In this document: one piece after another, positions 1-64,000 of the stretch
Layout of the letters: each line of letters begins with the position of its first letter
How positions within the stretch are numbered: position 1 is the first letter of the stretch
Assembly: GCF_029227915.1 (NCBI RefSeq)
Contig: NC_079879.1
Span: 27,443,095-27,507,094, forward strand
Source: Hydractinia symbiolongicarpus
Taxonomy: Eukaryota
DNA: 64,000 nucleotides
Direction of reading: 5' to 3'
Made by a program: the position numbers and the translations under genes
Notes under the pieces: model-generated
What the model was told of the DNA's origin: nothing
The model's input: the letters and a program-made list of their open reading frames with translations, nothing else
The model's database searches: none

Positions 1-285
1 CCTGAATTATTCTGTACCCCCCTACAGTTCTAGGCGTACACTATCCGGCAACGCCATAGGGGGTACAGAAAAAATCAGGTATGAATGCCTGAATTATTCT
101 GTACCCTCCCTACAGTGCTGGTCGTACAAACATCTGGCAACGCCATAGGGGGTACAAAAAAAATCATGTATGAATGCCTGAATTATTCTGTACCCCCTAC
201 AGTGCTGGGCGTACAAACATCTGGTAACGCCATAAGGGGTACAGAAAAAATCAGGTATGGATGCCTGAATTATTCTGGCTTCCCT
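1..285. repeat. Tandem satellite with an ~88-bp unit, about 3.3 copies. Each unit contains an internal palindrome GGGGTACAGAA...TTCTGTACCCC.
   Basis: The motif cctgaattattctgtaccc recurs at about 1, 88, 176 and 262. Units are about 90% identical. The last unit degrades into a tRNA-like GTTCGAATC motif. Confidence 0.8.
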
Positions 286-906
286 GCTGTGAGCAGGCGT
301 GTGTTCGAATCTCATCTTGGTAACTATTTTTACTTTTTTTTTTTGCTGTTATAAATTCTAATCTAAAACACATTTTTTTGTAAACTTTATTCGCGAGGTT
401 GTTTATGTATATCATGCGTCTTTATACATTGAAAATTGTAATAATACCAAGGTTTAAACTGAAGCAGTTCGCTACACAGCGTTGAACCAGCATCGAAGTG
501 AAGGGAAGCACTCTTTCGGTTACCGTAAAAAATGTGTGACGGAAATATACTCGGTACTAAAAGATATACCATGAAACATAGGGGGGTACAGAAAAAATCA
601 GGGGTACAATAAAATTTATTACAACCTTCCTTCGCTTCCTTGCCGAACTGCCTTGCCGGACAAATAGCTGCTACTAAAAGTAATTAGTCACAACTACGGG
701 GGGGGCAGAATAATCTAGGGGGGCAGAATATTCTACTTACGTGTTGTCCTCTACACCATCTTGGGCAGGATTTTTCGCGTTCTGCAAATTACCTAACTTG
801 GCACTGTGCTAGTCAGACATCGCACAACTCTACAAACGCAAGGAAGCAAGGAAACTTTGTGGAAGACGGGAGGTACAGTTTTTTTTTTAATTTCATTGTC
901 CTGGTG

Positions 907-2215
907 CTGCGTAGATACTAAAAGTAGGCACCATCAGTAACCAACAGTAATCAGCAGTATTTCGAAGTAACCACCAGAGAACCAACAGTATTATGAAGTA
1001 ACACAAGAGAACCAGCAGTTATTATTAATTTACTCCAGATAAGGCTGCAACAGCCGCGCAAAGGTATTGGGATTTTTGTGCGCAGCACTTCTTGACCTTA
1101 AAACTACCAAATATGATAAATAAAAGGGCACCTAGCTCTCAGGGCTTTTTTCTGATACTTTATGCTCTTGCTATCTAGCTAGCTACGTTTAAGTTGTTTT
1201 CACGAGGTTCAATAAAATTGATTCCGCGAAGAATAATTTTCGAAAACATAATAAAATTCGCGAAATTCGCGATACCAACTTAAGTTATTTATTTATTTAT
1301 TTCGCCTAAAGGCAATAATGGAAACAAGAAGAGCAAGAAGATAATACCTAGTATTTTCGGGATTAAGTTTCATTCTTTGAGATAAAATATAACATGTTTC
1401 AAGAAAAAAACGTTCATGCCAAAAGCATAATGTTTTTTACTTGAACAGAAACCATGCGAGAAAAACAAACGTATATTTTCCGCCGGATGCCACAATGTTT
1501 CTCCACACAATTTATTAATTCATTTGAACTTTACTTTGTCTACCAAAAGAAAAAAATGTCTCGATTTTGACCCTCCTCCGCATAGCGTTATATTTGGTTT
1601 ACAATACACAAATTGTAAAATGAAAACCCTTCGGTCAAGTACATAATCTGATTAAGCAGAATAATTTTTTAGGAAGCGTTGAAGGAAGTGTGTAATAGCT
1701 GCGAAGAATAAACTAAAATTTGATATGGATTCCTCAACAGTGGATACAATGGCAGTAGAGGTATCTCTCACCCTCGATGCCTTCAAACTGTGCAGTTTAA
1801 CTTTAACGTCTATCACAAGAAAACAATGTCTCTTTTTGGACTCTCCTCCGTACAGTGTTTCTTTGTTATATTTGTTTTAAAATTCAGATGTTAGTTCGTG
1901 ATTTAAAATATTAATTTTGTTCTTGTTAATTCTCGTGTCTGGTCTTCTGTCTCAACTGTTGCATAAAGCCCAAGTCACACTAGTCATAAACATTTCAGAA
2001 AAATGGGTTGTGAACTGTTGTACATTATTAAATGTTTCACATTCAAAGCGGTAGATGTGTTTAATTCGTTTTATCGATTTAACTGGTCGTTCTCTTGTGG
2101 TTACTTAAAAAAATGTCTGGTTCTCTGTTGGTTACTTCCAAATACTGTTGGTTCTCTGGTGGTTACTTCAAAATACTGCTGGTTACTGCTGGTTCCTACT
2201 TTTAGAAAAAAGCGT
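907..2215. mobile_element. Non-autonomous Mutator-like (MULE-type) DNA transposon with ~130-bp terminal inverted repeats and a 9-bp target-site duplication
   Basis: The left end, 907 to about 1020, matches the reverse complement of about 2090–2215 at roughly 85% identity. A perfect 9-bp direct repeat gtcctggtg lies immediately outside both ends (898–906 and 2216–2224). The interior has no long ORF and contains internal sub-repeats at about 1540–1600 and 1790–1860. Confidence 0.6.
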
Positions 2216-3699
2216 GTCCTGGTGATGGTTACATTGACACTAAGCTATCTATGTAGCTAGCAGTTGCTACATTTGTTTAATTTTATTGTGGAGTATTTGA
2301 ATGGTGGAAGAGAAGGGATTCCAAGGAAAGTGGAAAAGAGAGTAAATAGAGAACAGTACAGGGTCAAGTTATCCTGCATTAAATTTACACAATATCCTGT
2401 GTGTTCCAGCAAAAGAAAAGGTTTGTTGTTTATTAACATATACTAGTTACTAAGTCAGGAAAGGCAAATAAATGATTTAAAATTCAGATGTTAGTTCGTT
2501 ATTTAAAATATTAAAAAAAAAAAAAAAAAATATATTTTTGCGCACCAATGAAACCACTTTGTCACGTTTGACGAGAAATAAGGTCGTCATCACAAATATG
2601 TTGTGTTCGCATCCTCCGACCAACTCACTTTTGGTAATAAAAACAGATATTTTTCAAAAAGAAAATTTTTTTCGCCAGAACTAATTTATGCAAAATTGAC
2701 AAAAACTCGCAAAAATTAATTTCTGTTAAAATTCCTTTAGGGCACTCCTTTTGTCTTGGCCTAGGGAACGAATTTGCTTGCTCCGATCTGAAAATCCTGG
2801 GAAAAAATACGCCCGACTGCCTCATTTTTGCAGGGTCTTAAGGACGCGAAACACAGTATATTTTTTATGGTGGCCTAAAGAGCTCAAAAAGTGCAATACA
2901 CAGCTCAGTTATGCTCTCTTTCACTAGGCATTAAGTTGTTTGTCCATACTTTAAGGTAATGTATATATAATTTATGTTATAGCACATCTATATTATAAAA
3001 TATAAATATATTTTAAAATAAGTAATTATAATTGGCATTCTTATTTCATGCATTTTGTTCGAATCAGATTCTAAATGGAAGAACCACTTGCAAAAGTGGC
3101 AGTGGGTTCAACTCCCACCTGAATCACTTAATCATTTAAATATTTATTCCATTTAAAACAGATAAAAACAAGATATATCAACATCTATATAAGTGTGCTT
3201 TTAGAATAGCGAATTATCAATTCTCTGAGACTACAAGCGTGTAGTTGTTGGCACACAAATATCTGACATTGTTTAAAAAGCCAATTAAGATGCTGTACAT
3301 TCTGGTGTTGCAAAAACGTATGCAAAGGTTCAGCATATACTCCAGTTTTTAAATAAATTAATGCATTTATTGCGTTTTTATCATATATATTTTATTTGTC
3401 TTAAATATGCTTTGAATTAATTATAGATATCTCAAACATATGATAACATACCAAGAACGGCTGCGGAATTTTCTATTTAAAATGTGTAACTTGCACATTA
3501 AAAACGTTCAAATAAAGAAAGGTCCATTAAGGCCAATTATTCCAACTGGATTTCTTCAACGTATACAGGTATACCAAAATGTTTTTTTCTAGACATGTAA
3601 GCAAGGTTTGTGGTGAAGTTGAGCATTTTTAGTTTGTTTTTTTATTTAATTTTAATTCCTAATTTTTGCCATGATAAATCACAAAAATATTAAAAGAAG

Positions 3700-4130
3700 A
3701 ACATCAAACTAAATGTTTATCAATTTGATTTTTTTGCACAGATTGATTTAATTGACATGCAATCAAAACCTGATGGGGATTTCAAATGGATTGTGAATCA
3801 CTTTTCAGAATTCTGTATCATTTTTCCTCTAAGAAGTAAAACAGCTAAGGAGACTTATTGATATGTTTCTGGTAGTATTTGGCATGCCTAAAATAATCCA
3901 TTCGTGTTATGGCCAGGAGGAACAAAGTTTATCCGTGGCTCATCTGGTCACTCACAATCACAAGGTCGTCTTGTGGAGCAGGGAAACAAAACCATTCAAG
4001 TAATGATTAGTGCTCGGGAACAGGACAATGGCTTGTGTTCTTGGAGTTATTGCCTACCTTTACGTTGTAAATATTTTTCAAATCTGAAATTATTTAATAT
4101 CTTATATGAAACTGCAATATTCCATTAAGA
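3700..4130 (+). pseudogene. Degenerate rve-type integrase core fragment, GIN/gypsy-integrase-like
   Basis: Translation gives IDLIDMQSKPDGDFKWIVNHFSEFCIIFPLRSKTAKE, then a frameshift, then GHSQSQGRLVEQGNKTI. This matches the integrase catalytic core, with the first D in DLIDM and the C-terminal HxQSQGxVER motif. It is interrupted by stops. Confidence 0.4.
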
Positions 4131-6386
4131 ATTAGAGTAGACGTTTAAAATAAAATTAAGGATCCAAAGTTAGGCAAAGAACTTGATGAATTCCTTGAAC
4201 TATTTTGTCACCAGCTAACATCTTCACTGAGAAATGCAGAAATACTCCAGTATATAGTAGCCAAAATTTGTGCAATCATAGATAATTGCCTTAGATATTT
4301 TATTATATGTGATATATGTGATTTTATTATATGTAAAGTTAGGGACGAAAAGCTGTTTTTTATTCTAAAAAATCTATATGCTTGAAGATGTGTCAAATCA
4401 TAAACCACCGCACGCTAGACAAGTCCGTCAAACAGCCTACTCCCAAGATAGGGTGTGGTTTTTATACGGGTTTGTATTACAAAAAAACACTAAGAAATAT
4501 TTAATTTTGCCTGCCCTTAATATTTTATTTCTCTATATATTTTCTATATATTTATATAGTTACGGCGTAAGTATAGTAGTTACAAGTGAAGATTACTTTC
4601 AGGGGATAAAGTTGTTGCGGAATTTGGAAGAAAAACTTAGTAATTTTTAAAAAGTTTGTTTCCGAAAAAAAAGCTGAACGGGGAAAATTTCGTCCTGAAA
4701 TACTTTTTCTTTCTAAATTAATCGAATGCGATTTGTCAAAGTCTAAGCAAAACACAGTGGACTCTTCCATCTTGAACTCGCAAGAACCCAAAAATTTATT
4801 TCCGAAAATAAAAAGAGAAAATTTATTTAAAAGTGACAGAAAGGGAGCAAAGTAAGTGTTCGTGATAAAAGATTTTACTGCAAAATGTAAAAACCTTGAT
4901 ACACGAGAACGGATCTATGGATAAAAACTTTAAAAAGAACTGCATCAGGAATACATTTATTTACTGACAAATTTGTTTTAATAAATTTTAATTTTTTTTA
5001 ATGATAAAATTAACACAGTTATCGCATGCATAGCTTTTCATGGTTTGATTTAGCTGGCAACACAAATTTATTTGCTGTTAATAGCGCACAGTTAATTAGT
5101 GGACAATTTGATTACACCCCTCCCCTCCTCTAATGTTTTTGTCTAGTTTCAAACAAACAAACAAAAAAACATTTCAGTTCTCGTCCTGCGGCCTTCTTCA
5201 CCCACTCGATTGCCTTTTTTAGTCCTTGGAGGGTGTATGTAACAAGAATTTCCAGTCCCTACCCTACCCCTCTGTTCACACGTTTTTCAGTGACACTGCA
5301 GCGTGCTGTGGATTTGGGGAGTTGTAAGAACTTACAAACTCCTTTGGAAAAGTTAAGTGGATATGTTCAACTACTTTTTTGGTTCACGAGGTCATAGCGA
5401 TAAACTACTACTGCAAACTCGCCTGTTCATTTTGCCTAGAACCCTTAATAGCTTAAAGTAACCCGGGATTATTTTTGGACCAAAATAGGCGAGAAACCGA
5501 GTTTCCAAATAGCGGACACTTCTAATTAACGGACAAAACTCTCTGCATCGAAGGTTTCGGCTAATTACAGAGTTGACTGTATTCTTGTTAATACAATATT
5601 TAAATTATCAGTATCGGTAAACGCTTCGCACATCAGCATCCCCAGCACGTGATATAAACAACTAATGGTACAAAGCACAATTAACATGGGATTCACAAGA
5701 CGATTATGTTCCTACAAATTCTTTATTTACGGTTTAAAAATTTGTGTAGGAACAATGTCAGCATCCCACGGTTTTTATCCTGTTAAAACAATGCAGAGCC
5801 CTCCTAGTTTGACAAAATAGACACAGGATTTTATCCGGAGCTCAGGCTCACCTCACTAGGAAAAATGTTAACGCCCTGGCTATTTTTTCGTCCAAGAAAC
5901 ACGAATGCATTGTTTAAAAGTTGCCATACGGTTGTAATTAACCTGCAAGTAAATTTCAGCAACTGCAGATAAAAGATTTGGTCAGCAACCGTGTGAGTGC
6001 AGATATAAGTGCTTTTAACGTTACAAACAAACAATGCCAAAACTTATTGCTTTTTTTTTTTAATCTCGCCTTTCTCTTAGAGTCAGGCTGTGGTAGCAAC
6101 CTCGTCTCCAGGGGTTCTTGCCTCTTTTACATCGATGCCACTAGCGGCTTTGGCAACCCTGGAACATCAAATAGTGACAAATAGTAATGATAGAACCTCG
6201 GGTTTTAACCGTGAAAGAAAGAAAATCCAGATTTACGCTTGAGTGCACTTCGTATTTGCACGCTTTTTTTTTCTTCAGAATAAATAAAGCGTCTTGTTTG
6301 ACATCACATTGCGCATGATAGGTAGGGTCTGAACGTTTGTTAGGTTCGAAAATGTCTATCATGGCTTGTTTATTAAATTAATAATT

Positions 6387-6893
6387 ATGAGCAAAAAAAC
6401 AGAAGAAAATAATAAGAATAATTCAGAGGGAACACAACAAAGTTTTCCTAGTAATAACAATGAAAACGAGGCTAGAAATTCTGCCCAAGAAGACGACGAG
6501 TGCAGCAAGAAAAACATTAGTACAGAAAGTCCCGATTTAAACCAGGATAAAGTTAAAGGTGACAGAAATAAAGAAGCGTCAATGGTTCGACGATCACCCT
6601 CTCCTAATAAAAAGAAGGAAACGCACGCCGTACCTAAAGACGGTAGTAACATGCAGTCTGTTGGTACAGATACTGAATGCGATAGTAGACCAACGAAAGA
6701 TGGTGATGGATCGAATTCGTATGATGGAGATGTAACAGTCTCCGATGTAGAAGTAGGAACAGAAAAAGAAAGACTTCCAGCTGAGGAAATAACTATTTTA
6801 CCAAAGCGTTATGTGTTGTTGTTGATGTTATTCTTAGGTTTCGCTATTATATATTCTCTTCGTGTAAATATAAATGTTGCTATTGTTGCCATG
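6387..6893 (+). CDS. SLC17-family (sialin-like) anion/sugar transporter, exon 1 of 9. It encodes an N-terminal low-complexity extension and the first transmembrane segment.
   Basis: ATG at 6387. The product ends ...ILPKRYVLLLMLFLGFAIIYSLRVNINVAIVAM, then a gtaaat donor. The downstream exons match sialin/SLC17 closely. Confidence 0.75.
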
Positions 6894-8080
6894 GTAAATA
6901 ACAGGACACGGTTGACTCGGAGTGGCAAAATTACTGTGCGCGTAAGTAATTTTAATTTTATAATTAGACCTAACTTATTTAAAGTACTTTTTTAGCTAAT
7001 CTCGTCCCTGGAGTTTCTTTCTTGAACAAGTAACAATCTGTAACAAGTGAGAGAAGGGATAGGAAGTAGTATTTCCTATAAAATACCTCCTCGCTATTGA
7101 TGTTAAGTGCTTGATGCGTTTTTGTAAAATTTGATCACCAAAATAGAAATTATTTGTTTTGGGAACGAATACACCTTTCCCGAGACTTATTCTTTTGATG
7201 TGCCGCAACTTTTTCTGTTGAGTTTTATGAAAAACGGACAACAAATTTGAATTCCTTATCAAAAATGTCATAAACAAAGAAAATTTCGAAACAATGCAGC
7301 AAGTAAACAACCTGCTATTCTAATTTAAAGATTTGTGGCATGTCCAACCTCCTTTTGAAAGCGAGGCGGGACATGGTAACTTGAGCATTAAGAAGACTTT
7401 AACTGTGATATATCTTCTCAAAATTGCACTTTCTGTTGGCGTATCAAGTTAAACTTTTACACATAAATTAAACAAACTATGCTGAATTCAAATATGGTAT
7501 TCATATTTTACGAGTTTAACAAAAGTATGACTCATGGTGTATTAGGCGAAACATACAAATAAAATCAACAAAAATGTATTAAAGGGTTTCTCAAGAGTCT
7601 ACAAAAACTATGATTGATAATGTTAAGGTTTTTTTTGGATTCAACATTGCCCAGCAGTCTAAAAATGTTCAGCCTAAAAACGGAAAAATTACAAAAGTAA
7701 CAGTAACAGTAAAATATTCCAGAAGCTGTTTCCAAACATAAATTTAACAATAAAGGCATTAAAAAATTAGCGTATGTCCCCTTCACCACTCTCTTCCCCG
7801 CGGTTCGTGGAAATTTTCAGTGTTTTTAAGATAATGTTTTAGCATGCACTAACGCCACATGTGCAAATATAAGTTTTCCACAACAATTTATATTTTTAAA
7901 AAATACTTGATCTTCTCAATCTTTTTTAACCATGCAATGGCGAATTCATTAAGTTGTGACGTTGCAGCACCTAAAGCTAGAGAAATAGGTTTCTGCCGCA
8001 TTTAAAGAAAGAAAAACACAATTTTAAATAGTCTTTTGGTATTTTTTGACAACTTTTACTATAATCTCTTCTACCTTTAG

Positions 8081-8114
8081 GTGGCTGAGTTTCACTGGGA
8101 TTCGCACGATCAAG
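8081..8114 (+). CDS. SLC17-family transporter, exon 2
   Basis: Acceptor ctacctttag, product VAEFHWDSHDQ, donor gtaatt. Phase is consistent with exons 1 and 3. Confidence 0.7.
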
Positions 8115-8862
8115 GTAATTTAAAACATTTATTTGTATTCTAACTAATTAAGGAGTTTAACTTTGAGATCAATTTTTATTTGGAAAATACGGTGATGTCA
8201 CAAGGGCGTTAACATTTTGTTTATCTGCTTACCTTTACAACGTTTGTATTCAGGGCTGCGAATCCGTTCTGAGCGGGGTGTCATCATTCGAAAAAATGTC
8301 TTAAACCTCAATCGTACAGTTGTCGTTCAAATACCGTCTCAAGCAAAAACAATTTTTTATGTTCCCCTACACAACCCCCTCTGGAGTTTTACAATCTAAT
8401 CCTCCTGAACTTTCTAACAAGAGAGACTTTTACTGTTGTGAATACTCGATTAAGTTCATTCCATTAGACCCCAACCGAACTACCGTCAACAAACAGCTTT
8501 CGCTTTTTAATGTGTCCAATAAGTACCAGAGATGAGTTCGTTTTTTAAAAAAAGGAAATCACTTCCTATGGTAAGGCGTACATGCCCTGGTAATTGAGCT
8601 ACTGATTGCAATAATCTTAATCAAAATTGAGCCCCACCTTTAAAATCATTTTTGATAAAAAAAAAACCTCTGAGGAAGGGGAGAGGAGATGATTAATCGA
8701 GCATTTACGGTATTTCAAATAGATAATTAAAAAATGGTAACATTAGATATCATCTTTTTTCTATTGACTTTAAAACAATGATCGGCTTTCGGGAAAGCAA
8801 CGTTTTCTATCCACATTTCGTATTTTAATTCACTCAATTTAAAATTCTCTTCTTACCTTCAG

Positions 8863-9150
8863 CATTAGTACTCGGTTCATTTTATTATGGTTACTGGATA
8901 TTACAAGTTCCTGGTGCATGGATAGCCATGAAACTCGGTGGCACTCGTATATTTGGCTATGGCACGTTACTTGCGTCATTACTGGCGCTCATCACACCGG
9001 TTGCCACGCGATATCACGTGTACGGACTAGTTGGTATTCGAATTGTCCAGGGATTATTTCTTGGCGTGACATTTCCATGCGTCATTGCAATATGGGCAAA
9101 ATGGTCACCGCCTACTGAACGAAGTACTATGGTAACCATGGCAATAGCAG
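8863..9150 (+). CDS. SLC17-family transporter, exon 3
   Basis: Product ALVLGSFYYGYWILQVPGAWIAMKLGGTRIFGYGTLLASLLALITPVATRYHVYGLVGIRIVQGLFLGVTFPCVIAIWAKWSPPTERSTMVTMAIA. This is a conserved MFS/SLC17 core. Confidence 0.85.
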
Positions 9151-9812
9151 GTACTTACTTATCAATGAGAAAAAATTGGTTTTAGAGGGAGTTCAAAATT
9201 GCCTAAGTAATTAATGTTTTTCTCACAATTAGGTTTTTGTCAATGCTAAAAATTTGACTGGATTTATAAGGTGGAAGCACATATTTCAATTAGTTGTACT
9301 GTGGCAAGATTTTTTAAATGTTTTAAAATCACTTTTTGCACATGCGCAGCACAAACGAATAGTTCCAAAGACAACTAAAATTGCTTTCACTGTTTTAAAC
9401 TACTTCCATGTAATCCAGTGATTTTTTTATATTAATTTTGCAGTTGACACATGTGCTAGAAAAAATTCTTTCATTAATTTATCGAGATAAGCAAAGTATT
9501 TTATTCTTTAAAATGTTTATTCTTTAAAAACAGGCTAATCACTTTTGCCTTTTATTAGTTTAAAACAGTATATTAGAATGCAAGAAGTCTCAATAAGAGA
9601 ATTAAAAACTATTTTGCACTGCAGCAACCTGAATAAAGTAACCATAATATTTCCCCCACTCCCACTCCGCCCTATTTTACGCCCACCCTTTTATCCTCTT
9701 TTTTTGATTCCAAACTCCAGAACGTCTTATCCAACTTTAAAATAATTTGTTGTCGTTTAAAAAATTCTCAATTCACTGAGGATATTTTTTTGATTTAATT
9801 TTGATTTTTTAG

Positions 9813-9908
9813 GATCACCTGTTGGTAATATTATAGCTATTCCACTTACTGGTTTATTAGCAAAATATGGCTTTGATGGAGGCTGGCCCTCTGTCTTCTA
9901 TTTTTTTG
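9813..9908 (+). CDS. SLC17-family transporter, exon 4
   Basis: Product GSPVGNIIAIPLTGLLAKYGFDGGWPSVFYFFG. Compare the sialin segment GWTYVFYFFG. Confidence 0.85.
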
Positions 9909-10089
9909 GTATGTACACCTTTACTTTGTAATTTCTTTGATTTTTTGTCGTTTCAAGTTATAATTCATTTTTACTTGTATTGGTTAAGCGTAATGAATTT
10001 GCTTACACTGAGAGGAGCGTTGATATATGCTTTGATTGTCGCCTCAATTTTATATTTGTTGTTGTTTTAAATACAGGAAGAATCAGTTA

Positions 10090-10400
10090 GATGTGCTCCT
10101 AGGTCGTTTTTTGAATAAAAAGTCGTAAAAACCTGAGGGATTACTTTCTGTTTCTGACTTAGTCACAAAAGTATAAAGACACTAACAACTTGTATAAGTA
10201 CACGGTTTAAATACGAATTATTTGTATAGAAATAAGGTAATAGTTGTGCTCCTAGGTCGTTTTTTGAATAAAAAGTCGCAAAAACCTGAGGGATTACTTT
10301 CTGTTTCTGACTTAGTCACAAAAGTATAAAGACACTAACAACTTGTATAAGTACACGGTTTAAATACGAATTATTTGTATAGAAATAAGGTAATAGTGCT
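10090..10400. repeat. Tandem duplication of a ~155-bp unit (2 copies) inside intron 4 of the SLC17 gene
   Basis: The unit gtgctcctaggtcgttttttgaataaaaagtcg...ataaggtaatag is repeated head-to-tail and is nearly identical. Confidence 0.7.
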
Positions 10401-10549
10401 AATTGATTGCATTACCATTCTAATTAAAAACATGAAAAAGCGACTTCGAGTTAAAACTGACTGATAATTAGAACCGTCACTCAGCATATATTTACGGCTC
10501 TATGACGGAAAAATATAATATTAGGCTGTCTTTACATTCTTTTTTTTAG

Positions 10550-10683
10550 GTTTTCTTGGTATTTTGTGGTACATATTATGGGCGTTTATAATTTATGATA
10601 CGCCATCCACTCATCCTGGTATAACTTCAAGAGAACGAAATTACATAGAAAAATCTATAGCTGAGAAACCTTTTGATCCATTG
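10550..10683 (+). CDS. SLC17-family transporter, exon 5
   Basis: Product FLGILWYILWAFIIYDTPSTHPGITSRERNYIEKSIAEKPFDPL, donor gtaagc. Confidence 0.85.
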
Positions 10684-11204
10684 GTAAGCAGGGTAAAGTT
10701 TATTACAAACACGACCCTGCGATGTTGGGAGTGGTTATATTGAAGATAACGCAGAAAACTTGCCTTTGCCTAAACCTGACCTTAACCCTGTCCCCAGGGT
10801 CACTTTTAACAACTATAAGACCTTTTAAGGATGCGTTTTATGTTACATCTCGCGTCTGTAGACATTTGAATTATTTAAACAGATTAGACTCCATCATATA
10901 TACCACTTCTCTTACCTTTGCTATCAACGTATGGTGGTTTTATTTACTTCTTATGAAAATCTGAACGGTTCCACTGTTGAAAACTGCCAGGTTCCATGTT
11001 AGCATGAGTGGAAAACGAATTTAGAGTAAAAAAGTAGCCTTCACATGGAGCCAAAATGACATTTCAAACCGCAATAAGATTTATCATGTTTACATAAAGT
11101 TTCTATATCAGAATCGTGCGAACTGCATATGCGCTGTAACTTGGTGCACTGAAATGGAATTTAATGTAAAGGCTAACTAAAGAATATTTTTTTTATTTAT
11201 TTAG

Positions 11205-11354
11205 ACTGAATCACCACCATGGAAAGCGATCTTCACATCTGTTCCTATGTGGGCAATCATTGTTGGTCATTTTGGTGCATGCTGGGGATATTACACTTTG
11301 TTTACACAGATGCCAACCTACTTAAAAGATGTTCAACATTTAGATATTAAAACT
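11205..11354 (+). CDS. SLC17-family transporter, exon 6
   Basis: Product TESPPWKAIFTSVPMWAIIVGHFGACWGYYTLFTQMPTYLKDVQHLDIKT. Compare sialin [30 protein letters not shown]. Confidence 0.85.
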
Positions 11355-11467
11355 GTGAGAATTTTTAAGCATATCTCACAAAACATCAGAAGCAAATAAG
11401 CAAATTTTATCTCCAGGGCTTGGTGCAAAAAACACACAATGATATTGTAATATTTCGTAATTTTTAG

Positions 11468-11600
11468 ATGGGACTTGTTGCAGCTACACCTTACCTGTTT
11501 AAAGCTTTTCTTGGTCCTCTTGGAGGGATATCTGCAGACATGATACTTCGTTATGGTTATCTTACTGTCACTGGAGTGCGTAAGCTGTTTTATGGCGTTG
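11468..11600 (+). CDS. SLC17-family transporter, exon 7
   Basis: Product MGLVAATPYLFKAFLGPLGGISADMILRYGYLTVTGVRKLFYGV, donor gtaaga. Confidence 0.85.
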
Positions 11601-12159
11601 GTAAGAACAATCCACTTTTTTGTTACGACTGATTATAAAAAAATAGGCAATATCTTTTTATCTGCAAAATGATTTATGCTTTGATATAGTCTAGGTTTAA
11701 AATCAATTACAAGTAAAACAATCAATAAAAACTATTTTTATTAGCGCAGAATCTTACATAACCACTTCCTTCCCTCAACAATTTGAAGGCGGAAATAATA
11801 AATCACTTCCGCTTTCAAATAGTTCATCATTATATTAAGGTTTAAAAACTTCGTACTCTAGAGTGGAATAATCATATCCCCCGCATTGGTAATTATCGTA
11901 TTTTTTTCCATATATACAAAAATAATATATAATATCTATGCTTTGCATTTTCTAACCGCCCCATATATTCCACTTCGTTCGACTTAAAGACTTCCTGGGT
12001 AAAGTTTTATGAATTAAAATTAAAGCATTAAGCGAAGATGTGACGCATCATGCAAGTGAAGCTCCCCATCCTTCATTCCAACAGGACTGTGAATTACACA
12101 ACTAAAAATTCAAAAACATTTGACAACAACATAATTTACGGCTTGTTTTTTTTTTGTAG

Positions 12160-12398
12160 GTTGTATACTAGCAGGTTTCTTTATTCTTATGGTTGGTTAT
12201 TATATAAAGAAAGCTGAAGCAATTGCTTTCTTGATATTAGGCGTCGGTTTCAGTGGGTTGAACGCCACTGGATACGCCGTGAATCATTTAGATTTAGCAC
12301 CAAGATACGCAGGCGTGTTGATGGGTATCACAAACACATTTGCAACCATACCTGGTTTTCTCAGTCCAATGGTTACAGGATATATTGTTAAAAACAAG
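12160..12398 (+). CDS. SLC17-family transporter, exon 8
   Basis: Product [80 protein letters not shown]. Compare sialin [26 protein letters not shown]. Confidence 0.85.
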
Positions 12399-12799
12399 GT
12401 GAAGGTTTCTTACTGTTTTTTAAAATAAATATGTCGGCCTGTGGAATGAACCTCGTTTCTCTAGATTTTCTTTTAGAGTTTCCTAAATACTTAGATAAGA
12501 GTTTATGTGAACACTGAATTTGATTTTCTTTAAATGTGTTCTGTTCCAAAAAACAGTTACATCTGCAATCCCGACTATAACAAAAAAAACGAGTTTTTAA
12601 CCAACCATAATCAGTTTAGTAAAATAAACTCCGATATTTTCCTTACTTTTTTACGTACACACAAATAAAACCAGGTTTGTAAATAAACCTTTTTTGAAGT
12701 CTAACTTGAAATTTAAGACTGTTTTGTTCTGTAAATCATATTATACAATATCCTGTATTGAATGTTTGTATAGAGTGACTTTCTTTTTGTAAATTTCAG

Positions 12800-12997
12800 A
12801 AAGCGTCGGAATGGAAAATAGTGTTTTGGATAACATTTATCATTTATGTGATTGCAGTTGGTCTTTATTCTATAATGTGTTCTGGAGAAAGACAGTGGTG
12901 GGCTGATGGTTATCCAGAGAATGACAACGCAGATGAAAATGAAAATATAACAGATGAGGCGATAAACGAAGATACTGAACCAAGTGACAATAGATAA
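12800..12997 (+). CDS. SLC17-family transporter, exon 9 (terminal). The product has an acidic C-terminal tail.
   Basis: Product KASEWKIVFWITFIIYVIAVGLYSIMCSGERQWWADGYPENDNADENENITDEAINEDTEPSDNR, then TAA at 12995–12997. The nine exons sum to 1779 nt, giving 592 aa, and all exon phases are consistent. Confidence 0.8.
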   Translation, partial: KASEWKIVFWITFIIYVIAVGLYSIMCSGERQWWADGYPENDNADENENITDEAINEDTEPSDNR

Positions 12998-13546
12998 TAA
13001 TAATTTGTTATAATAACTTATGTATATAGTATATTTTTGATACAACACACCATCATTTTTTAGATTTCTTTGTTTCTTTTTTTACTATTGTTACTGCGCT
13101 TTTAGATATTTTATATCTTAGGGATGAGGGTTTAAACCAGCTAAAATAACGATTGAATGGGTTATGCCATGTTAAGTCTTATTCTAAAAACTTACTTATT
13201 GAATTTGCTTTGATAAATTCATCTTTGGTCACATAAACTTGTGTAATTGTGTGGTCAGTCTTCAACACAAGTAATCGTTCACATTATTGGTAATTTTAAT
13301 GCTGAACTGAACCAGATCTTCCAAAAATCATTTTTTTATTCAGACAGACATGTTGTTTGTCACATTTTTTTTTCATTAAATACTTTAACCTGCTACCATA
13401 TTCTCGGAGTAATTTGCACCTAATTACATAGGCTAAATGGGGGGGATTCTAGCGAACTGTTCTTTAGCTATAGATCAATTTTAAGAACAATGTTAATTTG
13501 TAACTTTTTATTTAACAATGCAAAGTTTGTGGAATTATATGCCCGT

Positions 13547-15704
13547 AAAACCATGTGAATTGGATGGGACAAAGTGTTTATGAGTTTCGGGCATATGCTT
13601 CATTAAACAAGGCTTAGACTTCTTGTTTAACTCTTCTAATAAATAAGGAGTCAATGACTATAGTAGAAGTCTTCGCGAACGCGCGGTCACAACTTTTGAT
13701 GGTTCTCACACGTTGTATGCATCAAGTATTCGCCAAAGTTAACAAGTATGCGCTGATATAGACAATGAGCAGCTAATCGAGGCGGTTAGCAGTGGATTTA
13801 GGGCGGGATTCATTGATGTTCATGGAACTGCGCCAAAAAGTGGGGTAGCAACGTGTTTTGAATGAAAGATTGGCCGATGTTCACAAGTGTGCTTTGATCG
13901 ATACGATGAGCAGCGAGTGTGGGACTGAATGAATGATGGATGTATACAAGTAGTCACTGTTACGTGGTGTAGGAGCGTTGAACATAGATGTATGTGCCAT
14001 GTTTACAACTGTGCATGGATACTCAATATAGGTGTTGGGTGAGGGACTGATAGAGGGGTATTCACCGATGCTCCCACAAGTGCATGTAGGTGCGCCAAAA
14101 ACGGTCTTAGTGTATCTCTGCTCTTTTATATCCCATTTTTTCTCGTGCAACCTAAATTTATTCCGCCTTACCGTTTTCATATAGAAAAACCCTGAAGATT
14201 ACCAGACAGAGAGAAAAACAATAAAAAAGCGTAATGGTCATTTCGGATTTATTACCAGCTTCTAATAATTTATGTTTTGGCAAAAAAAAAAGAGAAAGAA
14301 AATAAATAAAATTTTTGACATAAAAATATACGTGAAAAAAAATATTTAACGAAACACATTTCAAAAATGCACCAAGTTTAATAACTTTTATAATAAAATC
14401 ACTGTCACAATTGTGTACACATTCGAGGTTGAAATACAAAACAATATTCAGGTTTCAGAATTATCTGATATTGTTAGAGGGGCTAGCTAAATTTGTAACC
14501 ATAGACTACAAGATAATTTCATGTAACAAATATAAATAATAAATATATAAAACACAATATGATCACTAATCAAATAACTTTTAGTGATCGCTATTTCATT
14601 GATCATCTATATAGAATAAACCAGAATAAAAAATTTTAATAATCGCATTCGTTTATATAGCAAATGTACTTTCAAGATTTAAATTAAAAATATAATTGGT
14701 TGAGAACTTCCAAATTATAAAAATAATAACCAGACCAGACGAGAGAAGAATACCGTTAAATTGAACGCAAATTTAACAATTCACAGAATTTAATTTTGCA
14801 AGAAAATTTCTAGTTAAGTTTTTCAGAACTAGTTCTCAAATTCTGTAATTTACTGTAAAATTATTAGAAAATGGACACAAAGATAAAGCCTGGCGTGTTT
14901 TTAATGAAATTTTATGAGATCTAGCAGGTTTGTGAAATTCAATCCCCTTTAAGGAATCAAGAATTTTTGTAACAAACACAACCTAGACTAGATTTCTCAC
15001 AAAAATTCCTATTCATGTTATAACACATCCTTATATGGAAAACAGTACAGGATATTATATTACTTTTTCAATGTTTTTATTTTTATTATTAACTCCTGGG
15101 TATTATAAGAGCAGATGTTTTTTAAATTTTGTAAACATCTCAAACTCACATTGTAAACAAAAATTCTTAAAATAAGCCATTTTACTTTAAATATTTGTAC
15201 AATTACTCATTCACATGCTTAAGGTATTATACAAATATTGAGAAATGTTACTCCGAATGAATTCTTCGTTTATCATGCTCAACAAATTTCGTCCCCTCAT
15301 AGTTGCTGTGGTGTCTCGTTTTGTTCCGTCTTACAGAGTTTCTTAAAGAATGTCTGAAAGAGCTGAATTTTTTGTTCCATGATTTATTTCGTTGTGGTAT
15401 TTTTGTAGTATAACATCTTTGTGCTTGCTTACGGCTATCAAATACTTCTAACCCATCAACAACATTAAGATACAGATCCTTATATTTATTTAAATCCATT
15501 TCAAATCGAAATATGCCACCATTGCTGTATTTACTTTTTAATTTAAATTGTCTTTCAGCAAAGTCTCCTTGTTGTGGGAAAAACCCCATTTTTACTTTGT
15601 GTTTTTCAATTTCCAAATAAACCAAATCTCTCCAGGCAAATGTTTCCATCCTTTTAGGAAGAGTAAACTTTTCAATATATGACTCATATACGAAATGAAC
15701 TCCA
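13547..15704. repeat. Copy 1 of a ~2.16-kb near-identical direct segmental duplication. It carries the 3' flank and the last 457 bp of the FERM gene.
   Basis: 13547–15704 is collinear with 19495–21652 at a constant offset of 5948 bp. I saw a single mismatch in the stretch I compared base by base (ttttactt against tttaactt near 15595 and 21543). The ORF-track proteins at 13881–14180 and 14158–14439 are identical to those at 19829–20128 and 20106–20387. Confidence 0.9.
15248..15704 (-). pseudogene. Truncated duplicate carrying the 3' third of the FERM-domain gene (C-lobe and basic tail only)
   Basis: The 165-aa ORF at 15248–15745 matches the C-terminus of the 380-aa protein at 21196–22338 (VHFVYESYIEKFTLPKRMETFAWRDLVYLEIEKHKV...). 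Homology ends at the duplication edge and there is no N-terminal part. Confidence 0.7.
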
Positions 15705-16839
15705 GTTTTACTCCGGGTAAAAACGGTCCAAGAAATGCTTATCAAAAGCGTCCGCGTTTTTCGGCCCGTAGGTTTTTAAAAACGGTCGAGGACCGTAAGT
15801 ATTATATCTTTGGTACATGGTACCATACTTTTATCTGGTATGTGTTTTAAACGTGTCTGATGGTTTTACGAGCGCTAGAATTTGAAAGTCGAATAAATTT
15901 TCTTTCGATCGAATATAAACATGCTTATGTTGAACATCGTGGAATGTCTTTTTAGCTGTCTTGAAATAGTGCCTCTTTCAATTTTACCCTTCCAGTAACA
16001 AACTTTGTTGGGTATAGAATAGTATTAAATGGTATTATTTTTCTATTTGAAGGCATTAAAACGCAAGTTGTAAGACGAATCTTCAATTCTGTTGTTTTAC
16101 ATTTTTTAATTTTGAAGTTTTTTTGGTAAATAAAAGCAACGGAAGTATGGGAAAATTGTAGTAAGCTACGTATGGCAGTCTCAGGAATTAAGAAATGGCG
16201 GCCATTTTTAAATTGTTTCTTTTTTATTATATTCTGTAAACTAAGGTGTGTTAATGGTCTATCTGGCTATGTCCTATGAGTATAAGTATATTTTAGGTCT
16301 CATATAGCCGACTTCTCAATTTTTCACAATATATACAAGAAACCCATCCATATAAAAAAAATTAAAACTTGTCTTTAAAGCTAGCTAGCTAGCTAAATAT
16401 TTTGTGGATGTGTTGTCCCATTGTATAGCTATAGCTAGCTATGCTTTATTCTGACTAAATTTTCTCATGTATTAATTTTTTCGCAAGTTTTCATTCATCC
16501 ACAAGTAACAAGGAAAAATTTAGGGTTTTTAGGCAAAATAGATGCGTTAAACCGTAGCTAGCTAGAGTTCTGTGTATAGATGAGCGAATGTTTACAAAGT
16601 TCTGTATATGTACGCGCATTCTTACAGGCAATAAAAGAAGGACCACATAAGAAAAACTATTTCCACTAATTTATATATTTAAGGAATAAACGATCTAAAA
16701 GGAGCTGGAATTGGAATACCGTTTTTTTTAATTAAGAAAAGAAAAATGTTTTTTCCCTATAAATAACGAACTTGTGTTTATATATATATACGTTTATTCT
16801 TATTTTTTTTAAAACATTCCAAGACATAAAAATTCATTT

Positions 16840-16990
16840 CTTTGTGTCATTCGCCAAAATAAATTCCGTTAAAATAAACATTTTTTTGTATTCGCCAAAT
16901 TAAATCCTCGCCAAATTTTATAAAATTTATCATTCGCAAAATTAAATCCCCGCCAAGTATTCCATTTTGGTCATTCACCATTAAATACTC
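16840..16990. repeat. Degenerate ~38-bp tandem repeats immediately upstream of the unknown ORF pair
   Basis: The motifs cattcgccaaaataaattcc, gtattcgccaaattaaatcctcgccaaatttt, cattcgcaaaattaaatccccgccaag and cattcaccattaaatactctccaaaattt are imperfect iterations of one unit. Confidence 0.5.
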
Positions 16991-17137
16991 TCCAAAATTT
17001 ATCCACTTAAGATAGTAAATAAAAATATCCTCTCTTTTTCATCTTCTTTTTCTAAAATGACAGATAATAACTTTTCTTTTCTATATATATATATAATATA
17101 TATATTTATAATTACCTATGTTTTTAGATCATGTATA

Positions 17138-17641
17138 ATGATGTCAGATTTAATTGATTCATATGCAGAGTTGGACGAAAAAAATATCCTCGTCATCAAT
17201 TTAATAAAGTTTCACTTCGATACAATTTTAACATCTCTTAATCGAAAAATTCAAGCAAAACAAACTTTGTATAATCCCTTCAAAGTTGTCATTAATGAAC
17301 GTGTCCATTCCGAAATATTTTTAGCTGTTTATAAAGCCATTCGCGACTTCCGCACAGCTTACGGTAGAGAATTGATTGTTAAGAAAGACAAAAGTGGTAT
17401 CATTAAAGAAATTAGTATTATTTTTCACCATCTTGGGTCATTGAAATTCCATTTATCAAACTTGTCTAGCCTTGATATCAATAAAATATTCAAAAAGAAG
17501 TTTAAAAGCAATGCCGTCGGTGATATAATATGTGACGATGAAAAAAAATGTATTTTACATTACAAAGTGTCAACAAAGACATTAAATATAACTGCATCGT
17601 ACAAAGTTGTCAATCAATATGGTATGGTATGTAGTTATTGA
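17138..17641 (+). CDS. Hypothetical intronless ORF 1, about 167 aa, no recognisable domain
   Basis: The ORF-track ORF 17057–17641 begins in low-complexity (TA)n sequence, so I take the internal ATG ATG at 17138 as the more plausible start (MMSDLIDSYAELDEKNILVINLIKFHFDTILTSL...). It lies between the two duplicated copies. Confidence 0.35.
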   Translation: MMSDLIDSYAELDEKNILVINLIKFHFDTILTSLNRKIQAKQTLYNPFKVVINERVHSEIFLAVYKAIRDFRTAYGRELIVKKDKSGIIKEISIIFHHLGSLKFHLSNLSSLDINKIFKKKFKSNAVGDIICDDEKKCILHYKVSTKTLNITASYKVVNQYGMVCSY

Positions 17642-17696
17642 CAGAATTGGATTTTTATCCTAGTTAAATGTTTTTATTTTGTTGTATTTCTATGCC

Positions 17697-18518
17697 ATGC
17701 CTCCTAAAGGAAAGTCAAAGGCACAAAACATTAAGTTTTCCCAGTTAGGAAAATATACATCAAACAGAAAAAAAATCAACGATATGGATTTGAAAATTTC
17801 AAATCAGAGTAACCTAATTGAGGAAAAACAAAAACAATTAGCAGCATTGAGCAGTGAGATAACTTTGATTGAAAGGGATGTTGATAAGTTAAGAAATAGA
17901 TTAGCTAGAAAAAGAAAACGTGTTAGACACCTAAACTATGAGTGTAGTAAGAATAGAGTGGACTCTGAAGTCAAATTTAGCATCAGCAAGGTAACAGCTG
18001 AGAGGCGTAGTAAATTCCCATCATCTAGTGATTTAAATAGATCAGCAAAAGATACACGTCGTCTGGAAACATTTGAAGCTTGTTCTGCCATTCACGGAGG
18101 GTCTAAGGAATCTGTTCAGCCGGTTATGTTTGGTATGATTGACACATTGTGTTCGAAAATCCCCTCAAAAATGTTTGCAAAAAGTTTATTGAATGCTAAA
18201 TCATCTGTAGTAAAACAGATAAAGGAAACTACCATCAAAATAGCAAATGAAGAATTTTACAATTCAGAAGATAATAAACTACGTTCTCTCAATGTTTTTT
18301 ACAGCCACAATGTCATGGGGAAAGCTAAATACATGGCAATTAGAAAGGCAAATAGAATTTCCCAGAATAAACAGAATTCAGTGGTTAATTATATTCAGTA
18401 TCCTCATTTAGCAACCATTATCAATAACATTGATATAGGAACACTACATGACATACATCCAACTCTAACCTTTGGAGATGAAACAAGAGAGTGCTTTCAT
18501 GAAAAAGGTTTTTTCTGA
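17697..18518 (+). CDS. Hypothetical intronless ORF 2, about 273 aa. It has a lysine-rich N-terminus (MPPKGKSKAQ), a coiled-coil segment and a basic KRKR patch.
   Basis: The first in-frame ATG is at 17697. The ORF-track start at 17679 is a TTG alternative start. The segment EEKQKQLAALSSEITLIERDVDKLRNRLARKRKRVRHL is a predicted coiled coil followed by a putative nuclear localisation signal. I could recall no homolog. Confidence 0.4.
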   Translation: MPPKGKSKAQNIKFSQLGKYTSNRKKINDMDLKISNQSNLIEEKQKQLAALSSEITLIERDVDKLRNRLARKRKRVRHLNYECSKNRVDSEVKFSISKVTAERRSKFPSSSDLNRSAKDTRRLETFEACSAIHGGSKESVQPVMFGMIDTLCSKIPSKMFAKSLLNAKSSVVKQIKETTIKIANEEFYNSEDNKLRSLNVFYSHNVMGKAKYMAIRKANRISQNKQNSVVNYIQYPHLATIINNIDIGTLHDIHPTLTFGDETRECFHEKGFF

Positions 18519-19494
18519 TTTAGAAATTTAGACACCGTTTTTTGTTTAAAAGTTCAGTATGTTGATAGTTCGTGTTAGATGTATATTTTCCTTATTTCCT
18601 TATTCTGCTATATACTTTTTGTTTGCATAACATTTGCAATGTATATTTGTGAATCAGTGAGATAGTGTCTTTCGCAAGAGTATGAATATTAATTTTCCCA
18701 ATTAGAAAGCTCAAAGAAATCAATTTTTTAATATAAATGTGTGTGAATTAATGTTTTGTCAGAACATTTGGTACATAAATGTTTACGACGTAATCATATA
18801 GAAAGTATGGTGACTATTACAGCATAAAATTTATAATATTTACATCAAAGAATATGTATTTTATACAAATATATTTTATTTTTATGAGCATGGCAATGCC
18901 AAATTTTCTCTTGCAAAAGAAAACAAATTCTAGATCATCATCATTTTTTTCTGTGAATAGATGTTATAAAACACTAGCTATATGATAGTTTATATTTTAT
19001 TAAAAAAAAGTTTTCATAGTTCATATGTTTTATTTAAACAGAGTTGTTGTGTTATTATTTGCTTCATATTGAGATACAATGTGTCACAAAAGTAGTTTTT
19101 GTTGTTTGACTGTCCTGTGTGTTCTGGCAGCTAGCTAGCTGTGCTGCCTCCATCCCATCTTCTTTTTATTTTTTATTATATGCAATAATGAGTAACGGTA
19201 GCTACGAAAGCCATAAAATAACAATAATTTATCCATTTTTTACTCGTTATATACCAAATCAAAACTTTAAACACTTGCAGCAACCTTTCAGTGTGTTTAG
19301 CCAGGTAGCCATTTTTATTTTTCTACAAATCTCTCCATCGCGCTGCTGTTGTACCTGCTATTGTGAAAACCTAGGTTGCAATTGAAGGAGTGTCGAATTG
19401 CGGCGCAAACTCCATGTAACAATCCTTGACAAAATAGCCAGGCCGTTTGAAAAATACGAGTTAAGCATTTTCACACGGGAAATAGCCCGCCGTG

Positions 19495-21652
19495 AAAACC
19501 ATGTGAATTGGATGGGACAAAGTGTTTATGAGTTTCGGGCATATGCTTCATTAAACAAGGCTTAGACTTCTTGTTTAACTCTTCTAATAAATAAGGAGTC
19601 AATGACTATAGTAGAAGTCTTCGCGAACGCGCGGTCACAACTTTTGATGGTTCTCACACGTTGTATGCATCAAGTATTCGCCAAAGTTAACAAGTATGCG
19701 CTGATATAGACAATGAGCAGCTAATCGAGGCGGTTAGCAGTGGATTTAGGGCGGGATTCATTGATGTTCATGGAACTGCGCCAAAAAGTGGGGTAGCAAC
19801 GTGTTTTGAATGAAAGATTGGCCGATGTTCACAAGTGTGCTTTGATCGATACGATGAGCAGCGAGTGTGGGACTGAATGAATGATGGATGTATACAAGTA
19901 GTCACTGTTACGTGGTGTAGGAGCGTTGAACATAGATGTATGTGCCATGTTTACAACTGTGCATGGATACTCAATATAGGTGTTGGGTGAGGGACTGATA
20001 GAGGGGTATTCACCGATGCTCCCACAAGTGCATGTAGGTGCGCCAAAAACGGTCTTAGTGTATCTCTGCTCTTTTATATCCCATTTTTTCTCGTGCAACC
20101 TAAATTTATTCCGCCTTACCGTTTTCATATAGAAAAACCCTGAAGATTACCAGACAGAGAGAAAAACAATAAAAAAGCGTAATGGTCATTTCGGATTTAT
20201 TACCAGCTTCTAATAATTTATGTTTTGGCAAAAAAAAAAGAGAAAGAAAATAAATAAAATTTTTGACATAAAAATATACGTGAAAAAAAATATTTAACGA
20301 AACACATTTCAAAAATGCACCAAGTTTAATAACTTTTATAATAAAATCACTGTCACAATTGTGTACACATTCGAGGTTGAAATACAAAACAATATTCAGG
20401 TTTCAGAATTATCTGATATTGTTAGAGGGGCTAGCTAAATTTGTAACCATAGACTACAAGATAATTTCATGTAACAAATATAAATAATAAATATATAAAA
20501 CACAATATGATCACTAATCAAATAACTTTTAGTGATCGCTATTTCATTGATCATCTATATAGAATAAACCAGAATAAAAAATTTTAATAATCGCATTCGT
20601 TTATATAGCAAATGTACTTTCAAGATTTAAATTAAAAATATAATTGGTTGAGAACTTCCAAATTATAAAAATAATAACCAGACCAGACGAGAGAAGAATA
20701 CCGTTAAATTGAACGCAAATTTAACAATTCACAGAATTTAATTTTGCAAGAAAATTTCTAGTTAAGTTTTTCAGAACTAGTTCTCAAATTCTGTAATTTA
20801 CTGTAAAATTATTAGAAAATGGACACAAAGATAAAGCCTGGCGTGTTTTTAATGAAATTTTATGAGATCTAGCAGGTTTGTGAAATTCAATCCCCTTTAA
20901 GGAATCAAGAATTTTTGTAACAAACACAACCTAGACTAGATTTCTCACAAAAATTCCTATTCATGTTATAACACATCCTTATATGGAAAACAGTACAGGA
21001 TATTATATTACTTTTTCAATGTTTTTATTTTTATTATTAACTCCTGGGTATTATAAGAGCAGATGTTTTTTAAATTTTGTAAACATCTCAAACTCACATT
21101 GTAAACAAAAATTCTTAAAATAAGCCATTTTACTTTAAATATTTGTACAATTACTCATTCACATGCTTAAGGTATTATACAAATATTGAGAAATGTTACT
21201 CCGAATGAATTCTTCGTTTATCATGCTCAACAAATTTCGTCCCCTCATAGTTGCTGTGGTGTCTCGTTTTGTTCCGTCTTACAGAGTTTCTTAAAGAATG
21301 TCTGAAAGAGCTGAATTTTTTGTTCCATGATTTATTTCGTTGTGGTATTTTTGTAGTATAACATCTTTGTGCTTGCTTACGGCTATCAAATACTTCTAAC
21401 CCATCAACAACATTAAGATACAGATCCTTATATTTATTTAAATCCATTTCAAATCGAAATATGCCACCATTGCTGTATTTACTTTTTAATTTAAATTGTC
21501 TTTCAGCAAAGTCTCCTTGTTGTGGGAAAAACCCCATTTTAACTTTGTGTTTTTCAATTTCCAAATAAACCAAATCTCTCCAGGCAAATGTTTCCATCCT
21601 TTTAGGAAGAGTAAACTTTTCAATATATGACTCATATACGAAATGAACTCCA
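19495..21652. repeat. Copy 2 of the ~2.16-kb direct segmental duplication. It is contiguous with the full-length FERM gene.
   Basis: See copy 1. Identity ends exactly at 15704 and 21652. Both copies are preceded by a similar motif, gcccg..aaaacc. Confidence 0.9.
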
Positions 21653-22338
21653 TTTTCTGACAAAGCAATGAAAAAACTCTCTGTAGCTTTATCACAAATA
21701 TTGTAAATGATATAACCATAGAGGGGAACTTTTTGAACAAGACTAAGATATAATATATCTGCTTGTGCTGGGCGAGTACCCTGTAATTGTTTGTGATACA
21801 CTCTTACCAGTTTCATATAATTAATTTCAGAAATTGTTTCATTGCAACTCAGTGTTGTTGGAGCAAATATTTCGAATTTGTTCATTTCTGTAGAATACTC
21901 TTTTTCATTTACATTAAAATTACCCAGTTCAGCTTGTGCTATAAAGGCATCAAGCATAGCATGTGTTTTAACATTGCAACCCAAGTCTCCATTAATCAAC
22001 AGCCCTTTCATAAAATGCCTGAATAAGCGTCTTCCTTCTGCAGTTGTTATTGCTAAGTCTGGATTTCTTGGATAAACCCTCACAGCAAAGTGTAAACAAA
22101 CTTCCTCAGTGTCTGAGATAGAACGCAAATATTTCAGTGTCCTTAGGTTTTCTTCCGGTTGTAACCAATTCATACCAGCATCATTTTTGTCCGAGTATCG
22201 TAAACCGAAAATTTGGCTATCGTTTGATATTTTCAGTGCATTAAATGTTTCTTCCACAAGGAAATTTCCTTTCAATTTCTTTGATTTCAAATGTATATGT
22301 ATATTTTCACCATTAGGTAATATTATGCTAAAGTCCAT
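21196..22338 (-). CDS. Intronless FERM-domain protein, 380 aa. It has a ubiquitin-like N-lobe, a helical M-lobe and a PH-like C-lobe, followed by a basic tail.
   Basis: ATG at 22338. The N-terminus MDFSIILPNGENIHIHLKSKKLKGNFLVEETFNALKISNDSQIFGLRY matches the FERM-N pattern. FAVRVYPRNPDL...GRRLFRHFMKGLL matches the FERM-M lobe. VHFVYESYIEKF...GIFRFEMD matches FERM-C. Confidence 0.7.
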   Translation of the reverse strand: MDFSIILPNGENIHIHLKSKKLKGNFLVEETFNALKISNDSQIFGLRYSDKNDAGMNWLQPEENLRTLKYLRSISDTEEVCLHFAVRVYPRNPDLAITTAEGRRLFRHFMKGLLINGDLGCNVKTHAMLDAFIAQAELGNFNVNEKEYSTEMNKFEIFAPTTLSCNETISEINYMKLVRVYHKQLQGTRPAQADILYLSLVQKVPLYGYIIYNICDKATESFFIALSENGVHFVYESYIEKFTLPKRMETFAWRDLVYLEIEKHKVKMGFFPQQGDFAERQFKLKSKYSNGGIFRFEMDLNKYKDLYLNVVDGLEVFDSRKQAQRCYTTKIPQRNKSWNKKFSSFRHSLRNSVRRNKTRHHSNYEGTKFVEHDKRRIHSE

Positions 22339-23399
22339 CCTTCAAGTACAATCTTTTTTAAAGTAAACGAAAAATACGAAAACTTAGCAATAGCTATTTT
22401 TAAAAAAACGTGCCCTTCTTTGCGACATTTCCACTGCTTATAATTAAACTTCCCGCCTGTCGGTTTCTTAAAATAGCTACACCCCCAATCCATGGATTCG
22501 ACGTCTTCTGATATTTCTATTTAAAAGTATAGCTGGAATGCCTAGAATGGGTGACCATGGATATGTAAACAAATGGAAATTGCTTCACTCTCCATCGCAG
22601 TGTTTACAACTGTGACAAATCCTATGATCAAGACCCGTAACCTGGAACCAAACCCCGAACCCCGAAACCCGGTAATCAATACCCCGTTGCCTTTTCCATT
22701 TGGCTTTCTGATTTCTTCATATCTCGGGACAGCAAGAAACTCGCCAGTCCTTACTGGGTTTTAGGGCCGGCAATAATGAAGACCGGTATGAAAAAGAAAT
22801 CGTTAAAAAAGATTGTATTTTTTTGTCGAATATATTTATTGTTTACATTGTTTTGCAGTTGTGGGGCACCGTACCCATCAAACTTTCAAATTCTATTCCT
22901 ACAAGTCAAACTTATTTTTAACAAAGTATTTTTGTTAAATTAGATTAAAAAATTAAAGGCCGCCACCAACCTCGTCCCCAGTCTTGTTGGGCTTTTTATA
23001 TTTGGACGGCATGCAAATATGAAAACCCTAACAAGTCCTGTACACCCCTACCTTAAAAAAAACTTGGGAAGTAAGTCCTGTACACCCTACCTTAAAAAAA
23101 CTTAGGAAGTTGTCCATTTTATGCATTTAGCAAAATTCAAAGAGCTGCCCATTAAACTGTAACCAACCATTCAATTAAGTACCGAAATCGAGTATCGTTC
23201 AAAAATAAAATAATACATCAAAACCAATCATTTTTATAAATTTGTGTCTTTTACACAACTAAACATTGTTTGATTTGACAATTCCGAAATATATTCGGCA
23301 TGTATGCGTTTAGATAAAAACAAGCTTCAACCACAGCAGAAAAAGCATTGTTTAATGCTTCAACATTTTTCAAAAAATAGCATTTTTGTAAGTTAAGTA

Positions 23400-23750
23400 T
23401 AAGTTGTAACAAAATCTTAGTTGTAGCAAAATCTTAGTTGTAACAAATTCTTAGTTGTAACAAAATCTTAGTTGTAACAAAATCTTAGTTGTAACAAAAT
23501 CTTAGTTGTAACAAAATCTTAGTTGTAACAAAATTGAAGTTGTAACAAAATTTTAGTTGTAAGAAAATCTTAGTTGTAACAAAATTGAAGTTGTAACAAA
23601 ATTGAAGTTGCAACAAAATTGAAGTTGTAACAAAATCTTAGTTGTAACAAAATTGAAGTTGTAACAAAATTGAAGTTGTAACAAAATTGAAGTTGTAACA
23701 AAATTGAAGTTGTAACAAAATCTAAGCGTATCGAAGGCTACAGTGTTAAA
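23400..23750. repeat. 17-bp minisatellite, about 20 copies, with units cttagttgtaacaaaat and tgaagttgtaacaaaat
   Basis: The tandem array is clear by eye with two alternating unit variants. It lies about 470 bp downstream of the F-box gene stop. Confidence 0.85.
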
Positions 23751-23825
23751 TGATGATAAAAAAAGGCGGTAACAAAGACGTACAAACACGTTGCAAAATC
23801 CCGTCGCAAAAGAGTTTGTTTCTTA

Positions 23826-24114
23826 AGGGAGATTTTCACGAAGCGAATTGAACGGCGAATTCGATGGCGAATTGTATCTGAGCATGCGCAGTTTTGTTTG
23901 TTTTGATTTTGCATCGAAATATTCGCTTCGCTGAAAAGTAGAAACAGTTCCTACTTTTTAGCGGCTAAAGGTTTCGCTGCTAGATTTTTACCAATCAGAA
24001 CGCGGTTAACTAATGTAAACAATGAATTTTGCGCCTTATTTATTTTGTCGTGAAAATTAAAAATCGAATTCGCCATCGAATTCGCCGTTCAATTCGCTTC
24101 GTGAAAATCCCCCT
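23826..24114. mobile_element. PIF/Harbinger-type MITE, 289 bp, with ~48-bp TIRs and a TTA target-site duplication
   Basis: Left end agggagattttcacgaagcgaattgaacggcgaattcgatggcgaatt matches the reverse complement of right end gggggattttcacgaagcgaattgaacggcgaattcgatggcgaatt. The flanking trinucleotide tta is present on both sides (23823–23825 and 24115–24117). There is no ORF. Confidence 0.6.
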
Positions 24115-24218
24115 TTACGCAACAATATTTTTTTAAAAAAACAGCAATGACTTCTTAGTAAAACCAACTAGTTGACGAATACAACTTAAACACCTGTTCT
24201 TGAAACATCTATTAGTAA

Positions 24219-25322
24219 CTATTTTTCAGTAGTCAATGTATATTCTTTCAGTTGTTTGAGTTGAAGAATCTCTTTGACAACATCATCATTCATTTTACAC
24301 ACCACGTCCAATACTGTCAACTTTTTACATTCTTTTACAAGATTAAGAACAGCATTGTCTAACTCATGACTTGTTGTCGTATAAATGCAAAGAGATTCTA
24401 ATGTGGTTGAGTAGATTGATGAAACCAAGTTGATGTGGTCAATAACAATTGAGTATAAACATAATTTCAATATAGAAACAGGAGCTTCTGGGACTAAAAC
24501 TCGATATGTTAACTGCAATGGACAAGTGTGGTTGAACCAAACTTCAAGTTTTAAATTAGGAGATTTCTTTTTTATCATCAACCATTCCTCGTCGGTAACA
24601 AATCTGGAATACTTTGCAGCACTTGTAAACAGAAGAGAAATAAATTGAACTTCGGCTCTATCTGCATTTCCAAACGCTCTTAATACGTCGCTACAAAAAC
24701 ATATAGCTTGGACATACAGGTATTGTAGACGACGAGCTTTCTTTACAAATGCGACTAGCATAGCACGTGATATCTGATAGACCAATGTGTTGTTTTGAAT
24801 GTTCAACACCTCAAGATAAGAGGCGTGACATTTGGTTATTGTCTTCAAAAACTCGTCTGTTATCGCGATTGGAAATTTGGATAAATCAATTTTAGTGATG
24901 TAACACAAGGATTTAGTGTTGAAAAAGTCCTGCAGGTTTTCTAGATAACATCTTCCAGAGAAAAAGAAAGGGTTTTGTTCGCAAAATTCTAATTTGAATT
25001 CTTGTAATTCCAACCGTTTTTTTCTTGCTAAATCTTGAACGAAGTTTCCGCTATTTCTGCAGTTATCTGCAGCTCGCTGGTGACATTTGATGTGTAAATG
25101 ACGAAAAAATTCACCGTAGTTTTTTGCGATATCTCGTAAGTTGACGTCACATAAGCCTTTTTGGAAATCTACCTCCACAGTGTACCACAACTGTGGTGAC
25201 TTCATACACTTGTTCCATGTTTTGCACACTTGGGCTGCGTTTAAACGGTCATCGTTCGTCAAATTTTGAAATATATTTACGTAGATTTCAGCAGGTAATG
25301 TCTCCCAATTACTTACTAACAT
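24219..25322 (-). CDS. Intronless F-box protein with C-terminal leucine-rich repeats (FBXL-like), 367 aa
   Basis: ATG at 25322. The N-terminus LPAEIYVNIFQNLTNDDRLNAAQVCKTWNKCMKSPQLW is a canonical F-box. It is followed by LxxLxL-type repeats. Confidence 0.75.
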   Translation of the reverse strand: MLVSNWETLPAEIYVNIFQNLTNDDRLNAAQVCKTWNKCMKSPQLWYTVEVDFQKGLCDVNLRDIAKNYGEFFRHLHIKCHQRAADNCRNSGNFVQDLARKKRLELQEFKLEFCEQNPFFFSGRCYLENLQDFFNTKSLCYITKIDLSKFPIAITDEFLKTITKCHASYLEVLNIQNNTLVYQISRAMLVAFVKKARRLQYLYVQAICFCSDVLRAFGNADRAEVQFISLLFTSAAKYSRFVTDEEWLMIKKKSPNLKLEVWFNHTCPLQLTYRVLVPEAPVSILKLCLYSIVIDHINLVSSIYSTTLESLCIYTTTSHELDNAVLNLVKECKKLTVLDVVCKMNDDVVKEILQLKQLKEYTLTTEK

Positions 25323-26572
25323 CTTTCACTTCCTTTTCTTTTTCTTTTAACATATTTTTCAAGTATTGTGGACAACTGACAGGGGTTTCCAATTTTAGCT
25401 CCATCATCGCGAAATCAAGCTAAACTCCGCCACACATTTTACACGATTTCGGAGAATTTTAAGCAAAACTATGTGCGCCGCGAGGAAGTGTTCCAAACCG
25501 TTTTCAAGTTAACCCTTTGTTCAATAAATAATCAGTCCATTTAAATCATAGCGATCCGCAATTAAAAAATGATAAGCTTATAAATAATAAGATAATACTG
25601 TAAAAATAAATATATAAAAAAATATAAAATAAATATTTTACGGATTTTAAAGTGTACAAACTCACCATATTAATTTGCTCATCAAACATGCTAGACTGTA
25701 CGTAATTGAGCGCAACCTCTCTAATCGTATACTTTGGAAAATCGATTGTGGTGTATATACCTAAGCTTTGGTACAATGCATAAATTACATTTATTTGCAT
25801 AGATTACATTATTTTTAAATGACCTAAACAATTGATTTCGCCAAGCCCCTCGGGACACTGTTTGACTCCATAGCAGAGATTAGCACGTTCAGGGTTGTGA
25901 GATATCATAAATACATTCTTAGTGTATGTTTGCAAACTGAAATCAATAAAAGCAGATCCTTTTACCACTCGTATCTTTAACGGTTGACACATTTCACTGG
26001 TTTCAGCCCTAAATTAAATAAAGTGCCTTGAGTCTGGCGATTTTCGCATATTCTAAATTTGAGGATTAGAGAGACTTTATTTTTTGCATCCATAAGTCAC
26101 AACGGCGAATTTTCTTCACTGTTACAATTTGTAGTTACAGTAGTATCAACATAGGAAAAACAAAGGTAAAATTTTTTAGCATCTTTTCACATTACAAATG
26201 AACATTTAAATTATAAAAGGACAGACAGTAGAAAAACAATGCAAAAATTGCATTTAAGGTATATACTAATTTATCAAATTTATGAAGATGCGATGATAAA
26301 AACACAAATTAAGAATCCTTAGTTGAAATGGCAAAGAAGTGATTTAAATTTCTTCTCATCGCAAACGACACCCTACACAGCATTTTATGGAAATGAAAAT
26401 TCCGACAGATTGCTTGTCATTATTAACAAAGCATTTTGATTATAACTGAAAACTTCTTTCACGAAAAAGATGTGCAAAAGTTATAAGGAAATTAATAAAT
26501 AAAGGTAATTTGGTGCAAAGTGGCTTTTAAAGTTCTTGAACGTAACAACAACAAAACATTTGCATTTATCGA

Positions 26573-26677
26573 TTACATTTGATGGATCAACCCATTTCCA
26601 CCTTGGTACAAATTTAATGGAGTGGAACCGTCAGTAATTATAGTGCTACGCAGACCAATGGCTTTCAACATCTCCAT
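26573..26677 (-). CDS. MVP: major vault protein, exon 28 of 28 (terminal)
   Basis: Product MEMLKAIGLRSTIITDGSTPLNLYQGGNGLIHQM, then stop TAA (reverse complement of 26573–26575). Compare the human MVP C-terminus [24 protein letters not shown]. Confidence 0.8.
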   Translation of the reverse strand: MEMLKAIGLRSTIITDGSTPLNLYQGGNGLIHQM

Positions 26678-26754
26678 CTAAACATATCAACAAATTTATT
26701 TGACAGAAAAGATAAAACTGTACAATAACAGAACAAACCAAAATATTTTATGAC

Positions 26755-26840
26755 ATTATGTCGTTATTCTGAATTTCACGGCTTTATCGTCAAAATTTCA
26801 CGGCTTTATCGTCAAAATTTTACGGCTTTATCGTCAAAAT
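26755..26840. repeat. 22-bp tandem repeat, 3 copies (tcacggctttatcgtcaaaatt)
   Basis: Three head-to-tail copies with one or two substitutions, in the MVP 3' region. Confidence 0.7.
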
Positions 26841-27135
26841 TGCCTTACCGTTCGAAACCATTGAAAATTTTCAAATTAAATCAAACCATAATTTTTGAAG
26901 AAAAAATTGAACGTGTGTATATTACGCGGCCGCTTGACAATAAAATTTTATCTTTATGCAATCACTTGCTGAGTTAAGCAGAAATCATAGAATAGTAAAA
27001 ACAACTGATGATAACCAGGTTGGGAGGTAATAACAGGTTTACAAACGATCACTTCAAGACCGAATAAAAATAAACACTTTTGGTAGACCAATGAATCATA
27101 AACACCCAAGTGAAACAATACCAGACTAATTTTAC

Positions 27136-27216
27136 CTGTGCGATGGGTCCTGCATCTGCGATCTGTTTTATTGTCTCGCTTCCTATCGATGAAACTAAAT
27201 CATGGGATTTTGTAGC
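27136..27216 (-). CDS. MVP: major vault protein, exon 27
   Basis: Product ATKSHDLVSSIGSETIKQIADAGPIAQ. Compare human [22 protein letters not shown]. Confidence 0.8.
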
Positions 27217-27485
27217 CTGAAAAAGAAATAAATATAATCTCATTATACGTACATACCAAAAGTTCAGTTGTTTCTTAGTTTTAAACATGGCTCTCCAAAT
27301 TTAATGCGTTTAAGATAACGTACATTAGCTTCTCTCATAGAAGTGTTGACGGCAAAGATAGATTGCTATTCACTTTGAGTATTTAGAAGACAAGCAGCCA
27401 TTTTGAGTACATGCAGTAATGACAGAAGTCACTTTTTTGATAATGAAGAATAAGTGATAAATACAATCATGCACGTGGTACTTAC

Positions 27486-27566
27486 GGAGATACGAGCTAA
27501 CTCTTTCGCTTTGTGAATGTCGAGTTCATTCATTTTTTTCATGTAAGAGATTTCTGACGCCCGATG
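27486..27566 (-). CDS. MVP: major vault protein, exon 26
   Basis: Product HRASEISYMKKMNELDIHKAKELARIS. This is the cap-helix coiled-coil region. Donor gtaagt. Confidence 0.7.
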
Positions 27567-27738
27567 CTATAAAAAAAATATCATTTTAATCAATTTGAAA
27601 TATAAAATGCCTATAGGTGGTAATCATTCGAGAGAATGGAGACAAGGTTGTCTTAACATTAACTCATTGCTCCACAAAACAATAACAAAAGTGTATTTCT
27701 GAAAGTTATAAAAAATCGATTCAAAAAAACATTTTTAC

Positions 27739-27803
27739 CTTTTGCAGACTCTCTAACTTCGCATTTTCTTCGATTTCTTCCGCTTTTGTTTTTAAAGTAG
27801 CAG
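27739..27803 (-). CDS. MVP: major vault protein, exon 25
   Basis: Product AATLKTKAEEIEENAKLESLQK, with GT-AG boundaries. Confidence 0.7.
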
Positions 27804-28070
27804 CTAGAATAGAAAAGATGGCTGTTACATTTTTATGTTTATAAACAAGTAAAATAAAATACTATATTACACAAAAATCGCTGAAAGTTTAGTACGTTAT
27901 CCACTATGAAAACTATATCTACGACAATATCTCCCTAAAATCAATGGAATATTCACTAGCCACAAGATCAGAAAGCAAACACATACGCTCGAAGTGTCAA
28001 GTATGGAAAATAAAATATACATAAGCGTTTATAGGTTGACAGTCTTAGTTTTTATTTAACACCTGCTTAC

Positions 28071-28116
28071 CTTCAATAGCACTTCTTCCTTCGATCAACG
28101 ACTTTTCCGCTTGAGC
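28071..28116 (-). CDS. MVP: major vault protein, exon 24
   Basis: Product AQAEKSLIEGRSAIE. Compare human SRAEAARIEGEGS. Confidence 0.7.
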
Positions 28117-28272
28117 CTTTAAAGGAATTAAAAATACTTTCGTTACTCTCTTTGTTTAACGAATCACACATCCAAATAGTTCGGAATTACGTAAACCGTA
28201 AGTATGCGGGCGATATTACAACACCGAATAACTAAACACGAACAGGATAACTCAACAAAAACAAAAGAATAC

Positions 28273-28362
28273 CTCAGCTTCAGCTTTTGCATGACCAGAT
28301 GATTCCACAGCTGCAGTGATGGCTCTTAATTCATACAAGTGACGGCGAGCATCTTCAGCGGC
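28273..28362 (-). CDS. MVP: major vault protein, exon 23
   Basis: Product AAEDARRHLYELRAITAAVESSGHAKAEAE. Compare human LEALSMAVESTGTAKAEAES. Confidence 0.85.
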
Positions 28363-28469
28363 CTGAAAAAAAATCACTTATATATTCACTGACAAATACT
28401 TGTAAAAGTTAAAAATGTTTTATATTTTGACATAAGTTTTTACCAACCAAGTTAATTTGTCAACTTTAC

Positions 28470-28560
28470 CTTCTCGTTGTCTAACTTATTCTTTTCCAAT
28501 TTGCCTCTAGCAGTTTGTTCGTTCTTAGCGGCTTCGTGAGATGCTGCTAGCTCAATAGAC
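28470..28560 (-). CDS. MVP: major vault protein, exon 22
   Basis: Product QSIELAASHEAAKNEQTARGKLEKNKLDNEK. Compare human [34 protein letters not shown]. Confidence 0.85.
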
Positions 28561-28751
28561 CTAAAAAAATGAGTTGTAGTGAAGTTGTAATGAAGATTAA
28601 CTTAACAAGGCTTTAAGCGAACAGATATATTCGCATCCAACTTAAACACGACACACAAAAGACTCGATTGAGACCATGTGCGTACCATGTGCGTTTGCAA
28701 CATTGACTCTTTTATCTCATATAATACATTAGCTTGATAGATAAGAGAAAG

Positions 28752-28861
28752 TACACATACTGAGTTGAAATCTCAATAGCCAGTTGAACTGATTTTAGTA
28801 AACTGTCTCTCATGTGAGAATCCACAGGTTCAATGCTTTGCACATCGATGTTGGTTACAGT
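28752..28861 (-). CDS. MVP: major vault protein, exon 21
   Basis: Product [33 protein letters not shown]. Compare human [33 protein letters not shown]. Confidence 0.85.
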
Positions 28862-29171
28862 CTAAAAAACACAAAACATGAAGAAAAAGGTTTGAAGGAA
28901 ATGAATATTTTCTCAGTGGACTGAACTTTCACGAAGGTGTTTCTTTTAACTCTGTTCCTGACAAAACGTGCGGACATTTTATCGTAAGAGAAACTCAACA
29001 TACGAAATAATTCTTATTGGATCGTTGTTACAAAACATTGGAAGAATTCCAAAGGAAAACTAACCCAGTAAACAGAAATCGAGTCTACAGAAAGTGAACA
29101 AAACATGTTCTATGGTGTTTAAAACTATATTTAAAAAATGTCACAACAAGAACAGCCGCAACAACACCTAC

Positions 29172-29314
29172 CATATTGTTTTCTGTAAATGTTAATGCAT
29201 TGCGAGTACAACCTTTCTCATCAACACCAAAAACAGCTTCTTTCACTATCTTAGTAGAGTAACGATGAAACTCATCGAAACTTGTACGGGCGACACAACC
29301 ACGGATTCGACTAG
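29172..29314 (-). CDS. MVP: major vault protein, exon 20
   Basis: Product ASRIRGCVARTSFDEFHRYSTKIVKEAVFGVDEKGCTRNALTFTENNM. Compare human [30 protein letters not shown]. Confidence 0.9.
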
Positions 29315-29660
29315 CTAAATTAAAAATCGTGAACGTAACATAAATGATAAAAAGGTAATTGCGGAGAAGGTTACATAGACCTCAAAATTAGATTTATCCA
29401 ATGCAAGGTTAGTTTTTTGTCACCATTACCTGTGCATATAATCAGGTTACTAGATACGCGTATGAATCATTAAACATAAAAGTGAAATTACTCCGCATGT
29501 GTTGTTCGTACGACCAATTTTTAAATAATAGTTTAAATCTCATGTCACGTGATATCGAATTCCAAATAAGGATCTGGGTCTGTTTCGCGAAAATTACTTA
29601 TTTTTTCACTTGAATATAAATAAAGCGAAAATAATAATTTATTTCAAGGAAAATAATTAC

Positions 29661-29739
29661 CGATATTTTTAGTTGCAAAACCGACATAATCAGGAACTGA
29701 AAACAATTTCTTTTCGGATTCTTTATCCCCTGGGATGCA
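29661..29739 (-). CDS. MVP: major vault protein, exon 19
   Basis: Product CIPGDKESEKKLFSVPDYVGFATKNI. Compare human ETAKLFSVPDFVGDACKAI. Confidence 0.85.
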
Positions 29740-29838
29740 CTTGAATAAAAATAGCAGTATAAGTGGAAGTCGTCACGGACAAATTGACAGCAGAAGTCGT
29801 CACGGACAACTTGACGGATATGTACTTTAGTTACTTAC

Positions 29839-29898
29839 TTCAAATTTATTGTTGGCTGCGTATTTGATACTCAATCGAGCATGATCTAGTGTCTCCAC
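29839..29898 (-). CDS. MVP: major vault protein, exon 18
   Basis: Product VETLDHARLSIKYAANNKFE. Compare human [20 protein letters not shown]. Confidence 0.85.
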
Positions 29899-30245
29899 CT
29901 GATATAAAAAAAACAATGCCTTAATCTACGTACAGATCTAGTGTGTATATATTTAAAATGTTAAAAAGTGTAAATAAAAAATATACGAGTCAATCCAACT
30001 AGAAATTTAGACAATCAGTACATATTCAAAAAAAAACTGATTGACAGTTTTAACACCGAATATGGACAAAAATTTGACAAGCTGAATGACAAAAATAGTC
30101 AAGTTATAACTTCGTGTTGGGCTCGTAAATCAACTGGAAGTACCAGAATATCGTTGCCACTGACAAATTAACAACGAGAAAAATTGAAAACTAAAGATGC
30201 TATGGAACCTTAATCTTTTTACAATGCCTTGGTTAAAAGACGAAC

Positions 30246-30325
30246 CTCTATAATATCGGTGATGTAATCTGGGCCCAACATAATGGCCAATGACATGAGA
30301 GCATTTTGTTTTTTCGGTTTTCCAG
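30246..30325 (-). CDS. MVP: major vault protein, exon 17
   Basis: Product AGKPKKQNALMSLAIMLGPDYITDIIE. Compare human [29 protein letters not shown]. Confidence 0.8.
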
Positions 30326-30405
30326 CTAAAACACATACAAGTAAACTTAATCAACGACATAAATAAAATTATGAAAAAGTATTCACAAAATCTATGATTG
30401 CTTAC

Positions 30406-30451
30406 CACTCAAGCTTAAAACATTGAACTCTTCAGCTGGCTCTAAAATGAC
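30406..30451 (-). CDS. MVP: major vault protein, exon 16
   Basis: Product VILEPAEEFNVLSLS. Compare human VSLGPEEQFTVLSLS. Confidence 0.8.
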
Positions 30452-30554
30452 CTGTAAATAGCAAGAAGAGTTATTTTGAGTATCTTTTTCAACATCAATA
30501 ACGACAGCTGCAACAACACTAGCAATAATATTTTAGCAACAGATTGTAACCTAC

Positions 30555-30605
30555 CAAATTTGGTCCAAAGACAACACGAGCTGATTGTTGTTGATGATCG
30601 TAAAC
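30555..30605 (-). CDS. MVP: major vault protein, exon 15
   Basis: Product VYDHQQQSARVVFGPNL. Compare human VYDYREKRARVVFGPEL. Confidence 0.8.
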
Positions 30606-30797
30606 CTTAAGAATAGTGAAACATATTAAAACTTGTGCACCATTTATTTTCAGACAACAAAAAATATACATAAAATCTGTAGTCTAAAAAAAAATGTTTT
30701 TTATTAAGTGCAAAATAGGTGTAAGAGAAAAATAAAATAAAAAGAATCAACTCGCAAGCGAAGGAAAGCTAAAATTGTAATAAAAAAGTAGATATAC

Positions 30798-30851
30798 CTG
30801 AACAGCTGCATTTGGAGGGACTCTGTACGAAATGATTCTAATTGGATCTCT
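30798..30851 (-). CDS. MVP: major vault protein, exon 14
   Basis: Product RDPIRIISYRVPPNAAVQ. Compare human RNKTRVVSYRVPHNAAVQ. Confidence 0.85.
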
Positions 30852-30967
30852 CTATGAATAAGAAACAAAAATTAATATCATTAAGAATATAAAGTCGATA
30901 ACAATGAAAAAAAAACATCACAAAAATAGAATATGTTAAAAATGAGTATCGACATATAAATGCATAC

Positions 30968-31052
30968 CTTGCCGGTCGCGTAACACTGGTCTACAGATGA
31001 TTCAAAGTATGCCAGTTTACGAATATCTCCTTCGCCCCAACATCCACCATGA
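30968..31052 (-). CDS. MVP: major vault protein, exon 13
   Basis: Product AHGGCWGEGDIRKLAYFESSVDQCYATGK. Flanking GT-AG signals and phase are consistent. This is the least conserved exon. Confidence 0.6.
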
Positions 31053-31128
31053 CTACAATAAAAAGCCAATCATGCAAAACATATCTTAGCATGGGAGACC
31101 TTGTAATGAATTTAAAGGTGATTCTTAC

Positions 31129-31223
31129 GCTAGCATCTTTTCAACAATTGGAGACAAAGGTTTCGGCCAGTAGGTTTCGTTCTCCGTTAAAAGATAAGCT
31201 GTAGGACCCAATATTGTACGCAC
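31129..31223 (-). CDS. MVP: major vault protein, exon 12
   Basis: Product VRTILGPTAYLLTENETYWPKPLSPIVEKML. Compare human [30 protein letters not shown]. Confidence 0.85.
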
Positions 31224-31304
31224 CTAAATATGCAAGGAATTTGGGAGGTAGATTGTGGTAAACAAAGTACATTTGATCAAAAAAAAGTCGAATTCATTTC
31301 ATAC

Positions 31305-31365
31305 TTTCCCTGTCTTTGTATTTTGAACATATATTCCTTCATTTTTCCCCAAAGCCAACGGAGTT
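31305..31365 (-). CDS. MVP: major vault protein, exon 11
   Basis: Product (R)TPLALGKNEGIYVQNTKTGK. Compare human AIPLDENEGIYVQDVKTGK. Confidence 0.85.
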
Positions 31366-31476
31366 CTAAAAAAGACAAATTTAAAATGTCATTAGTCTGC
31401 GTGTATAACCAATAAATGTATGTGGCGACCACATTCCTTCTGTCTGCATGACTTATGGAAATTTAAAATACCTCAC

Positions 31477-31567
31477 CTTTTCACCTTAACGACAACTTCA
31501 ACTGATGGAATGTAAACTTGTGGACCTGTGATCATCCAAACGTCCCCTGGACTTCTCTCAACTGGTT
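31477..31567 (-). CDS. MVP: major vault protein, exon 10
   Basis: Product EPVERSPGDVWMITGPQVYIPSVEVVVKVK. Compare human [24 protein letters not shown]. Confidence 0.85.
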
Positions 31568-31591
31568 CTACAATGTTTAAATTTACATATA

Positions 31592-31896
31592 TAGTGGCAA
31601 AATGTTACAACTTGTTACCGTTTATTCAATGTCTTGATTTGTTTTTGCAAAAAGTGGTTCTTGATTGATAAAGAAATTGCATTATGTATTATTAGAATAG
31701 TAGCGCATGCGCAAAAATGTTAATGCTGTTGTAAAGGTTAGCACTCAAATGTTACAACTTGTTACCGTTTATTCAATGTCTTGATTTGTTTTTGCAAAAA
31801 GTGATTCTTGATTGATAAAGAAATTGCATTATGTATTATTAGAATAGTAGCGCATGCGCAAAAAATGTTAATGCTGTTGTAAAGGTTAGCACTCAA
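31592..31896. repeat. Tandem duplication of a ~150-bp unit (2 copies) inside an MVP intron
   Basis: The unit aaatgttacaacttgttaccgtttattcaatgtcttgatttgtttttgcaaaaagtg...gttagcactcaa is repeated head-to-tail with a few substitutions. Confidence 0.8.
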
Positions 31897-31984
31897 TTAA
31901 GGCGTCGTAATGCTTGTGATCTTTGTAGCATAGTCTTACTACCCTCAGTAAGAACCAGCCAGGAAAGTGTATATACATAATTAC

Positions 31985-32086
31985 CTTCTCCTGTAGTATC
32001 TGTGAATGCATAAGCAGCTGATAATATGAGCGCCTCATTATCTTCAAGCAGGTAAGCATTTTGAATACCATTTTCTAACTGTTCAC
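31985..32086 (-). CDS. MVP: major vault protein, exon 9
   Basis: Product GEQLENGIQNAYLLEDNEALILSAAYAFTDTTGE. Compare human [26 protein letters not shown]. Confidence 0.85.
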
Positions 32087-32176
32087 CTAAAATTAAACAA
32101 AAGAGATATGCACTTTGGGAAATATTTCAATAAACTTTGTGATGCGCTGATCTGCCATTATGGTATACGTGCGCAC

Positions 32177-32318
32177 CTGGTTTTAAGAAAAATGATGTTT
32201 GTCCTTTACGTAATTCCCTCTTTCCTAACTGTTGTTTACCAGACTTGTCAACAGGATTCAACACAACAGCATATTGATCTCTTTTTAAAACAGTTCGTGA
32301 TTTCTGCTCAACAATAAC
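32177..32318 (-). CDS. MVP: major vault protein, exon 8
   Basis: Product VIVEQKSRTVLKRDQYAVVLNPVDKSGKQQLGKRELRKGQTSFFLKP. Compare human [33 protein letters not shown]. Confidence 0.85.
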
Positions 32319-32696
32319 CTGGAAGTAACAAACGTTAGGACTGGAAAGTAAGAAATGATAAACAAGACTAACTACAATTGATATAAGTATTTTATCATTT
32401 TGGTTCAAATAGACCGATTTAAGATATAAATCTCTATCAGACTATAAGCAACACTGTTTCAAAATCCCAGCAAAATGCTGAAATCATTTTTTAAAAAAAG
32501 TTTCGTAATCAAGTGGTGTAATAGTGGTTTCTTAAAACAGCAGTTTTGAATTTCTCTACGTGACCGCTACAGTTTGGCTAAGATTTATGAAAAGACATCC
32601 GAATTTCACGATGACCGCACTAAGTACATCGAAGCCAATCCCACAAAGCTATCTTGCCAAGTGGTTTTAGCCTTACAAAAACGACAAGCAACCCAC

Positions 32697-32763
32697 CTCC
32701 CCAACTTCTGGTATATATAACTGTGAATCTTCAGATGTTACAAGCCAGTCTTCACCACAAACT
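32697..32763 (-). CDS. MVP: major vault protein, exon 7
   Basis: Product RVCGEDWLVTSEDSQLYIPEVGE. Compare human [23 protein letters not shown]. Confidence 0.8.
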
Positions 32764-34357
32764 CTAAAATAGGTGAAAAAGTAAGATGGAAATACTAAAC
32801 AATGTAACTGGTTTGATCACTATACCTGGTACTAGCACTAGTTTAGAAATATACAACATACTATCAATAGTTTAAGACAAATGTTGCCATGAGTTTAAAT
32901 ATTAAATGTTCAACTTTAATGATAATATGTTCTTAGTAATTCAAAAAGGAAGATTTAAATCTGCTGTATGAGGTCACTTGCACATGACTCTTTGTTCTAG
33001 CGATTACTGATACTAAAAACGTGATACATTCATTATTCGTTTTTACATATTTTTAAACTTGATTATATAATACAGACACATTGTAATCTTAAGTAAAGAC
33101 TATGAGTAAGGATGACATGCTCAGTATAGACAAAATAAATAAATGTAATTTGGAAGAGCTGTTCTGCTCAATCTTAGGACACTGCCCAATCTTTTGGCAT
33201 AAAAATGCTAGTCTCAAAACTGACCGGCCAGTCTTAAGACTGCACAGGCGTTACAAGATTGGGCAGGAGACCATGTTAGGCCCATCTTTAGACGCCTTTT
33301 AAATTTTAAAGAAGGGATGTGCCACACAAGCTCTGTTGTTTGCAAGCCCGAACAACCATCCTCAGGCACATTAAAACATCATATTTGGGATATACAATAA
33401 ACAAAAAAAGGAAAAACAAAAAACTGTTGAACTGACCAGGTCAGTTTTTTGGGCATAGTAAAAATCGTATCTAGCTAGCTAGCTATAGCTAGCACGTATT
33501 ATACACTTGGGATTTATATACAGCTCGTAGTGACCAAATATTTTATTAAAAAAGGTTCATATATAAAGAATCAGATAAATCGTTAGCTGTTAACTTTATT
33601 TTGGATGAAAAGTTTAGCTAGCTCTAGCTAGCGATAGTCAGCCATATATGGTTGAATAGTCTCAATTTTTTTATACACATATTTATATAAATGGTATAAA
33701 TTTTTCGCCTTTTGATTTGCCAAAAAAAGTTTCAATTTAAGTTCCTTTTAAGAGGTTCTCTTTGTTTTCGACAATTGTTTTAAGATTGGACATGCAGTTC
33801 AGTCTTAAGACTGGCTACCCATTTATCACTGTCAGAAGATTGGCCTGGCCAGTTTTAAGACGGGGCACGTTTCAAGATTGGACAGAAAAGAATCATTAAA
33901 AGAATGTTAAAAAAATAATTAAGCAGGTAAAGAACAGTTCTGCTGCTGCAGGAACGTCTAGTATTTCTTCAGAAAGGTAAAAGCAGGGATACTACAATTG
34001 AACTTAATTACAAGTATAGCCAATCAATAAACTGTGTTTTTTGTTTGTGATAAATCGTTGAATGTTGAATTAAAGTTCTTTATCTATCGATGTGTGCTGA
34101 AATCTTAACTAAATCTTTAGAGTTAGGGTTACGTCTTGCTTAGGTTGAGAGTTAATAGTTAGGTACAACCCAGGATAATTGGTTATTATTGTCAACAAAG
34201 ATAGTAGAAAAGTTTTAAAACTTGGGTGATAAGTTGGGTGGTGAATTGCATGTTTAGAGGTGTGTCATTACTAAGCAGATTTCAGAAAACAGGTTTTTAG
34301 TATGAAAAAAGGAACTTATCACTTTAAAAATCAAGAACAAAATCAAACATTTCATAC

Positions 34358-34508
34358 CTTGTTTTACCAAGACCATCTATTAATTTTCTTTGAGCTGTCA
34401 TATGTAGTGCTTCATGCATAGTAAGAGTTATTCCTTTTACTATTTCAAGGACTTCTTCGTAAGCACCAGGTAAGTAGGAGCCTGGTTTTCTTTGCAACCA
34501 TTCTTCTC
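34358..34508 (-). CDS. MVP: major vault protein, exon 6
   Basis: Product GEEWLQRKPGSYLPGAYEEVLEIVKGITLTMHEALHMTAQRKLIDGLGKT. Compare human [43 protein letters not shown]. Confidence 0.85.
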
Positions 34509-35361
34509 CTTTGAATGGAAACATAAAAAACAAACTTTAATTTTCCTTATTTTGAAATCAACATTTCAAGGGTGAAAACTGTTTGGTAAAAGGTATAATA
34601 TTTTGATGCAATTAAATAAATTCAGTTCACTAGCTATTCCCGAAAAATATATAACAATTAATGCACTGCATTTTCCAAGGAGTTAAGAACCACACTAAAC
34701 TTTTAGAGTAAACTAAATTGAATTTAGTATTTTATGGTTTAATTTTTATGTGTTGAAATCAATGGCAGCAATATGAACATATAATGTAAACAAAATTAGT
34801 ACACTTCTGTGGCTGAATATCAATCTTTTTGTTGGAAAGTTAAATTTGCAGTTCTGTATGGCTAAATTTGTAAAATTTAATTATCTTGCCTATAAATACT
34901 TGATAATTTCAAATAAATTATGATTACTTGCAACAAATGAAAATAATATTTAAACCAAAAGTTGAATTTGTTCAATTTTTTTACAAAAAGATTTAATTTT
35001 TATATTTTCTAGATTAGCTTTAGCTCAACTTTGAGATTAGCAGTAGCAAATACTGCATAAAATTTATCAGTTCAATGTTCAAGTTGAGTATTCAAGAAAG
35101 GAGAAAAAATGCAATATAAAGGTTAAAAATTGAAGGAAACAAAGGAGGAAAAAAATACAAGGTGAAGATAAAAAAGGTATTAAAAAGCATAATATTTGAA
35201 TGAAAAACATATGCAATACTGGGACTTAGTGGAAAGTATAACATTCCTGTCATTATTTCTGATATTCTGTAAAAAGTTTAATTTTTCTGACAATTCGTAC
35301 ATATTTTCAAAATTTCTAACAAGTCCTGGACAGCCTAAACTTTCACAAAGAATCTCCAAAC

Positions 35362-35625
35362 CTGTCATTCTTTCTTTTCCATTTTTATCAACCAAATCTT
35401 GTTTAGCTTTCAATCGCAATGCAGTTCCAAGTAATATTACACAAGGTTCTACAATGCCAAGATTTTTACACTCTGGTCTTGGATAATAAGTCCTTGGCCC
35501 CTCAATTTGCCACTCTTCTCCAGCTACTCTTTCCACTCCATTGTCATCAAATGAAACCAAGGCTTGAAGTTTTAGTGCCTTGCATGATGGTACAACTGGT
35601 AGCTTAATAATAGCCATCTTGTAGT
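35362..35625 (-). CDS. MVP: major vault protein, exon 5
   Basis: Product YKMAIIKLPVVPSCKALKLQALVSFDDNGVERVAGEEWQIEGPRTYYPRPECKNLGIVEPCVILLGTALRLKAKQDLVDKNGKERMT. Compare human [43 protein letters not shown]...GKERVTGEEW. Confidence 0.85.
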
Positions 35626-35919
35626 CTAAAGTATTGGTATAAATTTCTATATATATATTATTGCTACAACGCCATTAGTGAATTTCTGCAGTATATATTG
35701 GTAACCATAACAATTCTTTTTAAATAATGAATAAAAACAAATGGCATATTAAAATGTAACAAAATAAAAATATTTTAACCCCTGGGCTTTCAAGGACAAG
35801 ACCAAAAAAGTTGTCTGTCTGCCTGTCATGCTACCAATTTGCATGAAAAACAGACAGACAGACAGACTAATATATATTCACATAGGATAATATAATGTAA
35901 TGTAAAAGGCAATACTGAC

Positions 35920-35971
35920 TAGATCGGAAAGAATGAGCTAATTCTTCTCCTGGATACAATGGAAAGGGTTC
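35920..35971 (-). CDS. MVP: major vault protein, exon 4
   Basis: Product EPFPLYPGEELAHSFRS. Compare human DPFPLYPGEVLEKDITP. Confidence 0.85.
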
Positions 35972-36244
35972 CTAAAAATAATGTAATAATATAAAAGTTT
36001 AAGTGTTTGTTCAAATTTTAAAGCAAATAAATAGTTTTATAGCAAACAAACTCAAGTGTTTTTCTTTTTCCTTAGACTCTCTCTGATTTTGTGTACTTCA
36101 CAAATTTTGCAGATTTTTAATAACAATTGTATAACGTTTTTTAGTTCTTTTATGAAACAAAAGATGTTTTGAAAGGTACCATTTGCTGTTGTAAATGTTG
36201 TTTTAGCAATTCTGACTACCAAATAAATAATTTTTATAACGTAC

Positions 36245-36311
36245 CTGATGAAACCTAACTTCCTCCTGCCCAAATTTTAACTCTGCTTGTTGTTCATATG
36301 GTACAGGCAAT
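36245..36311 (-). CDS. MVP: major vault protein, exon 3
   Basis: Product KLPVPYEQQAELKFGQEEVRFHQ. Donor is gtacgt. Confidence 0.7.
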
Positions 36312-36383
36312 CTATAAATTTATTTGTAAAATGAAGACAAACAAAACTGGTTGTAGAAGCAAATCATAATAATTTTAACTTAC

Positions 36384-36517
36384 TTAGCTGGACTTATGAT
36401 TTTACAGTAGTGACCAGGAGGTATAACAATAAATGGTGAAGGACCATAAACAACAATTTGGTTTTCTTGTAATATTAAACTTTTTGGGCCAGTTTCCAGA
36501 TATGTGATGTTTGTGTT
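36384..36517 (-). CDS. MVP: major vault protein, exon 2
   Basis: Product NTNITYLETGPKSLILQENQIVVYGPSPFIVIPPGHYCKIISPA. Compare human [44 protein letters not shown]. Confidence 0.85.
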
Positions 36518-37674
36518 CTAAATAACAAAGTTACAATTTTTAATAAAAGAGTTGCAGAAGTAGAAAGAGTGTCTATAAACCAGGATTTTATTTGCAACTT
36601 AAATATTGTATTTAATGATATACAAACCTTTTACTTTAATATAGATAATAGTAGCAAAACATTTGTTAATTTGTACGCTAAGTTATGCACTCTTGGATAA
36701 AAATGATTTTAGTTATATAATTTTTATATTTTATATTATTTTTTAATTTGTATATACTTAATAAAGGAAACACCAACTTTTCATAAATTTTTCTCTTGTT
36801 AAAGCATCTGGGTTCCCATTTTTATAGTCAACACAAAATAAATACCATTCACGGCACTGTGAGGCACTTACTCTCTCATTTAATGATGTACACCATTTCT
36901 ATAAATAAATCCCTAATAAAAAACATTGCTTGAATAAGCGAGAAAAAAATCTTTGGACCACTGCTTCACAATCTTCTCCAGACCTATGTTTTCCCAATTT
37001 TTGATTTTTCCTGCAAGGGTGATTCAATTTTTCCAGACTTTATTATGATAGATTTGAGGAGATTTTATTACAAATTTTGTATATACCTATACACAAGCAA
37101 AGAAGGGCCTAAAATAGTATTGGGCTGACTTATATTAATTTAGCAGCATATCTTGCTTATTCTTTCCCAGTCCAAAACCTAGTTGGTGAAATTGTACCTT
37201 TGATAGCAAAATTGTTACATGTATCATTCTGGGTCCTTTCCAAGGTAGCTCATATTAAAGTTTATATATACTCAATTGCCAATGTCCCACAGTGTTAATC
37301 TTGAAAATAAGCAACAAGAGGGCAGCACAACGCCAAGCGCAACGTAATTGCTAACTCTTTTCTTTTAAAGTGGCAAATTGTACGCCATACATCCAACAGT
37401 AGCTTAATTTATTTCCATAGTCTGCTTAAATCAGCCTGATTATTTAAAAAAATTGGTCCAATTTCATTAAGTAAGTATGTGTGTACCTCTCTGTGTGGCT
37501 GAATTTGCTCTGTGGAACATATTACGTATCATTTATTTTTATCAATATACCTAGTTAGCTACCTAGAGCAAGTTAAACATACTTTTAGCTAGCTAAGAAT
37601 TTTTCAAAAATTTTCATTTTCCCTGATTACAAGATGCAAAGAAATAGTTTTGCATAGTATCAAGTAATTCTTAC

Positions 37675-37731
37675 CAAGTTTAATATGTGAGCAAACTCTA
37701 GAGGTTTTAGTCTAATAATATTTCCAGCCAT
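37675..37731 (-). CDS. MVP: major vault protein, exon 1. The start codon is the reverse complement of 37729–37731.
   Basis: Product MAGNIIRLKPLEFAHILNL, donor gtaaga. Compare human [21 protein letters not shown]. The 28 exons sum to 2550 nt, giving 849 aa, and all phases are consistent. Confidence 0.8.
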
Positions 37732-37903
37732 TTTGCCACAGCAGATCCTTTCGTCAAGGAAAATAACAGTTCAAGCCAAACCCAATGAATAGTGGTGCAA
37801 TAGTAAAAAATGCAAGCGAAAGCTAAATAGTAAAACAAACTCTCCTTCGTAGTGTTTTTATCTAAAAATAATAATAATAACAAAAATAATAAAAATAAAA
37901 CAA

Positions 37904-39327
37904 TAAAACAAACCGAAGTGGCTACAAGTACGTGACCGTATTTTAATTTTTTTTTGCTACAAGTACGTGAATGCGTAAAATGCTGGTAAGCGTACATAAA
38001 ATCACCAGTGACGCCCTTTGTGCGTGGCGTGGAGAATATTGCAGAAGGTGCAAAATAGCATTCCTCGTGAGTTATTTACAAGTGAAAGAATTGCTGTTAA
38101 TTAAAAAAATTAATTTATTAAAAATGAATGTTGGTAGTTTTCTAGTTTTTGACGAATTGCTAAAGGCTATTAACGAGCATGAAAAGTCAACTTTTACACA
38201 ACTGTATGTAAGGAGTTCAAGATCAGTAGAAAGTGGAGCAAAAAGAGCTAGCAAAAAAGTTTTTAAGGAAGAGTTGAAGTACGCAGACTACGCTTGCATT
38301 CATGGGGGGAAAGAATTTAAATCAGCTTCTACTGGAAAGCGCAAACATAATGCGCAAGTTTTTTTTATATATATTGCTATCGGTTTTTTTATATATATTG
38401 CTATCGGTATGCACAAAAAAAAATCCGACCGTATATCATACTTGCGGCGAGTCAAATATTCCGTTTTTTCTTACAGGAATGTTTTGATGAAAACCTTTCG
38501 CTGCAGGCATCACAAATGTTAAAAGTGAAAGCCAAAAAAATAAATTCAAAACCATATTTCCAATCTGTGTGGGAAAAATGTTATCTTGAAAGACCTTCAT
38601 AACATGAGCTCAAAAAACAACGAGAGTGGCTGAAATAATGTACAACAGCTACTCGAAGAAATGAAAAGTGTGCCAGGTAAATTTGAATGAAAGTGAGTGT
38701 AGTTACTATTCTTCCATAATAAAAAATTCCGATGCGAAAATAAATGTAAGATAATAACTAACAAATTTTCTTTAGGGGCAACTGTGGTAGCTGGAGACGT
38801 AATCTTTATTTCAATCGTCACAGCGACGAAACAATTAAAAAAACATCATCTGGCACATTACTTTCATCACAATTAGACACATGCATGCAGTGGCTGTGTT
38901 CTTCATTGCCCACATTAACGCTGAACTATTTGACATAGGTACACATATTTTCGTTGCAGCCTCCATGTTCTTTTTTTTGACTAATATGAGCATCATATCT
39001 TCTTGATAATATTCTTAACATGACCGTACCCTGAAAACATATAATCAGCCTTGTAACATACGTAGTCAAAGTTGTAGAGATGTAAATAAAAGCTCCTAGT
39101 TCAGAGAACCCTAAAAAGAAAATATCTTTTCATCGTCAACTCTCAAACCAACCCGCTGGCCAAGCGACTTCTAGAAAAAAGAAATACGTGAGTGCCGTAC
39201 TTCCAACAAATGAAAGTAAAAATACGTAAATGCCGTACTTCTAGCAAAAAATAGTAAAAATACGTGAATGCCGTACTTCTAGCAAAAAAAAAGTAAAAAA
39301 TACGGTCACGTACTTGTAGCCACTTCG
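37904..39327. mobile_element. Non-autonomous Mutator-like (MULE) element, 1424 bp. It has ~75-bp TIRs with sub-terminal repeats and a perfect 9-bp target-site duplication aaaacaaac.
   Basis: Left terminus cgaagtggctacaagtacgtgaccgtatttt... equals the reverse complement of the right terminus ...aaaatacggtcacgtacttgtagccacttcg. The direct repeat aaaacaaac is present at 37895–37903 and 39328–39336. The sub-terminal motif atacgtgaatgccgtacttctagc is iterated three times. The internal ORF resembles a FAR1/MULE DNA-binding domain. Confidence 0.65.
37971..38522 (+). pseudogene. Remnant N-terminal FAR1/MULE-type transposase DNA-binding domain. It is interrupted by a 24-bp tandem duplication and a frameshift.
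   Basis: The segment MNVGSFLVFDELLKAINEHEKSTFTQLYVRSSRSVESG...KEELKYADYACIHGGKEFKSASTGKRKHNAQ fits the FAR1 DNA-binding pattern F.s.eea..fY..yA..gF.vr..s......f.C..eG......gkRk. The sequence ttttttatatatattgctatcggt occurs twice in tandem at about 38355–38405. Confidence 0.4.
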
Positions 39328-39340
39328 AAAACAAACAAAC

Positions 39341-39511
39341 ATGGCAACCACACAGCTGCTTGCTAAAGTAGGAAAAGATTTAGTTTATCCCTACTTTTCC
39401 AGAAAAAAAGAAGGGGAATGGGATAATAATTTTGTTTTTATACAAGCTGCAGATACACAATTTGGACTTATTGATAATTGGGCTGGAAATCCTATCGAAA
39501 CTAGAAATTAA
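39341..39511 (+). pseudogene. CPPED1: CPPED1-like paralog A, first-exon homology. An in-frame TAA at 39509–39511 precedes any usable GT donor.
   Basis: ATG at 39341. Product MATTQLLAKVGKDLVYPYFSRKKEGEWDNNFVFIQAADTQFGLIDNWAGNPIETRN* aligns to paralog B residues 1–50 (KEGEWKGNFTFIQGADTQFGLIDRWFLKNPIENNVW). Homology then jumps to 42533, and no canonical donor avoids the stop. Confidence 0.5.
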
Positions 39512-42500
39512 AAAAGGTTGCGAAGCATTTCGCAAGTTGCAAGCAAAATTAAACTATCCAATACTTTGTCCCTAGCGCTTCTTGTTTCTTTGGCGCTAAC
39601 ATCTTCCGAAATACATCAAAATTGAATGTCATATAGAAGAACCCTGGGGACGAGGTAGGAAAATGAACGCTCTGCGGAACAATTCGTTGCTCAAAAACAG
39701 TTTTTTTTGCGAATAGACTGCGCGAGTATTTGATGTGCGTGGGATATTCTTTTCAAAATGTGCGAGAAAATTAGATTACGCGAAACTAACAAAAACGAAT
39801 AACGCGTGTTAAAATTTTGTACCGCCTTTTCCCACAGAATGGTAAAAGTAAAGAGCGCAATACAAAATTACACTTTTACCAGTATTCCGAAAGATATGTG
39901 ATACATCGAGTTGTACAACCCGCAGAAGTTGGTCCTAACGTTAACGATTTCGTAAATGACCTCACAACAAAACAGTATTTTTTTCACGTAAAAATACCGG
40001 CAGTAGAAGCCACAGAATCTCCTGGAACGAATTTCGAAAACTCACGGGAAACAATTAAAACAAAAACAAACAAATCAAAACAGTTTTTTAACTTTATCAA
40101 GATTTATTAAATAGCTTCAAATTTGGGCAGAAAAACAATAACGGATTCGCCTTCTTTTCACCACACGCATTAGAAGATTACATCACTCACTCCCATTGTA
40201 CACAATCTAAAAGAAAAAGAAAACATTTTCATATAGTGAAGCTTCCAGTGCCTTTAAGGGATGGCCAAGTCAATGGAATTGAAAGAACTGTTTTTCATCT
40301 TATAAATAATTAAGGCTAATTCGGAAAAGTATAAAAGAAAAAAATTAAACAATTTGGCAACTTTACTAATTTTATACGCAAAGTTCCAACCATACCAACA
40401 GTTTCCAAATCTGACAAAATCATTTTAGAAGTGTTTATTTTTTCAGAATTTGATTGATGCAAGGCCAAGGGAAATTAAATAAGTTTATTGTCCTAGACCC
40501 ATTTAAAAACATATGCTTCTCATCATTCAGTTTTTTTTCAACCAACATTAATGTAATCACCCAGAGGAAATTATAATGTCTCTTGTGTGTGTTTTAGAAG
40601 CTGAGTACACAAATACACAAATATTACAAGTGCTGAACTTTGGCAATCATATTTTGCAATCAGACCCTTTTAAAAACTATGCTGAACCATGTCAATTATT
40701 AAATTCAGCACTAATAGAAAAGCACCTTGGATAGGATTCTTTGTTGGGCGAATAAAATGACTGACAAATGGTTTATCGTGAATGAAATAGTAATTTTTAC
40801 ACAAATAATTTAAAAAATAATGAACTTTGTTATGTGGGTTGTTCTCAAACACACGTGGGCGGTGGACAAAAAACTGTGATGTAATTTCTCTTGGTCTATT
40901 ATTCCTGAGAATATTCTAAAATAAGAGGGTGTCAATAAGCTGCAAACAGCCACATATATAAGGGCGAGTTCGGGCAACTTTTCCAATTAAATTAGTGATT
41001 GTCTTCCAAAACCGCCCGCACTTTCCCGAACTTGCCTGGAGCATTTTTAAAATTCAATTCCTTGTAACATACCTTGTGGACGATATTTGGAAAAAGATGC
41101 TTTAAGAGAAAGAAGTTAATAAAAATTAAAAGTTATTTATCAAGTAAATTTTATCAAAAACCATCGAAAACAGTTCTTTTAAGAACTTTATTACCACATA
41201 GTTTACTTTATGGTCTATGCAGGTTTTTTCGGGTGAATACTTCAATTTTTTTGCAAAACGCTAAACTTGCCCAAAAACGCCTGCACGTTATACGGCGTAT
41301 GCAGCTTATCAGCACCCTTGTTCTAAAATTACAAGCAGTTTCGAAGATGCCCAGGCCGTTTAGAGGACGTGGTGCGGATTGGGCATCCTTGAAGTTCTGT
41401 TTAATGACAGTTTTAATGTTTTAATGTCGTTTTAAACCTTGTTCTCAGGGAGGGTGTACGGAAACTAATTCCTATTGACAATTACATTGCTGTTGGTTTG
41501 ATAGCAAAAGTGGATATTTTTTTAATTACTGTAACAGGTTACTTATATAATAAATAAAAAATGATAAAAAACGGTTGGTCAGCTCACTCTAGTGCCCAGA
41601 GCTATTTGTTTTGTCTGCGCCCTAGCTACAGGTTTTCCTATATCTGGCTATCAGTTAGGTAGTAATACAGCTTCTCCATATGATTTCTACAAATTACTTT
41701 CAATTCTTTTATACAAAACTGAGCTCTAGCTAGCTACCTTTCGTGTCATTAAGCCTTACCTTGATTTGGATAAAACCAATTAAAATTGATAATATTGTAT
41801 TCTTACATCTTCTTAGAAACAATAAAATAAAACACAGCTCGGCGCGTTATAATTGTACAAATTACTTCAATTTTTCTTTAGGAAAGGGTACCTTACACAG
41901 GAGCTTTCCAATCCAACTAAAATCTCCAGAAAAAGCACAGCAACAAAAAAGCTTAAAATACACAAGTAAAGTCGATTAGAAACAGGACTAGCAATAAATT
42001 TTTTCAAAAGAAGAAAACCGTTTTAATACTATTATGTTTCATTAAAATACAACTATGATAGTATTAGAAGCAAAATTGCAAAGTAATTGATTAATTATTT
42101 ATACCATAATTAGCTATAATACAAAGAAATAAGGCATATTTTGGGTCTGTAAAATATACGTGTCTAAAATGCCGACTACCGTTTCTTGTTCACGGCATAT
42201 TCCTCTTTGTGTGTTCAAGTTCGGCGGACGTATAATCCGGACCAAAAGACGGGGGGGGGGGGGGTCAAAATCCGGGGGTGGGGGGGTACGAGCCGTACTT
42301 ATTGCATTTTTTACTAAACTTATACTTTAACCCCTCGGTCCAAACTTATTTGCTTTATTAGAAAAAAAAATACCCTAGCTTTATGTGCAAAAATATCAGT
42401 CCTATTTCTTTACGCTGATTTTATATGATTTTTTTTCTATCGAAATTTTGAGAATCTCAATAATTCTCTTGGTATACCTCGCGTGTAGCAAACGTGCTCC

Positions 42501-42532
42501 ACAATTTCGCTTCGCTCGCTTCGCTCGCAAAG

Positions 42533-42845
42533 CTCAATTGCTTCGCAAAAAATGTATGGGATGAAGAAATTAAACTAACAAAACAAGCTATTAATCTTGT
42601 AAATAAAATGTCGCCAAGACCAAAGTTTTTTGTTGTTTCTGGAGACTTAATTGATGCAATGCCAAGAACAATGCATCGGGCAGCACAAGAGGAAGACTTT
42701 AAGAAGATATTCCAAGGTTTGGATTCGGAAATTCCTTTGATTTGTGTCTGTGGAAACCATGATGTTGGAAATAGTCCCACAAAAGAAAGTTTAGAAAGTT
42801 ATCGCAGGCATTTTGGTGACGACTACTTTAGTTTTTGGGTTGGAG
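42533..42845 (+). CDS. CPPED1: CPPED1-like paralog A, exon 2. It carries metallophosphatase motifs II (GDLID) and III (GNHD).
   Basis: Product LNCFAKNVWDEEIKLTKQAINLVNKMSPRPKFFVVSGDLIDAMPRTMHRAAQEEDFKKIFQGLDSEIPLICVCGNHDVGNSPTKESLESYRRHFGDDYFSFWVGG, donor gtaaga at 42846. The acceptor position after caaag at 42532 is tentative. Confidence 0.55.
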
Positions 42846-42927
42846 GTAAGAATTAGTAAACCTGAATATTACTATAAAGCTAATTTTCTTAAATAATTTT
42901 TACAATATTTACTGTTTAGCTAGCTAT

Positions 42928-43558
42928 ATATGCGGCCCAGTCTGATCGATATCCGAAAATGGATATGTCAATTATATCCAAATGTAGATATATGTCCAGA
43001 TTTTGTGAAAAAAGCATAATTTACCTTCTTTCTTCTGACAAACTCTTCTAATATAATATATATCTTAAGCTGGATAAAAATTGTTACAGAATATATCACT
43101 AAAAAGAATATTTTCCAACGCTTCTTTCCAGTTTTCCGCGTGTTCTTAGCTTGTCTCAATCTAACAGAAATGAATTTTGAAGTTAGTTAACAGCGAGCGT
43201 AATATTTTTCAAGTCTTCATTTTACTTGTATTTTATACAAATTAGATTGGTTCCATGGTTTTAAAGGTATACTGTCTCTACTTTTCTGAAAGCTAAGAGT
43301 TTCTTCTTTAACATAGTGTAGGATTAGTGCAGGGACGCTTTTTTGCTCTAAGGTACGTTTTTAGAAAATCAAATACAACAGATTTGTAATATCAAACAGC
43401 TCAACACCCGCCTATTTCCCCGATTATGTTTTATCCTGTTTTGCCTGTTTTTTCTCCAGTCGAGGGATGGCGGGTTAGCTATTTGGCATTGCTGCGCCCA
43501 TTATATCCGAAAGTGAATATATTCAAAACATATCCATTTTCGGATATCGATTAGACTG
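42928..43558. mobile_element. MITE of about 630 bp with 30-bp TIRs (cagtctgatcgatatccgaaaatggatatg). It is embedded in (AGCT)n microsatellite sequence.
   Basis: Left TIR 42928–42957 equals the reverse complement of 43529–43558, apart from one g-to-a change. The element sits between agctagcta tracts. There is no ORF and the target-site duplication is unresolved. Confidence 0.6.
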
Positions 43559-44379
43559 TAGCTAGCTAGCTAATGATACTTAATAAACATGGTATACATG
43601 CTATAGGTGCTTGCATGTAGTTAACTAGATATAAATAGCTAGCTAACTGCATAGAATTTCTAACATTTCTCAATTTTGCAAAATTCTGCAATTTTTTTTT
43701 ATGTGACAGTGTAGTTGGTTTGTTCAGCAAGAAAAACAGCATGTTGTTTTATGTGTGCGAAACCTAAAGTGTAAAATTAAATGCACAAGAAAAGATGCCC
43801 AATAATAAAGGCATAGCAGAAAAGTGGGATGCTGGATGCTGACTGGGACACGGGATGAAGGATGCCAAAAAATCATCCAAATAAAATAATGCAGCGCCAA
43901 TGTTATTTTTTCTTGCCTTTCTTGCCATATTTCAAGCCTGGGGTCAACCTGTCTCTAACCTTATCAAACGTATCTCTACATTGCAAAATAAGGCTGTTTG
44001 ATTGCTAACTTTTTCTCAACCTACTGCTACAACAGATCCTATCTTTTATCAACTTGGTCTTTTAAAATTTTCCGATATTGTACAAATTTCCAACATTCTC
44101 TTTATTAAAAATATTCTCACTGATTCCACTCCTATAGCTCTAACAGAAACCTACGGTATCAAGATCCATCAACATCATTACAATACCAGGAACAAAACTG
44201 TTGAAATGCTTGACCACTTTCTCTCAAACACTACTTACTTTGGTACCAACTCAATTAGATCTCAATGCACTACTTCCTGGAATAATTTACAAAAAGTTAA
44301 CTCTTTATCCTTTATCACATTGTCAAATTCTGTTATAAAATATAAACCCAACAGATTTTTTCTGGACACTTATGAAATG

Positions 44380-44530
44380 ACCCTTCAGTCGTGTGTGTGT
44401 GTGCGTGTTTGTACGTGCTGTATATGTATGTGTCTGTCAACATGGATTGATATCTTAAAGTGTGTGTGTGTTTGTTTGTGTGTGTTTTCTTCGTCCTATT
44501 ATTATTATTATTTTTACTCTTTGGTTTGTA
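44380..44530. repeat. (TG)n and GT-rich microsatellite, plus (ATT)n
   Basis: Runs gtgtgtgtgtgtgcgtgtttgtacgtg...gtgtgtgtgtgtttgtttgtgtgtg and attattattattattttt. This is a possible LINE 3' tail following ORF 44002–44400. Confidence 0.8.
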
Positions 44531-44739
44531 TGGGGAAAATGGAATAGTATTTTCCCTCCCTATACACTTTACCCTTGTTACTCCCCCATTTGGTGGCCTT
44601 CACGGTACTATTAGCTTTGCTATGGTGTTGTTCCCCAGCCATTGAACATAACTATGTATTTATATAATGGATTATACCTACTGTAATTTCAACAAATAAA
44701 TAAATTGAATTGAATTGAAATAGTACGATGGACACGAAG

Positions 44740-45000
44740 GGTCAAAATTTCCACTAATTGTTTTCAACTTTTCCGATATTTGTTTCAACTTTTCCGATAT
44801 TTTTTCTAAGATTTTTTTATTAAGAATTTTTTTTCTGAGAACTTTTTTTGAGAATTTTTTTTCTAGGAATTTTTTTCTAAGAACTTTTTTTTAAGAATTT
44901 TTTCCTAAGAACTTTTTTCTAATAACATTTTTCGGAGAATTTTTTTCTGATAAGTTTTTTGAAAGAACTTTTTTCTGAGAATTTCTTTTCTAATAAGTTT
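44740..45000. repeat. Minisatellite array A with units of about 13–23 bp (ttttccgatatt..ttcaactt and agaattttttttct). It is the inverted partner of array B.
   Basis: The array is the reverse complement of the ggaaaagttgaaaaaaatatc units at 48600–48880. Confidence 0.7.
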
Positions 45001-45039
45001 TTATGGGTTTTACCACTTGCAACTTGTATCACGAAGAAG

Positions 45040-45990
45040 AACATGGATGCTTTAATTAAGCAGTACGTCAGTGATGGTTTTACATATCTGGAGATAATTG
45101 AACTCCTAAAACATCGACATGAATAATAAATAAGTTTATCTATACGGAAATGAAGATTGAGACGTTTAGGAATAAAAAAAGAGCACTTCAAAATGTTCGT
45201 AGTCCGATACAAGATGTTAAGATTGCTGTCCCGCAAGAATTATCATGTAGTGGATCTGATATAGGTTATCGATGAGTGTATCGTTCTCTAGTTTCTCAAG
45301 GCCTCATATGTCGACAAGTAGATGTTCGAAGAATTATTAAAAGTATTGATCCCGACGGTGTAGCTAGGAGACAGCGTAGAAAATTGCATAGGAGAAAGTA
45401 TATATCCCAAGGACCGAGCTTTGTTTGGCACATTGATGAACACGATAAACTTAAACATTTGGATTCAGCATACATGGATGTCTTGATGGATTCTCAAGAA
45501 AGGTAATGTGGCTCGAAGTTGGACCTACAAATAAAATGCCGGAAATTGTGGCAAAGTATTACCTTGACACAGTTGGAAAATTGGTGGTATTCCAATGCAG
45601 ATCAAAGCTGATGATGGTACAGAGCATGCTTTGATTGAACCTCGACGCTGGCGATGGAGAGGTGATGGAATCATTTAGTATCATAACATCACCTCAAAGC
45701 CAAAGGATAAAAGCTTACTGGTCTATCTTACAGAGGGACAGAATAGGATGGTGGCGAAGATTCTTAAGAGACATTTCTTACATGGATTTGTTTTCAAATG
45801 ATGACCCGGTTTTAGTTGATTGTATTAGATTTTGTTTCTTGCAATTAGTTCGTAATGATCTTAATTCAATCAGGACTTAGTGGAATTCGCACATAATCTC
45901 AAAAAGTTGCAACGCTGGACCACGGGGAAGACCAGACAGTATGTTTTACTTGTCCCACCTTTTTGAAGCTGAAAACATGATCATTAAAGT
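45040..45990 (+). pseudogene. Frameshifted integrase-like (DDE/rve-core) gene fragments of an unclassified animal TE family
   Basis: Fragments MDALIKQYVSDGFTYLEIIELLKHRHE*, ...RRQRRKLHRRKYISQGPSFVWHIDEHDKL..., ...WLEVGPTNKMPEIVAKYYLDTVGKL / GGIPMQIKADDGTEHALIEP, and ...AYWSILQRDRIGWWRRFLRDISYMDLFSNDDPVLVDCIRFCFLQLVRNDLNSIRT.WNSH. These span three frames and contain stops. Confidence 0.55.
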
Positions 45991-46593
45991 AGGTGCAGCG
46001 AAAATAAATGAATTTTATTTGGATGTCACAGCTAATTTTTTAGATTATTCTTAAGAATTTCAAGATTTTGCTACCACAGTTATGCATGAAGAAGGCAAAG
46101 GCTTGCCTCAAAATCCAACAGAAGCTTTAGACTTATATTTATTTCTACTTCAGAAAATTAATGAATGTTCTTAGATTTTTTTTGAATACAAAATAGCATA
46201 TTGAATCAGTTGAAAAGTATATTATCCTAACTCACCATCAATAATATACAATAACAACAGAGTATCTAACATAATAACAACTTTTAAACCCTGTGAAATT
46301 AACATAAAGTACAAATATGATGGCAATCATTCAAAAAAGTCACATTTCAAAAAACATAAATAAAAAAAGTCAAAAGATCATTGAGACTGTCTGATGATTA
46401 TGAGAATGTCTATAATTGAGTATCTTCCTTTATTATACAGTGCACCTTAACAAATTCTTCCCTCAATTCGCAGAAGTTATTATAAGTTGCAGGTAGTTCC
46501 GAAGTAGGACTGCATGTATGTGCAATTGGGCGTCTCCCAAAGTCAGATGTTGGTAAATAGAAAGTCACTTTAATTTCAATAACACTAATCAGG

Positions 46594-47315
46594 TCAGAAC
46601 CTGTTGCATTGCAACAATTTCTTTAAGAGTATTACTTGAAGGCCTTTAACAAACCGTTTAAAATATGCAAAAGCTTCCTTTTCTGCTTCAGTGACAGGAC
46701 TTGCTGAAAATAAACTAAGCACTTTTTTGGTGGTTGGTTCAATATCTGCATATAAATGTTCAATAGCCCTTGTATCTGGAAATTTATTTTTCAAGACAAT
46801 AAATACTTCCCTCCAGCACGAGGCCATGATATGCGGCTTTTGAATTAATTCCTGTCGTGCAATTTCACATATCACTGCATGGACATTCTCCTTACGTACT
46901 AAAGTACGACATTTAAAAACCTCAAGAAAACCTTTTAAATCTTCATTTTCCTCAAAATGTCCATTAAAACTTGGAGATAATATGTTATTAATTAATTTAA
47001 CCTCATCATCAAAAGCATGTTTCTTGAAGGAATCAATTAGTTCATCATCATTCACACACCCAAACATACAATATAGGTTATGAAACATCGACTAAGAACT
47101 GTAGGAAAATAGCCAACGTCAATATAATCCTTTGCTAGGATCATTCCAATTGCCAGCCACTCTGCAAGGTACATGTCATGCCTAACAAATGGCACGCGTT
47201 CTGCCTCACAAATCAAAAAACTGTTCGAAACTTCCTGCCAAAATGCAGTATATACGTCTCGCTTAATGCCGCTTCCAACTCCAATTTCTTCCTTTCCACG
47301 GGGATCAATAAACAC
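46594..47315 (-). CDS. HECT-domain protein, G2E3-like, no catalytic Cys motif seen. The C-terminal part is encoded in two frame-shifted segments.
   Basis: Segment 47052–47315 encodes DPRGKEEIGVGSGIKRDVYTAFWQEVSNSFLICEAERVPFVRHDMYLAEWLAIGMILAKDYIDVGYFPTVLS, which matches the HECT N-lobe pattern. Segment 46594–47088 encodes ...NDDELIDSFKKHAFDDEVKLINNILSPSF...IMASCWREVFIVLKNKFPDTRAIEHLYADIEP.... The two are out of frame relative to each other, which implies an intron or a frameshift. Confidence 0.45.
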
Positions 47316-47339
47316 ATAATTTCGTCTGCAATATTTACC

Positions 47340-48300
47340 TACAAAAAGAAATCAAGCCATATAATTTAGTTTTAAATAGAAAGCATAATAGAAAATATTT
47401 TTGCTACTAGATTTAGGTTATTTCTGTATTTCTAACATTTTCTTACAAATATGTAACAACATGTAAATGTTTATATTATACTAGCTTAACTAGCTTTGTG
47501 TATTTTGTGTATACAGTGTTGCCTGAGGATGAGTAAAACAACAGTTAAACATTGGGGAATATAAAATTGGATATAAGAACCTTAAATTCATATATACCTT
47601 GTTCTTCATATAATGATTTAGTAAATCTGTTGAAACTTTTGTGCGATGAATGTGGAAGGAATATTTCTTTATTTTTGGAGTAATTGGTTCAAATGGTTCT
47701 ACTCTTAATAATCTTATCTCCGAAGTTGCGGGATGTTCAAAATTACAAGAATTTGTATTTGCCTCATTTTTTTCTGGTGTGGGTGGAGCAGCAATTTCAC
47801 CATTAAAAAGTTCATACGTGGTCAAGTCAGTGATATTACTTGGTAGTTCTTGTTGATTTTTCTTTGGTCTGCAGACAATGATTCGTTAAATGCAGTATTT
47901 TGTACACAAACAAGGCAGCAATCTATGTAAGTGCAACCACATACAACACATTTTTCTCTTTCTTGTGACAGAAAGAGGTGCATCAGATGAAACATCATTA
48001 TTATTTTGTTGTGCTACATCATCACCGTCATCATCACATTTTCCTGATAAATCATTACTGACAAAGAAGTCATCATTGAAATTTGTTAATTCTGATTTTA
48101 GCACAAAGAAGGTTTTACTAAGTTAAAATCCTTTTTTCCTGACATACTCAAAGACATTCAATTCTTCATCTAACTCTGTCAATGTTGCATCACAAATTGA
48201 TAATGTACATTCTAACGTGTTTTCTTCAAACGAATTCTTAAAACAATTGTCAAAAAATAATTCGGTCGACTTAGATTTGATGTCTTTAAATGAGCTGTAT
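47340..48300 (-). pseudogene. Putative upstream N-terminal part of the HECT/G2E3-like gene, with frame breaks
   Basis: Minus-strand ORFs 47490–47825 and 47886–48104 continue the same gene, including the segment KRKMCCMWLHLHRLLPCLC. Open reading frames run to about 48300 with at least one frame break. Confidence 0.3.
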
Positions 48301-48599
48301 TCGTCGATTTCTAGAGATCTACAGCCACCACCTTAATTTACTCTTATCAGTTGGTAAGAGCCTGTACGTCAGTACCACTTTATTTGCACTCGTTTTAAGT
48401 TTTATTTTGTTGACACAGAGTTTGATTTACTCCCAATTTTGCTTAGTAGTCCACAAGTATTGTTTCATAAGAATTTCATTTATTTTTGCCTTTTGCTTTC
48501 TGTTCCTTGTCCTCCATTTTTGTCATATACTTTGCTACTGCACGCTTTACAACGTCCTCCATCTTGTTTACAGATTGATAGCCTGAATAATCCAACTTT

Positions 48600-48880
48600 A
48601 ATCAAACACGGAAAAAATAAAAAAATTGGCAGAGATAAAAAAAAGTCAAAGAAGTTGAAACAAAGAATTAGGAAAAAGTTGAAAAAATATCAGAAAAGTT
48701 GACAAAAAAATCCGCAAAAGTTGGAAAAATTATCGGAAAAGTTGAAAGATTTTCGGAAAAGTTGAAAATATATCGGAAAAGTTGAAAAAAATATCGGAAA
48801 AGTTGAAAAAAATATCGGAAAAGTTGAAAAAAAATTCGCCAAAGTTGAAAAAAATTCTTGGAAATCTTGATCCATCTTAG
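48600..48880. repeat. Minisatellite array B, about 11 copies of a ~23-bp unit (ggaaaagttgaaaaaaatatc)
   Basis: A clear tandem array, inverted relative to 44740–45000. Together the two arrays bracket a 3.6-kb interior. Confidence 0.8.
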
Positions 48881-48949
48881 TATAGGAATATGTTTTATGA
48901 AAGAGGAAACGTATATAACCATAAGCTAGAAGATATAATTAAGCTGCCT

Positions 48950-50480
48950 TAATTTAAAAAGTTACATCCTAAACGAAAGAATGAAACGAACCGAGTAATA
49001 ACAGAGGAAGAAAGAATTACACCGAAATTGAAAACAAGAATAAAAATAAATAGATAAAAAGAGGAATAGCGAGTCATTGTATCATCAATTAAAACCAACT
49101 GATAGTCAACCTTCACGTTTATGTGGCTTAGCTAAAGTTCTTAAAACGAACACACCAGTAAGACCAGTTTTGTCTATGCCAGGGTCAGCATATTATGAAA
49201 TCGTTAACCAGGTTTCGAAATGGCTTTCTGTTGTTGAAGAATGTAATGTAAACGCTTAACAAAATCGATTTCTGACTCTTTGCATCAGATAGAATTGAAT
49301 GAGGAAGACGAATTAATCGGTTTTGACGTGACTTCGCTGTGTACGAACGTACCAGTTAATAAATGATTGTTCAGAATTGCTCTATTCTGGAAAATATGAT
49401 AAACCAACAGTAGATAAGCAGAATTTTATTTTTTTTTGCTTATTATCTGCAGCTGCAATGTTATTATGTTAACTAATGATGGATATTACAAGCAAATAGA
49501 TGGATTAGCTATGGGTAGCCCACCAGCTCCCATGATATCTAATGGTTAGCTTAGCAAATATGATCATGAGATTAAAGGCAACGCATAACTATTTTCAAGG
49601 TATATGGATGATATTCTTCGGAATAGTAAAAAGCATGAAATACATCGGGAGCTTGAGGAGATTAATGATTTACATCCTGCATTTAATTTACAGTAGAGAG
49701 GGAATTCAATGGTAGTATTCCATTCCTTGACATGCTCATTAAACGAATTGGGCGCAAATTGTCCTCTACATGGTACATCAAAGCCACCGATACAGGTCTA
49801 ACTATGAATTTTCATTCCCTCACTATTGAAGTATAAACGATCTGTAGTGGCACATCGAATAGTGCGTGCTTGTATTCCTTGGAAAGTTGTTCATGAAAGC
49901 CTAGCAAAAGCGAAACAAATTCTCAAAAATAATCAATACCCTGTTTCATTCTATGAACCCATTATTAAGAAAGTGTTGGAATCAGTTGTTATACCTAAAG
50001 AACTGAAAGGTGAATTTAAATCAGATGAACAGGTACCGTGTAAAATTATGTTCATTCAACAGAAGACGCATATCAGATAAGTTTGAACAGTCACTTAAAA
50101 GAATGGACACTTCTTGTAAAGTTGTCCTCGCGCTAAGAAAAGTTAAAACAATATTAACGCCGTTAAAGCCAACGATCGAAACAGCTCTTAAAAGTGGTTT
50201 AGTTTACCAAATTACACGGTGTAAATCGTGCTATGTCAGATAAACAACCCGCCATTTACTAACCTGCAAAAAAGAGCACACAAGGTCGACAAGTCCCGTT
50301 GGTAGTCACTTCAAATCATGCAACATTGCGCTCACAATGGATGACGTTATTATACTTGTTTCATCAAGCAGATCGTCCCATCATTTAATGGTTTTGGAAG
50401 CGTGATATATTCGTCAAATTAAACCAACTTTGAACACAAAGGACGAATATAAAAGTCATACATTAGTGGAATATAATAAT
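48950..50480 (+). mobile_element. Degenerate Penelope-like element with RT and GIY-YIG endonuclease remnants
   Basis: RT fragments: LKPTDSQPSRLCGLAKVLKTNTPVRPVLSMPGSAYYEIVNQVSKWL, ELIGFDVTSLCTNVPVN, QIDGLAMGSPPAPMISN, RYMDDIL (the YxDD motif), and HPAFNL..REGNSMV.FLDMLIKRIG..L.TWYIKATDTGL. A linker follows: KRSVVAHRIVRACI. The GIY-YIG motif then reads GLVYQITRCKSCYVR.TTRHLLTCKKEHT...ILVSSSRSSHHLMVLEA.YIRQIKPTLN. Several stops and frameshifts are present. Confidence 0.65.
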
Positions 50481-52316
50481 GAACGACGTTTTCAGGGATG
50501 TTGGCAACAGTTTATTATAATTTTTGTTTAAAATATGATTTAGATGTGTTGTAACATTCGTTAGAATTTGTTTTTAAGCTGTGCATAATTTTTTAATAAA
50601 CCTATTTTTAAACTGTTATTTATGTGTTTCATAGAGAGTGAATCTGATGGTGAGTTACAAAAACTCGAAATATTTTATTCAAATAAAATTGCGTTGTTGG
50701 TCATTAAAATTTCCCGAATAAAAGCAGAAAAATTCAAAATTTAAAATGTGTAAAATTTTATTCAGCACACAAAAATCCAAAATCCAGTTACAAAATCGTG
50801 TCCAGTAGAATAATCGAAATATGTTTAAAATCCAGAATCGAGTTTCGCAATACAAAATAATATTCACAATGATAAGAATAACAGATTGCAATCATACAAC
50901 GTCTCAAACGCACTACTACACTGGCAAACTATTCGCGCATGATTCGCTCATGTTTTCAGTCGATTAATTTTCCTGATCATTTCGGTAAGTAGACCGTAAT
51001 TTGTAGCGCGGATATTTCTGTCTACTCTTTATGCTATAAGCCATGAAAACCTGGTTTCTTCTCATGTTTTTTATTAAAAAGAAAAACAGCAATTCGTAGT
51101 CACGAAAATTTTCGTTTTTCTCACTCAATAAAATAAACACTCACACATAGACTGGTTTCTGCAACATCAACTATTTCAATCTCTTTTCAGAATGTATAGC
51201 TCGAGAGCGCTACTTTTTCAGATCGGAGGCATTTACATTTATTGCTTGATATCTCAACCTCGCCAAATGATAGATAAAAGTTCAATGTCAAACAAATCGT
51301 TTCGTATCACATTAAGTTCACCAAACGAAAAAAAAAAAAAAAAAAAAATTAAGTCTTCATTTCTAGCTGTTTTATTCTTTTTAGAAAATACCGGCGTAGT
51401 TCAGTAACGGCATGGTCAGTATTTTATTTCGATGAGTTTTTTGCATCCCGTATCTCGCATCCCGCATCCTGCATCCCACTTTTCCGATATGCCGCACAAA
51501 GAAAGATGCACAAAAATAAAACTTGCGTGAAAGCCTAATCAACCGATCAGCCCAAAGTAGGTGTGGTCACGTCTTACTATCTTCAATAATCTAAGAATTA
51601 ATTAGACTTGTTCAGGTGAGTGAGCCCATTCGCGCTCAAAACAAAGGATTTCCCGATATTCTATTGACCACGTATAAGCCAAAAACAATAGAATTAACAC
51701 TGGGTCTCAAACGATTTTTATGGATACAAGAGCTTGCTGTAAAGAGGCCTTGTTAAACCGATTTAATAAATTATCAGTTGCAGATTGAGATCTTTCAACT
51801 CATATATATTCCTGTAAACTCCTAACGACACCTTTGTGCGAATAAAGACTTTTTGCCTGCCACGCAATTGCTGAAGCCAAATGAGCTTTCCATAGAGAAT
51901 GTGAACATGTCAAGATATCATGAAGAGTATAAGTCCACACTGCTAAAAATGATAATTTGTAACTTTGTAAGATATTTAAAGTATGAAGTTATGCTTAGTA
52001 CTTTATGAAATCATTAATGATGGCTTAAGATTAGATGGAAATCTTTGGAGTTACAAAATATGTAATAACTAGGATGGTTAAAGAATCAATTACTGAAGAT
52101 TTACCTAAGAAGAATAGAATATTTTAAAGTTGTATGATGTATGAATTTTAAAAGAATATACATGATGAATTTAACTTTACTCTTAACTAACTTGAAACAC
52201 TGTTGTTTTAAAAGTATTTCAAAAAAAACAAAAGTTTTAAAAACCAATTCATAAAATTTCTTTCCGCGAAATTTTAAGCTGAACTTCAAACTCACATCAA
52301 GTCGTAATAATAAATT

Positions 52317-52924
52317 CCGGCAACATTTCATCCAACATTTTTTTTCATTGTTGGATGAAATGTTGATGAAAAAATGTATGCTGGATGAAGCAAAATTTTA
52401 GGTTTGTGGGACTGCTTTTAAAAACATTCAAACGATAAAGAGCTCATTCATTCCTGAAAAACAAAATGGCGGACTGAAGGAGTTCTGCAGTGCTGCTTAT
52501 GTTGCTGAACGAACTCGTCGATTCGCACGATGAAAAATCAACCCGCGGAAAAACAAGAGAGTGGATAAAGAGGAGGGAACAAAATGGATATTTTAGTAAT
52601 ATCATTAAAGAATTGAAGATCGAAGACAGATTCGGATTTAGGGAAATGTTTGGGATGGATGTGGGGGATTTTGATTTCCTCCTTAATGAAATATCCCATC
52701 TGAGTTTTATTTCTTGGATAAAAAGTACCACAAAACCAATCCAACATAAGAATGTTGGCTAAATTGTTTGACGGCGATCAAACTTCATCCAACATCGTCC
52801 AACACGATTTCTTTCTTCTTTTTTGAAAATTTCATATTTTTTCAAAATTTTGAAGTGACTCAAAGCAGTCCAACATTTTATCCAACGTCATAAAAAATGC
52901 ATGTTGGATTAAATGTTGGTCTGG
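52317..52924. mobile_element. Harbinger-derived non-autonomous element of about 610 bp with palindromic TIRs (ccRgcaacatttMatccaacat)
   Basis: Left ccggcaacatttcatccaacat matches the reverse complement of right ccagaccaacatttaatccaacatg. The internal ORF 52490–52762, ...REWIKRREQNGYFSNIIKELKIEDRFGFREMFGMDVGDFDFLLNEISHLSF, resembles the N-terminus of HARBI1/PIF transposases. Confidence 0.5.
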
Positions 52925-53469
52925 TTTGCCCCCGCCTCAAGGTATAGTAGAAAGTAACAGAAAAGTTTTCACCTTTGACTGCAACATGTTTTCATTGTTT
53001 GTATAATGGCATTACCTTTTGGTTCGAATTAGCGCCAAACATTTACTGAAGTATCGGGAATGGTTCAACCTTTATATATCCAACCAAGCATCCATATTCT
53101 GTTGCACCGTCCACACCCCTGCTCTGCAAATAACGGGTACCCACTAAAATACAAAATGTAAATTAAAGTGTTGAACAGTTCTTTATTGCTATCACTTGTT
53201 TAGTAAGGATTTTTGCTGTTAAAGAACTGCACTAATTTGTTTATATAAAATATTCCAGGTAAAAAAACCTAAAACAACCCTCTATCTTTTTGTTATGTAA
53301 TTTGGCCATCTATTTATAAAAATAAGTTCATAAGCGCCCGCTTCTTCTAAGCGCCAACAAGTATTTGTTTAAACTGTTGCGGTACTGTTACAGCTAGTTT
53401 TATTTTATTTTATTTTAGGCGTATCTATATAATAATACGGAGATTTTATTTTAGGCGTATTATTTATAG

Positions 53470-53918
53470 TACTAAACTCTCAACTATACGCAGATCACAT
53501 AAATGTCCCAGATGAGTATGAAAAACAAGATAAATGGATAGATACGCAGTTAAATATTGTTAGATCAAAAGAATGTAAACATTGTATAGTCTTTCAACAC
53601 ATTCCTTGGTTCCTTCAAACGGCTGATGAGGAAGATGAGTATTTTAACATTAAAAAAGAACCGCGTTTCAGAATGTTAAACAAGTTTCGAGAAGCTGGAG
53701 TAAAGCATATCTTCTGTGGGCATTATCATCGTAATGCAGGAGGTTTATATGGTGATCTCGAGGTGATTGTAACGTCTGCTATCGGCTGCCAGTTGGGAGA
53801 AGATAAATCTGGAATGCGAATTGTTCGTGTCTCGGAAAATAAAATTGAACATAAATATTATGGATTACAGGAATGTCCTACCTCATTGTCACTGAATGTG
53901 TCAGTTGACCTTCCATGA
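53470..53918 (+). CDS. CPPED1: CPPED1-like paralog A, terminal exon. It carries the GHYHRNAGG metallophosphatase motif.
   Basis: Acceptor tatttatag. Product VLNSQLYADHINVPDEYEKQDKWIDTQLNIVRSKECKHCIVFQHIPWFLQTADEEDEYFNIKKEPRFRMLNKFREAGVKHIFCGHYHRNAGGLYGDLEVIVTSAIGCQLGEDKSGMRIVRVSENKIEHKYYGLQECPTSLSLNVSVDLP*. Phase matches exon 2. Confidence 0.6.
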
Positions 53919-55313
53919 TTTCATGTTAATTTGTTTTCATATTATATTCTGTGTATGCATATTTTATTTATGTATTTTATATGTTATGTATGCATACTGT
54001 ATTTACATTTTTATTGTAAATATTTTTATACACAAACATAGTATACCCCTTAAGAAGCACCTTTATTCAATAAGTGCCCACTCTTGAGTAAGTGTTGTCT
54101 TGAACATATTGTTAGGAAGGTTCTTTGGTATCAAAACAAAAATAAAATGACGTAATGAGGAAGTGTATTTTCTTAGCAATTTTCTGTGAATAAAACATTT
54201 ACAAGTTTTCTAACAATTCAAACATATTTGCATCACACCATGTTCTTTATCGCTGCTTTCGTCTTTATCAGCAACCATTCGCAATTATTTTTTTACATAT
54301 ATTCATCCCACCTTGCCTTACTGTTGATTATTCGCACCTGCAACAGGTAAATTTAAGAATGCTATCAAGTTCCAACTTCATAGCAGTTATAATGGCCAGT
54401 CATAATGGGGTCATAGAAAGCATCTCTAAGTTTCTAACCCTGGCAGGTTTCAAGGATGGACCTAAAAGTGATTTCCATTTGATCACTTGCAAGGGGTTGT
54501 GCAAAACTAGTTCGATTTGCAAGATTTCCATAAAGACGTTGTACCGCAAGTCTTCCAATGTGCTTGATTCATTTTTTTTGTAATTGAAATATACAAGCGA
54601 AAAATATAGAGAAAACTTTTGACATATTTCAGTTTTTTGCATTTAAACAGGTAATATGCAGAAAGCTACACGCATATTTGAGTGATATACACCTGATGGT
54701 GCGTCTAATGTAAAGCTATATTTGGGTTAAGGTTGAAAAATTGCAACTTCGACTACAGGATGAGACATGGTTTTACAGGAAATGAACAAAAGTTACGTAC
54801 GTATGGCTAGGTATAATAATTAAGTTTTAAACAAAAGAAATTAATTCCTAAACGCTTTGATTGGCATAGAATTGATCACAAGATAAAGCAAACCAAGATG
54901 ATCTTTTGGGTGATATTTTTGAATGATGAAGTTGTAAACATTAAATGTTACATTTGTGCCAGCGTTTATTGCACAGAACTTGCTGTCAGATGCAACTATG
55001 AGATGTCATTTTAAAAATCCTTTTAAGAGAAGTGTTTTTATAACAATATAACTATTTAAAGTGATTCTATGAAATGATTATGACGATGTAATGTAATTTA
55101 ATATTAAGTTTGTTTGTTGAAAGCGTGGGATAAAATAATAAAGTTGTAAAATGTATAAGCTTGTTGAACAACGCATTCAAAGAAAACATCAGGCGTAGAG
55201 AACAGCACGAGCTTAAAACGTGTTTTCATATCACTTCGTTGTATTAACATATTTCAGTGGATGCTAACGATTTTACACACATCACGTTGTACTTTTCTGT
55301 AGTGTAAACAAAT

Positions 55314-55767
55314 ATGGCGGCAGGAGATTTCCGTCGTTCAATTAACGGTGTATATCCTGGATTTACCCACGAAAAAGAAGGAGAGTGGAAAGGAAATTTT
55401 ACCTTTATACAAGGTGCTGACACTCAATTCGGTTTGATTGACCGCTGGTTTCTTAAAAATCCTATTGAAAATAACGTGTGGGACCAAGAGATGGAACTGA
55501 CTAAGCAAGCCATAAAACATGCCAATGAAATGATTCCTAAACCGAAATTTTTCATCCTGTGTGGAGATTTGATCGATGCTATGCCTCATACGAAACACCG
55601 TGGTGTACAAGAAGAAGATTTCAAGAAGTTATACAGTGAACTTGATTCTGAAATACCTTTAGTGTGTGTTTGTGGTAACCACGATGTTGGCGATATACCC
55701 ACGAAGGAGAGCTTAGAAAGTTATCGGGCGGAGTTTGGAGATGACTATTTTACGTTCTGTGTGGGAG
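55314..55767 (+). CDS. CPPED1: CPPED1-like serine/threonine phosphatase paralog B, exon 1 of 2
   Basis: ATG at 55314. Product MAAGDFRRSINGVYPGFTHEKEGEWKGNFTFIQGADTQFGLIDRW...KPKFFILCGDLIDAMPHTKHRGVQEEDFKK...IPLVCVCGNHDVGDIPTKESLESYRAEFGDDYFTFCVGG, donor gtgagt. Compare human CPPED1 [21 protein letters not shown]...KPKFFVLCGDLIHAMP...IPLVLVSGNHDIGN...WGDDYFSFWVGG. Confidence 0.85.
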
Positions 55768-56781
55768 GTGAGTTTTTACTTTGGTGTACCTGCATACAAG
55801 TAATTTCGTCCATATTCAAGTCAGACCTATCAGTACTAGACAGGAGCTTGAGGTTTTATTATGGTACCAGTCAAACCTGTGGAAAAATCCACTTAGAAAG
55901 TAAGAAATTTTATGATGTTTTAAGAGTTTTGATGACATCAACAGTGCATATGCAAAAAATGTTTTTGGGGAATTTGTTTAACCGTTGCGTCTAAACAGAT
56001 TGAAACGCTGTAAAAAAAATAAAAGGATTATGTGCTTTCCACTAACGGTTAAGGATATATCAAAGTTTAAAAGTTCCACAAAAGTACAAAAATTTTTTTA
56101 GAATTTTTTATAATACCTGTTGTCTTTTGTATAGAGCTTTAAACAACGATTAATAAATAAAAAATATTTGAAGAATCATGTTCAAATTATTTGACTTCAA
56201 ACCTAAAAGTACAACGCATTGGCTTCACTAATCTTATTTAACATATTGACGTCAATCTAATGTATTAACATTAAATTTTTGTAAACGACAGAACAGTTTT
56301 ATAGCCGATGTTTTATAATCATCAGAGAAAATTTTAGAAATGTTATTCACTATGGGCGTTACAGACTTTTCGTATTAATTAATAAATATATCCTACTTTT
56401 TTTTGTAATATCTTATTAAATGTTTAAGCATAAACGTTTCTTCCCATAATTAACAAATTATCCTAAATCCAATTTTTTACGATCTTTAGTGTTTTTTAAA
56501 CCTCCTGCATTGCGCAAGCATGTTTATGTCAATACGACACAAATAGATGTGATATAGCCTAAAAGCCTTGGTTAAATTAATCAGCAGTCTTCGCAGCAAT
56601 CCTTGTTTTATTTACGATTTTTTGTTAGCAATATTTTACTTAGTAAGTGTGGACAAACATTTTTATTTTGGTAGGACGGCTAACGTGTTCACGATATTTG
56701 CGGACATTTCACGTTCGGTATAATACTATTCTTCGAGACACAGACGTGTTTTTGAATAGTCCTTACTTTCTTTTTTTTCAG

Positions 56782-57245
56782 GTGTTTTCTTCATTATTGT
56801 CAATTCACAGCTATTCAAAAATCATGTCAACGTGCCGGAGGAGTATGAAGCTCACTTAAAGTGGATAGACAGACAATTAGAAGTTTTCAAATCTTCCAAA
56901 TGTAAGCACTGCGTTGTTTTTCAGCACATACCGTGGTTTCGTGAGAAAGCAGATGAGGTGGAGAGCTATTTTAATATAAATCCCGAACTTCGCTTTAAAA
57001 TGATGGATAAATTTTTGGCGGCCGGTGTGAGGCATATTTTCTGTGGTCACATTCACCAGAACGCGGGTGGATGGTATAAAGATTTAGAAATTGTGGTCAC
57101 ATCAGCAATTGGGTGTCAAACTGGCGAGGACAAATCAGGATTTAGATTAGTTCGAGTTGCAGAACACAATATTGACCATAAATATTATAATTTAGGAGAA
57201 TGCCCAAAACATTTTGATTTAGATGAAAAGAATGACTTGCCCTAA
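56782..57245 (+). CDS. CPPED1: CPPED1-like paralog B, exon 2 (terminal)
   Basis: Acceptor ttttttttcag. Product VFFIIVNSQLFKNHVNVPEEYEAHLKWIDRQLEVFKSSKCKHCVVFQHIPWFREKADEVESYFNINPELRFKMMDKFLAAGVRHIFCGHIHQNAGGWYKDLEIVVTSAIGCQTGEDKSGFRLVRVAEHNIDHKYYNLGECPKHFDLDEKNDLP*. Total product is 305 aa. Confidence 0.85.
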
Positions 57246-58775
57246 TGAATTTAACAATTGTGTTTATTTACAGTGGTTACGAAGACTGATACAGTGCGAC
57301 CATTTCACCTGGAAAGTCTTTGAAACTACTGGAAAGTTGTAAATATGAAAAAAATCCTGGAAAAGTCTCAGAAAATATTTTTTTTCAGTCAACAGCTTAT
57401 GAAAGCTGATTATAGATTTTTGTTAGAATCTCTGTACTTTGTTGAACTAACTTCTCCTGCAAAATGTTAAAATTTCTCTTTAAAACTGACTCCAGCTACA
57501 TATTTTATTTTTATTTTAGGTAATTTATTTAGTAATAATTTTTTCAAAATGTTTGCAATTTGAAAATAAAACGGGGGTAAAAAAAAAATAAATACAATTT
57601 ATACAAATACTTTAGAAACTTTCGCAAATTTCTTCCCTTCACATCGCGAAACCTACCGTCCACGAAAAAACATTTGTCAATCTCATTTTTAATTATGCTT
57701 GACAATACGTTCTGGGTTTCACCCTTGAAACAAAGTTACTTTTAAAAGGGGAAGTTATACTTTCAAAATCTTTTAAAATATAGTTCATTTGTGAAGCACA
57801 GACAAAGATGTACCAAAGCCAAATTTCTCGTTTTCAATTGGGACCAACCAAGATTTCATTTCGTCGATTATTACGAAGTTTGTCAACTTCATCCCCAGGA
57901 CATCTTTTCGTCTCGCCGTCCTGGTTATAAAAGAGACAACAGGCGCTGGGAACGAGGTCGGAAGTTCGTGTCTGTGGAAATACCAGTTTTTTCAGGCACG
58001 AATTAAAACACCATCATACTTCAAACTTTTTGAATTTATTAAGAGGGACTCGTACTGCTTTTACAGATTGTAACATTTTGACGTTTAATTAAGTCTCCCA
58101 GGCGCATAGAGAGTTCATTTTGTGTGATGCAGTGCGACAATGAAGTCACGCAAAAAGAAAACCTTGCTTCGGTATGTAAGATCATTGTTACTCGGAAAGA
58201 AAGAATTTTCCGAATTAAATATTCAATTTGAAAGGATACTGATCCAAAACTTCCTCTGTAAACTAAATATACTGCGTAAACTTTTACAAATTTCACAAAT
58301 TTTATTTTCGCAAAATTCTTTTGGAAACTTACTTGTGCTTTTAAAGTATTAACTGTACGTTGGAAAGTATCCCGATGTGCAAAGAACGTTAACAAAGATA
58401 TTCTCAAAAAGAAAACAAATCGAAGTTCTAATAATTCTCTACAGGAATAATTACAAATTACTATGAATATACTTGCACGTCATCATAGCTCTATACGAAG
58501 TTCGGAACAAAAAGTTAAAATCTTCCTAAGCGTAAATTGTTATTCCGTTTCCAGAGATACCTTAAGAGAATTTTCACGGGAATTAATTTTTGCGAATTTG
58601 TGAAATTTTTCGGTTTACCAATGTGGTACGCAGAAATACATTTCACAAAAACACAGAAGACAACCATATACGAGAATCGCCAAATCTATTTGAAATTATT
58701 AAATTGTCCAGAGAAACTTTGTTATAGAAATGTAAAATCGCAAAACACGCACGCAAAAGTTTTCTACTTAACATT

Positions 58776-59568
58776 TTACATCCATTGTAATACGCTTTCT
58801 AACAGCATCTAAATCATTAACCAATCTTATCTGTCCTTATTTTCGCTAAAAATAATTCTCGCGCATTTGTATATACTTCATTCACAAAGATTTTTTTAAC
58901 GCGAAAGAAGCAAAAAGAAAACCGGAATCATAATTCGTGAATATTACTACGTCTAAAAACTATCTAACAAACAAGACAATTATCAATCTTATCTGTCCTT
59001 ATTTTCGCTAAAATTAATTCTCGCGCATTTGTATATACTTCATTCACAAAGATTTTTTTAACGCGAAAAAAGCAAAAAGAAAACCGGAATCATAATTCGT
59101 GAATATTACTACGTCTAAAAACTATCTAACAAACAAGACAATTATTACATCCATTGTAATACGCTTTCTAACAGCATCTAAATCATTAACCAATCTTATC
59201 TGTCCTTATTTTCGCTAAAATTAATTCTCGCGCATTTGTATATACTTCATTCACAAAGATTTTTTTAACGCGAAAAAAGCAAAAAGAAAACCGGAATCAT
59301 AATTCGTGAATATTACTACGTCTAAAAACTAGCTAACAACAAGACAATTATTACATCCATTGTAATACGCTTTCTAACAGCATCTAAATCATTAACCAAT
59401 CTTATCTGTCCTTATTTTCGCTAAAATTAATTCTCGCGCATTTGTATATACTTCATTCACAAAGATTTTTTTAACGCGTAAAAAGCAAAAAGAAAACCGG
59501 AAACATAATTCGTGAATATTACTACGTCTAAAAACTAGCTAACAAACAAGACAATTATTTGCAAGTAT
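58776..59568. repeat. 197-bp satellite, about 4 tandem copies. Copy 2 carries a ~47-bp deletion.
   Basis: The unit ttacatccattgtaatacgctttctaacagcatctaaatcattaaccaatcttatctgtccttattttcgctaaaa...gtctaaaaactatctaacaaacaagacaatta is iterated with more than 95% identity. Confidence 0.9.
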
Positions 59569-60321
59569 CTAAATTCAAAACTGTGCATTGCAGCGCAAAG
59601 CAATTTTTTTCAAATAATCGTAATATCTCCAACTAAGTGGGATTTTGGAAGAAATATCCATCCATTCCAAGTGCAGATCTGACGCATATTTCTAAACACA
59701 CAAAAAGACAGTGTTGGTTCGTAACAACAGAATATCTCCCAGTTTTGCAAACCAGTACACTTTCATTCCTTATGCAATGTAAAATATCGCAAACAATTTT
59801 GTTTCTAATTTTCCTTCATCATATGATCTTTTTCGACTGACGTGCAAATTCCAGGTTTGGGTATAATGAGATGTTACCATGGCAAAATTTCTGTGTTAAA
59901 TTATTGACAGAGAATAACAAGTTAAACAGGTCGAACTATCAAAAGCTATTTTTAATATGGGGGTTAGTTCTCCTGCATACAGGCTAACTTGTAGGGTATA
60001 GTTGTAGGATATACTTGCAGGGTATACCTGCAGGGTGCACTTGCAGGATATAATTGCAAGGTTTATTTAAAAAAATCATCCTTATTTCTGCTGTTTTACA
60101 CAAGGCATGGTAATTACTCAAACACAGAACTTTTAGGCATATAATACACTAAGATACGTAAAATACTAATGCACCATACACTCGTACACACGCACAACTC
60201 ATCATGCTCATAGTGCAAATTATTAGTGGCTTGGATTTCTGTTACCATCGTTTTTAAGTCAGAGCTATTAATTGTAAAACACCAAAAAGAAAATTCTGAA
60301 ATGAATTTCAATGTTACTTAC

Positions 60322-60435
60322 ACTTTCCAAATACTTTGAAATCACTCTCCCATCTTGATCATGGTAATTGATGACAACACTCTCTATCCATGCGTCATCC
60401 GTGTTTCGTGGATCTTCAATTGCACCGTCGTACAA
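60322..60435 (-). CDS. NUDT9-homology (ADP-ribose pyrophosphatase) domain, Nudix-box exon of a TRPM2-like or NUDT9 gene
   Basis: Product LYDGAIEDPRNTDDAWIESVVINYHDQDGRVISKYLES, donor gtaagt. Compare NUDT9 [29 protein letters not shown] and TRPM2 [22 protein letters not shown]. Confidence 0.75.
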
Positions 60436-60526
60436 CTGAAATGAAATAATGTCAGTTCCTATGGTTACTCAAACATTAAGTGACACTTAATGTTTAATTT
60501 AAGATTAAATCAAGAATCTACTGCAC

Positions 60527-60694
60527 CTTTTCCTTTTTAGAAAGTATTTCTTCACATTTTTCTGTATAATATCTTTTTCTCTCATCATCAAGTCGTAAGT
60601 TTTCGTCATTTAGAATGTCGATGTGAAAGAGCGTACTTAAGATAGGTGGTATCAGCTCTTCACTTTTATGAGACTCGCATTTTGTTACCGGACC
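60527..60694 (-). CDS. NUDT9-homology domain exon
   Basis: Product GPVTKCESHKSEELIPPILSTLFHIDILNDENLRLDDERKRYYTEKCEEILSKKEK. GT-AG boundaries, phase 0-0. Confidence 0.6.
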
Positions 60695-60875
60695 CTAACA
60701 ATAAGAATAAAATAGCAATACCAACAAAATGTTTTCGAATTTTTAAATATTTTAAAAAACTGAAGTATATATAAAGAAAGAAAAAAGCCCATGCAATCCA
60801 CTTTAAATGAGGTTATATGAATTCGACCAGAAACCGTATATAAAGATTTACTCATTTAAGTTTGTAGTCACTTAC

Positions 60876-60981
60876 GATCGGAATATTTATGGTACCAGAC
60901 TTGATTTCTTTGATGACAAGAACTTGTAGGATTTTCAAACCATTTGCCCCAAGTTCGATACCAGTCAAACCTGGTTTCCAT
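60876..60981 (-). CDS. NUDT9-homology domain exon
   Basis: Product (R)WKPGLTGIELGANGLKILQVLVIKEIKSGTINIPI. Compare NUDT9 [41 protein letters not shown]. Confidence 0.65.
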
Positions 60982-61994
60982 CTAGAGGTGAATAATTTTT
61001 TTTTAAACCTTACCTTCAAAACATTGTTTAAAATACTTGTAAAATGCAATCGAGGTAACAATTACGTAGGCATGATATAAAACAACCTTTCCACGTTGCT
61101 GCAAGCTGCGCGAAGCGATTCGCAAATGGACGATAAATTTTACATACTTTAATTCGCTATATTTTTGCACGCATACGGATACATGGAAATAGGTGTCCAA
61201 ATATATTTTACGCGCAGTTAAGGCCGCACAAATATTATGCACGTTTTTTTTTTGTAAGATATCAGGCTGGAATTTCAGTTTAAAAACAGTAGGTTTACTG
61301 TTTCACGGCTTTTCCCTTTACTTTATTTTTCTTTCATTATTGTTACATTGTTTGTGTTTCTAGTTCGATGTAAAGTTAATTTCTGAAAACGTTTTAGTGT
61401 TGAAAAACTGCACCATTCTTCATTTATAGCTTGTTAGCCGAAAGCAAACCAAATCAAAGCGAATGAACGCAATTTAGCCATTAAAAACGACTTTTGTATT
61501 TGCTAGGACACTTCTTGAAAATTCAACGTAAAACTTTTAATGGTTGTATCACACATTTCTTCCTTTTTCTCACACTTCGACTCTCTCTATGTGGGTGAGG
61601 TTTTCTTCATGTTTATCGCATACTGATCTGACTTTTTTAATGTACATAGAAGATTGCAAACTGCGGTTCTTAAATCAAGATGCCTGGAAATTCCTTAGTT
61701 TAGAAGCATATGAGTTATTATTGGAGGATTGTAATCAGTTCTAAATAACATCGACAAAACACACCTTGTCACAATCGTTTCCACAATTTCGTTTGAACCG
61801 AATGTTTTAAGTAAGCCCTTTCCAACTAAGCCTGATCTTCCAAGTGGGTTACTAAAACATAATTTGTAGTTTGTAAAGATAATTAAAGTTTCGTTCTCTT
61901 AGAAGGAAAACTTTAGCTTGAAGACTACATCAAACAGCACAATTTCGAAAAAACAAATTTGGTCTATGTAGTTAGTACACATAATATATTGTAC

Positions 61995-62080
61995 CGTGGT
62001 CGATCAGTTGTATTGTCATTATCATCATCTGATGGAAAGAAAGCTCGCACATTGTTAGGTGCGTATTCTGGAAATTCCAC
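61995..62080 (-). CDS. NUDT9-homology domain exon
   Basis: Product VEFPEYAPNNVRAFFPSDDDNDNTTDRP. Compare NUDT9 VEWQDYKPVEYTA. Confidence 0.6.
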
Positions 62081-62501
62081 CTATGGAAAGAATTTTTTTA
62101 AGGCGTGAGTATACAAAAGAGATGCGACATTTTAACAACGGTGCTTATATGAGATATATTGGTAAAGGAAGCCAAGTTCTGCAAAGATGATGAATCGAGT
62201 GGGACTTGAACCCAATTGAAAAGAAAAATGTAAATCATGTTTGTCTAATATTTTATAAAAAAGAAGAACAAGAAAATTGGACTTTAGTCTGACATTTCGT
62301 TATGTTTTTGACATGTTTAGCCTAAAGTTGTTCCTATTTGGTTTGTTTCTATATATCAACATATTAGAAATTTTTGCACGCAAAATCTAAATTTACTCAA
62401 ATTTCGCAAAATCGCAACAACATCTCAAAATATCAATAATTATGTGACACCTTCCTTAAACATCGACAAAATGTTCAACGGCGAAAAAGAACATGACTTA
62501 C

Positions 62502-62744
62502 ATTCCATGACACGTTCTGAGGGGTAACAAAAAATCTTTTTGTAGCTGTTAATGGATAATGAACATCTGCTTTGAGATTGGAGTCGAAGTCACATTTGGT
62601 TAACGCTCTTTCTCTTCCAAGTCTGTCATGATCCTTGTAAAGAGCAAAACAGTGACGTTTCTTTATTAGTGAAAAACCCAACGCAGTAGCAGTAAGTGCA
62701 CACAAGCCCAGTTTTACGTTTATATATTCCTGATAGAGTTTCTG
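62502..62744 (-). CDS. Coiled-coil to NUDT9-H junction exon
   Basis: Product QKLYQEYINVKLGLCALTATALGFSLIKKRHCFALYKDHDRLGRERALTKCDFDSNLKADVHYPLTATKRFFVTPQNVSWN, donor gtaagt. The stretch HYP...VTPQNVSWN corresponds to TRPM2 HIYYPVSGSEVPRYPVPEEKVPWETEF and NUDT9 [24 protein letters not shown]. Confidence 0.6.
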
Positions 62745-62785
62745 CTTTAATAAAAATAGGTTAGAAAACTTTTAAATCCTCTTAC

Positions 62786-62870
62786 TTGCATTAAAAGTGT
62801 TCTTATATCATCTTCGAGTGATTCTAATCTTGAAGGAAGATTCAGTGCTTCTTTATTTTTCGCATCAAGC
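62786..62870 (-). CDS. Coiled-coil exon, resembling the C-terminal coiled coil of TRPM channels
   Basis: Product (K)LDAKNKEALNLPSRLESLEDDIRTLLMQ, donor gtaaga. It is in phase with the flanking exons. Confidence 0.55.
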
Positions 62871-63464
62871 CTACCAATCAAAACGTTAAAATTCAAAGTA
62901 ATGAGGAGAATGAAATTTAAATGGATACATTAAGGTTAAACAAATATATCAGTTTGGTTTTTATATTTTATTTCTTGGAACCTACAACTTACTTAACAGT
63001 TTGCAAAAAGTCTAAACTCTCGACTTCTATAAATTGCAGAAAAGGCAAGCAACGTATAAAACGCATTAGTTTCACTTTCTAACACGTTTGCTTTACGCGA
63101 TAATCATGACAACGCCTTGAAATGAAATAAATGGCATAGTAAAGTAAGCAACAACTGGCATATTTTATAGTTTGGATTTAGTGAAATAACCCGGGATCCG
63201 CTGGCAAGTTTAAATTGCGTGTATATTAAATTACTTGTGGAGTGAACTTCACAATTTACCGCCTTGTCTCATAATAAAAGGGTTGTAGTTGCGGTTTATT
63301 GCAAGAGAATAATTTTTCGTGTTGTATTTTCGTTAAATTTTTATCTATTTAATATTTACTACTTTACTACCTACAATGGATTAACCTACAACTGATGTGG
63401 GTTAAGTTCAGGTCGTGAAAAACTTTTCTAGACTCAACTTTTATTTTGTTTCTAAGTCACTTAC

Positions 63465-63652
63465 TTTTTAAGTGTTTCATGTTTACTTTTTCTGTTTATA
63501 GAAATATCCTTTGCAGTACAAAGTGCCAAACATTCTCGTTCAAATCCAGCCAGCTCACTTTTTTCATCTTCTGTTATATCTAAAGCAAGAAAATAATTCT
63601 GAGAAAGATTTTCAAATGAAAGTTCTATAATTTTATCGTGGAAAGTATGCAT
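63465..63652 (-). CDS. Upstream exon of the same gene. Its 5' boundary is unresolved and the gene continues beyond the window end.
   Basis: Product ...ELSFENLSQNYFLALDITEDEKSELAGFERECLALCTAKDISINRKSKHETLK, donor gtaagt. It resembles the post-TRP-box region of TRPM2 (VQKENFLSKMEKRRRDSEGE). No acceptor is found before the ORF start. Confidence 0.4.
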
Positions 63653-64000
63653 ATTTTAGATTGTAAACACAAAAAGATGTAAATACAGAATTTTGAGGCG
63701 CAAAGCACAAAACGGTTAAAAAGCAGGAAGATAATAATGCCATCACTTCCGCAATCTCTCATAATTTTTATATTTTGAATTAATTAGAAACTGAAAAAAC
63801 AGTACTTGAAGATATATCTTGAGCTTCTTCATCACTTTTAAACAATTAGATTTCTTACCATTAAACAACGAATGAGGGCAGCACGTTGAACTAAATATCA
63901 AGGTTTTAACTATTTCGTAAATATTTGGAATAATTGAAAACGGCATAGGTACTGCGGAACGCGTTTGATATTCTTGCATAATGAAGTATCGATTGAATTT

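Follow-up and report, generated by a model that had tools for sequence, protein, structure and literature searches.

Two adjacent uncharacterized ORFs of Hydractinia symbiolongicarpus as probable genes of an internally deleted DNA transposon with a predicted RAG1-like transposase fold

Background

The window analyzed here, a 64,000-nucleotide stretch of the Hydractinia symbiolongicarpus genome (GCF_029227915.1 NC_079879.1:27443095-27507094), raises the question of why four coding units that are each a single uninterrupted ORF lie together among intron-containing genes. An earlier note had treated the four as one island and had offered retroposition, de novo origin, or capture of viral or TE genes as the source of two of them, ORF1 and ORF2. 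We conclude, with a probability of roughly 0.85, that a two-gene cut-and-paste DNA transposon accounts for ORF1 and ORF2, and that the copy in the window is dead and lies at a duplication junction. Features are listed in Table 1 in window coordinates, and L numbers denote comparison sequences.

Table 1 Features of the locus in window coordinates
Feature	Position	Strand	Remarks
Copy A of duplicated host block, 2,162 bp	13547..15708	.	Matches 19495-21656 except at 15593 and 15705
Duplicated FERM CDS 3' fragment (last ~153 codons + stop), gene fragment	15248..15708	-	Repeats C-terminus of ORF 21196-22338(-)
Internally deleted non-autonomous two-gene TIR DNA transposon, 3,786 bp	15709..19494	+	Family terminal and subterminal motifs at both ends
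5' terminal inverted repeat	15709..15775	+	Degenerate tip TACTCCGGGT vs expected CACGGCGGGC
Polypyrimidine tract + AG, Hydractinia spliced-leader acceptor	17116..17127	+	10 nt upstream of ORF1 ATG
ORF1, 167 aa, intact, putative DUF8238 member, conserved partner of the transposase gene	17138..17641	+	Within ATG-ORF 17057-17641
ORF2-delta, residues 1-264 of 792-aa transposase + 9 out-of-frame codons, catalytic domain absent	17697..18518	+	Within 17679-18518
Breakpoint of 1,544-bp internal deletion	18486..18487	+	L002 positions 1392-2935 missing from window
3' terminal inverted repeat	19430..19494	+	Ends ...GCCCGCCGTG (reverse complement CACGGCGGGC); precisely adjoins copy B
Copy B of duplicated host block	19495..21656	.	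Runs on into intact FERM gene
Host single-exon FERM gene, 'band 4.1-like protein 1'	21196..22338	-	Pfam FERM_N + FERM_M; = XP_057307877.1
Host single-exon F-box gene, LOC130645797	24219..25322	-	Pfam F-box + F-box-like; = XP_057307879.1

Results

Two of the four units, the FERM and F-box genes, are ordinary host genes unrelated to the transposon. Their description as single uninterrupted ORFs holds, with Pfam matches for both and with full-length identity to H. symbiolongicarpus RefSeq proteins, from which it follows that both CDSs are single-exon; for FERM, cDNA contig L009 also aligns collinearly to the genome. Beyond the island, stop-to-stop ORFs reach 228 aa at most, and Vault-repeat (MVP) and Metallophos (CPPED1-like) gene fragments are present as short ORFs, as split genes should give. 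The four units do not make up a coherent island: besides the two host genes, there are two ORFs that belong to a transposon lying between duplicated host DNA.

Comparison of the window with itself revealed a host block, including the 3' end of FERM, that occurs twice in direct orientation (copies A and B) with 2 mismatches in 2,162 bp, or 99.9% identity. ORF1 and ORF2 fall exactly between the two copies, inside a 3,786-bp insert, and a contig from a related Hydractinia (L008) carries the block once and without the insert, representing an empty orthologous site. The arrangement is a tandem direct duplication of 2,162 bp, very recent in age, with the transposon exactly at its junction. A fifth coding unit overlooked in the earlier note, 15248-15745(-), is merely the duplicated FERM 3' end, its first 12 codons being supplied by the transposon end.

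An assembly artefact, in which the true locus would hold a single copy of the block with or without a simple TE insertion, is an improbable explanation of this arrangement. Two differences in 2,162 bp is about 15-fold below expectation for two haplotypes at the 1.33% heterozygosity reported in the Hydractinia genome paper, although that paper also describes many falsely duplicated loci in initial assemblies (PMC11067881), and neither junction was crossed by any independent contig found. Junction-spanning ORFs were likewise sought in the protein collection, and none was found. However, an assembler can join both junctions only if real reads contain them, the 3' junction falls exactly on the terminus of the element where it adjoins copy B, and one haplotype with both junctions is the simplest reading.

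For the origin of the duplication, an aberrant transposition or repair event is our most likely conjecture, at about even odds. The 3' transposon end would have been joined precisely at one host site, and the 5' end would have been joined 2.16 kb away via error-prone end joining. The 5' tip of the window copy is not CAC, which excludes a clean transposase-made junction on that side. The sequence at the 5' junction, ACTCCAgTTTtACTCC, appears to resemble templated filler.

Within the 5' TIR of the insert, the inner part (AAAAACGGTCCAAGAAATGCTTATC...CGGCCCG) can be aligned to the 5' TIRs of L001 and L013, and also to the reverse complement of the 3' TIR; the 3' terminus of the insert is also found in L001, L006, L007, L013, L014 and L015. 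Over 17044-19092 the insert shares 98-99.8% identity with transcript contigs derived from full-length copies. Full length is ~5.33 kb, and complete relatives measure 5.1-5.3 kb. The flanks of the internal deletion in L002 align at window positions 17126-18486 and 18487-19092. By tblastn, full-length ORF2 matches at 17697-18488 over aa 1-264 (99.6% identity), with no match beyond. The deletion takes out the whole catalytic core of ORF2, and what had been read as a complete gene is a deletion stump of 264 aa with a frameshifted tail. At most, the window copy could encode ORF1 and this N-terminal stump; the locus is ordinary transposon debris, and the copy is dead.

Across the family, element termini share the consensus CACG[C/G][C/T]GGGC, ~12 nt and then an A-rich CAAAAtG box, conserved in 36 element ends. 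All complete elements have CAC...GTG inverted tips (CACGGTG in L013 and L023, for example). Perfect 3-bp TSDs flank four of nine complete elements (ACC in L014, ATT in L065, AAT in L052 and GAT in L024), against ~0.14 expected by chance; the remaining five have none, and a 5-bp TSD was found in none of the nine. ORF2 would bind the bipartite ends, cut at the CAC tips and integrate with a 3-bp stagger.

Transcripts of the family carry a host spliced leader. In contigs L010, L011 and L012, TATTTC(T/A)AGGTCCCTGAGTTTAAG is fused to window position 17128, and this leader differs by one mismatch from the published Hydractinia echinata spliced-leader RACE primer (...tatttctaagtccctgagtttaag; PMC4421858). 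Each of the three contigs holds the leader, ORF1 and ORF2 together, so that co-transcription of the two ORFs, which had been raised as a question, is borne out. A full-length element would be transcribed as one mRNA with the host leader followed by ORF1 and ORF2 in tandem. A candidate acceptor of ORF2's own, tttttatcctag, is present at 17652-17663.

An intact 792-aa ORF2 was reconstructed and is 100% identical to P0028/XP_057297789.1. Three RefSeq loci match it at 791 or more of 792 positions, each annotated as "uncharacterized"; at least one lies on another chromosome-sized record, and frameshifted variants are also present. At least 250 homologues of full-length ORF2 were found, together with 166 cluster representatives for ORF1 at E<=1e-3.

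These copies bear on whether the pair could instead be host genes, whether lineage-specific, de novo or domesticated, arranged like an operon and unrelated to mobility. We consider this very unlikely. Near-identical copies on different chromosomes, with frameshifted and deleted variants, make up a multi-copy family; in several genomes, conserved inverted termini with 3-bp TSDs delimit its units, and the orthologous site is empty in related Hydractinia. De novo origin is excluded, as homologues of both ORFs number in the hundreds in other cnidarian-type (meta)genomes. Set against this are the transcription of the pair with a spliced leader as for host mRNAs, the RefSeq listing of full-length copies as ordinary 'uncharacterized protein' genes, and the intact state of ORF1 in the window.

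The chance that the ORFs are a retroposed spliced mRNA or endogenized viral genes is negligible. Both ORFs are intronless and one weak Pfam match to a viral coat domain was obtained (E 0.1), yet the 3' end of the insert is a TIR without poly-A, there is no retro-type target duplication, and the insert runs on past the ORFs to inverted termini, by 1.4 kb on the upstream side, also when counted from the trans-splice acceptor, and by 1 kb on the downstream side, as an mRNA copy would not. No other virus hallmark gene was found on the window element or the relatives examined. Of the proposed capture of viral or TE genes, the TE part fits.

ORF1 and ORF2 are real coding sequences on the + strand, 55 bp apart, and, as had been claimed, neither has a domain identifiable by sequence-based searches; the Pfam set used, which did not contain PF26709, returned no significant match for either, with coiled-coil noise only. 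The structure model of ORF2 (pLDDT 88.6), used as a Foldseek query against PDB, gave 44 significant matches, all 44 to RAG1 or BbRAG1L (best E 7e-15), with no solved CACTA, Mirage or Chapaev transposase structure among them, so that 'closest to RAG1' cannot separate those lineages. RAG1 is the enzyme that assembles vertebrate antibody genes. ORF2 is accordingly predicted to be a transposase with a RAG1-core-like fold. Along the protein come a basic segment at the N-terminus, a long coiled coil, helical domains, a DDE core of RNase-H type and, C-terminally, a CxxC-x9-CxxC motif. The coiled coil noticed earlier appears in the model as one long helix, residues 8-83, and the basic, coiled-coil N-terminus would be compatible with the nucleic-acid-binding protein that had been suggested.

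In an alignment of 43 sequences, D318, D399, E701 and E704 are invariant and lie on or adjoin the RNase-H strands and helix. In the model, strand 309-320 carries D318, strand 385-395 precedes D399, and helix 701-714 carries E704; D318/D399/E704 would superpose one-to-one on RAG1 D600/D708/E962. The conserved cysteines of the same alignment (762, 765, 775 and 778) all come after the catalytic E; near D399 no column with C at >=60% was found, and only isolated H511 and H683 are conserved. A Pfam RAG1 match was obtained for 0 of 43 family members, PDB searches by phmmer and hmmsearch gave no sequence link to RAG1, Transib or CACTA, and hhalign against mouse RAG1 595-1007 gave E 0.05 and a probability of 1%. 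Homology to a TE protein, which the earlier note had named as evidence against its reading, is therefore present in predicted structure and element anatomy and absent at the sequence level.

ORF1 is a candidate member of Pfam DUF8238 (PF26709), a family whose precomputed matches include P0017 and the ORF1 homologues of L006, L007 and L013-L015. It is predicted to be an alpha/beta protein with a fold unlike any solved structure. It is not a Kelch propeller, and the element has no RAG2-like partner gene. The pair occurs in tandem on the same strand, with ORF1 upstream, in L001, L006, L007 and L013-L015, and in convergent order at ~30 metagenome loci. Because ORF1 accompanies ORF2 within the termini in both gene orders, it may be an obligatory accessory subunit of the transposase.

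Discussion

Internally deleted, non-autonomous derivatives of DNA transposons are known, such as Ds from Ac and KP from the P element. The window copy resembles them in that its two termini and the 5' portion of the transposase ORF survive while the catalytic domain is deleted, and its stump retains the presumed DNA-binding and dimerization region; unlike Ds and KP, its 5' tip is damaged too. According to Zhang and Peterson, alternative transposition of maize Ac/Ds, involving sister chromatids or reversed ends, reportedly yields tandem direct duplications. The order seen here, with the element exactly at the junction between two directly oriented copies of one host block, is like those duplications. 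However, Ac/Ds events leave two precise transposase-made junctions, whereas the mutated tip and filler-like sequence at the 5' junction indicate that at least one side of the window insert was made by end joining.

A wider reading of the family is offered tentatively, and we think it more doubtful than probable that all of its parts hold jointly. The family would be an undescribed RAG1-fold lineage with a two-subunit enzyme, its DUF8238 partner having been acquired independently of RAG2 and kept in tandem or convergent order. It would use bipartite heptamer-spacer-A-box ends, would be currently active in Hydractinia, and would have moved recently between Hydractinia species; the transposon is 99.8% identical between samples where orthologous host DNA is only 83-95% identical. 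If true, a RAG1-type nuclease would have recruited an accessory subunit a second, independent time.

A genuine Transib or RAGL transposon, directly related to the ancestor of RAG1-RAG2, is an unlikely identity for the element. RAG1 and BbRAG1L are its best structural matches, with a RAG1-core-like predicted fold and a DDE triad on an RNase-H scaffold; the termini open with a CACGGTG-like CAC heptamer, after which come a spacer and an A-rich box; and one lineage has a convergent partner gene, as in RAGL elements. Against these likenesses, the family TSD is 3 bp and not the 5 bp of RAG1/Transib, and identity to RAG1, BbRAG1L and Transib is ~10%, undetectable by Pfam, HMMER or hhalign. ORF2 lacks the ZnC2 and ZnH2 residues, the C(2)C and H(3-4)H zinc motifs common to RAG1, Transib and CMC transposases (PMC12730594), and adds an N-terminal coiled coil and a C-terminal CxxC-x9-CxxC. 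Its partner is a small 167-aa alpha/beta protein, a putative DUF8238 member, in contrast to the Kelch propeller of RAG2.

Our placement is that the family is a poorly described lineage of predicted RAG1 fold within the CACTA/Transib clade. It may already be catalogued under EnSpm or Chapaev, the comparison here having covered Pfam and PDB. EnSpm/CACTA-Mirage-Chapaev and Transib together form the 'CMCT' clade, and the criteria given for EnSpm are 5'-CAC...GTG-3' termini and a 3-bp TSD (PMC12730594). Pfam CACTA-type models gave no match, the family tips are CACGG or CACGC as opposed to CACTA, and ORF1 is, as far as tested, unrelated to TnpA-type proteins. Like EnSpm/CACTA elements, the family combines CAC...GTG termini, a 3-bp TSD and more than one gene per element with a DDE transposase of a kind regarded as a distant relative of RAG1 and Transib.

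Results

A transposon between two copies of a host segment

Two adjoining open reading frames without recognizable domains, ORF1 and ORF2, had been singled out in an earlier note, with retroposition, lineage-specific de novo origin or capture from a virus or transposable element as possible origins. Both are present on the forward strand, 55 bp apart; they are parts of a dead transposon and not de novo or retroposed genes. They lie within an insert of 3,786 bp that separates two copies of a 2,162-bp host segment (block A), which differ at only two positions (15593 and 15705). Block A contains the last ~153 codons of a FERM-domain gene and ~1.7 kb beyond; the reverse-strand ORF at 15248-15745 is thus a duplicated gene fragment. 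In another Hydractinia sample, a genomic contig of 4.9 kb (L008) runs collinear with the window over both block edges and has a single block A and no insert. The ancestral arrangement was therefore L-A-R (L and R being the flanks) and that of the window is L-A-insert-A-R.

Coordinates of features in the window
Feature	Position	Strand	Remark
Left block edge	13540-13547		compared with L008
Block A, copy A	13547-15708
FERM gene fragment	15248-15745	-	duplicated
Transposon insert	15709-19494		internally deleted
Repeated motifs, 5' non-coding part	16380-16570		GCTAGCTAGC-type
TA tract	17082-17112		internal to element
Splice acceptor	17127|17128		tttttag
ORF1	17138-17641	+
Candidate second acceptor	17652-17663		tttttatcctag
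ORF2, truncated	17697-18518	+
Internal deletion	between 18486 and 18487		1,544 bp
Repeated motifs, 3' non-coding part	19126-19145		GCTAGCTAGC-type
Block A, copy B	19495-21656
FERM gene	21196-22338	-	XP_057307877.1
17-bp tandem repeats and adjoining 49-nt inverted repeats	23327-23794; 23825-24115		17-bp unit, AGTTGTAACAAAATCTT
F-box gene	24219-25322	-	XP_057307879.1
Vault-repeat (MVP) exon	35183-35674	-
ZSWIM3_N-like ORF	37971-38519	+	183 aa

The 3' junction of the insert is exact, with the element tip ...GCCCGCCGTG (reverse complement CACGGCGGGC) abutting the first base of copy B. The 5' junction is inexact: the inner 5' terminal inverted repeat (TIR) aligns with that of relatives, and the tip reads TACTCCGGGT instead of CACGGCGGGC. 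This mutated tip accounts for the lack of real CAC-tipped inverted repeats near the ORFs in the window. The junction sequence ACTCCAgTTTtACTCC repeats flanking bases, much as templated end-joining filler would. At the left block edge, L008 carries 37 more bases, located between TTATATG and CCTGTAAAACC. Immediately left of the block, the host sequence (GCCCGT) is similar to the element tip (GCCGTG), and this microhomology might have guided the junction.

We favor, at a probability of roughly one half, an origin of the duplication in an aberrant transposition or repair event, in which two element ends would be joined to host sites 2.16 kb apart and the DNA between those sites would become duplicated. 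The duplication could instead be an artefact of assembly, many false duplications having been present in early assemblies of the Hydractinia genome (PMC11067881). Independent reads of the arrangement were not found, and exact-protein look-up of 11 small junction-spanning or element-internal ORFs, used as an independent assembly check, matched none. However, divergence between the block copies is 0.09%, many times lower than the heterozygosity of 1.33% in H. symbiolongicarpus (PMC11067881), and the copies are thus unlikely to be two stitched haplotypes; we consider an artefact improbable.

Termini and target site duplications

The element tip also bounds ORF1-ORF2 units in six unrelated contigs (L001, L006, L007, L013, L014 and L015), and 80 more loci came from scanning metagenome contigs. 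The consensus of 36 distinct ends is CACG[C/G][C/T]GGGC, followed after ~12 nt by CAAAAtG. Both ends are present in nine elements of 4.9-6.0 kb, four of which have a perfect 3-bp target-site duplication (TSD; ACC, ATT, AAT and GAT, with ~0.14 expected by chance) and five of which have none. A 3-bp TSD together with CAC...GTG tips is the criterion for EnSpm/CACTA elements (PMC12730594). The (TA)n tracts beside the ORFs were considered as a microsatellite target site and discarded once the true termini were found farther outward.

Several further observations concern the family at large. A second Hydractinia subfamily (L013; SRR18218887), in the same sample as the first, has an ORF2 and ORF1 that are 61% and 49% identical, respectively. 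Its 5' non-coding region measures 0.52 kb, whereas that of the present element is 1.43 kb, ~0.9 kb longer, and may hold a nested insertion. In other genomes, relatives of the element adjoin reverse-transcriptase or LTR-retroelement genes (L006:1868-3012, L007:2281-5891 and L015:2406-3581), which indicates repeat-rich regions.

Full-length copies and their divergence

Seven contigs from public sequencing runs (L002-L005 and L010-L012) match window positions 17044-19092 at 98-99.8% and have 1,544 additional bases at the deletion point. Once a private 2-bp insertion is removed, L002 encodes a single 792-aa ORF identical (100%) to RefSeq XP_057297789.1, annotated as an "uncharacterized protein". 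A protein identical at 791/792 residues is encoded by two more RefSeq loci, of which one or both lie on another chromosome-sized record, and frameshifts are present in other contigs. ORF2 of the window retains residues 1-264 of this protein, after which come nine codons in another frame; the deletion length is not divisible by three, and everything from residue 265 onward is lost. Restoring L002 positions 1392-2935 to the window element gives a consensus of 5.33 kb. No further copies of the element were found within the window.

Over 17044-19092 the element is 99.8-100% identical in nucleotide sequence to L004 and L005, whereas the orthologous FERM locus from the same samples (SRR3722613; SRR18218884/87), compared as window 12732-23008 against L008 and L009, is only 92-95% identical in coding/mRNA and 83-87% in non-coding sequence. 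L008 and L009 are 99.9% identical to one another, and each of the four FERM protein variants encoded by sequencing-run contigs departs from the reference at 11-12 of 380 residues. H. echinata, the sister species, diverged ~19 My ago (PMC11067881). If the runs are from H. echinata, the sequence comparison would suggest either horizontal transfer in the recent past or a shared invasion of very recent date.

A predicted RAG1 fold

Pfam searches with ORF1, ORF2, full-length ORF2 and 43 and 52 family members returned coiled-coil or noise matches only, and searches of the PDB with single sequences and profiles returned nothing relevant. Structure prediction followed by a structural-neighbor search was more informative. 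An AlphaFold2 model of ORF2 built from an alignment of 43 diverse homologues (mean pLDDT 88.6) gave 44 significant Foldseek matches in the PDB, all to the RAG1 core or amphioxus RAG1-like protein (RAG1L). The best (4wwx_E) had an E-value of 7e-15 over ~690 aligned columns at 10% identity, and the next match after the 44 had E>1. In the model, the invariant acidic residues D318 (on a strand), D399 (directly past a strand) and E704 (on a helix beyond a long helical insertion) occupy the positions expected of an RNase-H DDE site.

In three respects the family departs from RAG1, Transib and CACTA-type enzymes. An hhalign comparison of the ORF2 profile with mouse RAG1 595-1007 (100% identical to PDB 4wwx_B) was not significant. 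Zinc motifs of the C(2)C and H(3-4)H type, described as uniting the EnSpm/CACTA-Mirage-Chapaev and Transib ("CMCT") clade (PMC12730594), are not conserved in the family, and an invariant CxxC-x9-CxxC lies C-terminal to the catalytic E. A RAG1 motif match made by eye was dropped, as the sole hhalign stretch differs, and our residue-level claim is limited to the invariant D, D and E. The proposed homology to RAG1-type enzymes thus draws on predicted structure and element anatomy.

ORF1 as a conserved partner

The window copy of ORF1 is intact, and its product matches at 100% identity a protein entry with precomputed Pfam assignment PF26709 (DUF8238). An exhaustive search yielded 166 cluster representatives, nearly all of 160-170 aa. 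HMM scans of all fetched loci revealed two arrangements: in the Hydractinia-type lineage the two ORFs share a strand and ORF1 directly precedes ORF2, and in a second lineage, from metagenomes that we take to be coral-associated, ORF1 lies 0.25-2.9 kb downstream on the opposite strand, convergently. ORF1 is always internal to the termini where both ends are visible. That the linkage has survived a change in gene order speaks for a functional partnership of ORF1 with the transposase.

Expression of full-length copies

Contigs L010-L012 begin with TATTTC(T/A)AGGTCCCTGAGTTTAAG joined directly past the acceptor upstream of ORF1, and continue across ORF1 and full-length ORF2. This leader has one mismatch to a published H. 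echinata spliced-leader RACE primer (PMC4421858), and trans-splicing is documented in Hydractinia (PMC11067881). Since leader, ORF1 and ORF2 occur on single contigs, full-length copies give one spliced-leader-capped bicistronic mRNA, so that the two ORFs are co-transcribed; this evidence concerns full-length copies and not the deleted copy of the window. A different 5' sequence (GAATAAGATGAACTTTTTTTGAAGTGGGAG; L002:1-28) is joined to the same acceptor; it may represent a further variant of the spliced leader or, alternatively, an upstream exon belonging to another insertion site. Both it and the spliced leader are missing from the window. A second polypyrimidine tract and AG, within the spacer of 55 nt between the ORFs and 33 nt upstream of the ORF2 start codon, could serve as an internal trans-splice acceptor yielding a separate capped ORF2 mRNA, as in operons.

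Neighboring host genes

The FERM ORF matches Pfam FERM_N and FERM_M, and the F-box ORF matches F-box-like. Each is identical along its entire length to a RefSeq protein of H. symbiolongicarpus (that of the FERM ORF is named "band 4.1-like protein 1"), and both coding sequences are therefore single-exon. No stop-to-stop ORF >228 aa occurs in the window outside 13.5-25.4 kb, where Vault-repeat and Metallophos fragments on short ORFs fit intron-split neighbors. The previously described island of single ORFs is accordingly real as to its ORFs but not as a unit; it is by coincidence that a dead transposon in a duplication stands beside two single-exon genes of the host.

Between the FERM and F-box genes are ~19 tandem copies of a 17-bp unit. 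Adjoining this array, two 49-nt inverted repeats (98% complementary, separated by 193 nt) may form a small MITE-like element. Near the Vault-repeat exon, a 183-aa ORF with a sub-threshold Pfam ZSWIM3_N match (E 5e-5; 24.2 bits, cut-off 27.8) may be a further transposase-derived fragment.

Discussion

For annotation, two "orphan genes" become transposon debris and what looked like an extra FERM fragment belongs to a duplication. The locus is ordinary in itself and serves as a clean illustration of a transposon located at a duplication junction, the duplication being fresh and including part of a host gene. The element family merits specialist follow-up. It combines near-identical intact copies, a dedicated small partner gene and a transposase of predicted RAG1 fold beyond the reach of sequence searches; its ends are bipartite and CAC-tipped, its TSD is 3 bp, and its mRNA is bicistronic and carries a spliced leader. 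Literature searches gave nothing specific on the family or on DUF8238 (Repbase and Dfam lay outside the search scope).

Proteins of ~800 aa that are "uncharacterized" and invisible to Pfam are here predicted with high confidence to have a RAG1 fold. If confirmed, they would widen the known diversity of RAG1-type recombinases, and intact, transcribed, near-identical copies in a laboratory cnidarian would offer an experimentally tractable element with which to study what leads such nucleases to recruit accessory subunits.

The family lacks the zinc motifs of RAG1, its conserved partner is unrelated to RAG2, and its TSD is 3 bp, in contrast to the 5 bp of Transib and RAG-like (RAGL) elements. Its nearest solved structures are RAG1 and RAG1L, and its insertion signature resembles that of CACTA elements. 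Because the fold-search matches included no solved transposase of the CACTA, Mirage or Chapaev type, the search cannot tell these options apart. As to the duplication, alternative Ac/Ds transposition in maize makes tandem direct duplications, and the A-TE-A product in the window is similar.

What the first reader, a model, noticed from the sequence alone, without database searches (positions are those of the whole stretch)
13547..21652. Recent ~2.16-kb direct segmental duplication that copied the 3' third of the FERM gene and its downstream flank
Two nearly identical blocks sit 5948 bp apart. I saw a single mismatch in the stretch I compared base by base. The upstream copy contains only the last 457 bp of the FERM CDS, so it is a truncated pseudogene copy. 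The ORF1/ORF2 pair lies between the copies. Identity stops abruptly at 15704/21652, inside the CDS. The breakpoint neighbourhood contains repeated aaaacggtc motifs at 15723, 15772 and 14098. This is either a very young duplication or ongoing gene conversion. It is also a possible assembly artefact and should be checked.
Basis: seen in the sequence. Interest (0 to 1): 0.5.

Follow-up and report, generated by a model that had tools for sequence, protein, structure and literature searches.

The report
Gene-fragment duplication flanking a DNA transposon
A 2.16-kb piece of host DNA, carrying the end of a FERM-domain gene, is present twice on either side of a crippled cut-and-paste transposon whose tips sit at the inner edges of the two copies, so the transposon most likely caused this very recent duplication when a jump went wrong, unless the duplication is an assembly error.

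Summary
Window 13547-15704 and 19495-21652 are direct copies of 2,158 bp with one mismatch and sharp edges. Copy 2 continues into an intact 380-aa FERM gene, so copy 1 is a truncated fragment.

The 3.79 kb between the copies, including its "ORF1/ORF2 pair", is a DNA transposon.
- Its right tip, CACGGCGGGC, occurs once in the 64 kb and ends on the last base before copy 2.
- Its left end starts 0-5 nt after copy 1.
- Full copies elsewhere have CAC...GTG inverted ends and 3-bp target-site duplications. This copy has none.
- It is non-autonomous: codons ~265-778 of the 792-aa transposase are deleted.
- The remaining 263 residues match intact Hydractinia symbiolongicarpus copies exactly. Those copies differ from each other by only 1-3 residues.

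Best explanation: aberrant transposition joined the element's two ends to points about 2.16 kb apart on sister chromatids. This resembles P-element hybrid element insertion and Ac/Ds alternative transposition.

Not settled: the ancestral arrangement, the untidy left junction, and whether the assembly is correct. This is a new member of a known kind, of moderate interest.

The parts
13547..15704 (.). Copy 1 (R1) of the 2,158-bp direct repeat. It may extend to 15708/15709.
   Evidence: Ungapped identity to 19495-21652 with 1 mismatch.
15248..15704 (-). Truncated copy of the FERM coding sequence: the last 152 codons plus the stop. It has no start codon or promoter of its own. The mechanical ORF 15248-15745 runs 41 nt into the transposon.
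15593..15593 (.). The only internal mismatch between the copies (partner position 21541). Copy 1 carries the derived state, a synonymous GTT to GTA change on the coding strand.
   Evidence: The relative's contigs L001 and L002 agree with copy 2.
15705..15714 (.). Untidy left junction GTTTTACTCC. G at 15705 faces T in copy 2, or is a 1-nt insertion. TTT(T) is shared with 21653-21656. ACTCC repeats the host ACTCC at 15699-15703.
   Evidence: notebook entry 7
15709..19494 (+). Non-autonomous DNA transposon of about 3,786 bp, an internally deleted derivative of a two-ORF element of the Transib/RAG1 superfamily.
   Evidence: Terminal and subterminal homology to elements in L011, L012 and L013; ORF1 and ORF2 homology; mapping of the full-length protein.
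15709..15790 (+). Left terminal and subterminal region. The tip reads (T)ACTCCGGGTA against the family's CACGGCGGGCA. It is followed by a block conserved with L011 and L012 (AAATGCTTATCAAAAGCGTCC...TTTTCGGCCCGTAG) and two 16-nt direct repeats TAAAAACGGTC(C/G)A(A/G)GA at 15718 and 15777.
17057..17641 (+). Transposon ORF1 (194 aa as listed; the real start is probably the ATG at 17138). It is homologous to the small gene upstream of the transposase in L011 (54%), L012 (39%) and L013 (32%). Two of those products carry a precomputed PF26709 (DUF8238) hit.
17697..18518 (+). Truncated transposase gene (ORF2). Residues 1-263 are identical to the 792-aa H. symbiolongicarpus proteins, followed by an out-of-frame tail and a stop.
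18486..18488 (+). Internal deletion breakpoint. Codons about 265-778 of the transposase (about 1.54 kb, the entire catalytic core) are missing. The last 14 codons survive at 18487-18528 in another frame.
   Evidence: tblastn of P0045 against the window
19440..19494 (-). Right terminal inverted repeat. Its reverse complement reads CACGGCGGGCTATTTCCCGTGTGAAAATGCTTAAC. The tip 10-mer is unique in the window and ends exactly at the start of copy 2.
   Evidence: chance expectation 0.004 per window
19495..21652 (.). Copy 2 (R2) of the direct repeat. It is contiguous with the rest of the FERM gene.
21196..22338 (-). Intact single-exon FERM-domain gene (380 aa; FERM_N 6-66, FERM_M 113-210). It is 97% identical to P0018 from the relative. 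The relative's contigs extend at least 975 nt past the stop codon, down to about 20220.

Best explanation
The structure is host block R, then transposon, then host block R, and a cut-and-paste DNA transposon most likely produced it.

The element (about 15709-19494) is a non-autonomous deletion derivative of a young two-ORF family found in Hydractinia. The family's transposase has the RAG1/Transib fold. Normal insertions of this family are flanked by a 3-bp target-site duplication. Here the two ends of the element are instead joined to two host positions about 2,160 bp apart: the left end to a point inside the FERM coding sequence, and the right end to a point about 1.7 kb downstream of the gene.

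This is the product expected when the left end of an element on one sister chromatid and the right end on the other are handled as one 'hybrid' element, or when the two ends of an excised element integrate into different sister duplexes. One chromatid gains a direct duplication of the interval with the element in the middle. The other chromatid would carry the reciprocal deletion and is lost. Transposase would have come in trans from intact copies in the same genome.

Shown: the repeat, the transposon, its tips at the repeat edges, the missing target-site duplication, the internal deletion, intact near-identical full-length copies in the database, and the ancestral state of the copy 2 / right flank junction.

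Inferred: the sister-chromatid, two-site mechanism; the host species (H. symbiolongicarpus or a very close relative); and the age (roughly 0.2-0.4 million years, upper bound about 1 million, and only if the 95%-identical relative is the sister species that split 19 million years ago).

Not resolved: whether the element sat beforehand next to the start of R, sat inside the FERM gene, or came from elsewhere.
For: 1. Exact repeat of 2,158 bp with 1 mismatch and sharp edges.
2. The inter-copy segment is a transposon. ORF1 and ORF2 are homologous to an ORF pair in L011, L012 and L013. A conserved terminal block starts with CACGGCGGGC in L011, L012 and L013.
3. Full foreign copies have inverted ends and 3-bp target-site duplications: L012 3309-9430 with AAT/AAT, and L013 5794-19846 with CTT/CTT.
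4. In the window the exact tip 10-mer occurs once, on the minus strand at 19485-19494, immediately before copy 2. The chance expectation is 0.004 per window. The conserved left subterminal block begins within about 5 nt of the end of copy 1.
5. The element's flanks are TTT| and |AAA, so it has no target-site duplication.
6. The copy 2 / right flank junction is colinear with the relative, with no indel or footprint.
7. The element lacks transposase codons about 265-778. Its remaining 263 residues are identical to four 792-aa copies, three of them annotated in H. symbiolongicarpus, which differ from each other by 1-3 residues. A trans-acting source of transposase is therefore plausible.
9. Two copies with only 1-2 differences are very unlikely to be alleles at the published heterozygosity of 1.33% (P = 1.5e-10; heterozygosity from PMC11067881). 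This favours a sister-chromatid or same-chromosome origin.
10. Transposon-induced flanking duplications whose endpoints coincide with element termini are documented for Ac/Ds, and hybrid element insertion is cited for P elements (PMC3744419).
Against: - The left junction is not clean. The left tip reads (T)ACTCCGGGT, not CACGGCGGGC, and there is a G/T difference 4 nt away. A transposase-made joint should be exact, so this junction may have been made or repaired by end joining, or the tip may be a natural variant that I could not verify.
- No reciprocal deletion product, no empty-site allele and no orthologous genomic locus could be retrieved. The ancestral arrangement is therefore unknown.
- If the element was originally adjacent to R, the donor flanks must have rejoined to give what looks like an intact empty site.
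- No read-level support for the assembly is available. An early Hydractinia assembly is reported to have had many false duplications.
- The 3-bp target-site duplication rule rests on only two foreign copies.
Confidence: 0.55

Rival explanations
1. Assembly artefact caused by a haplotype switch inside the transposon. In the sequenced diploid, one haplotype carries the element just before R (L-TE-R-Right) and the other carries the same element 2.16 kb away inside the FERM gene (L-R-TE-Right), for example after a local hop. An assembler that changes haplotype within the identical element would output L-R-TE-R-Right. Polishing with reads from both haplotypes would then make the two R copies nearly identical.
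For: This predicts exactly the observed structure, including intact empty-site sequences at L|R1 and R2|Right and one-sided target-site duplications (AAA, TTT) at the element's ends. Hydractinia heterozygosity is high, and the Canu assemblies initially had 42% duplicated BUSCO genes (PMC11067881). The element family is very young and so probably mobile.
Against: It needs two insertions of the same deletion derivative within 2.2 kb on opposite haplotypes. There are no Ns or gaps at the junctions. Reads of 10 kb or more would span the 8.1-kb structure and normally prevent such a switch. With 1.33% heterozygosity about 29 differences are expected between haplotypic copies, although polishing could erase them.
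Confidence: 0.22
2. A real duplication made in two steps by homologous recombination rather than by the transposase. The element first hopped locally, so that two chromatids or homologues carried it at the two different sites. An unequal crossover within the element then produced R-TE-R and a reciprocal deletion.
For: It gives the same final structure and the same intact outer junctions as the best explanation. Cut-and-paste elements often reinsert nearby (general knowledge, not tested here).
Against: It requires more events: an excision with exact repair, a local reinsertion, and then an ectopic exchange within 3.8 kb. If homologues were involved, far more than 1-2 differences between the copies are expected.
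Confidence: 0.1
3. Replication-based template switching (FoSTeS/MMBIR), or a tandem duplication with inserted 'filler' DNA, unrelated to transposase activity. The element would simply be the sequence copied or inserted at the junction.
For: The left junction carries a mismatch and a 5-nt direct repeat ACTCC (15699-15703 and 15710-15714) that could be microhomology or a templated insertion. Such mechanisms are standard explanations for non-recurrent duplications (listed in PMC3744419).
Against: Both switch points would have to fall on the two tips of a complete element, and the right one falls to the exact base (chance 0.004). No microhomology beyond 3-4 nt is seen at L|R1. The apparent resemblance of the left flank to the element's tip is not significant: 9% of random positions score as well.
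Confidence: 0.06
4. An older duplication kept identical by ongoing gene conversion, or a duplication produced by unequal crossing-over between pre-existing repeats at the boundaries.
For: Near-identity alone cannot separate a recent origin from homogenisation.
Against: The edges are sharp to the base and coincide with transposon tips, with no gradient of identity. There are no repeats at the outer boundaries. The 2-kb left flank has no similarity to the element above the shuffled-sequence null: 35 against a null maximum of 39. The element itself belongs to a very young family.
Confidence: 0.04

Closest known systems
Hybrid element insertion (HEI) of Drosophila P elements (Gray et al. 1996 and Preston et al. 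1996, as cited in PMC3744419 refs 26-27; details from my own knowledge, because the papers were not readable here)
   Same: A single element's left and right ends, taken from sister chromatids, act together and insert nearby. The product keeps the element and carries a duplication or deletion of host DNA immediately next to it. This matches R-element-R with no normal target-site duplication.
   Different: The transposase superfamily differs (P element versus RAG1/Transib-like). The P-element cases were recovered experimentally as recombinants, whereas this is a single natural product with no twin. The left junction here is not exact.
Alternative transposition of maize Ac/Ds: reversed-ends and sister-chromatid transposition (Zhang et al. 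2013, PMC3744419)
   Same: Direct duplications whose endpoints coincide precisely with transposon termini. The middle element lacks a matching target-site duplication. That paper also reports three small natural examples in the B73 genome.
   Different: Reversed-ends transposition needs two elements and yields TE-R-TE-R, with each repeat 'initiated precisely by the transposon'. Here there is no element or remnant to the left of copy 1. The elements there are hAT with 8-bp target-site duplications. Here the family is RAG1-like with 3-bp duplications.
Chapaev / Chapaev3 clades of the Transib superfamily (Kapitonov & Koonin 2015, PMC4411706; Novick et al. 2010, PMC3014272)
   Different: No N-terminal Chapa zinc finger: the N-terminus is MPPKGKSK followed by a long helix or coiled coil. 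A second small ORF (DUF8238-type) lies upstream. The transposase is about 800 aa, against 485-561 aa for the lizard Chapaev3 elements. The target-site duplications seen (AAT, CTT) do not fit the TWA consensus. No Pfam family matches it.
Ds-type non-autonomous deletion derivatives of autonomous DNA transposons
   Same: Both ends and flanking internal sequence are kept, the middle of the transposase gene is deleted (codons about 265-778), and the retained part is identical to intact copies.
   Different: Nothing notable. This is the ordinary way non-autonomous copies arise.

Membership tests
Transposon-induced flanking duplication (HEI / alternative transposition) | Exactly two direct copies of host DNA with the element between them | tested here: met
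   Two copies only when 12000-24000 is compared with the whole window, with the element at about 15709-19494 between them.
Transposon-induced flanking duplication (HEI / alternative transposition) | Duplication endpoints coincide with the element's termini | tested here: met
   The right tip CACGGCGGGC ends at 19494 and copy 2 starts at 19495, an exact match. The left terminal block starts 0-5 nt after the end of copy 1, but that junction is untidy.
Transposon-induced flanking duplication (HEI / alternative transposition) | The element lacks the family's normal matching target-site duplication | tested here: met
   The family duplication is 3 bp in L012 (AAT/AAT) and L013 (CTT/CTT). The window flanks are TTT| and |AAA. 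The family rule rests on two copies.
Transposon-induced flanking duplication (HEI / alternative transposition) | A reciprocal deletion product that shares the target-site duplication | not testable with these tools
   This needs population, strain or twin-sector material.
Transposon-induced flanking duplication (HEI / alternative transposition) | A source of active transposase in the same genome | tested here: inconclusive
   Three intact 792-aa copies are annotated in H. symbiolongicarpus. They differ by 1-3 residues and are identical to the window's remaining 263 residues. Activity itself was not tested, and assigning the window to that species is an inference.
Reversed-ends transposition product (TE-R-TE-R; PMC3744419) | Each repeat is initiated by a copy or fragment of the element | tested here: not met
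   The 2-kb left flank has no similarity to the element above the shuffled-sequence null, and its last 20 nt are not significantly like the tip.
Transib/RAG1 superfamily DNA transposon | Transposase with the RAG1-type catalytic core architecture | tested here: met
   [not shown]
Transib/RAG1 superfamily DNA transposon | A DDE catalytic triad | tested here: inconclusive
   Invariant D318, D399, E701 and E704 lie in positions consistent with an RNase-H-like beta-beta-beta-alpha-beta core. No residue-level superposition on RAG1 D600/D708/E962 was obtained.
Transib/RAG1 superfamily DNA transposon | Termini beginning CAC (heptamer-like) | tested here: met
   CACGGC(G/A)GGC or CACGGCGGAC at five foreign tips and at the window's right tip. 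The window's left tip reads TAC or AC.
Canonical Transib / ProtoRAG | A 5-bp target-site duplication (from my own knowledge of Transib and ProtoRAG) | tested here: not met
   3-bp duplications in L012 and L013.
Chapaev / Chapaev3 | A 3-bp target-site duplication and ends starting with CAC (PMC3014272) | tested here: met
   The duplications AAT and CTT do not fit the TWA consensus reported for the lizard Chapaev3 elements.
Chapaev / Chapaev3 | An N-terminal Chapa zinc-finger domain (PMC4411706) | tested here: not met
   Residues 1-260 have no conserved Cys/His cluster and are modelled as long helices. The only invariant Cys residues are the C-terminal C762, C765, C775 and C778.
Processed pseudogene (retrocopy) | The copy is limited to the transcript, ends in poly(A), and is flanked by short duplications | tested here: not met
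   There is no poly(A) at the distal end (sequence AAAACCATG... next to ...GCCCGT). The copy extends about 725 bp beyond the furthest transcript-like contig of the relative. Both of its ends are set by the repeat and transposon geometry.
Pack-type gene capture by a DNA transposon | The host fragment lies inside the element, between its inverted ends | tested here: not met
   Both R copies lie outside the tips at about 15709 and 19494.
Duplication by unequal crossing-over (NAHR) | Pre-existing homologous repeats at the duplication boundaries | tested here: not met
   No repeats were found at the outer boundaries and the left flank has no similarity to the element.

The most novel reading that the evidence does not exclude
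A currently active hydrozoan transposon family has been caught just after it duplicated part of a host gene by aberrant two-site (sister-chromatid) transposition. The family has two ORFs and a RAG1-fold transposase. It has Chapaev-like ends and a 3-bp target-site duplication, but no Chapa zinc finger and no Pfam family. As far as I know (the literature was not searched for this point), this would be a first natural example of transposition-induced flanking duplication for the RAG/Transib superfamily. It would also point to a tractable, apparently live RAG1-like transposon in a laboratory cnidarian.
Probability: 0.4. Interest if true: 0.65.

Novelty: new member of a known kind. Interest (0 to 1): 0.5.

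Why it matters
Direct evidence that cut-and-paste transposons create gene-fragment duplications in nature is sparse. The best-documented cases are experimental P-element and Ac/Ds events, plus three small examples in the maize reference genome (PMC3744419). If real, this locus is a clean and very young natural example in an early-branching animal.

The element involved belongs to the superfamily that gave rise to the V(D)J recombinase. The family looks recently active: intact copies differ by 1-3 residues out of 792. It is labelled only 'uncharacterized protein' in Hydractinia symbiolongicarpus, a species that can be manipulated in the laboratory. It could therefore serve as a living model for RAG-type transposition and its aberrant outcomes.

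If the structure is instead an assembly error, it illustrates a specific failure: a haplotype switch inside a polymorphic transposon that produces a false segmental duplication and a false pseudogene. Genome annotators should screen for this.

Tried and rejected
1. A second element or remnant to the left of copy 1 (TE-R-TE-R, the reversed-ends model). The last 16 nt of the left flank (GGAATTATATGCCCGT) looked like the element's tip by eye. An end-anchored alignment was matched or beaten at 9% of arbitrary window positions, and the 2-kb flank scored within the shuffled-sequence null. Dropped.
2. The aaaacggtc motif as a breakpoint signal. There are only 4 hits. Two are the same site in both copies and two are a subterminal repeat of the element.
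3. Inverted-repeat search at the ends of the inter-copy segment with the general repeat tool. Nothing was found. The inverted ends became visible only by comparison with foreign copies.
4. Pfam and PDB sequence searches on ORF1, ORF2 and the full-length transposase returned only coiled-coil or zinc-ribbon noise.
5. Exact-product look-ups failed for the window's FERM ORF, truncated ORF, ORF1 (two start codons), ORF2 and F-box ORF, and for P0045. As a result no same-genome reference for the left tip and no independent support for the novel junction could be obtained.
6. Metagenome scans. The sequence at the start of R gave 0 hits. The 14-mer TTTTCGGCCCGTAG gave 120 loci, all chance matches in unrelated, mostly GC-rich contigs.
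7. P0071 loci, fetched for extra target-site-duplication statistics. This subfamily has different ends, and only a weak 11-nt candidate without a matching duplication was found. Not used.
8. A literature search for the SRR9332370-83 run numbers, to name the relative. No paper was found.
9. Retrocopy, Pack-type capture and unequal crossing-over were considered and failed their defining features (see the membership tests).
10. The afdb50 fold library was unavailable.

Full report
**1. The observation**

An ungapped comparison at an offset of 5,948 bp shows that window 13547-15704 and 19495-21652 are identical over 2,158 bp except for one base, at 15593/21541. Identity drops to background within a few bases outside both edges. 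No further copy was found when 12000-24000 was compared with the whole window.

The downstream copy (R2) overlaps the last 457 bp of a 380-aa ORF on the minus strand (21196-22338). This ORF has Pfam FERM_N and FERM_M domains. The upstream copy (R1) contains only those 457 bp. Two of its three motif coordinates are off by a few bases.

**2. Which junction is ancestral**

The FERM protein has a 97%-identical relative, P0018, on 17 short Logan contigs from runs SRR9332370-83. Ten of these contigs were retrieved.
- They are about 95% identical to the window at nucleotide level.
- They run colinearly from about 22494 down to about 20220, straight across 21652/21653.
- A base-level alignment shows no indel at that point.

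R2 plus the right flank is therefore the original gene, and the R1 junction at 15704/15705 is derived. At the single mismatch the relative agrees with R2. The change is in R1 and is synonymous.

**3. What lies between the copies**

ORF2 (17679-18518) belongs to a conserved family with no annotation. ORF1 (17057-17641) is homologous to the small gene that lies directly upstream of the ORF2 homologue in three unrelated contigs, L011, L012 and L013.

The same comparison revealed a conserved non-coding block that begins CACGGCGGGCA upstream of ORF1 in L011 and L012. This block also matches the first about 70 nt of the window's inter-copy segment.

The exact 10-mer CACGGCGGGC occurs once in the 64-kb window. 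It lies on the minus strand at 19485-19494, so it ends on the last base before R2. About 0.004 occurrences per window are expected by chance. It also occurs once each in L011, L012 and L013.

Two foreign copies can be delimited completely:
- L012 3309-9430 has ends CACGGCGGGC / CACGGCGGAC and is flanked by AAT|...|AAT.
- L013 5794-19846 has ends CACGGCAGGC / CACGGCGGGC and is flanked by CTT|...|CTT. It carries a nested Pao-type retrotransposon.

These are cut-and-paste DNA transposons with CAC...GTG ends and 3-bp target-site duplications. In the window the element spans about 15709-19494. Its flanks are ...CCAGTTT| and |AAAACC..., so it has no target-site duplication. Instead, its left end abuts the end of R1 and its right end abuts the start of R2.

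**4. The window's element is a fresh, non-autonomous copy**

A search with the C-terminal part of the L013 protein found more than 373 relatives, mostly 790-830 aa long. None has a Pfam domain on record. One is named: XP_057297789, 'uncharacterized protein LOC130628799 [Hydractinia symbiolongicarpus]'.

Mapping that protein onto the window gives:
- residues 1-264 at 17697-18488, and
- residues 779-792 at 18487-18528, in another frame.

Codons about 265-778, the whole catalytic region, are therefore deleted.

The remaining 263 residues are identical to four full-length copies. Three of those are annotated H. symbiolongicarpus genes on different scaffolds, and the four differ from each other by only 1-3 residues out of 792. 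From this I infer two things. First, the window comes from H. symbiolongicarpus or a very close relative, which fits its roughly 33% GC content. Second, the family is very young, so transposase could have been supplied in trans.

**5. What kind of transposase it is**

An AlphaFold2 model of the 792-aa protein, built from a 19-sequence alignment, is confident: mean pLDDT 83.7, pTM 0.73.
- Foldseek against the PDB gives 44 significant hits. All are RAG1 chains or the amphioxus RAG1-like transposase, with E from 1e-14 to 2e-8 and 610-730 aligned columns. The next hit has E = 0.59.
- Invariant D318 (in GGDGAP), D399 (in PNDMKM) and E701/E704 (in MEGREQKH) lie where a DDE triad would be expected in the modelled beta-beta-beta-alpha-beta core. 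I did not obtain a residue-level superposition.

Published work groups Transib, TransibSU, Chapaev and Chapaev3 into one superfamily. It describes the Chapaev clades as only distantly related to the others and as carrying an N-terminal Chapa zinc finger (PMC4411706). Chapaev3 elements have 3-bp target-site duplications and ends that start with CAC (PMC3014272).

The family here shares the fold, the CAC tips and the 3-bp duplication. It differs in having no N-terminal zinc finger and in carrying a separate ORF1. I therefore place it in the Transib/RAG1 superfamily as Chapaev-like, and I do not claim membership of a named clade.

**6. How the duplication most likely arose**

A host interval duplicated directly on both sides of an element, with the element's termini at the duplication endpoints and no normal target-site duplication, is the recognised signature of aberrant transposition. 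Either the two ends of one element on sister chromatids behave as a hybrid element, or the two ends integrate at different sites on different duplexes. One product is then interval-element-interval and the other is the reciprocal deletion.

This is the hybrid element insertion model for P elements. It is also closely related to alternative transposition of Ac/Ds, for which Zhang et al. showed duplications whose endpoints 'coincide precisely with Ac termini' (PMC3744419). Their reversed-ends variant predicts an element at the start of each repeat. That is not the case here: the 2-kb left flank shows no similarity to the element, and the tip-like appearance of its last 20 nt is not significant.

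Both outer junctions read as intact empty sites for 3-bp duplications...CCCGT-AAA-ACC... and ...CCA-TTT-TCT.... Three histories remain possible:
- the element sat beside the start of R,
- the element sat inside the FERM gene, or
- the element arrived from elsewhere.

With 1-2 differences in about 2,160 bp, the copies are very unlikely to be two alleles at the published 1.33% heterozygosity (P about 1.5e-10). This favours a sister-chromatid event.

If the 95%-identical relative is the sister species that diverged about 19 million years ago (PMC11067881), the duplication is roughly 0.2-0.4 million years old, with an upper bound near 1 million. That dating is an inference.

**7. What does not fit**

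The left junction is untidy.
- After the last unambiguous repeat base (15704) comes G where R2 has T.
- Then comes TTT(T), which is shared with R2.
- Then comes ACTCCGGGTA, where the family and this copy's own right end have CACGGCGGGC.
- ACTCC is also the host sequence at 15699-15703.

The left tip may be a natural variant (CACTCCGGGT) that has lost or mutated its first base. Alternatively, the joint may have been made by end joining with a few nucleotides of filler. I could not retrieve any other copy of the element from the same genome to decide between these.

**8. Rivals**

- *Assembly artefact (the most serious rival).* If the two haplotypes carry the element at the two different sites, a haplotype switch inside the element would produce this same sequence, and polishing would homogenise the copies. 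An early Hydractinia assembly is reported to have had many false duplications. Only read-level data can settle this.
- *Two-step biological route.* A local hop followed by unequal exchange within the element gives the same structure but needs more events.
- *Template switching.* This would have to hit both element tips, one of them to the exact base.
- *Gene conversion of an old duplicate, or unequal crossing-over.* Neither has supporting features.
- *Retrocopy and Pack-type capture.* Both fail their defining features.

**9. Verdict**

Its interpretation is incomplete. This is a transposon-flanking duplication, most likely produced by aberrant transposition of a non-autonomous RAG1-superfamily element in Hydractinia. 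It left a truncated FERM gene fragment.

It is a new member of a known kind and of moderate interest. Two things raise the interest: the element's superfamily and its apparent current activity. One thing lowers it: the assembly question is unresolved.

Noticed in passing
[not shown]
   Followed up: partly
P0045, P0141, P0145, P0152 (cluster): Four full-length 792-aa copies differ by only 1-3 residues, and three are annotated genes on different H. symbiolongicarpus scaffolds. The family therefore looks recently or currently active.
   Followed up: partly
window 23402-23723 and 23033-23110: A 17-nt tandem array (AGTTGTAACAAAATCTT, 18.9 copies, 91% matches) and a 38-nt unit repeated twice lie between the FERM gene and the neighbouring F-box gene.
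   Followed up: no
window 23816-23873 / 24067-24125: A 59-nt inverted repeat pair (93% identity) encloses about 190 bp just downstream of the F-box ORF. It may be a miniature inverted-repeat element.
   Followed up: no
window 24219-25322 (-): A 367-aa ORF with F-box and F-box-like domains and a weak FTH hit.
   Followed up: no
window 35180-35617 (-), 37971-38522 (+), 42494-42856 (+), 55314-55994 (+): Exon-like ORFs with major vault protein repeats, a ZSWIM3_N-like region, and two calcineurin-like phosphoesterase fragments. The two phosphoesterase fragments may be paralogues or exons of related genes 13 kb apart.
   Followed up: no
window 16849-16961; 16379, 16556 and 19129; L012 3850-4000: Inside the element, three repeats of about 41 nt (ATTCGCCAAA.TAAATCC.CGCCAA) lie upstream of ORF1, and AGCTAGCTAGCT motifs are scattered through it. 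A similar TAGCTAGCTA-rich stretch lies upstream of ORF1 in the unrelated copy L012, so it may be a conserved regulatory or binding feature.
   Followed up: no
L013 10718-16527: A Pao/BEL-type LTR retrotransposon (DUF1759, DUF1758, RVT_1, rve, DUF5641) is inserted into the transposase gene of the foreign element copy and splits it into N- and C-terminal parts.
   Followed up: no
The homology search with the window's ORF2 did not return P0045, although the two are identical over 263 residues. P0045 surfaced only through a search with a distant homologue's C-terminus. This is a sensitivity gap in the word-indexed search.
   Followed up: no
L001 1576-1706 versus window 20760-20766: The relative's contigs carry about 130 nt in the FERM 3' region that the window lacks. 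This is an indel between the two genomes, inside the duplicated block.
   Followed up: no

What the first reader, a model, noticed from the sequence alone, without database searches (positions are those of the whole stretch)
37675..39511. Mutator-like transposon inserted into a compact head-to-head promoter between MVP and CPPED1 paralog A
The MVP start codon (minus strand, 37731) and the CPPED1-A ATG (plus strand, 39341) face away from each other. Excluding the 1424-bp element and its target-site duplication, only about 185 bp separate them, which suggests a shared bidirectional promoter. The MULE-like element (37904–39327) has a perfect 9-bp TSD, so it is a discrete and probably recent insertion. 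It lands 14 bp upstream of the CPPED1-A ATG and 173 bp upstream of the MVP ATG. This could have rewired or silenced one or both promoters, and it coincides with the apparent decay of CPPED1-A.
Basis: partly seen in the sequence, partly recalled or inferred. Interest (0 to 1): 0.6.

Follow-up and report, generated by a model that had tools for sequence, protein, structure and literature searches.

The report
Defective Mutator-like transposon between two genes
A 1.4-kb broken copy of a Mutator-like "jumping gene" sits in the very short gap between the start codons of the major vault protein gene and a CPPED1 gene copy. This is an ordinary kind of transposon insertion, and nothing shows that it caused the damage to the CPPED1 copy, which is broken by a separate insertion.

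Summary
Its outermost 31 bp are perfect terminal inverted repeats, and a perfect 9-bp target-site duplication (AAAACAAAC) lies directly against both ends.

It is a non-autonomous, internally deleted Mutator-like element (MULE):
- It keeps a stop-ridden remnant of about the first 200 residues of a MULE transposase and lacks the catalytic core.
- Two copies of the same family, with near-identical termini, occur in another eukaryote's contigs. One of them (4.3 kb) still carries the MULE transposase domain.

Without the element, the MVP and CPPED1-A start codons are 186 bp apart, head to head. The insertion lies 4 bp upstream of the CPPED1-A ATG (13 bp counting the duplicated 9-mer) and 182 bp upstream of the MVP ATG.

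The suggested link to CPPED1-A decay is not supported. CPPED1-A is broken by an independent 3,045-bp insertion in its first coding exon and is otherwise intact. Known MULE preference for gene 5' ends is enough to explain the location.

Recency is plausible but could not be tested: no other assembly or orthologous site was found. The element is a new member of a known kind and of low interest.

The parts
37675..37731 (-). MVP exon 1; start codon at 37731-37729, GT donor after 37675
   Evidence: Translation MAGNIIRLKPLEFAHILNL. In-frame stop 13 codons upstream. Vault-repeat exons follow downstream.
37732..37904 (.). Retained 5' intergenic DNA on the MVP side, ending in an A-rich (TAA)n / TAAAAATAA tract at 37863-37906
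   Evidence: Sequence; tandem repeat rows.
37905..37913 (.). Left copy of the 9-bp target-site duplication, AAAACAAAC
37914..39327 (+). Non-autonomous MULE, 1,414 bp; the transposase remnant reads on the + strand
37914..37955 (+). Left terminal inverted repeat (31 nt perfect at 37914-37944), followed by a second copy of the 12-mer GCTACAAGTACG at 37956
38124..38357 (+). Remnant of transposase exon 1: a ZSWIM3_N / FAR1-type DNA-binding domain, 78 codons, with a 2-codon deletion relative to relatives
   Evidence: Pfam PF21599 E=5e-5, below the curated cut-off. 288 relatives found. The long relatives are MULE transposases. Alignment.
38360..38408 (+). Perfect 24-bp tandem duplication inside the former transposase intron
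38486..38682 (+). Remnant of the next transposase exon (about residues 150-199), containing stop codons. Homology to transposase ends here, just before the catalytic RNaseH-like domain.
   Evidence: tblastn with P0014 and P0037; tblastx to L003-L005; blastn to L006 7203-7401.
38683..39181 (.). Interior of about 500 bp with no match to transposase, to the related elements or to the rest of the window. It lies at the deletion junction; its origin is unknown.
39182..39304 (-). Subterminal 38-bp tandem repeats (3.2 copies) carrying inward-facing copies of the 12-mer GCTASAAGTACG; candidate transposase-binding sites
   Evidence: (D1).
39286..39327 (-). Right terminal inverted repeat (31 nt perfect at 39297-39327)
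39328..39336 (.). Right copy of the 9-bp target-site duplication, AAAACAAAC
39341..39499 (+). CPPED1-A first coding exon, part a (MATTQ...NPIE)
39500..42544 (-). Separate 3,045-bp insertion splitting the CPPED1-A coding exon (boundaries within a few bases, in an A/T run). The reading frame runs into TAA at 39509-39511.
42545..42849 (+). CPPED1-A first coding exon, part b (KNVWD...FWVGG), followed by a GTAAGA donor

Best explanation
The feature is a non-autonomous, internally deleted Mutator-like element (MULE).

What the anatomy shows: it keeps both terminal inverted repeats, arrays of a subterminal 12-mer repeat, and a pseudogenised 5' part of the transposase gene (exon 1, a short intron and the next exon, about residues 6-199). 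It has lost the DDE/RNaseH-like catalytic core and everything after it.

How it most likely got there (inferred from the family): a family transposase encoded elsewhere in the genome bound the terminal and subterminal repeats, excised the element and integrated it by a 9-bp staggered cut. The target was an A-rich tract 4 bp upstream of the CPPED1-A start codon, inside the 186-bp spacer between the divergent MVP and CPPED1-A start codons. The position most likely reflects the general MULE preference for open chromatin at gene 5' ends.

Likely consequence (inferred): the CPPED1-A start codon is now separated from all former upstream DNA by 1.4 kb, so that gene's former promoter or 5' leader is disrupted. 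MVP keeps 182 bp of its original upstream DNA.

CPPED1-A is independently inactivated by a 3,045-bp insertion in its first coding exon. No causal or temporal link between the two insertions is shown.
For: - Repeats and duplication.
- Boundary fixed by comparing three family copies.
- The 78-residue N-terminal remnant has 288 relatives. The full-length ones have the architecture ZSWIM3_N/FAR1 + MULE (PF10551) / ZSWIM1-3 RNaseH-like + SWIM or PHD. One is annotated as a MULE transposase domain protein of Patella caerulea.
- tblastn shows homology only to residues ~6-199, with stops, and none to the catalytic domain.
- Same family elsewhere: L002 holds a 716-bp copy and L006 a 4.28-kb copy, with termini 87-98% identical to the window's. 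Inside L006's repeats is a MULE domain (PF10551, E=1.2e-19, above the curated cut-off) and a PHD finger.
- The subterminal 12-mer occurs 5 times in 64 kb, only in the element's ends, facing inward; 0.17 expected.
- Literature: MULE duplications are 8-11 bp and MULEs tend to insert in or near genes (PMC6446971). Maize Mu makes 9-bp duplications and prefers 5' UTRs and transcription start sites (PMC2774946).
- Separate lesion of CPPED1-A.
Against: - No empty site, second assembly or other copy from the same genome was available, so mobility and age are inferred.
- The window holds no autonomous copy.
- The Pfam hit of the remnant itself is below the curated cut-off (24.2 vs 27.8 bits). Superfamily assignment rests on homologues and on the L006 family member.
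- The 5'-end preference is documented for plant Mu, not for this animal-type family.
- There is no transcript evidence for either gene's start site, so 'promoter' and '5' leader' are positional inferences.
- About 500 bp of the interior (38683-39181) is unexplained.
Confidence: 0.8

Rival explanations
1. The MULE insertion came first and silenced or rewired the CPPED1-A (and perhaps MVP) promoter. Selection on CPPED1-A then relaxed, which allowed the later 3-kb exon insertion.
For: - The element lies 13 nt from the CPPED1-A ATG and cuts it off from all upstream DNA.
- CPPED1-A is indeed disrupted.
- A redundant tandem paralog B exists.
Against: - The order of the two insertions cannot be determined.
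- Apart from the 3-kb insertion, the CPPED1-A coding sequence shows no stops or frameshifts, and its splice sites and C-terminal exon are intact. There is no sign of prolonged relaxed selection.
- The exon insertion alone is enough to inactivate the gene.
- In maize, Mu insertions in 5' regions often leave expression near wild type through an outward-reading promoter (bioRxiv 10.1101/2023.06.05.543741).
Confidence: 0.12
2. Exaptation. The insertion is old and fixed, and the element's ends now supply the promoter or 5' leader for CPPED1-A and/or regulatory input to MVP.
For: - Outward-reading promoters are documented in maize Mu ends.
- No ATG occurs on the + strand in the last ~70 nt of the element before the CPPED1-A ATG (read directly), so a start site there would give a clean leader.
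Against: - CPPED1-A is broken downstream, so a preserved promoter would serve no intact protein.
- The unmutated duplication and tips argue against great age.
- There is no transcript data.
Confidence: 0.06
3. It belongs to another cut-and-paste superfamily (hAT, P, Merlin or similar), or is a chance inverted repeat and not a transposon at all.
For: - Repeats of 30-40 bp with subterminal repeats also occur in hAT, P and CACTA elements.
- The Pfam hit of the remnant is below the cut-off.
Against: - The 9-bp duplication fits MULE rather than the 8 bp of hAT and P (my knowledge; MULE range from PMC6446971).
- The coding remnant is homologous to the N-termini of MULE transposases.
- A family member with the same termini carries PF10551.
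- Chance is excluded, and by the copies in L002 and L006.
Confidence: 0.02

Closest known systems
Non-autonomous Mu elements of maize (Mu1-type deletion derivatives of MuDR) and MULEs in general
   Same: - Cut-and-paste element with terminal inverted repeats, a 9-bp target-site duplication and repeated transposase-binding-type motifs in the ends.
- Internal deletion of the transposase gene, so dependence on a transposase supplied in trans.
- Insertion next to a gene's start (PMC2774946, PMC6446971).
   Different: - The repeats are short (31-42 bp plus subterminal repeats to ~130 bp) against ~215 bp in Mu.
- The host is an unidentified AT-rich (33% GC) eukaryote, apparently an animal.
- Mobility and 5' preference are not shown for this family.
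Animal MULE transposases of the ZSWIM1/ZSWIM3-related type (Pfam ZSWIM3_N + ZSWIM1-3_RNaseH-like/MULE + SWIM/PHD), e.g. Patella caerulea KAK6169865.1
   Same: - The element's N-terminal remnant aligns at 45-50% identity to residues ~6-199 of these proteins.
- Relatives in ENA contigs (P0155, P0006) reach 70-77% identity.
   Different: - The window copy has no catalytic domain and is not a gene.
- ZSWIM1 and ZSWIM3 themselves are regarded as domesticated host genes without repeats (my knowledge). This copy is a bona fide element with repeats and a target-site duplication.
Family copies in ENA sample ERZ25072740 (L006 ~5697-9976, 4.28 kb; L002 9815-10530, 716 bp)
   Same: - Termini nearly identical; L006's right tip matches the window's tips 31/31.
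- Same ~35-38-bp subterminal repeats.
- Same exon 1 and exon 2 order, and A/T-rich targets.
   Different: - Coding parts are only ~73% identical in DNA.
- Their left tips read GGCAG instead of CGAAG.
- Their flanking 9-mers are degenerate: 7/9 in L002, and 5/9 in L006 by my reading of the sequence.
- They come from a different organism of unknown identity.

Membership tests
Mutator-like elements (MULE / MuDR superfamily) | Terminal inverted repeats at both ends | tested here: met
   42-nt arms at 90%, outer 31 nt perfect. Conserved in three family copies.
Mutator-like elements (MULE / MuDR superfamily) | Target-site duplication of 8-11 bp, typically 9 (PMC6446971; PMC2774946) | tested here: met
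   Perfect 9-bp AAAACAAAC directly against both ends. Chance 3e-5 to 3e-3.
Mutator-like elements (MULE / MuDR superfamily) | Transposase of the Mutator DDE type (Pfam MULE PF10551 / Transposase_mut PF00872), encoded by the element or by an autonomous family member | tested here: met
   - Absent from the window copy.
- The copy's N-terminal remnant is homologous to MULE transposase N-termini.
- Family member L006, with the same termini, encodes PF10551 (E=1.2e-19) and PF00872.
Mutator-like elements (MULE / MuDR superfamily) | Evidence of transposition: several copies at unrelated sites, or an empty site | tested here: inconclusive
   - Two further copies lie at unrelated sites in another organism's contigs.
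- No second copy in the window.
- The window's genome is absent from the searchable collections, so no empty site could be examined.
Non-autonomous deletion derivative | Retains the ends but lacks an intact transposase ORF | tested here: met
   Only residues ~6-199 are recognisable, with stop codons. There is no catalytic domain.
Pack-MULE (gene-capturing MULE) | Interior carries a fragment of a host gene | tested here: not met
   The interior at 38683-39181 matches nothing in the window, in the related loci or in Pfam. Capture from a gene outside the window cannot be excluded.
Bidirectional (head-to-head) promoter | Divergent genes with starts less than 1 kb apart | tested here: met
   186 bp from ATG to ATG in the reconstructed empty site; 1,609 bp in the present sequence.
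Bidirectional (head-to-head) promoter | Transcription start sites of both genes mapped within the shared spacer; co-regulation | not testable with these tools
   No transcript data. An untranslated upstream exon for either gene cannot be excluded.
Bidirectional (head-to-head) promoter | Arrangement conserved in relatives | tested here: inconclusive
   L001, the nearest MVP locus found (about 69% protein identity in exon 3), shows neither MVP exons 1-2 nor CPPED1 upstream. It is a 3x-coverage, repeat-filled contig.

The most novel reading that the evidence does not exclude
The insertion is a young, possibly still polymorphic product of a currently active animal MULE family, and the element's end now acts as an outward-reading minimal promoter at a formerly shared MVP/CPPED1 bidirectional promoter. 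That would be a natural animal counterpart of maize Mu-suppressible alleles.
Probability: 0.1. Interest if true: 0.4.

Novelty: new member of a known kind. Interest (0 to 1): 0.2.

Why it matters
This is mainly an annotation result.
- It defines a MULE family by its termini, subterminal binding-type repeats, 9-bp duplication and a 4.3-kb partner that carries the transposase domain. The family can be used to mask and count copies in this genome and its relatives.
- It corrects the reading of CPPED1-A: the gene is disrupted by two separate transposon insertions and has not decayed gradually.

If the insertion proved polymorphic, the locus would be a convenient natural test of how a MULE at position -5 of a start codon affects two divergently transcribed genes. 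Nothing here challenges current understanding.

Tried and rejected
- Exact-protein look-ups of three window ORFs (the element ORF, the CPPED1-A exon ORF and the 367-aa F-box gene) found nothing. The window's genome is not in the collection, so neither the organism nor other assemblies could be found.
- Scans of JGI metagenome contigs for the 21-nt terminus and for the start of CPPED1-A found nothing.
- A single-sequence word-index protein search with the remnant found nothing. It worked only with an alignment of relatives taken from the exhaustive search.
- Orthologous-site test in the nearest MVP contig (L001): exons 3-4 were found, but exons 1-2 and CPPED1 were not. The upstream region is repeat-filled, so the test was uninformative.
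- Paralog B as a paralogous empty site: only ~8 nt upstream of the ATG look alike (AAACAAAC vs AAACAAAT). That is too short to use.
- Clean duplications for L005 and L006: not found.
- Pack-MULE idea: no captured fragment detected.
- A literature look-up of the ENA sample accessions returned nothing relevant.
- The promoter/terminator scanner was not used, because it models bacterial sigma-70 signals.

Full report
**1. The observation**

The region contains inverted repeats at 37914-37955 and 39286-39327, 42 nt long and 90% complementary. The outermost 31 nt, CGAAGTGGCTACAAGTACGTGACCGTATTTT, are identical on both ends. A 25-nt core of this sequence occurs only at these two places in the 64-kb window, with none in 100 shuffles.

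Directly outside the two ends lies the same 9-mer, AAAACAAAC, at 37905-37913 and 39328-39336. No other register from 1 to 15 nt matches. At the same offset, only one of 62,568 position pairs in the window is identical, and it is this pair. Two random 9-mers of the window are identical with probability 3.4e-5. When they are drawn only from the local A-rich flanks the probability is 2.7e-3.

The element proper is 37914-39327, 1,414 bp.

- MVP exon 1 starts at 37731 on the minus strand (MAGNIIRLKPLEFAHILNL, then a GT donor). An in-frame stop lies 13 codons upstream, and Vault-repeat exons follow down to about 26.6 kb.
- CPPED1-A starts at 39341.
- Without the element and one copy of the duplication, the two start codons are 186 bp apart.

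**2. What the element is**

The longest internal ORF (37971-38522) gives a sub-threshold Pfam match to ZSWIM3_N (PF21599, E=5e-5). An exhaustive HMMER search with the 78-residue core (38124-38357) found 288 relatives, 24 of them at E<1e-10.

The full-length relatives share one architecture: ZSWIM3_N/FAR1 DNA-binding domain, then the MULE / ZSWIM1-3 RNaseH-like catalytic domain, then a SWIM or PHD finger. One of them is a Patella caerulea protein that UniRef names a MULE transposase domain-containing protein.

tblastn of these proteins against the window matches only 38124-38678. That corresponds to residues ~6-199, is interrupted by stop codons, and ends just before the catalytic domain. The second block (38486-38682) corresponds to the next transposase exon in related genomic copies.

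The element is therefore a pseudogenised deletion derivative. It keeps the 5' exon-intron structure of the transposase gene and has lost the catalytic part. The ~500 bp at 38683-39181 match nothing available. I found no sign of a captured host fragment.

**3. Relatives elsewhere**

Context look-ups of the closest protein relatives retrieved two copies of the same family from ENA sample ERZ25072740.
- L002 holds a 716-bp non-autonomous copy at 9815-10530.
- L006 holds a 4.28-kb copy at about 5697-9976.
- Their termini are 87-98% identical to the window's. L006's right tip is identical over all 31 nt, although the coding parts share only ~73% DNA identity.

An alignment of the six termini is conserved from the first element base inward, while the 9 flanking bases differ between copies. 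This confirms the boundary independently and shows that AAAACAAAC is host DNA.

Within its repeats, L006 encodes ZSWIM3_N, a MULE domain (PF10551, E=1.2e-19; PF00872, E=1e-6) and a PHD finger.

More distant autonomous relatives (L003-L005, ~60% identity in the N-terminal domain) share several features:
- the tip motif GTGGCTA;
- the ~35-bp subterminal tandem repeats;
- PHD and Peptidase_C48 coding capacity.

In the window, the 12-mer GCTASAAGTACG occurs five times. All five are in the element's ends and face inward, against 0.17 expected. The right end also holds 3.2 tandem 38-bp units. I take these to be transposase-binding sites; this is an inference.

**4. Mechanism**

Shown:
- repeats and a 9-bp duplication;
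- MULE-type coding remnant;
- loss of the catalytic core;
- family members elsewhere, including one that carries the MULE domain.

Inferred:
- Mobilisation in trans by a family transposase, and integration by a 9-bp staggered cut in an A-rich tract. All three copies sit in A/T-rich 9-mers.
- Choice of site by the MULE preference for gene 5' ends and open chromatin. [quoted passage not shown]

Positional consequences:
- CPPED1-A's ATG keeps only 13 nt of non-element upstream sequence, 9 of them the duplication.
- MVP keeps 182 nt of its original upstream sequence.

Whether either promoter is impaired cannot be decided from sequence. In maize, Mu ends often provide an outward-reading promoter that preserves expression (bioRxiv 10.1101/2023.06.05.543741).

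**5. The 'decay' of CPPED1-A**

Paralog B (ATG at 55314) reads ...NPIENNVWDQE... within one exon. In paralog A the same exon stops after ...NPIE at 39499, and the frame runs into TAA at 39509-39511. The exon resumes at 42545.

Removing 39500-42544 (3,045 bp) restores a 155-codon open exon that is colinear with B at 70% DNA identity. The GTAAGA donor, the acceptor and the C-terminal exon (from 53445 to its stop) are intact.

The only lesions in CPPED1-A are therefore two independent transposon insertions, with no stops or frameshifts. This argues against long relaxed selection and gives no support to the idea that the MULE insertion triggered decay. The order of the two events is unknown.

**6. 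Age**

Cut-and-paste elements cannot be dated from their two ends. Even so, the 18 nt of duplication and the 62 nt of tips are unmutated, and the tips equal a terminus found in another genome. With P(no change) = exp(-80d), d is below about 0.04 at the 5% level. This is my inference and assumes neutrality. 'Recent' is plausible but unproven.

**7. What could not be done**

- The window's organism is not in the searchable collections, so no empty site, other strain or genome-wide copy count was available.
- The nearest MVP locus (L001, ~69% protein identity) was uninformative.
- The organism remains unidentified. It is an AT-rich (33% GC) eukaryote whose MULE relatives occur in molluscs, sponges and fishes.

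**8. Verdict**

The element is a new member of a known kind, a non-autonomous animal MULE. The functional and causal part is either untested (promoter rewiring) or unsupported (link to decay). Interest is low.

Noticed in passing
window 39500-42544: A 3,045-bp insertion splits the first coding exon of CPPED1-A. Read on the minus strand, it ends in CTAG. A 7-bp-stem hairpin (TTGCGAA-ATGC-TTCGCAA) lies about 17 nt before that end. The 5' tip TTGCGAAGCA is the reverse complement of the subterminal 3' sequence, and the target is a T-run. From memory, these features resemble Helitron2/Helentron-type termini; this was not tested. There is no other copy in the window.
   Followed up: partly
window 39341-57239: CPPED1 is tandemly duplicated. 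Paralog A is 39341-39499 + 42545-42849 + a C-terminal exon from 53445. Paralog B is 55314-55777 + a C-terminal exon from about 56772. The single intron is about 1 kb in B and about 10.6 kb in A, where it is filled with transposon-like ORFs (for example 44002-46051, 46597-47351 on the minus strand, and 49050-50402).
   Followed up: partly
window 38360-38408: A perfect 24-bp tandem duplication (TTTTTTTATATATATTGCTATCGG, two copies) lies inside the element's former transposase intron.
   Followed up: no
window 53410-53460: The 15-mer TTATTTTAGGCGTAT, which contains the acceptor AG of the CPPED1-A C-terminal exon, occurs twice, 36 bp apart. This may be a small duplication or a footprint at the acceptor.
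   Followed up: no
L005 ~9844-17735; L003 10001-11807: More distant autonomous relatives of the family carry, besides the MULE transposase with a PHD finger, an ORF with a Peptidase_C48 (ULP-type protease) domain. From memory, this combination is best known from plant MULEs.
   Followed up: no
proteins P0044 (610 aa) and P0057 (772 aa): In these two proteins the MULE-type ZSWIM3_N DNA-binding domain is joined to a C-terminal THAP4-like heme-binding beta-barrel, with no transposase core. They may be domesticated fusions.
   Followed up: no
window 14123-14146 and 20071-20094: Identical short tblastn hits about 5.9 kb apart suggest a duplicated segment or a repeat family in the upstream part of the window.
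   Followed up: no
window 24219-25322 (minus strand): An intronless 367-aa ORF with an N-terminal F-box domain (PF12937, E=2.5e-12) lies downstream of the MVP gene's 3' end.
   Followed up: partly

Follow-up and report, generated by a model that had tools for sequence, protein, structure and literature searches.

The window analysed here, a 64,000-nt stretch of Hydractinia symbiolongicarpus DNA, contains two adjacent CPPED1-like phosphatase gene copies (referred to as copies A and B), and copy A is probably (at a rough probability of 0.7) a young, ordinary paralogue recently disrupted by transposons, its allele being null or a nascent pseudogene. In the history that we propose, a CPPED1-like metallophosphoesterase gene gave rise to tandem duplicates in the Hydractinia lineage, and copy A would originally have had the same two-exon structure as copy B and remained under purifying selection until recently, then gaining several transposable-element insertions in the assembled H. 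symbiolongicarpus haplotype. The decisive hit is a 3,048-bp non-coding element inside its first coding exon, between Glu53 and KNVWDEE; copy B would have retained the compact two-exon structure of a working gene.

CPPED1 (calcineurin-like phosphoesterase domain-containing 1, or CSTP1 in human) belongs to the metallophosphoesterase superfamily (PF00149), and AKT Ser473 phosphatase activity has been reported for the human protein. Both Hydractinia copies are similar to CPPED1 in sequence: their animal-wide best matches are named CPPED1 or CPPED1-like (50-58% identity, full length), and five metal-binding motifs (DxQ, GD, GNHD, H, and GHxH) are readable in the alignment of both copies. Copies A and B share 65-66% identity, the low end of the 65-70% first estimated, and form a group apart from every other hydrozoan homologue in 195 of 200 bootstraps. 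They are the product of a lineage-specific tandem duplication in the Hydractinia lineage, with two tandem copies in Hydractinia versus one type in other hydrozoan transcriptomes among the matches listed.

Copy B encodes a complete 305-aa protein in two exons, as the earlier note on this DNA had read it, and its translation is identical to XP_057307883.1. It consists of the following features:

55229..55767, plus strand: exon 1, with 5' UTR from at least 55229 and coding from 55314
55768..56781, plus strand: intron, GT..AG, phase 1, 1,014 bp
56782..57760, plus strand: exon 2, with TAA at 57243-45 and 3' UTR to about 57760
55314-55767 and 56782-57245, plus strand: coding sequence, with the GT-AG phase-1 intron between

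The protein contains a Metallophos domain. One cDNA (L001) aligns to 55229-55770, covering exon 1, which is unbroken across the position matching the insertion in copy A, and the intron is removed in cDNAs L001-L006. The counterpart of copy B is transcribed in a closely related lineage, and a dN/dS of 0.20 against that lineage's copy B indicates constraint.

Copy A exactly matches RefSeq XP_057307884.1, an H. symbiolongicarpus protein of 306 aa, and its homology falls into three blocks without internal frameshift or stop, arranged as follows:

39341..39500, plus strand: coding exon, 5' part, Met1 to Glu53 plus 1 nt, with motif I (AADTQ)
39501..42548, minus strand: insertion in the coding exon, 3,048 bp, non-coding
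39509..39511, plus strand: in-frame TAA ending the copy A frame, within the inserted DNA
42549..42845, plus strand: coding exon, 3' part (KNVWDEE...FWVGG), with motifs II (GDLID) and III (GNHD)
42846..53454, plus strand: intron, 10,609 bp, GT..AG, phase 1, at a conserved position
53455..53918, plus strand: terminal coding exon, with motifs IV (FQHIPW) and V (GHYH) and stop TGA at 53916-18

What looks like a first intron of copy A is no true intron but an insertion into what elsewhere is a single exon. Sequences L007-L011, which come from a closely related lineage (probably H. echinata; dS from the window about 0.065-0.083), do not contain 39501-42548: they read CCTAT-GAAAAAAATGTATGGG there, passing directly from ...CCTAT(C)GAAA to AAAATGTATGGG, and the part that matches residues 1-53 of XP_057307884.1 (39341..39500) is joined directly to 42549 onward. 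This empty site gives a frame equal in length to that of copy B and the outgroups (PIEKNVWDEE vs PIENNVWDQE), and the site is uninterrupted in copy B and in the genomic first-exon ORFs of other hydrozoans (P0153, P0155-P0157). The borders of the insertion fall in an A-run and can be placed only to within about 2-3 nt; they may also be read as 39509-42553 with an AAAT target duplication. RefSeq treats the segment as an intron, which would suit an ancestral intron that copy A has retained while copy B and the related lineage have lost it, but this is hardly credible: the borders are non-canonical, the exon is uninterrupted there in every other homologue examined, and the segment is flanked directly on either side by homologous coding sequence from which no residue is missing.

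The first block of homology (39341-39508) reads directly into the TAA at 39509-39511, and the inserted bases (...ACT AGA AAT TAA) are in frame, so that translation of any normally spliced transcript ends after 56 residues. No canonical splice bypasses this stop, and the lack of an upstream GT donor that skips it had been noticed from the sequence at the outset. GT dinucleotides occur in the first exon only at 39368, 39383, and 39434, all upstream of the AADTQ motif; between motif I and the TAA there is none, and the sole GC downstream of the motif (39482, TGG/GCTGGA) is a poor donor. The function of the full-length protein has most likely been lost in the copy A allele of the window.

The second intron of copy A is normal and conserved in position. 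The coding exon ends at 42845 in a phase-1 GT donor that is used in cDNAs L010 and L011, the acceptor AG of the terminal exon lies at 53453-54, and the 3' UTR extends to at least 54081. Joining 42845 to 53455 is the only canonical way of reproducing the copy A protein, and exactly the same junction is found in L010 and L011 of the related lineage. Genomic first-exon ORFs of other hydrozoans also stop just past ...FWVGG or FWVQG. The length of the intron (10,609 bp, versus 1,014 bp in copy B) results only from insertions that are absent from the related lineage. The earlier note had described copy A as fragmented, with an in-frame stop and a 10.6-kb TE-filled intron; this intron is no defect and is spliced precisely in the related cDNAs, and the real lesion is the 3,048-bp insertion in the coding exon, not a break-up into three exons. 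The ends of its second and third blocks (42533-42845 and 53470-53918) were correct and their starts were not: homology begins at about 42549-42551, with 42533 being only the nearest AG, and the acceptor places the terminal exon at 53455.

In RefSeq, copy A stands as a normal protein-coding gene, and XP_057307884.1 carries no low-quality flag. This 306-aa protein is reproduced only by joining 39508 to 42557 (TA..TA) or 39509 to 42558 (AA..AT), and to our knowledge neither pair of borders is a known spliceosomal class. The RefSeq join is displaced by 8 nt from the insertion borders, swapping the native K-N-V for an element-encoded T-R-N, which is the choice expected of a protein-guided aligner following ETR[T/V]W homologues, unlike excision of the element. 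We infer that the model is most likely a homology-guided modelling artefact. The inserted length of 3,048 is an exact multiple of 3, and the first inserted bases encode T-R after Glu53, like the hydrozoan ETR; we treat this combination as a coincidence (roughly 0.6%), but it leaves the exact borders uncertain. A full-length model, which had been named as evidence against a pseudogene, does exist in RefSeq through this non-canonical join, but it is computed and not transcript evidence.

Taken at face value, the RefSeq protein would mean that copy A is functional, with the 3,048 bp removed by a newly gained non-canonical intron or another RNA-level excision to give 306 aa. We consider this improbable, even though the protein exists unflagged, the removed length is divisible by 3, the ORF is otherwise perfect with all catalytic motifs and a low dN/dS, and inverted repeats lie near both ends of the element. 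Such removal would need TA..TA or AA..AT borders at a join 8 nt off the insertion, with K-N-V becoming T-R-N; RNA folding of the juxtaposed insertion ends was not better than that of shuffled sequence (z = -0.38), and loss of copy A is tolerated in the related lineage. A mobile element in a coding exon that is modelled as an intron, and whose removal keeps the frame, is reminiscent of introners. These transposon-derived new introns bring or generate GT..AG borders and are found in multiple copies, whereas the copy A element needs TA..TA or AA..AT borders and has no second copy in the window. The public annotation is probably over-optimistic in modelling copy A as intact despite the exon insertion.

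The structure of the exon element includes:

39518..39535, minus strand: hairpin, 7-bp, TTGCGAA-GCAT-TTCGCAA
42539..42548, minus strand: inverted repeat of 10 nt at the terminus (TGCTTCGCAA), forming the element's 5' end on this strand

On the minus strand, the element reads 5'-TTGCGAAGCA...TGCTTCGCAA-N13-CTAG-3' and is placed between T and T. The hairpin is followed, 13 nt on, by the terminal CTAG (39504-39501), and its arm TTGCGAAGCA (39518-39527) is an inverted repeat of the opposite terminus. The element probably belongs to the non-autonomous Helitron-like elements, in minus-strand orientation, a class assigned from one copy that lacks both a RepHel gene and the 5' TC. Compared with the feature list for Helitron-like elements, HLE1 and HLE2 (PMC11417382), the CTAG end with a hairpin 13 nt upstream is the 3' signature of canonical Helitrons (HLE1), and the T/T site, little or no target duplication, and short terminal or subterminal inverted repeat resemble Helentron/Helitron2 (HLE2). 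Unlike Helitron-like elements, the exon element has neither a 5' TC nor a RepHel ORF, its inverted repeat is 10 nt instead of the published 12-16 nt (PMC11417382), and its stem-loop, rather than coming after the right repeat, overlaps with it. A Pfam search of the insertion's ORFs gave no match.

In the related lineage, copy A has decayed independently of the window insertion. It has lost its start codon (ATG>ATT) and its stop codon (TGA>TTA) and carries four frameshifts: one base is deleted at each of the coding positions 13, 80, and 156, and two bases are inserted at 358. These lesions were seen in five contigs from five sequencing runs; this copy A is transcribed and spliced despite them. 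Between the window and the related lineage, copy A departs from neutrality (P = 4e-4) with a dN/dS of 0.23, which implies that both inactivations are recent. Only 2-3 derived amino-acid changes (C84S, G93R) lie on the window copy A lineage, and all five metallophosphoesterase motifs are kept. The suggestion that copy A may be a pseudogene is thus borne out in that the allele, with a TAA that no canonical splice bypasses, is most likely non-functional, but it is not an old one, its frame being perfect apart from the insertion. Having been independently lost in the related lineage, copy A is dispensable. It resembles young transposon-made pseudogenes in its frame, intact save for one stop-introducing insertion, in the redundant functional tandem paralogue that remains, and in its independent loss in a sister lineage; it differs from them in being annotated as protein-coding in RefSeq.

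The earlier note had also raised a truncated copy A starting from MSPRPKFF (Met74), without motif I, as a regulatory or dominant-negative isoform. With the canonical intron removed, this frame runs unbroken from 42494 up to the stop at 53918, and the locus can be transcribed, judging from the related lineage. We regard this isoform as very improbable: no such protein was found in the collections searched, a transcript from the normal promoter would place a 56-codon upstream ORF and the 3-kb element before Met74, and the first metal ligand is missing. The 2-base insertion at 358 also destroys this frame in the related lineage, which argues against any conserved function attached to it.

Besides the exon element, three further insertions were delimited at the copy A locus (no strand assigned):

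37862..39327: upstream insertion, about 1.47 kb, ending 13 nt upstream of the copy A ATG
42932..43559: MITE in the copy A intron, 628 bp, with terminal inverted repeats of about 29 bp (CAGTCTRATCGATATCCGAAAATGGATAT)
43810..51493: element in the copy A intron, 7.68 kb, with terminal inverted repeats of about 30 bp (GGCATAKCRGAAAAGTGGGATGC...)

The upstream insertion is missing in the related lineage, where L007 (137-471) aligns to 37521-37861 and then skips to 39335. It has subterminal repeats, and its decayed ORF at 37971-38522 gives a weak FAR1/ZSWIM3_N-like Pfam match (E 5e-5, under the curated cut-off). Neither this insertion by the ATG nor the 3-kb one in the exon had been seen in the earlier note. 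The 7.68-kb element has a degenerate, Mutator-like target duplication of 10-12 bp, and a Pfam search of its ORFs gave no match. Two of the three TEs previously placed in the copy A intron, the MITE and the 7.7-kb block, are directly confirmed as insertions because both are missing from the related haplotype or species (L007). The third, a candidate "Harbinger MITE" at about 52320-52935, has palindromic ends, and a Pfam search gave no match that would confirm it as Harbinger.

All four insertions (37862-39327, 39501-42548, 42932-43559, and 43810-51493) postdate the split from the related lineage, which leaves some room for a polymorphic or heterozygous exon insertion in the strain, with an intact, functioning copy A still segregating; the window allele would then be a null polymorphism and no fixed pseudogene. 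This is possible, though we think it unlikely. The window allele has no other lesions and few derived residues, and a genome-wide heterozygosity of 1.33% has been reported for H. symbiolongicarpus (PMC11067881). The searchable read-assembly set yielded no reference-type copy A free of the insertion, which says little because the same collections also lack reference-type copy B. Against an intact segregating copy, four separate insertions in one 14-kb locus, together with the loss that the related lineage underwent independently, suggest that copy A was already under relaxed selection.

The window DNA is AT-rich and eukaryotic, and carries two genes to which the database gives the same name, ‘serine/threonine-protein phosphatase CPPED1-like’, Hydractinia symbiolongicarpus. 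Copy B (55314–55767 joined to 56782–57245 by a GT-AG intron in phase 1) translates into a 305-aa Metallophos protein that the homology search found identical to XP_057307883.1; the earlier note had described it as complete in two exons. Both database proteins belong to a chromosome record of 35.0 Mb. Its product scores 48.6 bits against the Metallophos profile (PF00149, curated cut-off 21.5). The three homology blocks of copy A, when joined, are identical to XP_057307884.1, which bears a precomputed PF00149 assignment. In the alignment, all five metal-ligand motifs are present in both proteins (AADTQ, SGDLID, GNHD, FQHIPW, and CGHYH in copy A; GADTQ, CGDLID, GNHD, FQHIPW, and CGHIH in copy B), and the residue before the GD motif, an otherwise invariant Cys, is Ser in copy A. 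A PDB sequence search returned only a marginal purple acid phosphatase match. The two copies share 65–66% identity. A neighbor-joining tree unites them, to the exclusion of every other hydrozoan homolog, in 195 of 200 bootstraps, and copy B has the longer branch of the two; we conclude that they arose by a tandem duplication specific to this lineage. With its frame and motifs intact, its sequence under constraint, and its spliced transcripts found in a closely related lineage (read-assembly contigs L001–L006), copy B is predicted to be the functional CPPED1-like gene.

Copy A, by comparison with its public protein, poses a problem at its first junction. From the ATG at 39341 the first block reads straight into a TAA at 39509–39511. 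All GT dinucleotides in this block lie upstream of motif I (the metal-binding AADTQ), in agreement with the earlier statement that no GT donor skips the TAA, and downstream of motif I there is a single GC, a poor donor. We enumerated every possible join for XP_057307884.1, accepting GT-AG, GC-AG, or AT-AC as spliceosomal borders. The protein is obtainable only via 39508|42557 (TA..TA) or 39509|42558 (AA..AT), and in this exhaustive enumeration the RefSeq intron at 39509–42556 has none of the three accepted border pairs, so that the public ‘intact’ protein requires a non-canonical intron of 3,048 nt. We rejected rescue by a GC-AG splice (donor TGG|GCTGGA at 39482, acceptor 42532|42533), as the donor is poor and the product would have LNCFAK in place of AGNPIE.

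When the N-terminal half of copy A was used as a query, we obtained an 89-aa protein fragment (referred to as P0189) that is 91% identical and is encoded on five read-assembly contigs of the related lineage, three of them unspliced or genomic (L007–L009) and two of them spliced cDNAs (L010 and L011). Their sequence is colinear with the window, yet ...CCTAT(C)GAAA runs directly into AAAATGTATGGGATG; the segment 39501–42548 is absent from all five, and the empty site reads CCTATCGAAAAAAATGTATGGG. The homologous point is uninterrupted in copy B, and the same holds for genomic ORFs of the first exon in other hydrozoans, whose ends lie shortly past FWVGG or FWVQG at the conserved intron. Excising 39501–42548 in silico gives PIEKNVWDEE, equal in length to PIENNVWDQE in copy B and to P.ETRVWDEE in the outgroups. 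Given the colinear empty sites, the uninterrupted homologs, and the equal length, the ancestral gene must have shared the two-exon structure of copy B. At 39509, the TAA evidently belongs to inserted DNA, a 3,048-bp element within the first coding exon (hereafter the exon insertion), and copy A thus contains a disabling lesion that normal splicing does not bypass. The borders of the exon insertion can be placed only to within a few bases. The repeat AAAT (39505–08 and 42550–53) would allow alternative borders with a 4-bp target duplication and an ancestral ETRNVWD; the borders defined by L007 are nevertheless preferred, because they call for no additional events and keep the protein at the length seen in all other homologs.

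The non-consensus intron in the RefSeq model may have a simple origin. The end of the element, CTAGAAAT, codes T-R-N by chance when it follows GAA-A, and ETR[T/V]W is what other hydrozoan homologs have here. If a spliced alignment was guided by protein, ETR would presumably score above the native EKN and the intron would be set exactly there, and we consider the RefSeq gene model of copy A to be probably wrong at this junction. Taken literally, the model has the exon insertion precisely excised from the copy A pre-mRNA at non-GT-AG borders. If true, an animal gene would have newly acquired a transposon as an intron that preserves the frame and is spliced unconventionally, and three residues (T-R-N) of XP_057307884.1 would now be encoded by the element's own end. 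We regard such excision as highly improbable, at roughly one chance in twenty. RNA folding of the paired insertion ends was no better than that of shuffles (z = −0.38) and thus gives no hint of structure-guided excision, and nothing we found supports real frame-preserving removal of the transposon, the only reading of this locus that would be remarkable.

The exon insertion itself contains no long ORF, and its ORFs have no Pfam match; neither a second copy of it nor long terminal inverted repeats were found in the 64-kb window. On the minus strand, it starts with TTGCGAAGCA and ends with ...TTGCGAA-ATGC-TTCGCAA-CCTTTTTTAATTT-CTAG, and its target on the element's strand appears to be T|T. There are 7 A's in the L007 empty site vs. 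3 + 6 flanking the insertion, counts that fit T|T with two bases from the element, and equally a 2-bp duplication or slippage in the A-run. Canonical Helitrons (HLE1) carry a hairpin and then CTRR as their 3′ signature; Helentron/Helitron2 elements (HLE2) are characterized by a T-T target and by short inverted repeats at their termini (PMC11417382). HLE1 was defined here by a 3′ CTRR with a hairpin ~10–20 nt upstream, a 5′ TC, and insertion between A and T, and HLE2 by T-T insertion without target duplication and by terminal inverted repeats of 12–16 nt, the right one followed by a stem-loop. The exon insertion resembles HLE1 in its minus-strand CTAG end behind a hairpin, but its start has no 5′ TC and its target appears to be T|T instead of A-T. 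It differs from HLE2 in that its repeat is 10 nt instead of 12–16 nt, with a stem-loop that overlaps the repeat instead of following it, and it contains no RepHel gene. With a CTRR hairpin end on the one hand, and an apparent T-T target and short inverted repeats on the other, it combines traits of both Helitron sets. We tentatively consider it a possible Helitron-like element, known from one copy within the 64-kb window, with somewhat less than even confidence.

The second gap in copy A is of a different kind. The segment 42846–53454 has GT..AG borders, the join 42845|53455 is the unique canonical solution in the enumeration, and its phase-1 position is the same as in copy B and other hydrozoans. 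The cDNAs L010 and L011 join ...TTGGGTTGGAG to GCGTATTATTT, which corresponds exactly to 42845|53455. This 10.6-kb intron is evidently no defect but the conserved phase-1 intron, which measures 1,014 bp in copy B and has grown here through insertions. The earlier note had taken the TE-filled intron as part of the fragmentation of copy A; the insertions inside it are real, but they are no mark of breakage, as L010 and L011 splice this intron. Its description of the sequence is otherwise accurate, except that the terminal exon starts at 53455 and the homology of the second block at ~42549. Besides the exon insertion, the following elements were found in and next to copy A:

37862–39327: insertion of ~1.47 kb that the related lineage lacks; its right end lies 13 nt before the copy A ATG
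42932–43559: MITE absent from the related lineage, with ~29-bp inverted repeats
43810–51493: element of 7.68 kb absent from the related lineage, with ~30-bp terminal inverted repeats
52320–52935: short element, each end of which carries palindromic CAACATTT[C/A]ATCCAACA motifs, the right end being ...GGTCTGGTTTGCCCC

The upstream element contains a decayed ORF (37971–38522) and roughly three ~38-nt tandem repeats at its right end, and it gave the single match, a sub-threshold one to FAR1/ZSWIM3_N, in a Pfam scan of ORFs inside the insertions. The 7.68-kb element has a degenerate, Mutator-like target duplication of 10–12 bp and several frame-shifted ORFs, none of which has a Pfam match. The short element encloses a 90-aa ORF fragment (52490–52762), has no Pfam match, and is presumably the putative ‘Harbinger MITE’ of the earlier note. 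In the related lineage, the copy A intron carries a separate 325-bp insertion (L007 1260–1584, between window 43750 and 43751), part of which resembles window 39745–39803 within the exon insertion (59 bp at 80%), suggesting that both contain a common dispersed repeat. At the 3′ end of the intron, a perfect 18-nt direct repeat, ATTTTATTTTAGGCGTAT (53407–53424 and 53443–53460, spacing 36 nt), duplicates the acceptor site of the last exon. The related cDNAs take the second copy, while the first, if used, would add GCGTATCTATATAA and a stop codon.

Between the related lineage and the window, dS is 0.065 for copy A and 0.083 for copy B, and the non-coding flanks differ by ~12% (identity ~88%). The heterozygosity of H. 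symbiolongicarpus is 1.33%, and its split from the sister species H. echinata dates back ~19 million years (PMC11067881). A divergence far above this heterozygosity is compatible with H. echinata, as is the fact that PMC10411563, in listing its H. symbiolongicarpus RNA-seq data, does not include the runs behind L001–L011. Copy A of the related lineage has six lesions (ATT instead of the start codon ATG; loss of one nt each at coding positions 13, 80, and 156; two extra nt at 358; and TTA instead of the stop codon TGA), which are consistent over five contigs from five runs, and this dead copy is still transcribed and correctly spliced.

Across the two lineages, copy A has a dN/dS of 0.23 (11.5 synonymous and 10.5 non-synonymous differences, P = 4e-4 vs. 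neutrality), indistinguishable from the 0.20 of copy B, and polarization with copy B and the outgroups leaves only two amino-acid changes, C84S and G93R, in the window lineage. Copy A was therefore constrained, and presumably functional, for most of the time since the split. The window allele shows no further frameshift or stop beyond the insertion. The suggestion that copy A is a pseudogene holds in that no canonical splice bypasses the TAA, but neither of the two signs of a long-standing pseudogene, a dN/dS near 1 or secondary lesions, was found in it. Instead, copy A appears to have been disabled recently and independently in both lineages, and its inactivation in the window, if real, would be very recent. 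By exon, the non-synonymous differences number 9.5 in the first (39341–39500 plus 42549–42845) vs. 1 in the last (53455–53918), and the synonymous ones 4.5 vs. 7; all four indels of the dead copy A lie in the first exon. The last exon, with a dN/dS of 0.04 based on small numbers, looks strongly constrained though it lies downstream of the lesions.

Translation of a canonically processed copy A mRNA would stop after 56 residues, and 1.47 kb of foreign DNA lies between its ATG and the former upstream region. The reference-type ORFs of copy A (56, 82, 120, and 81 aa), its TE-retaining and internal-Met spliced versions, and three insertion-free versions are all absent from a collection of 15 billion proteins; since reference-type copy B is likewise absent outside NCBI, the missing copy A products say nothing about expression. 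Copy A in the reference haplotype is most likely a very young null allele, and one of the two RefSeq CPPED1-like genes probably does not yield its predicted protein from this haplotype, which matters for annotation and for Hydractinia as a model. In that predicted sequence, three residues derive from the end of a transposon. The locus offers a clean, datable small example of the loss of a redundant tandem duplicate, in which two sister lineages seem to have lost the same copy, through a transposon insertion in one and point lesions in the other, and to have retained the more divergent copy B. We regard this as an ordinary loss that raises no new biological question, with the probable error in one RefSeq model as a useful corollary.

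Elsewhere in the window, an intronless 367-aa F-box ORF (24219–25322, minus strand) and an exon coding for Major Vault Protein repeats (35180–35617, minus strand) represent neighboring genes unrelated to the CPPED1 pair. Further, a 380-aa ORF with FERM_N and FERM_M domains (21196–22338, minus strand) and a second ORF ~6 kb away (15248–15745, minus strand) are identical over the C-terminal ~150 residues of the former (from GVHFVYESYIEKF... onward), a sign of local segmental duplication.
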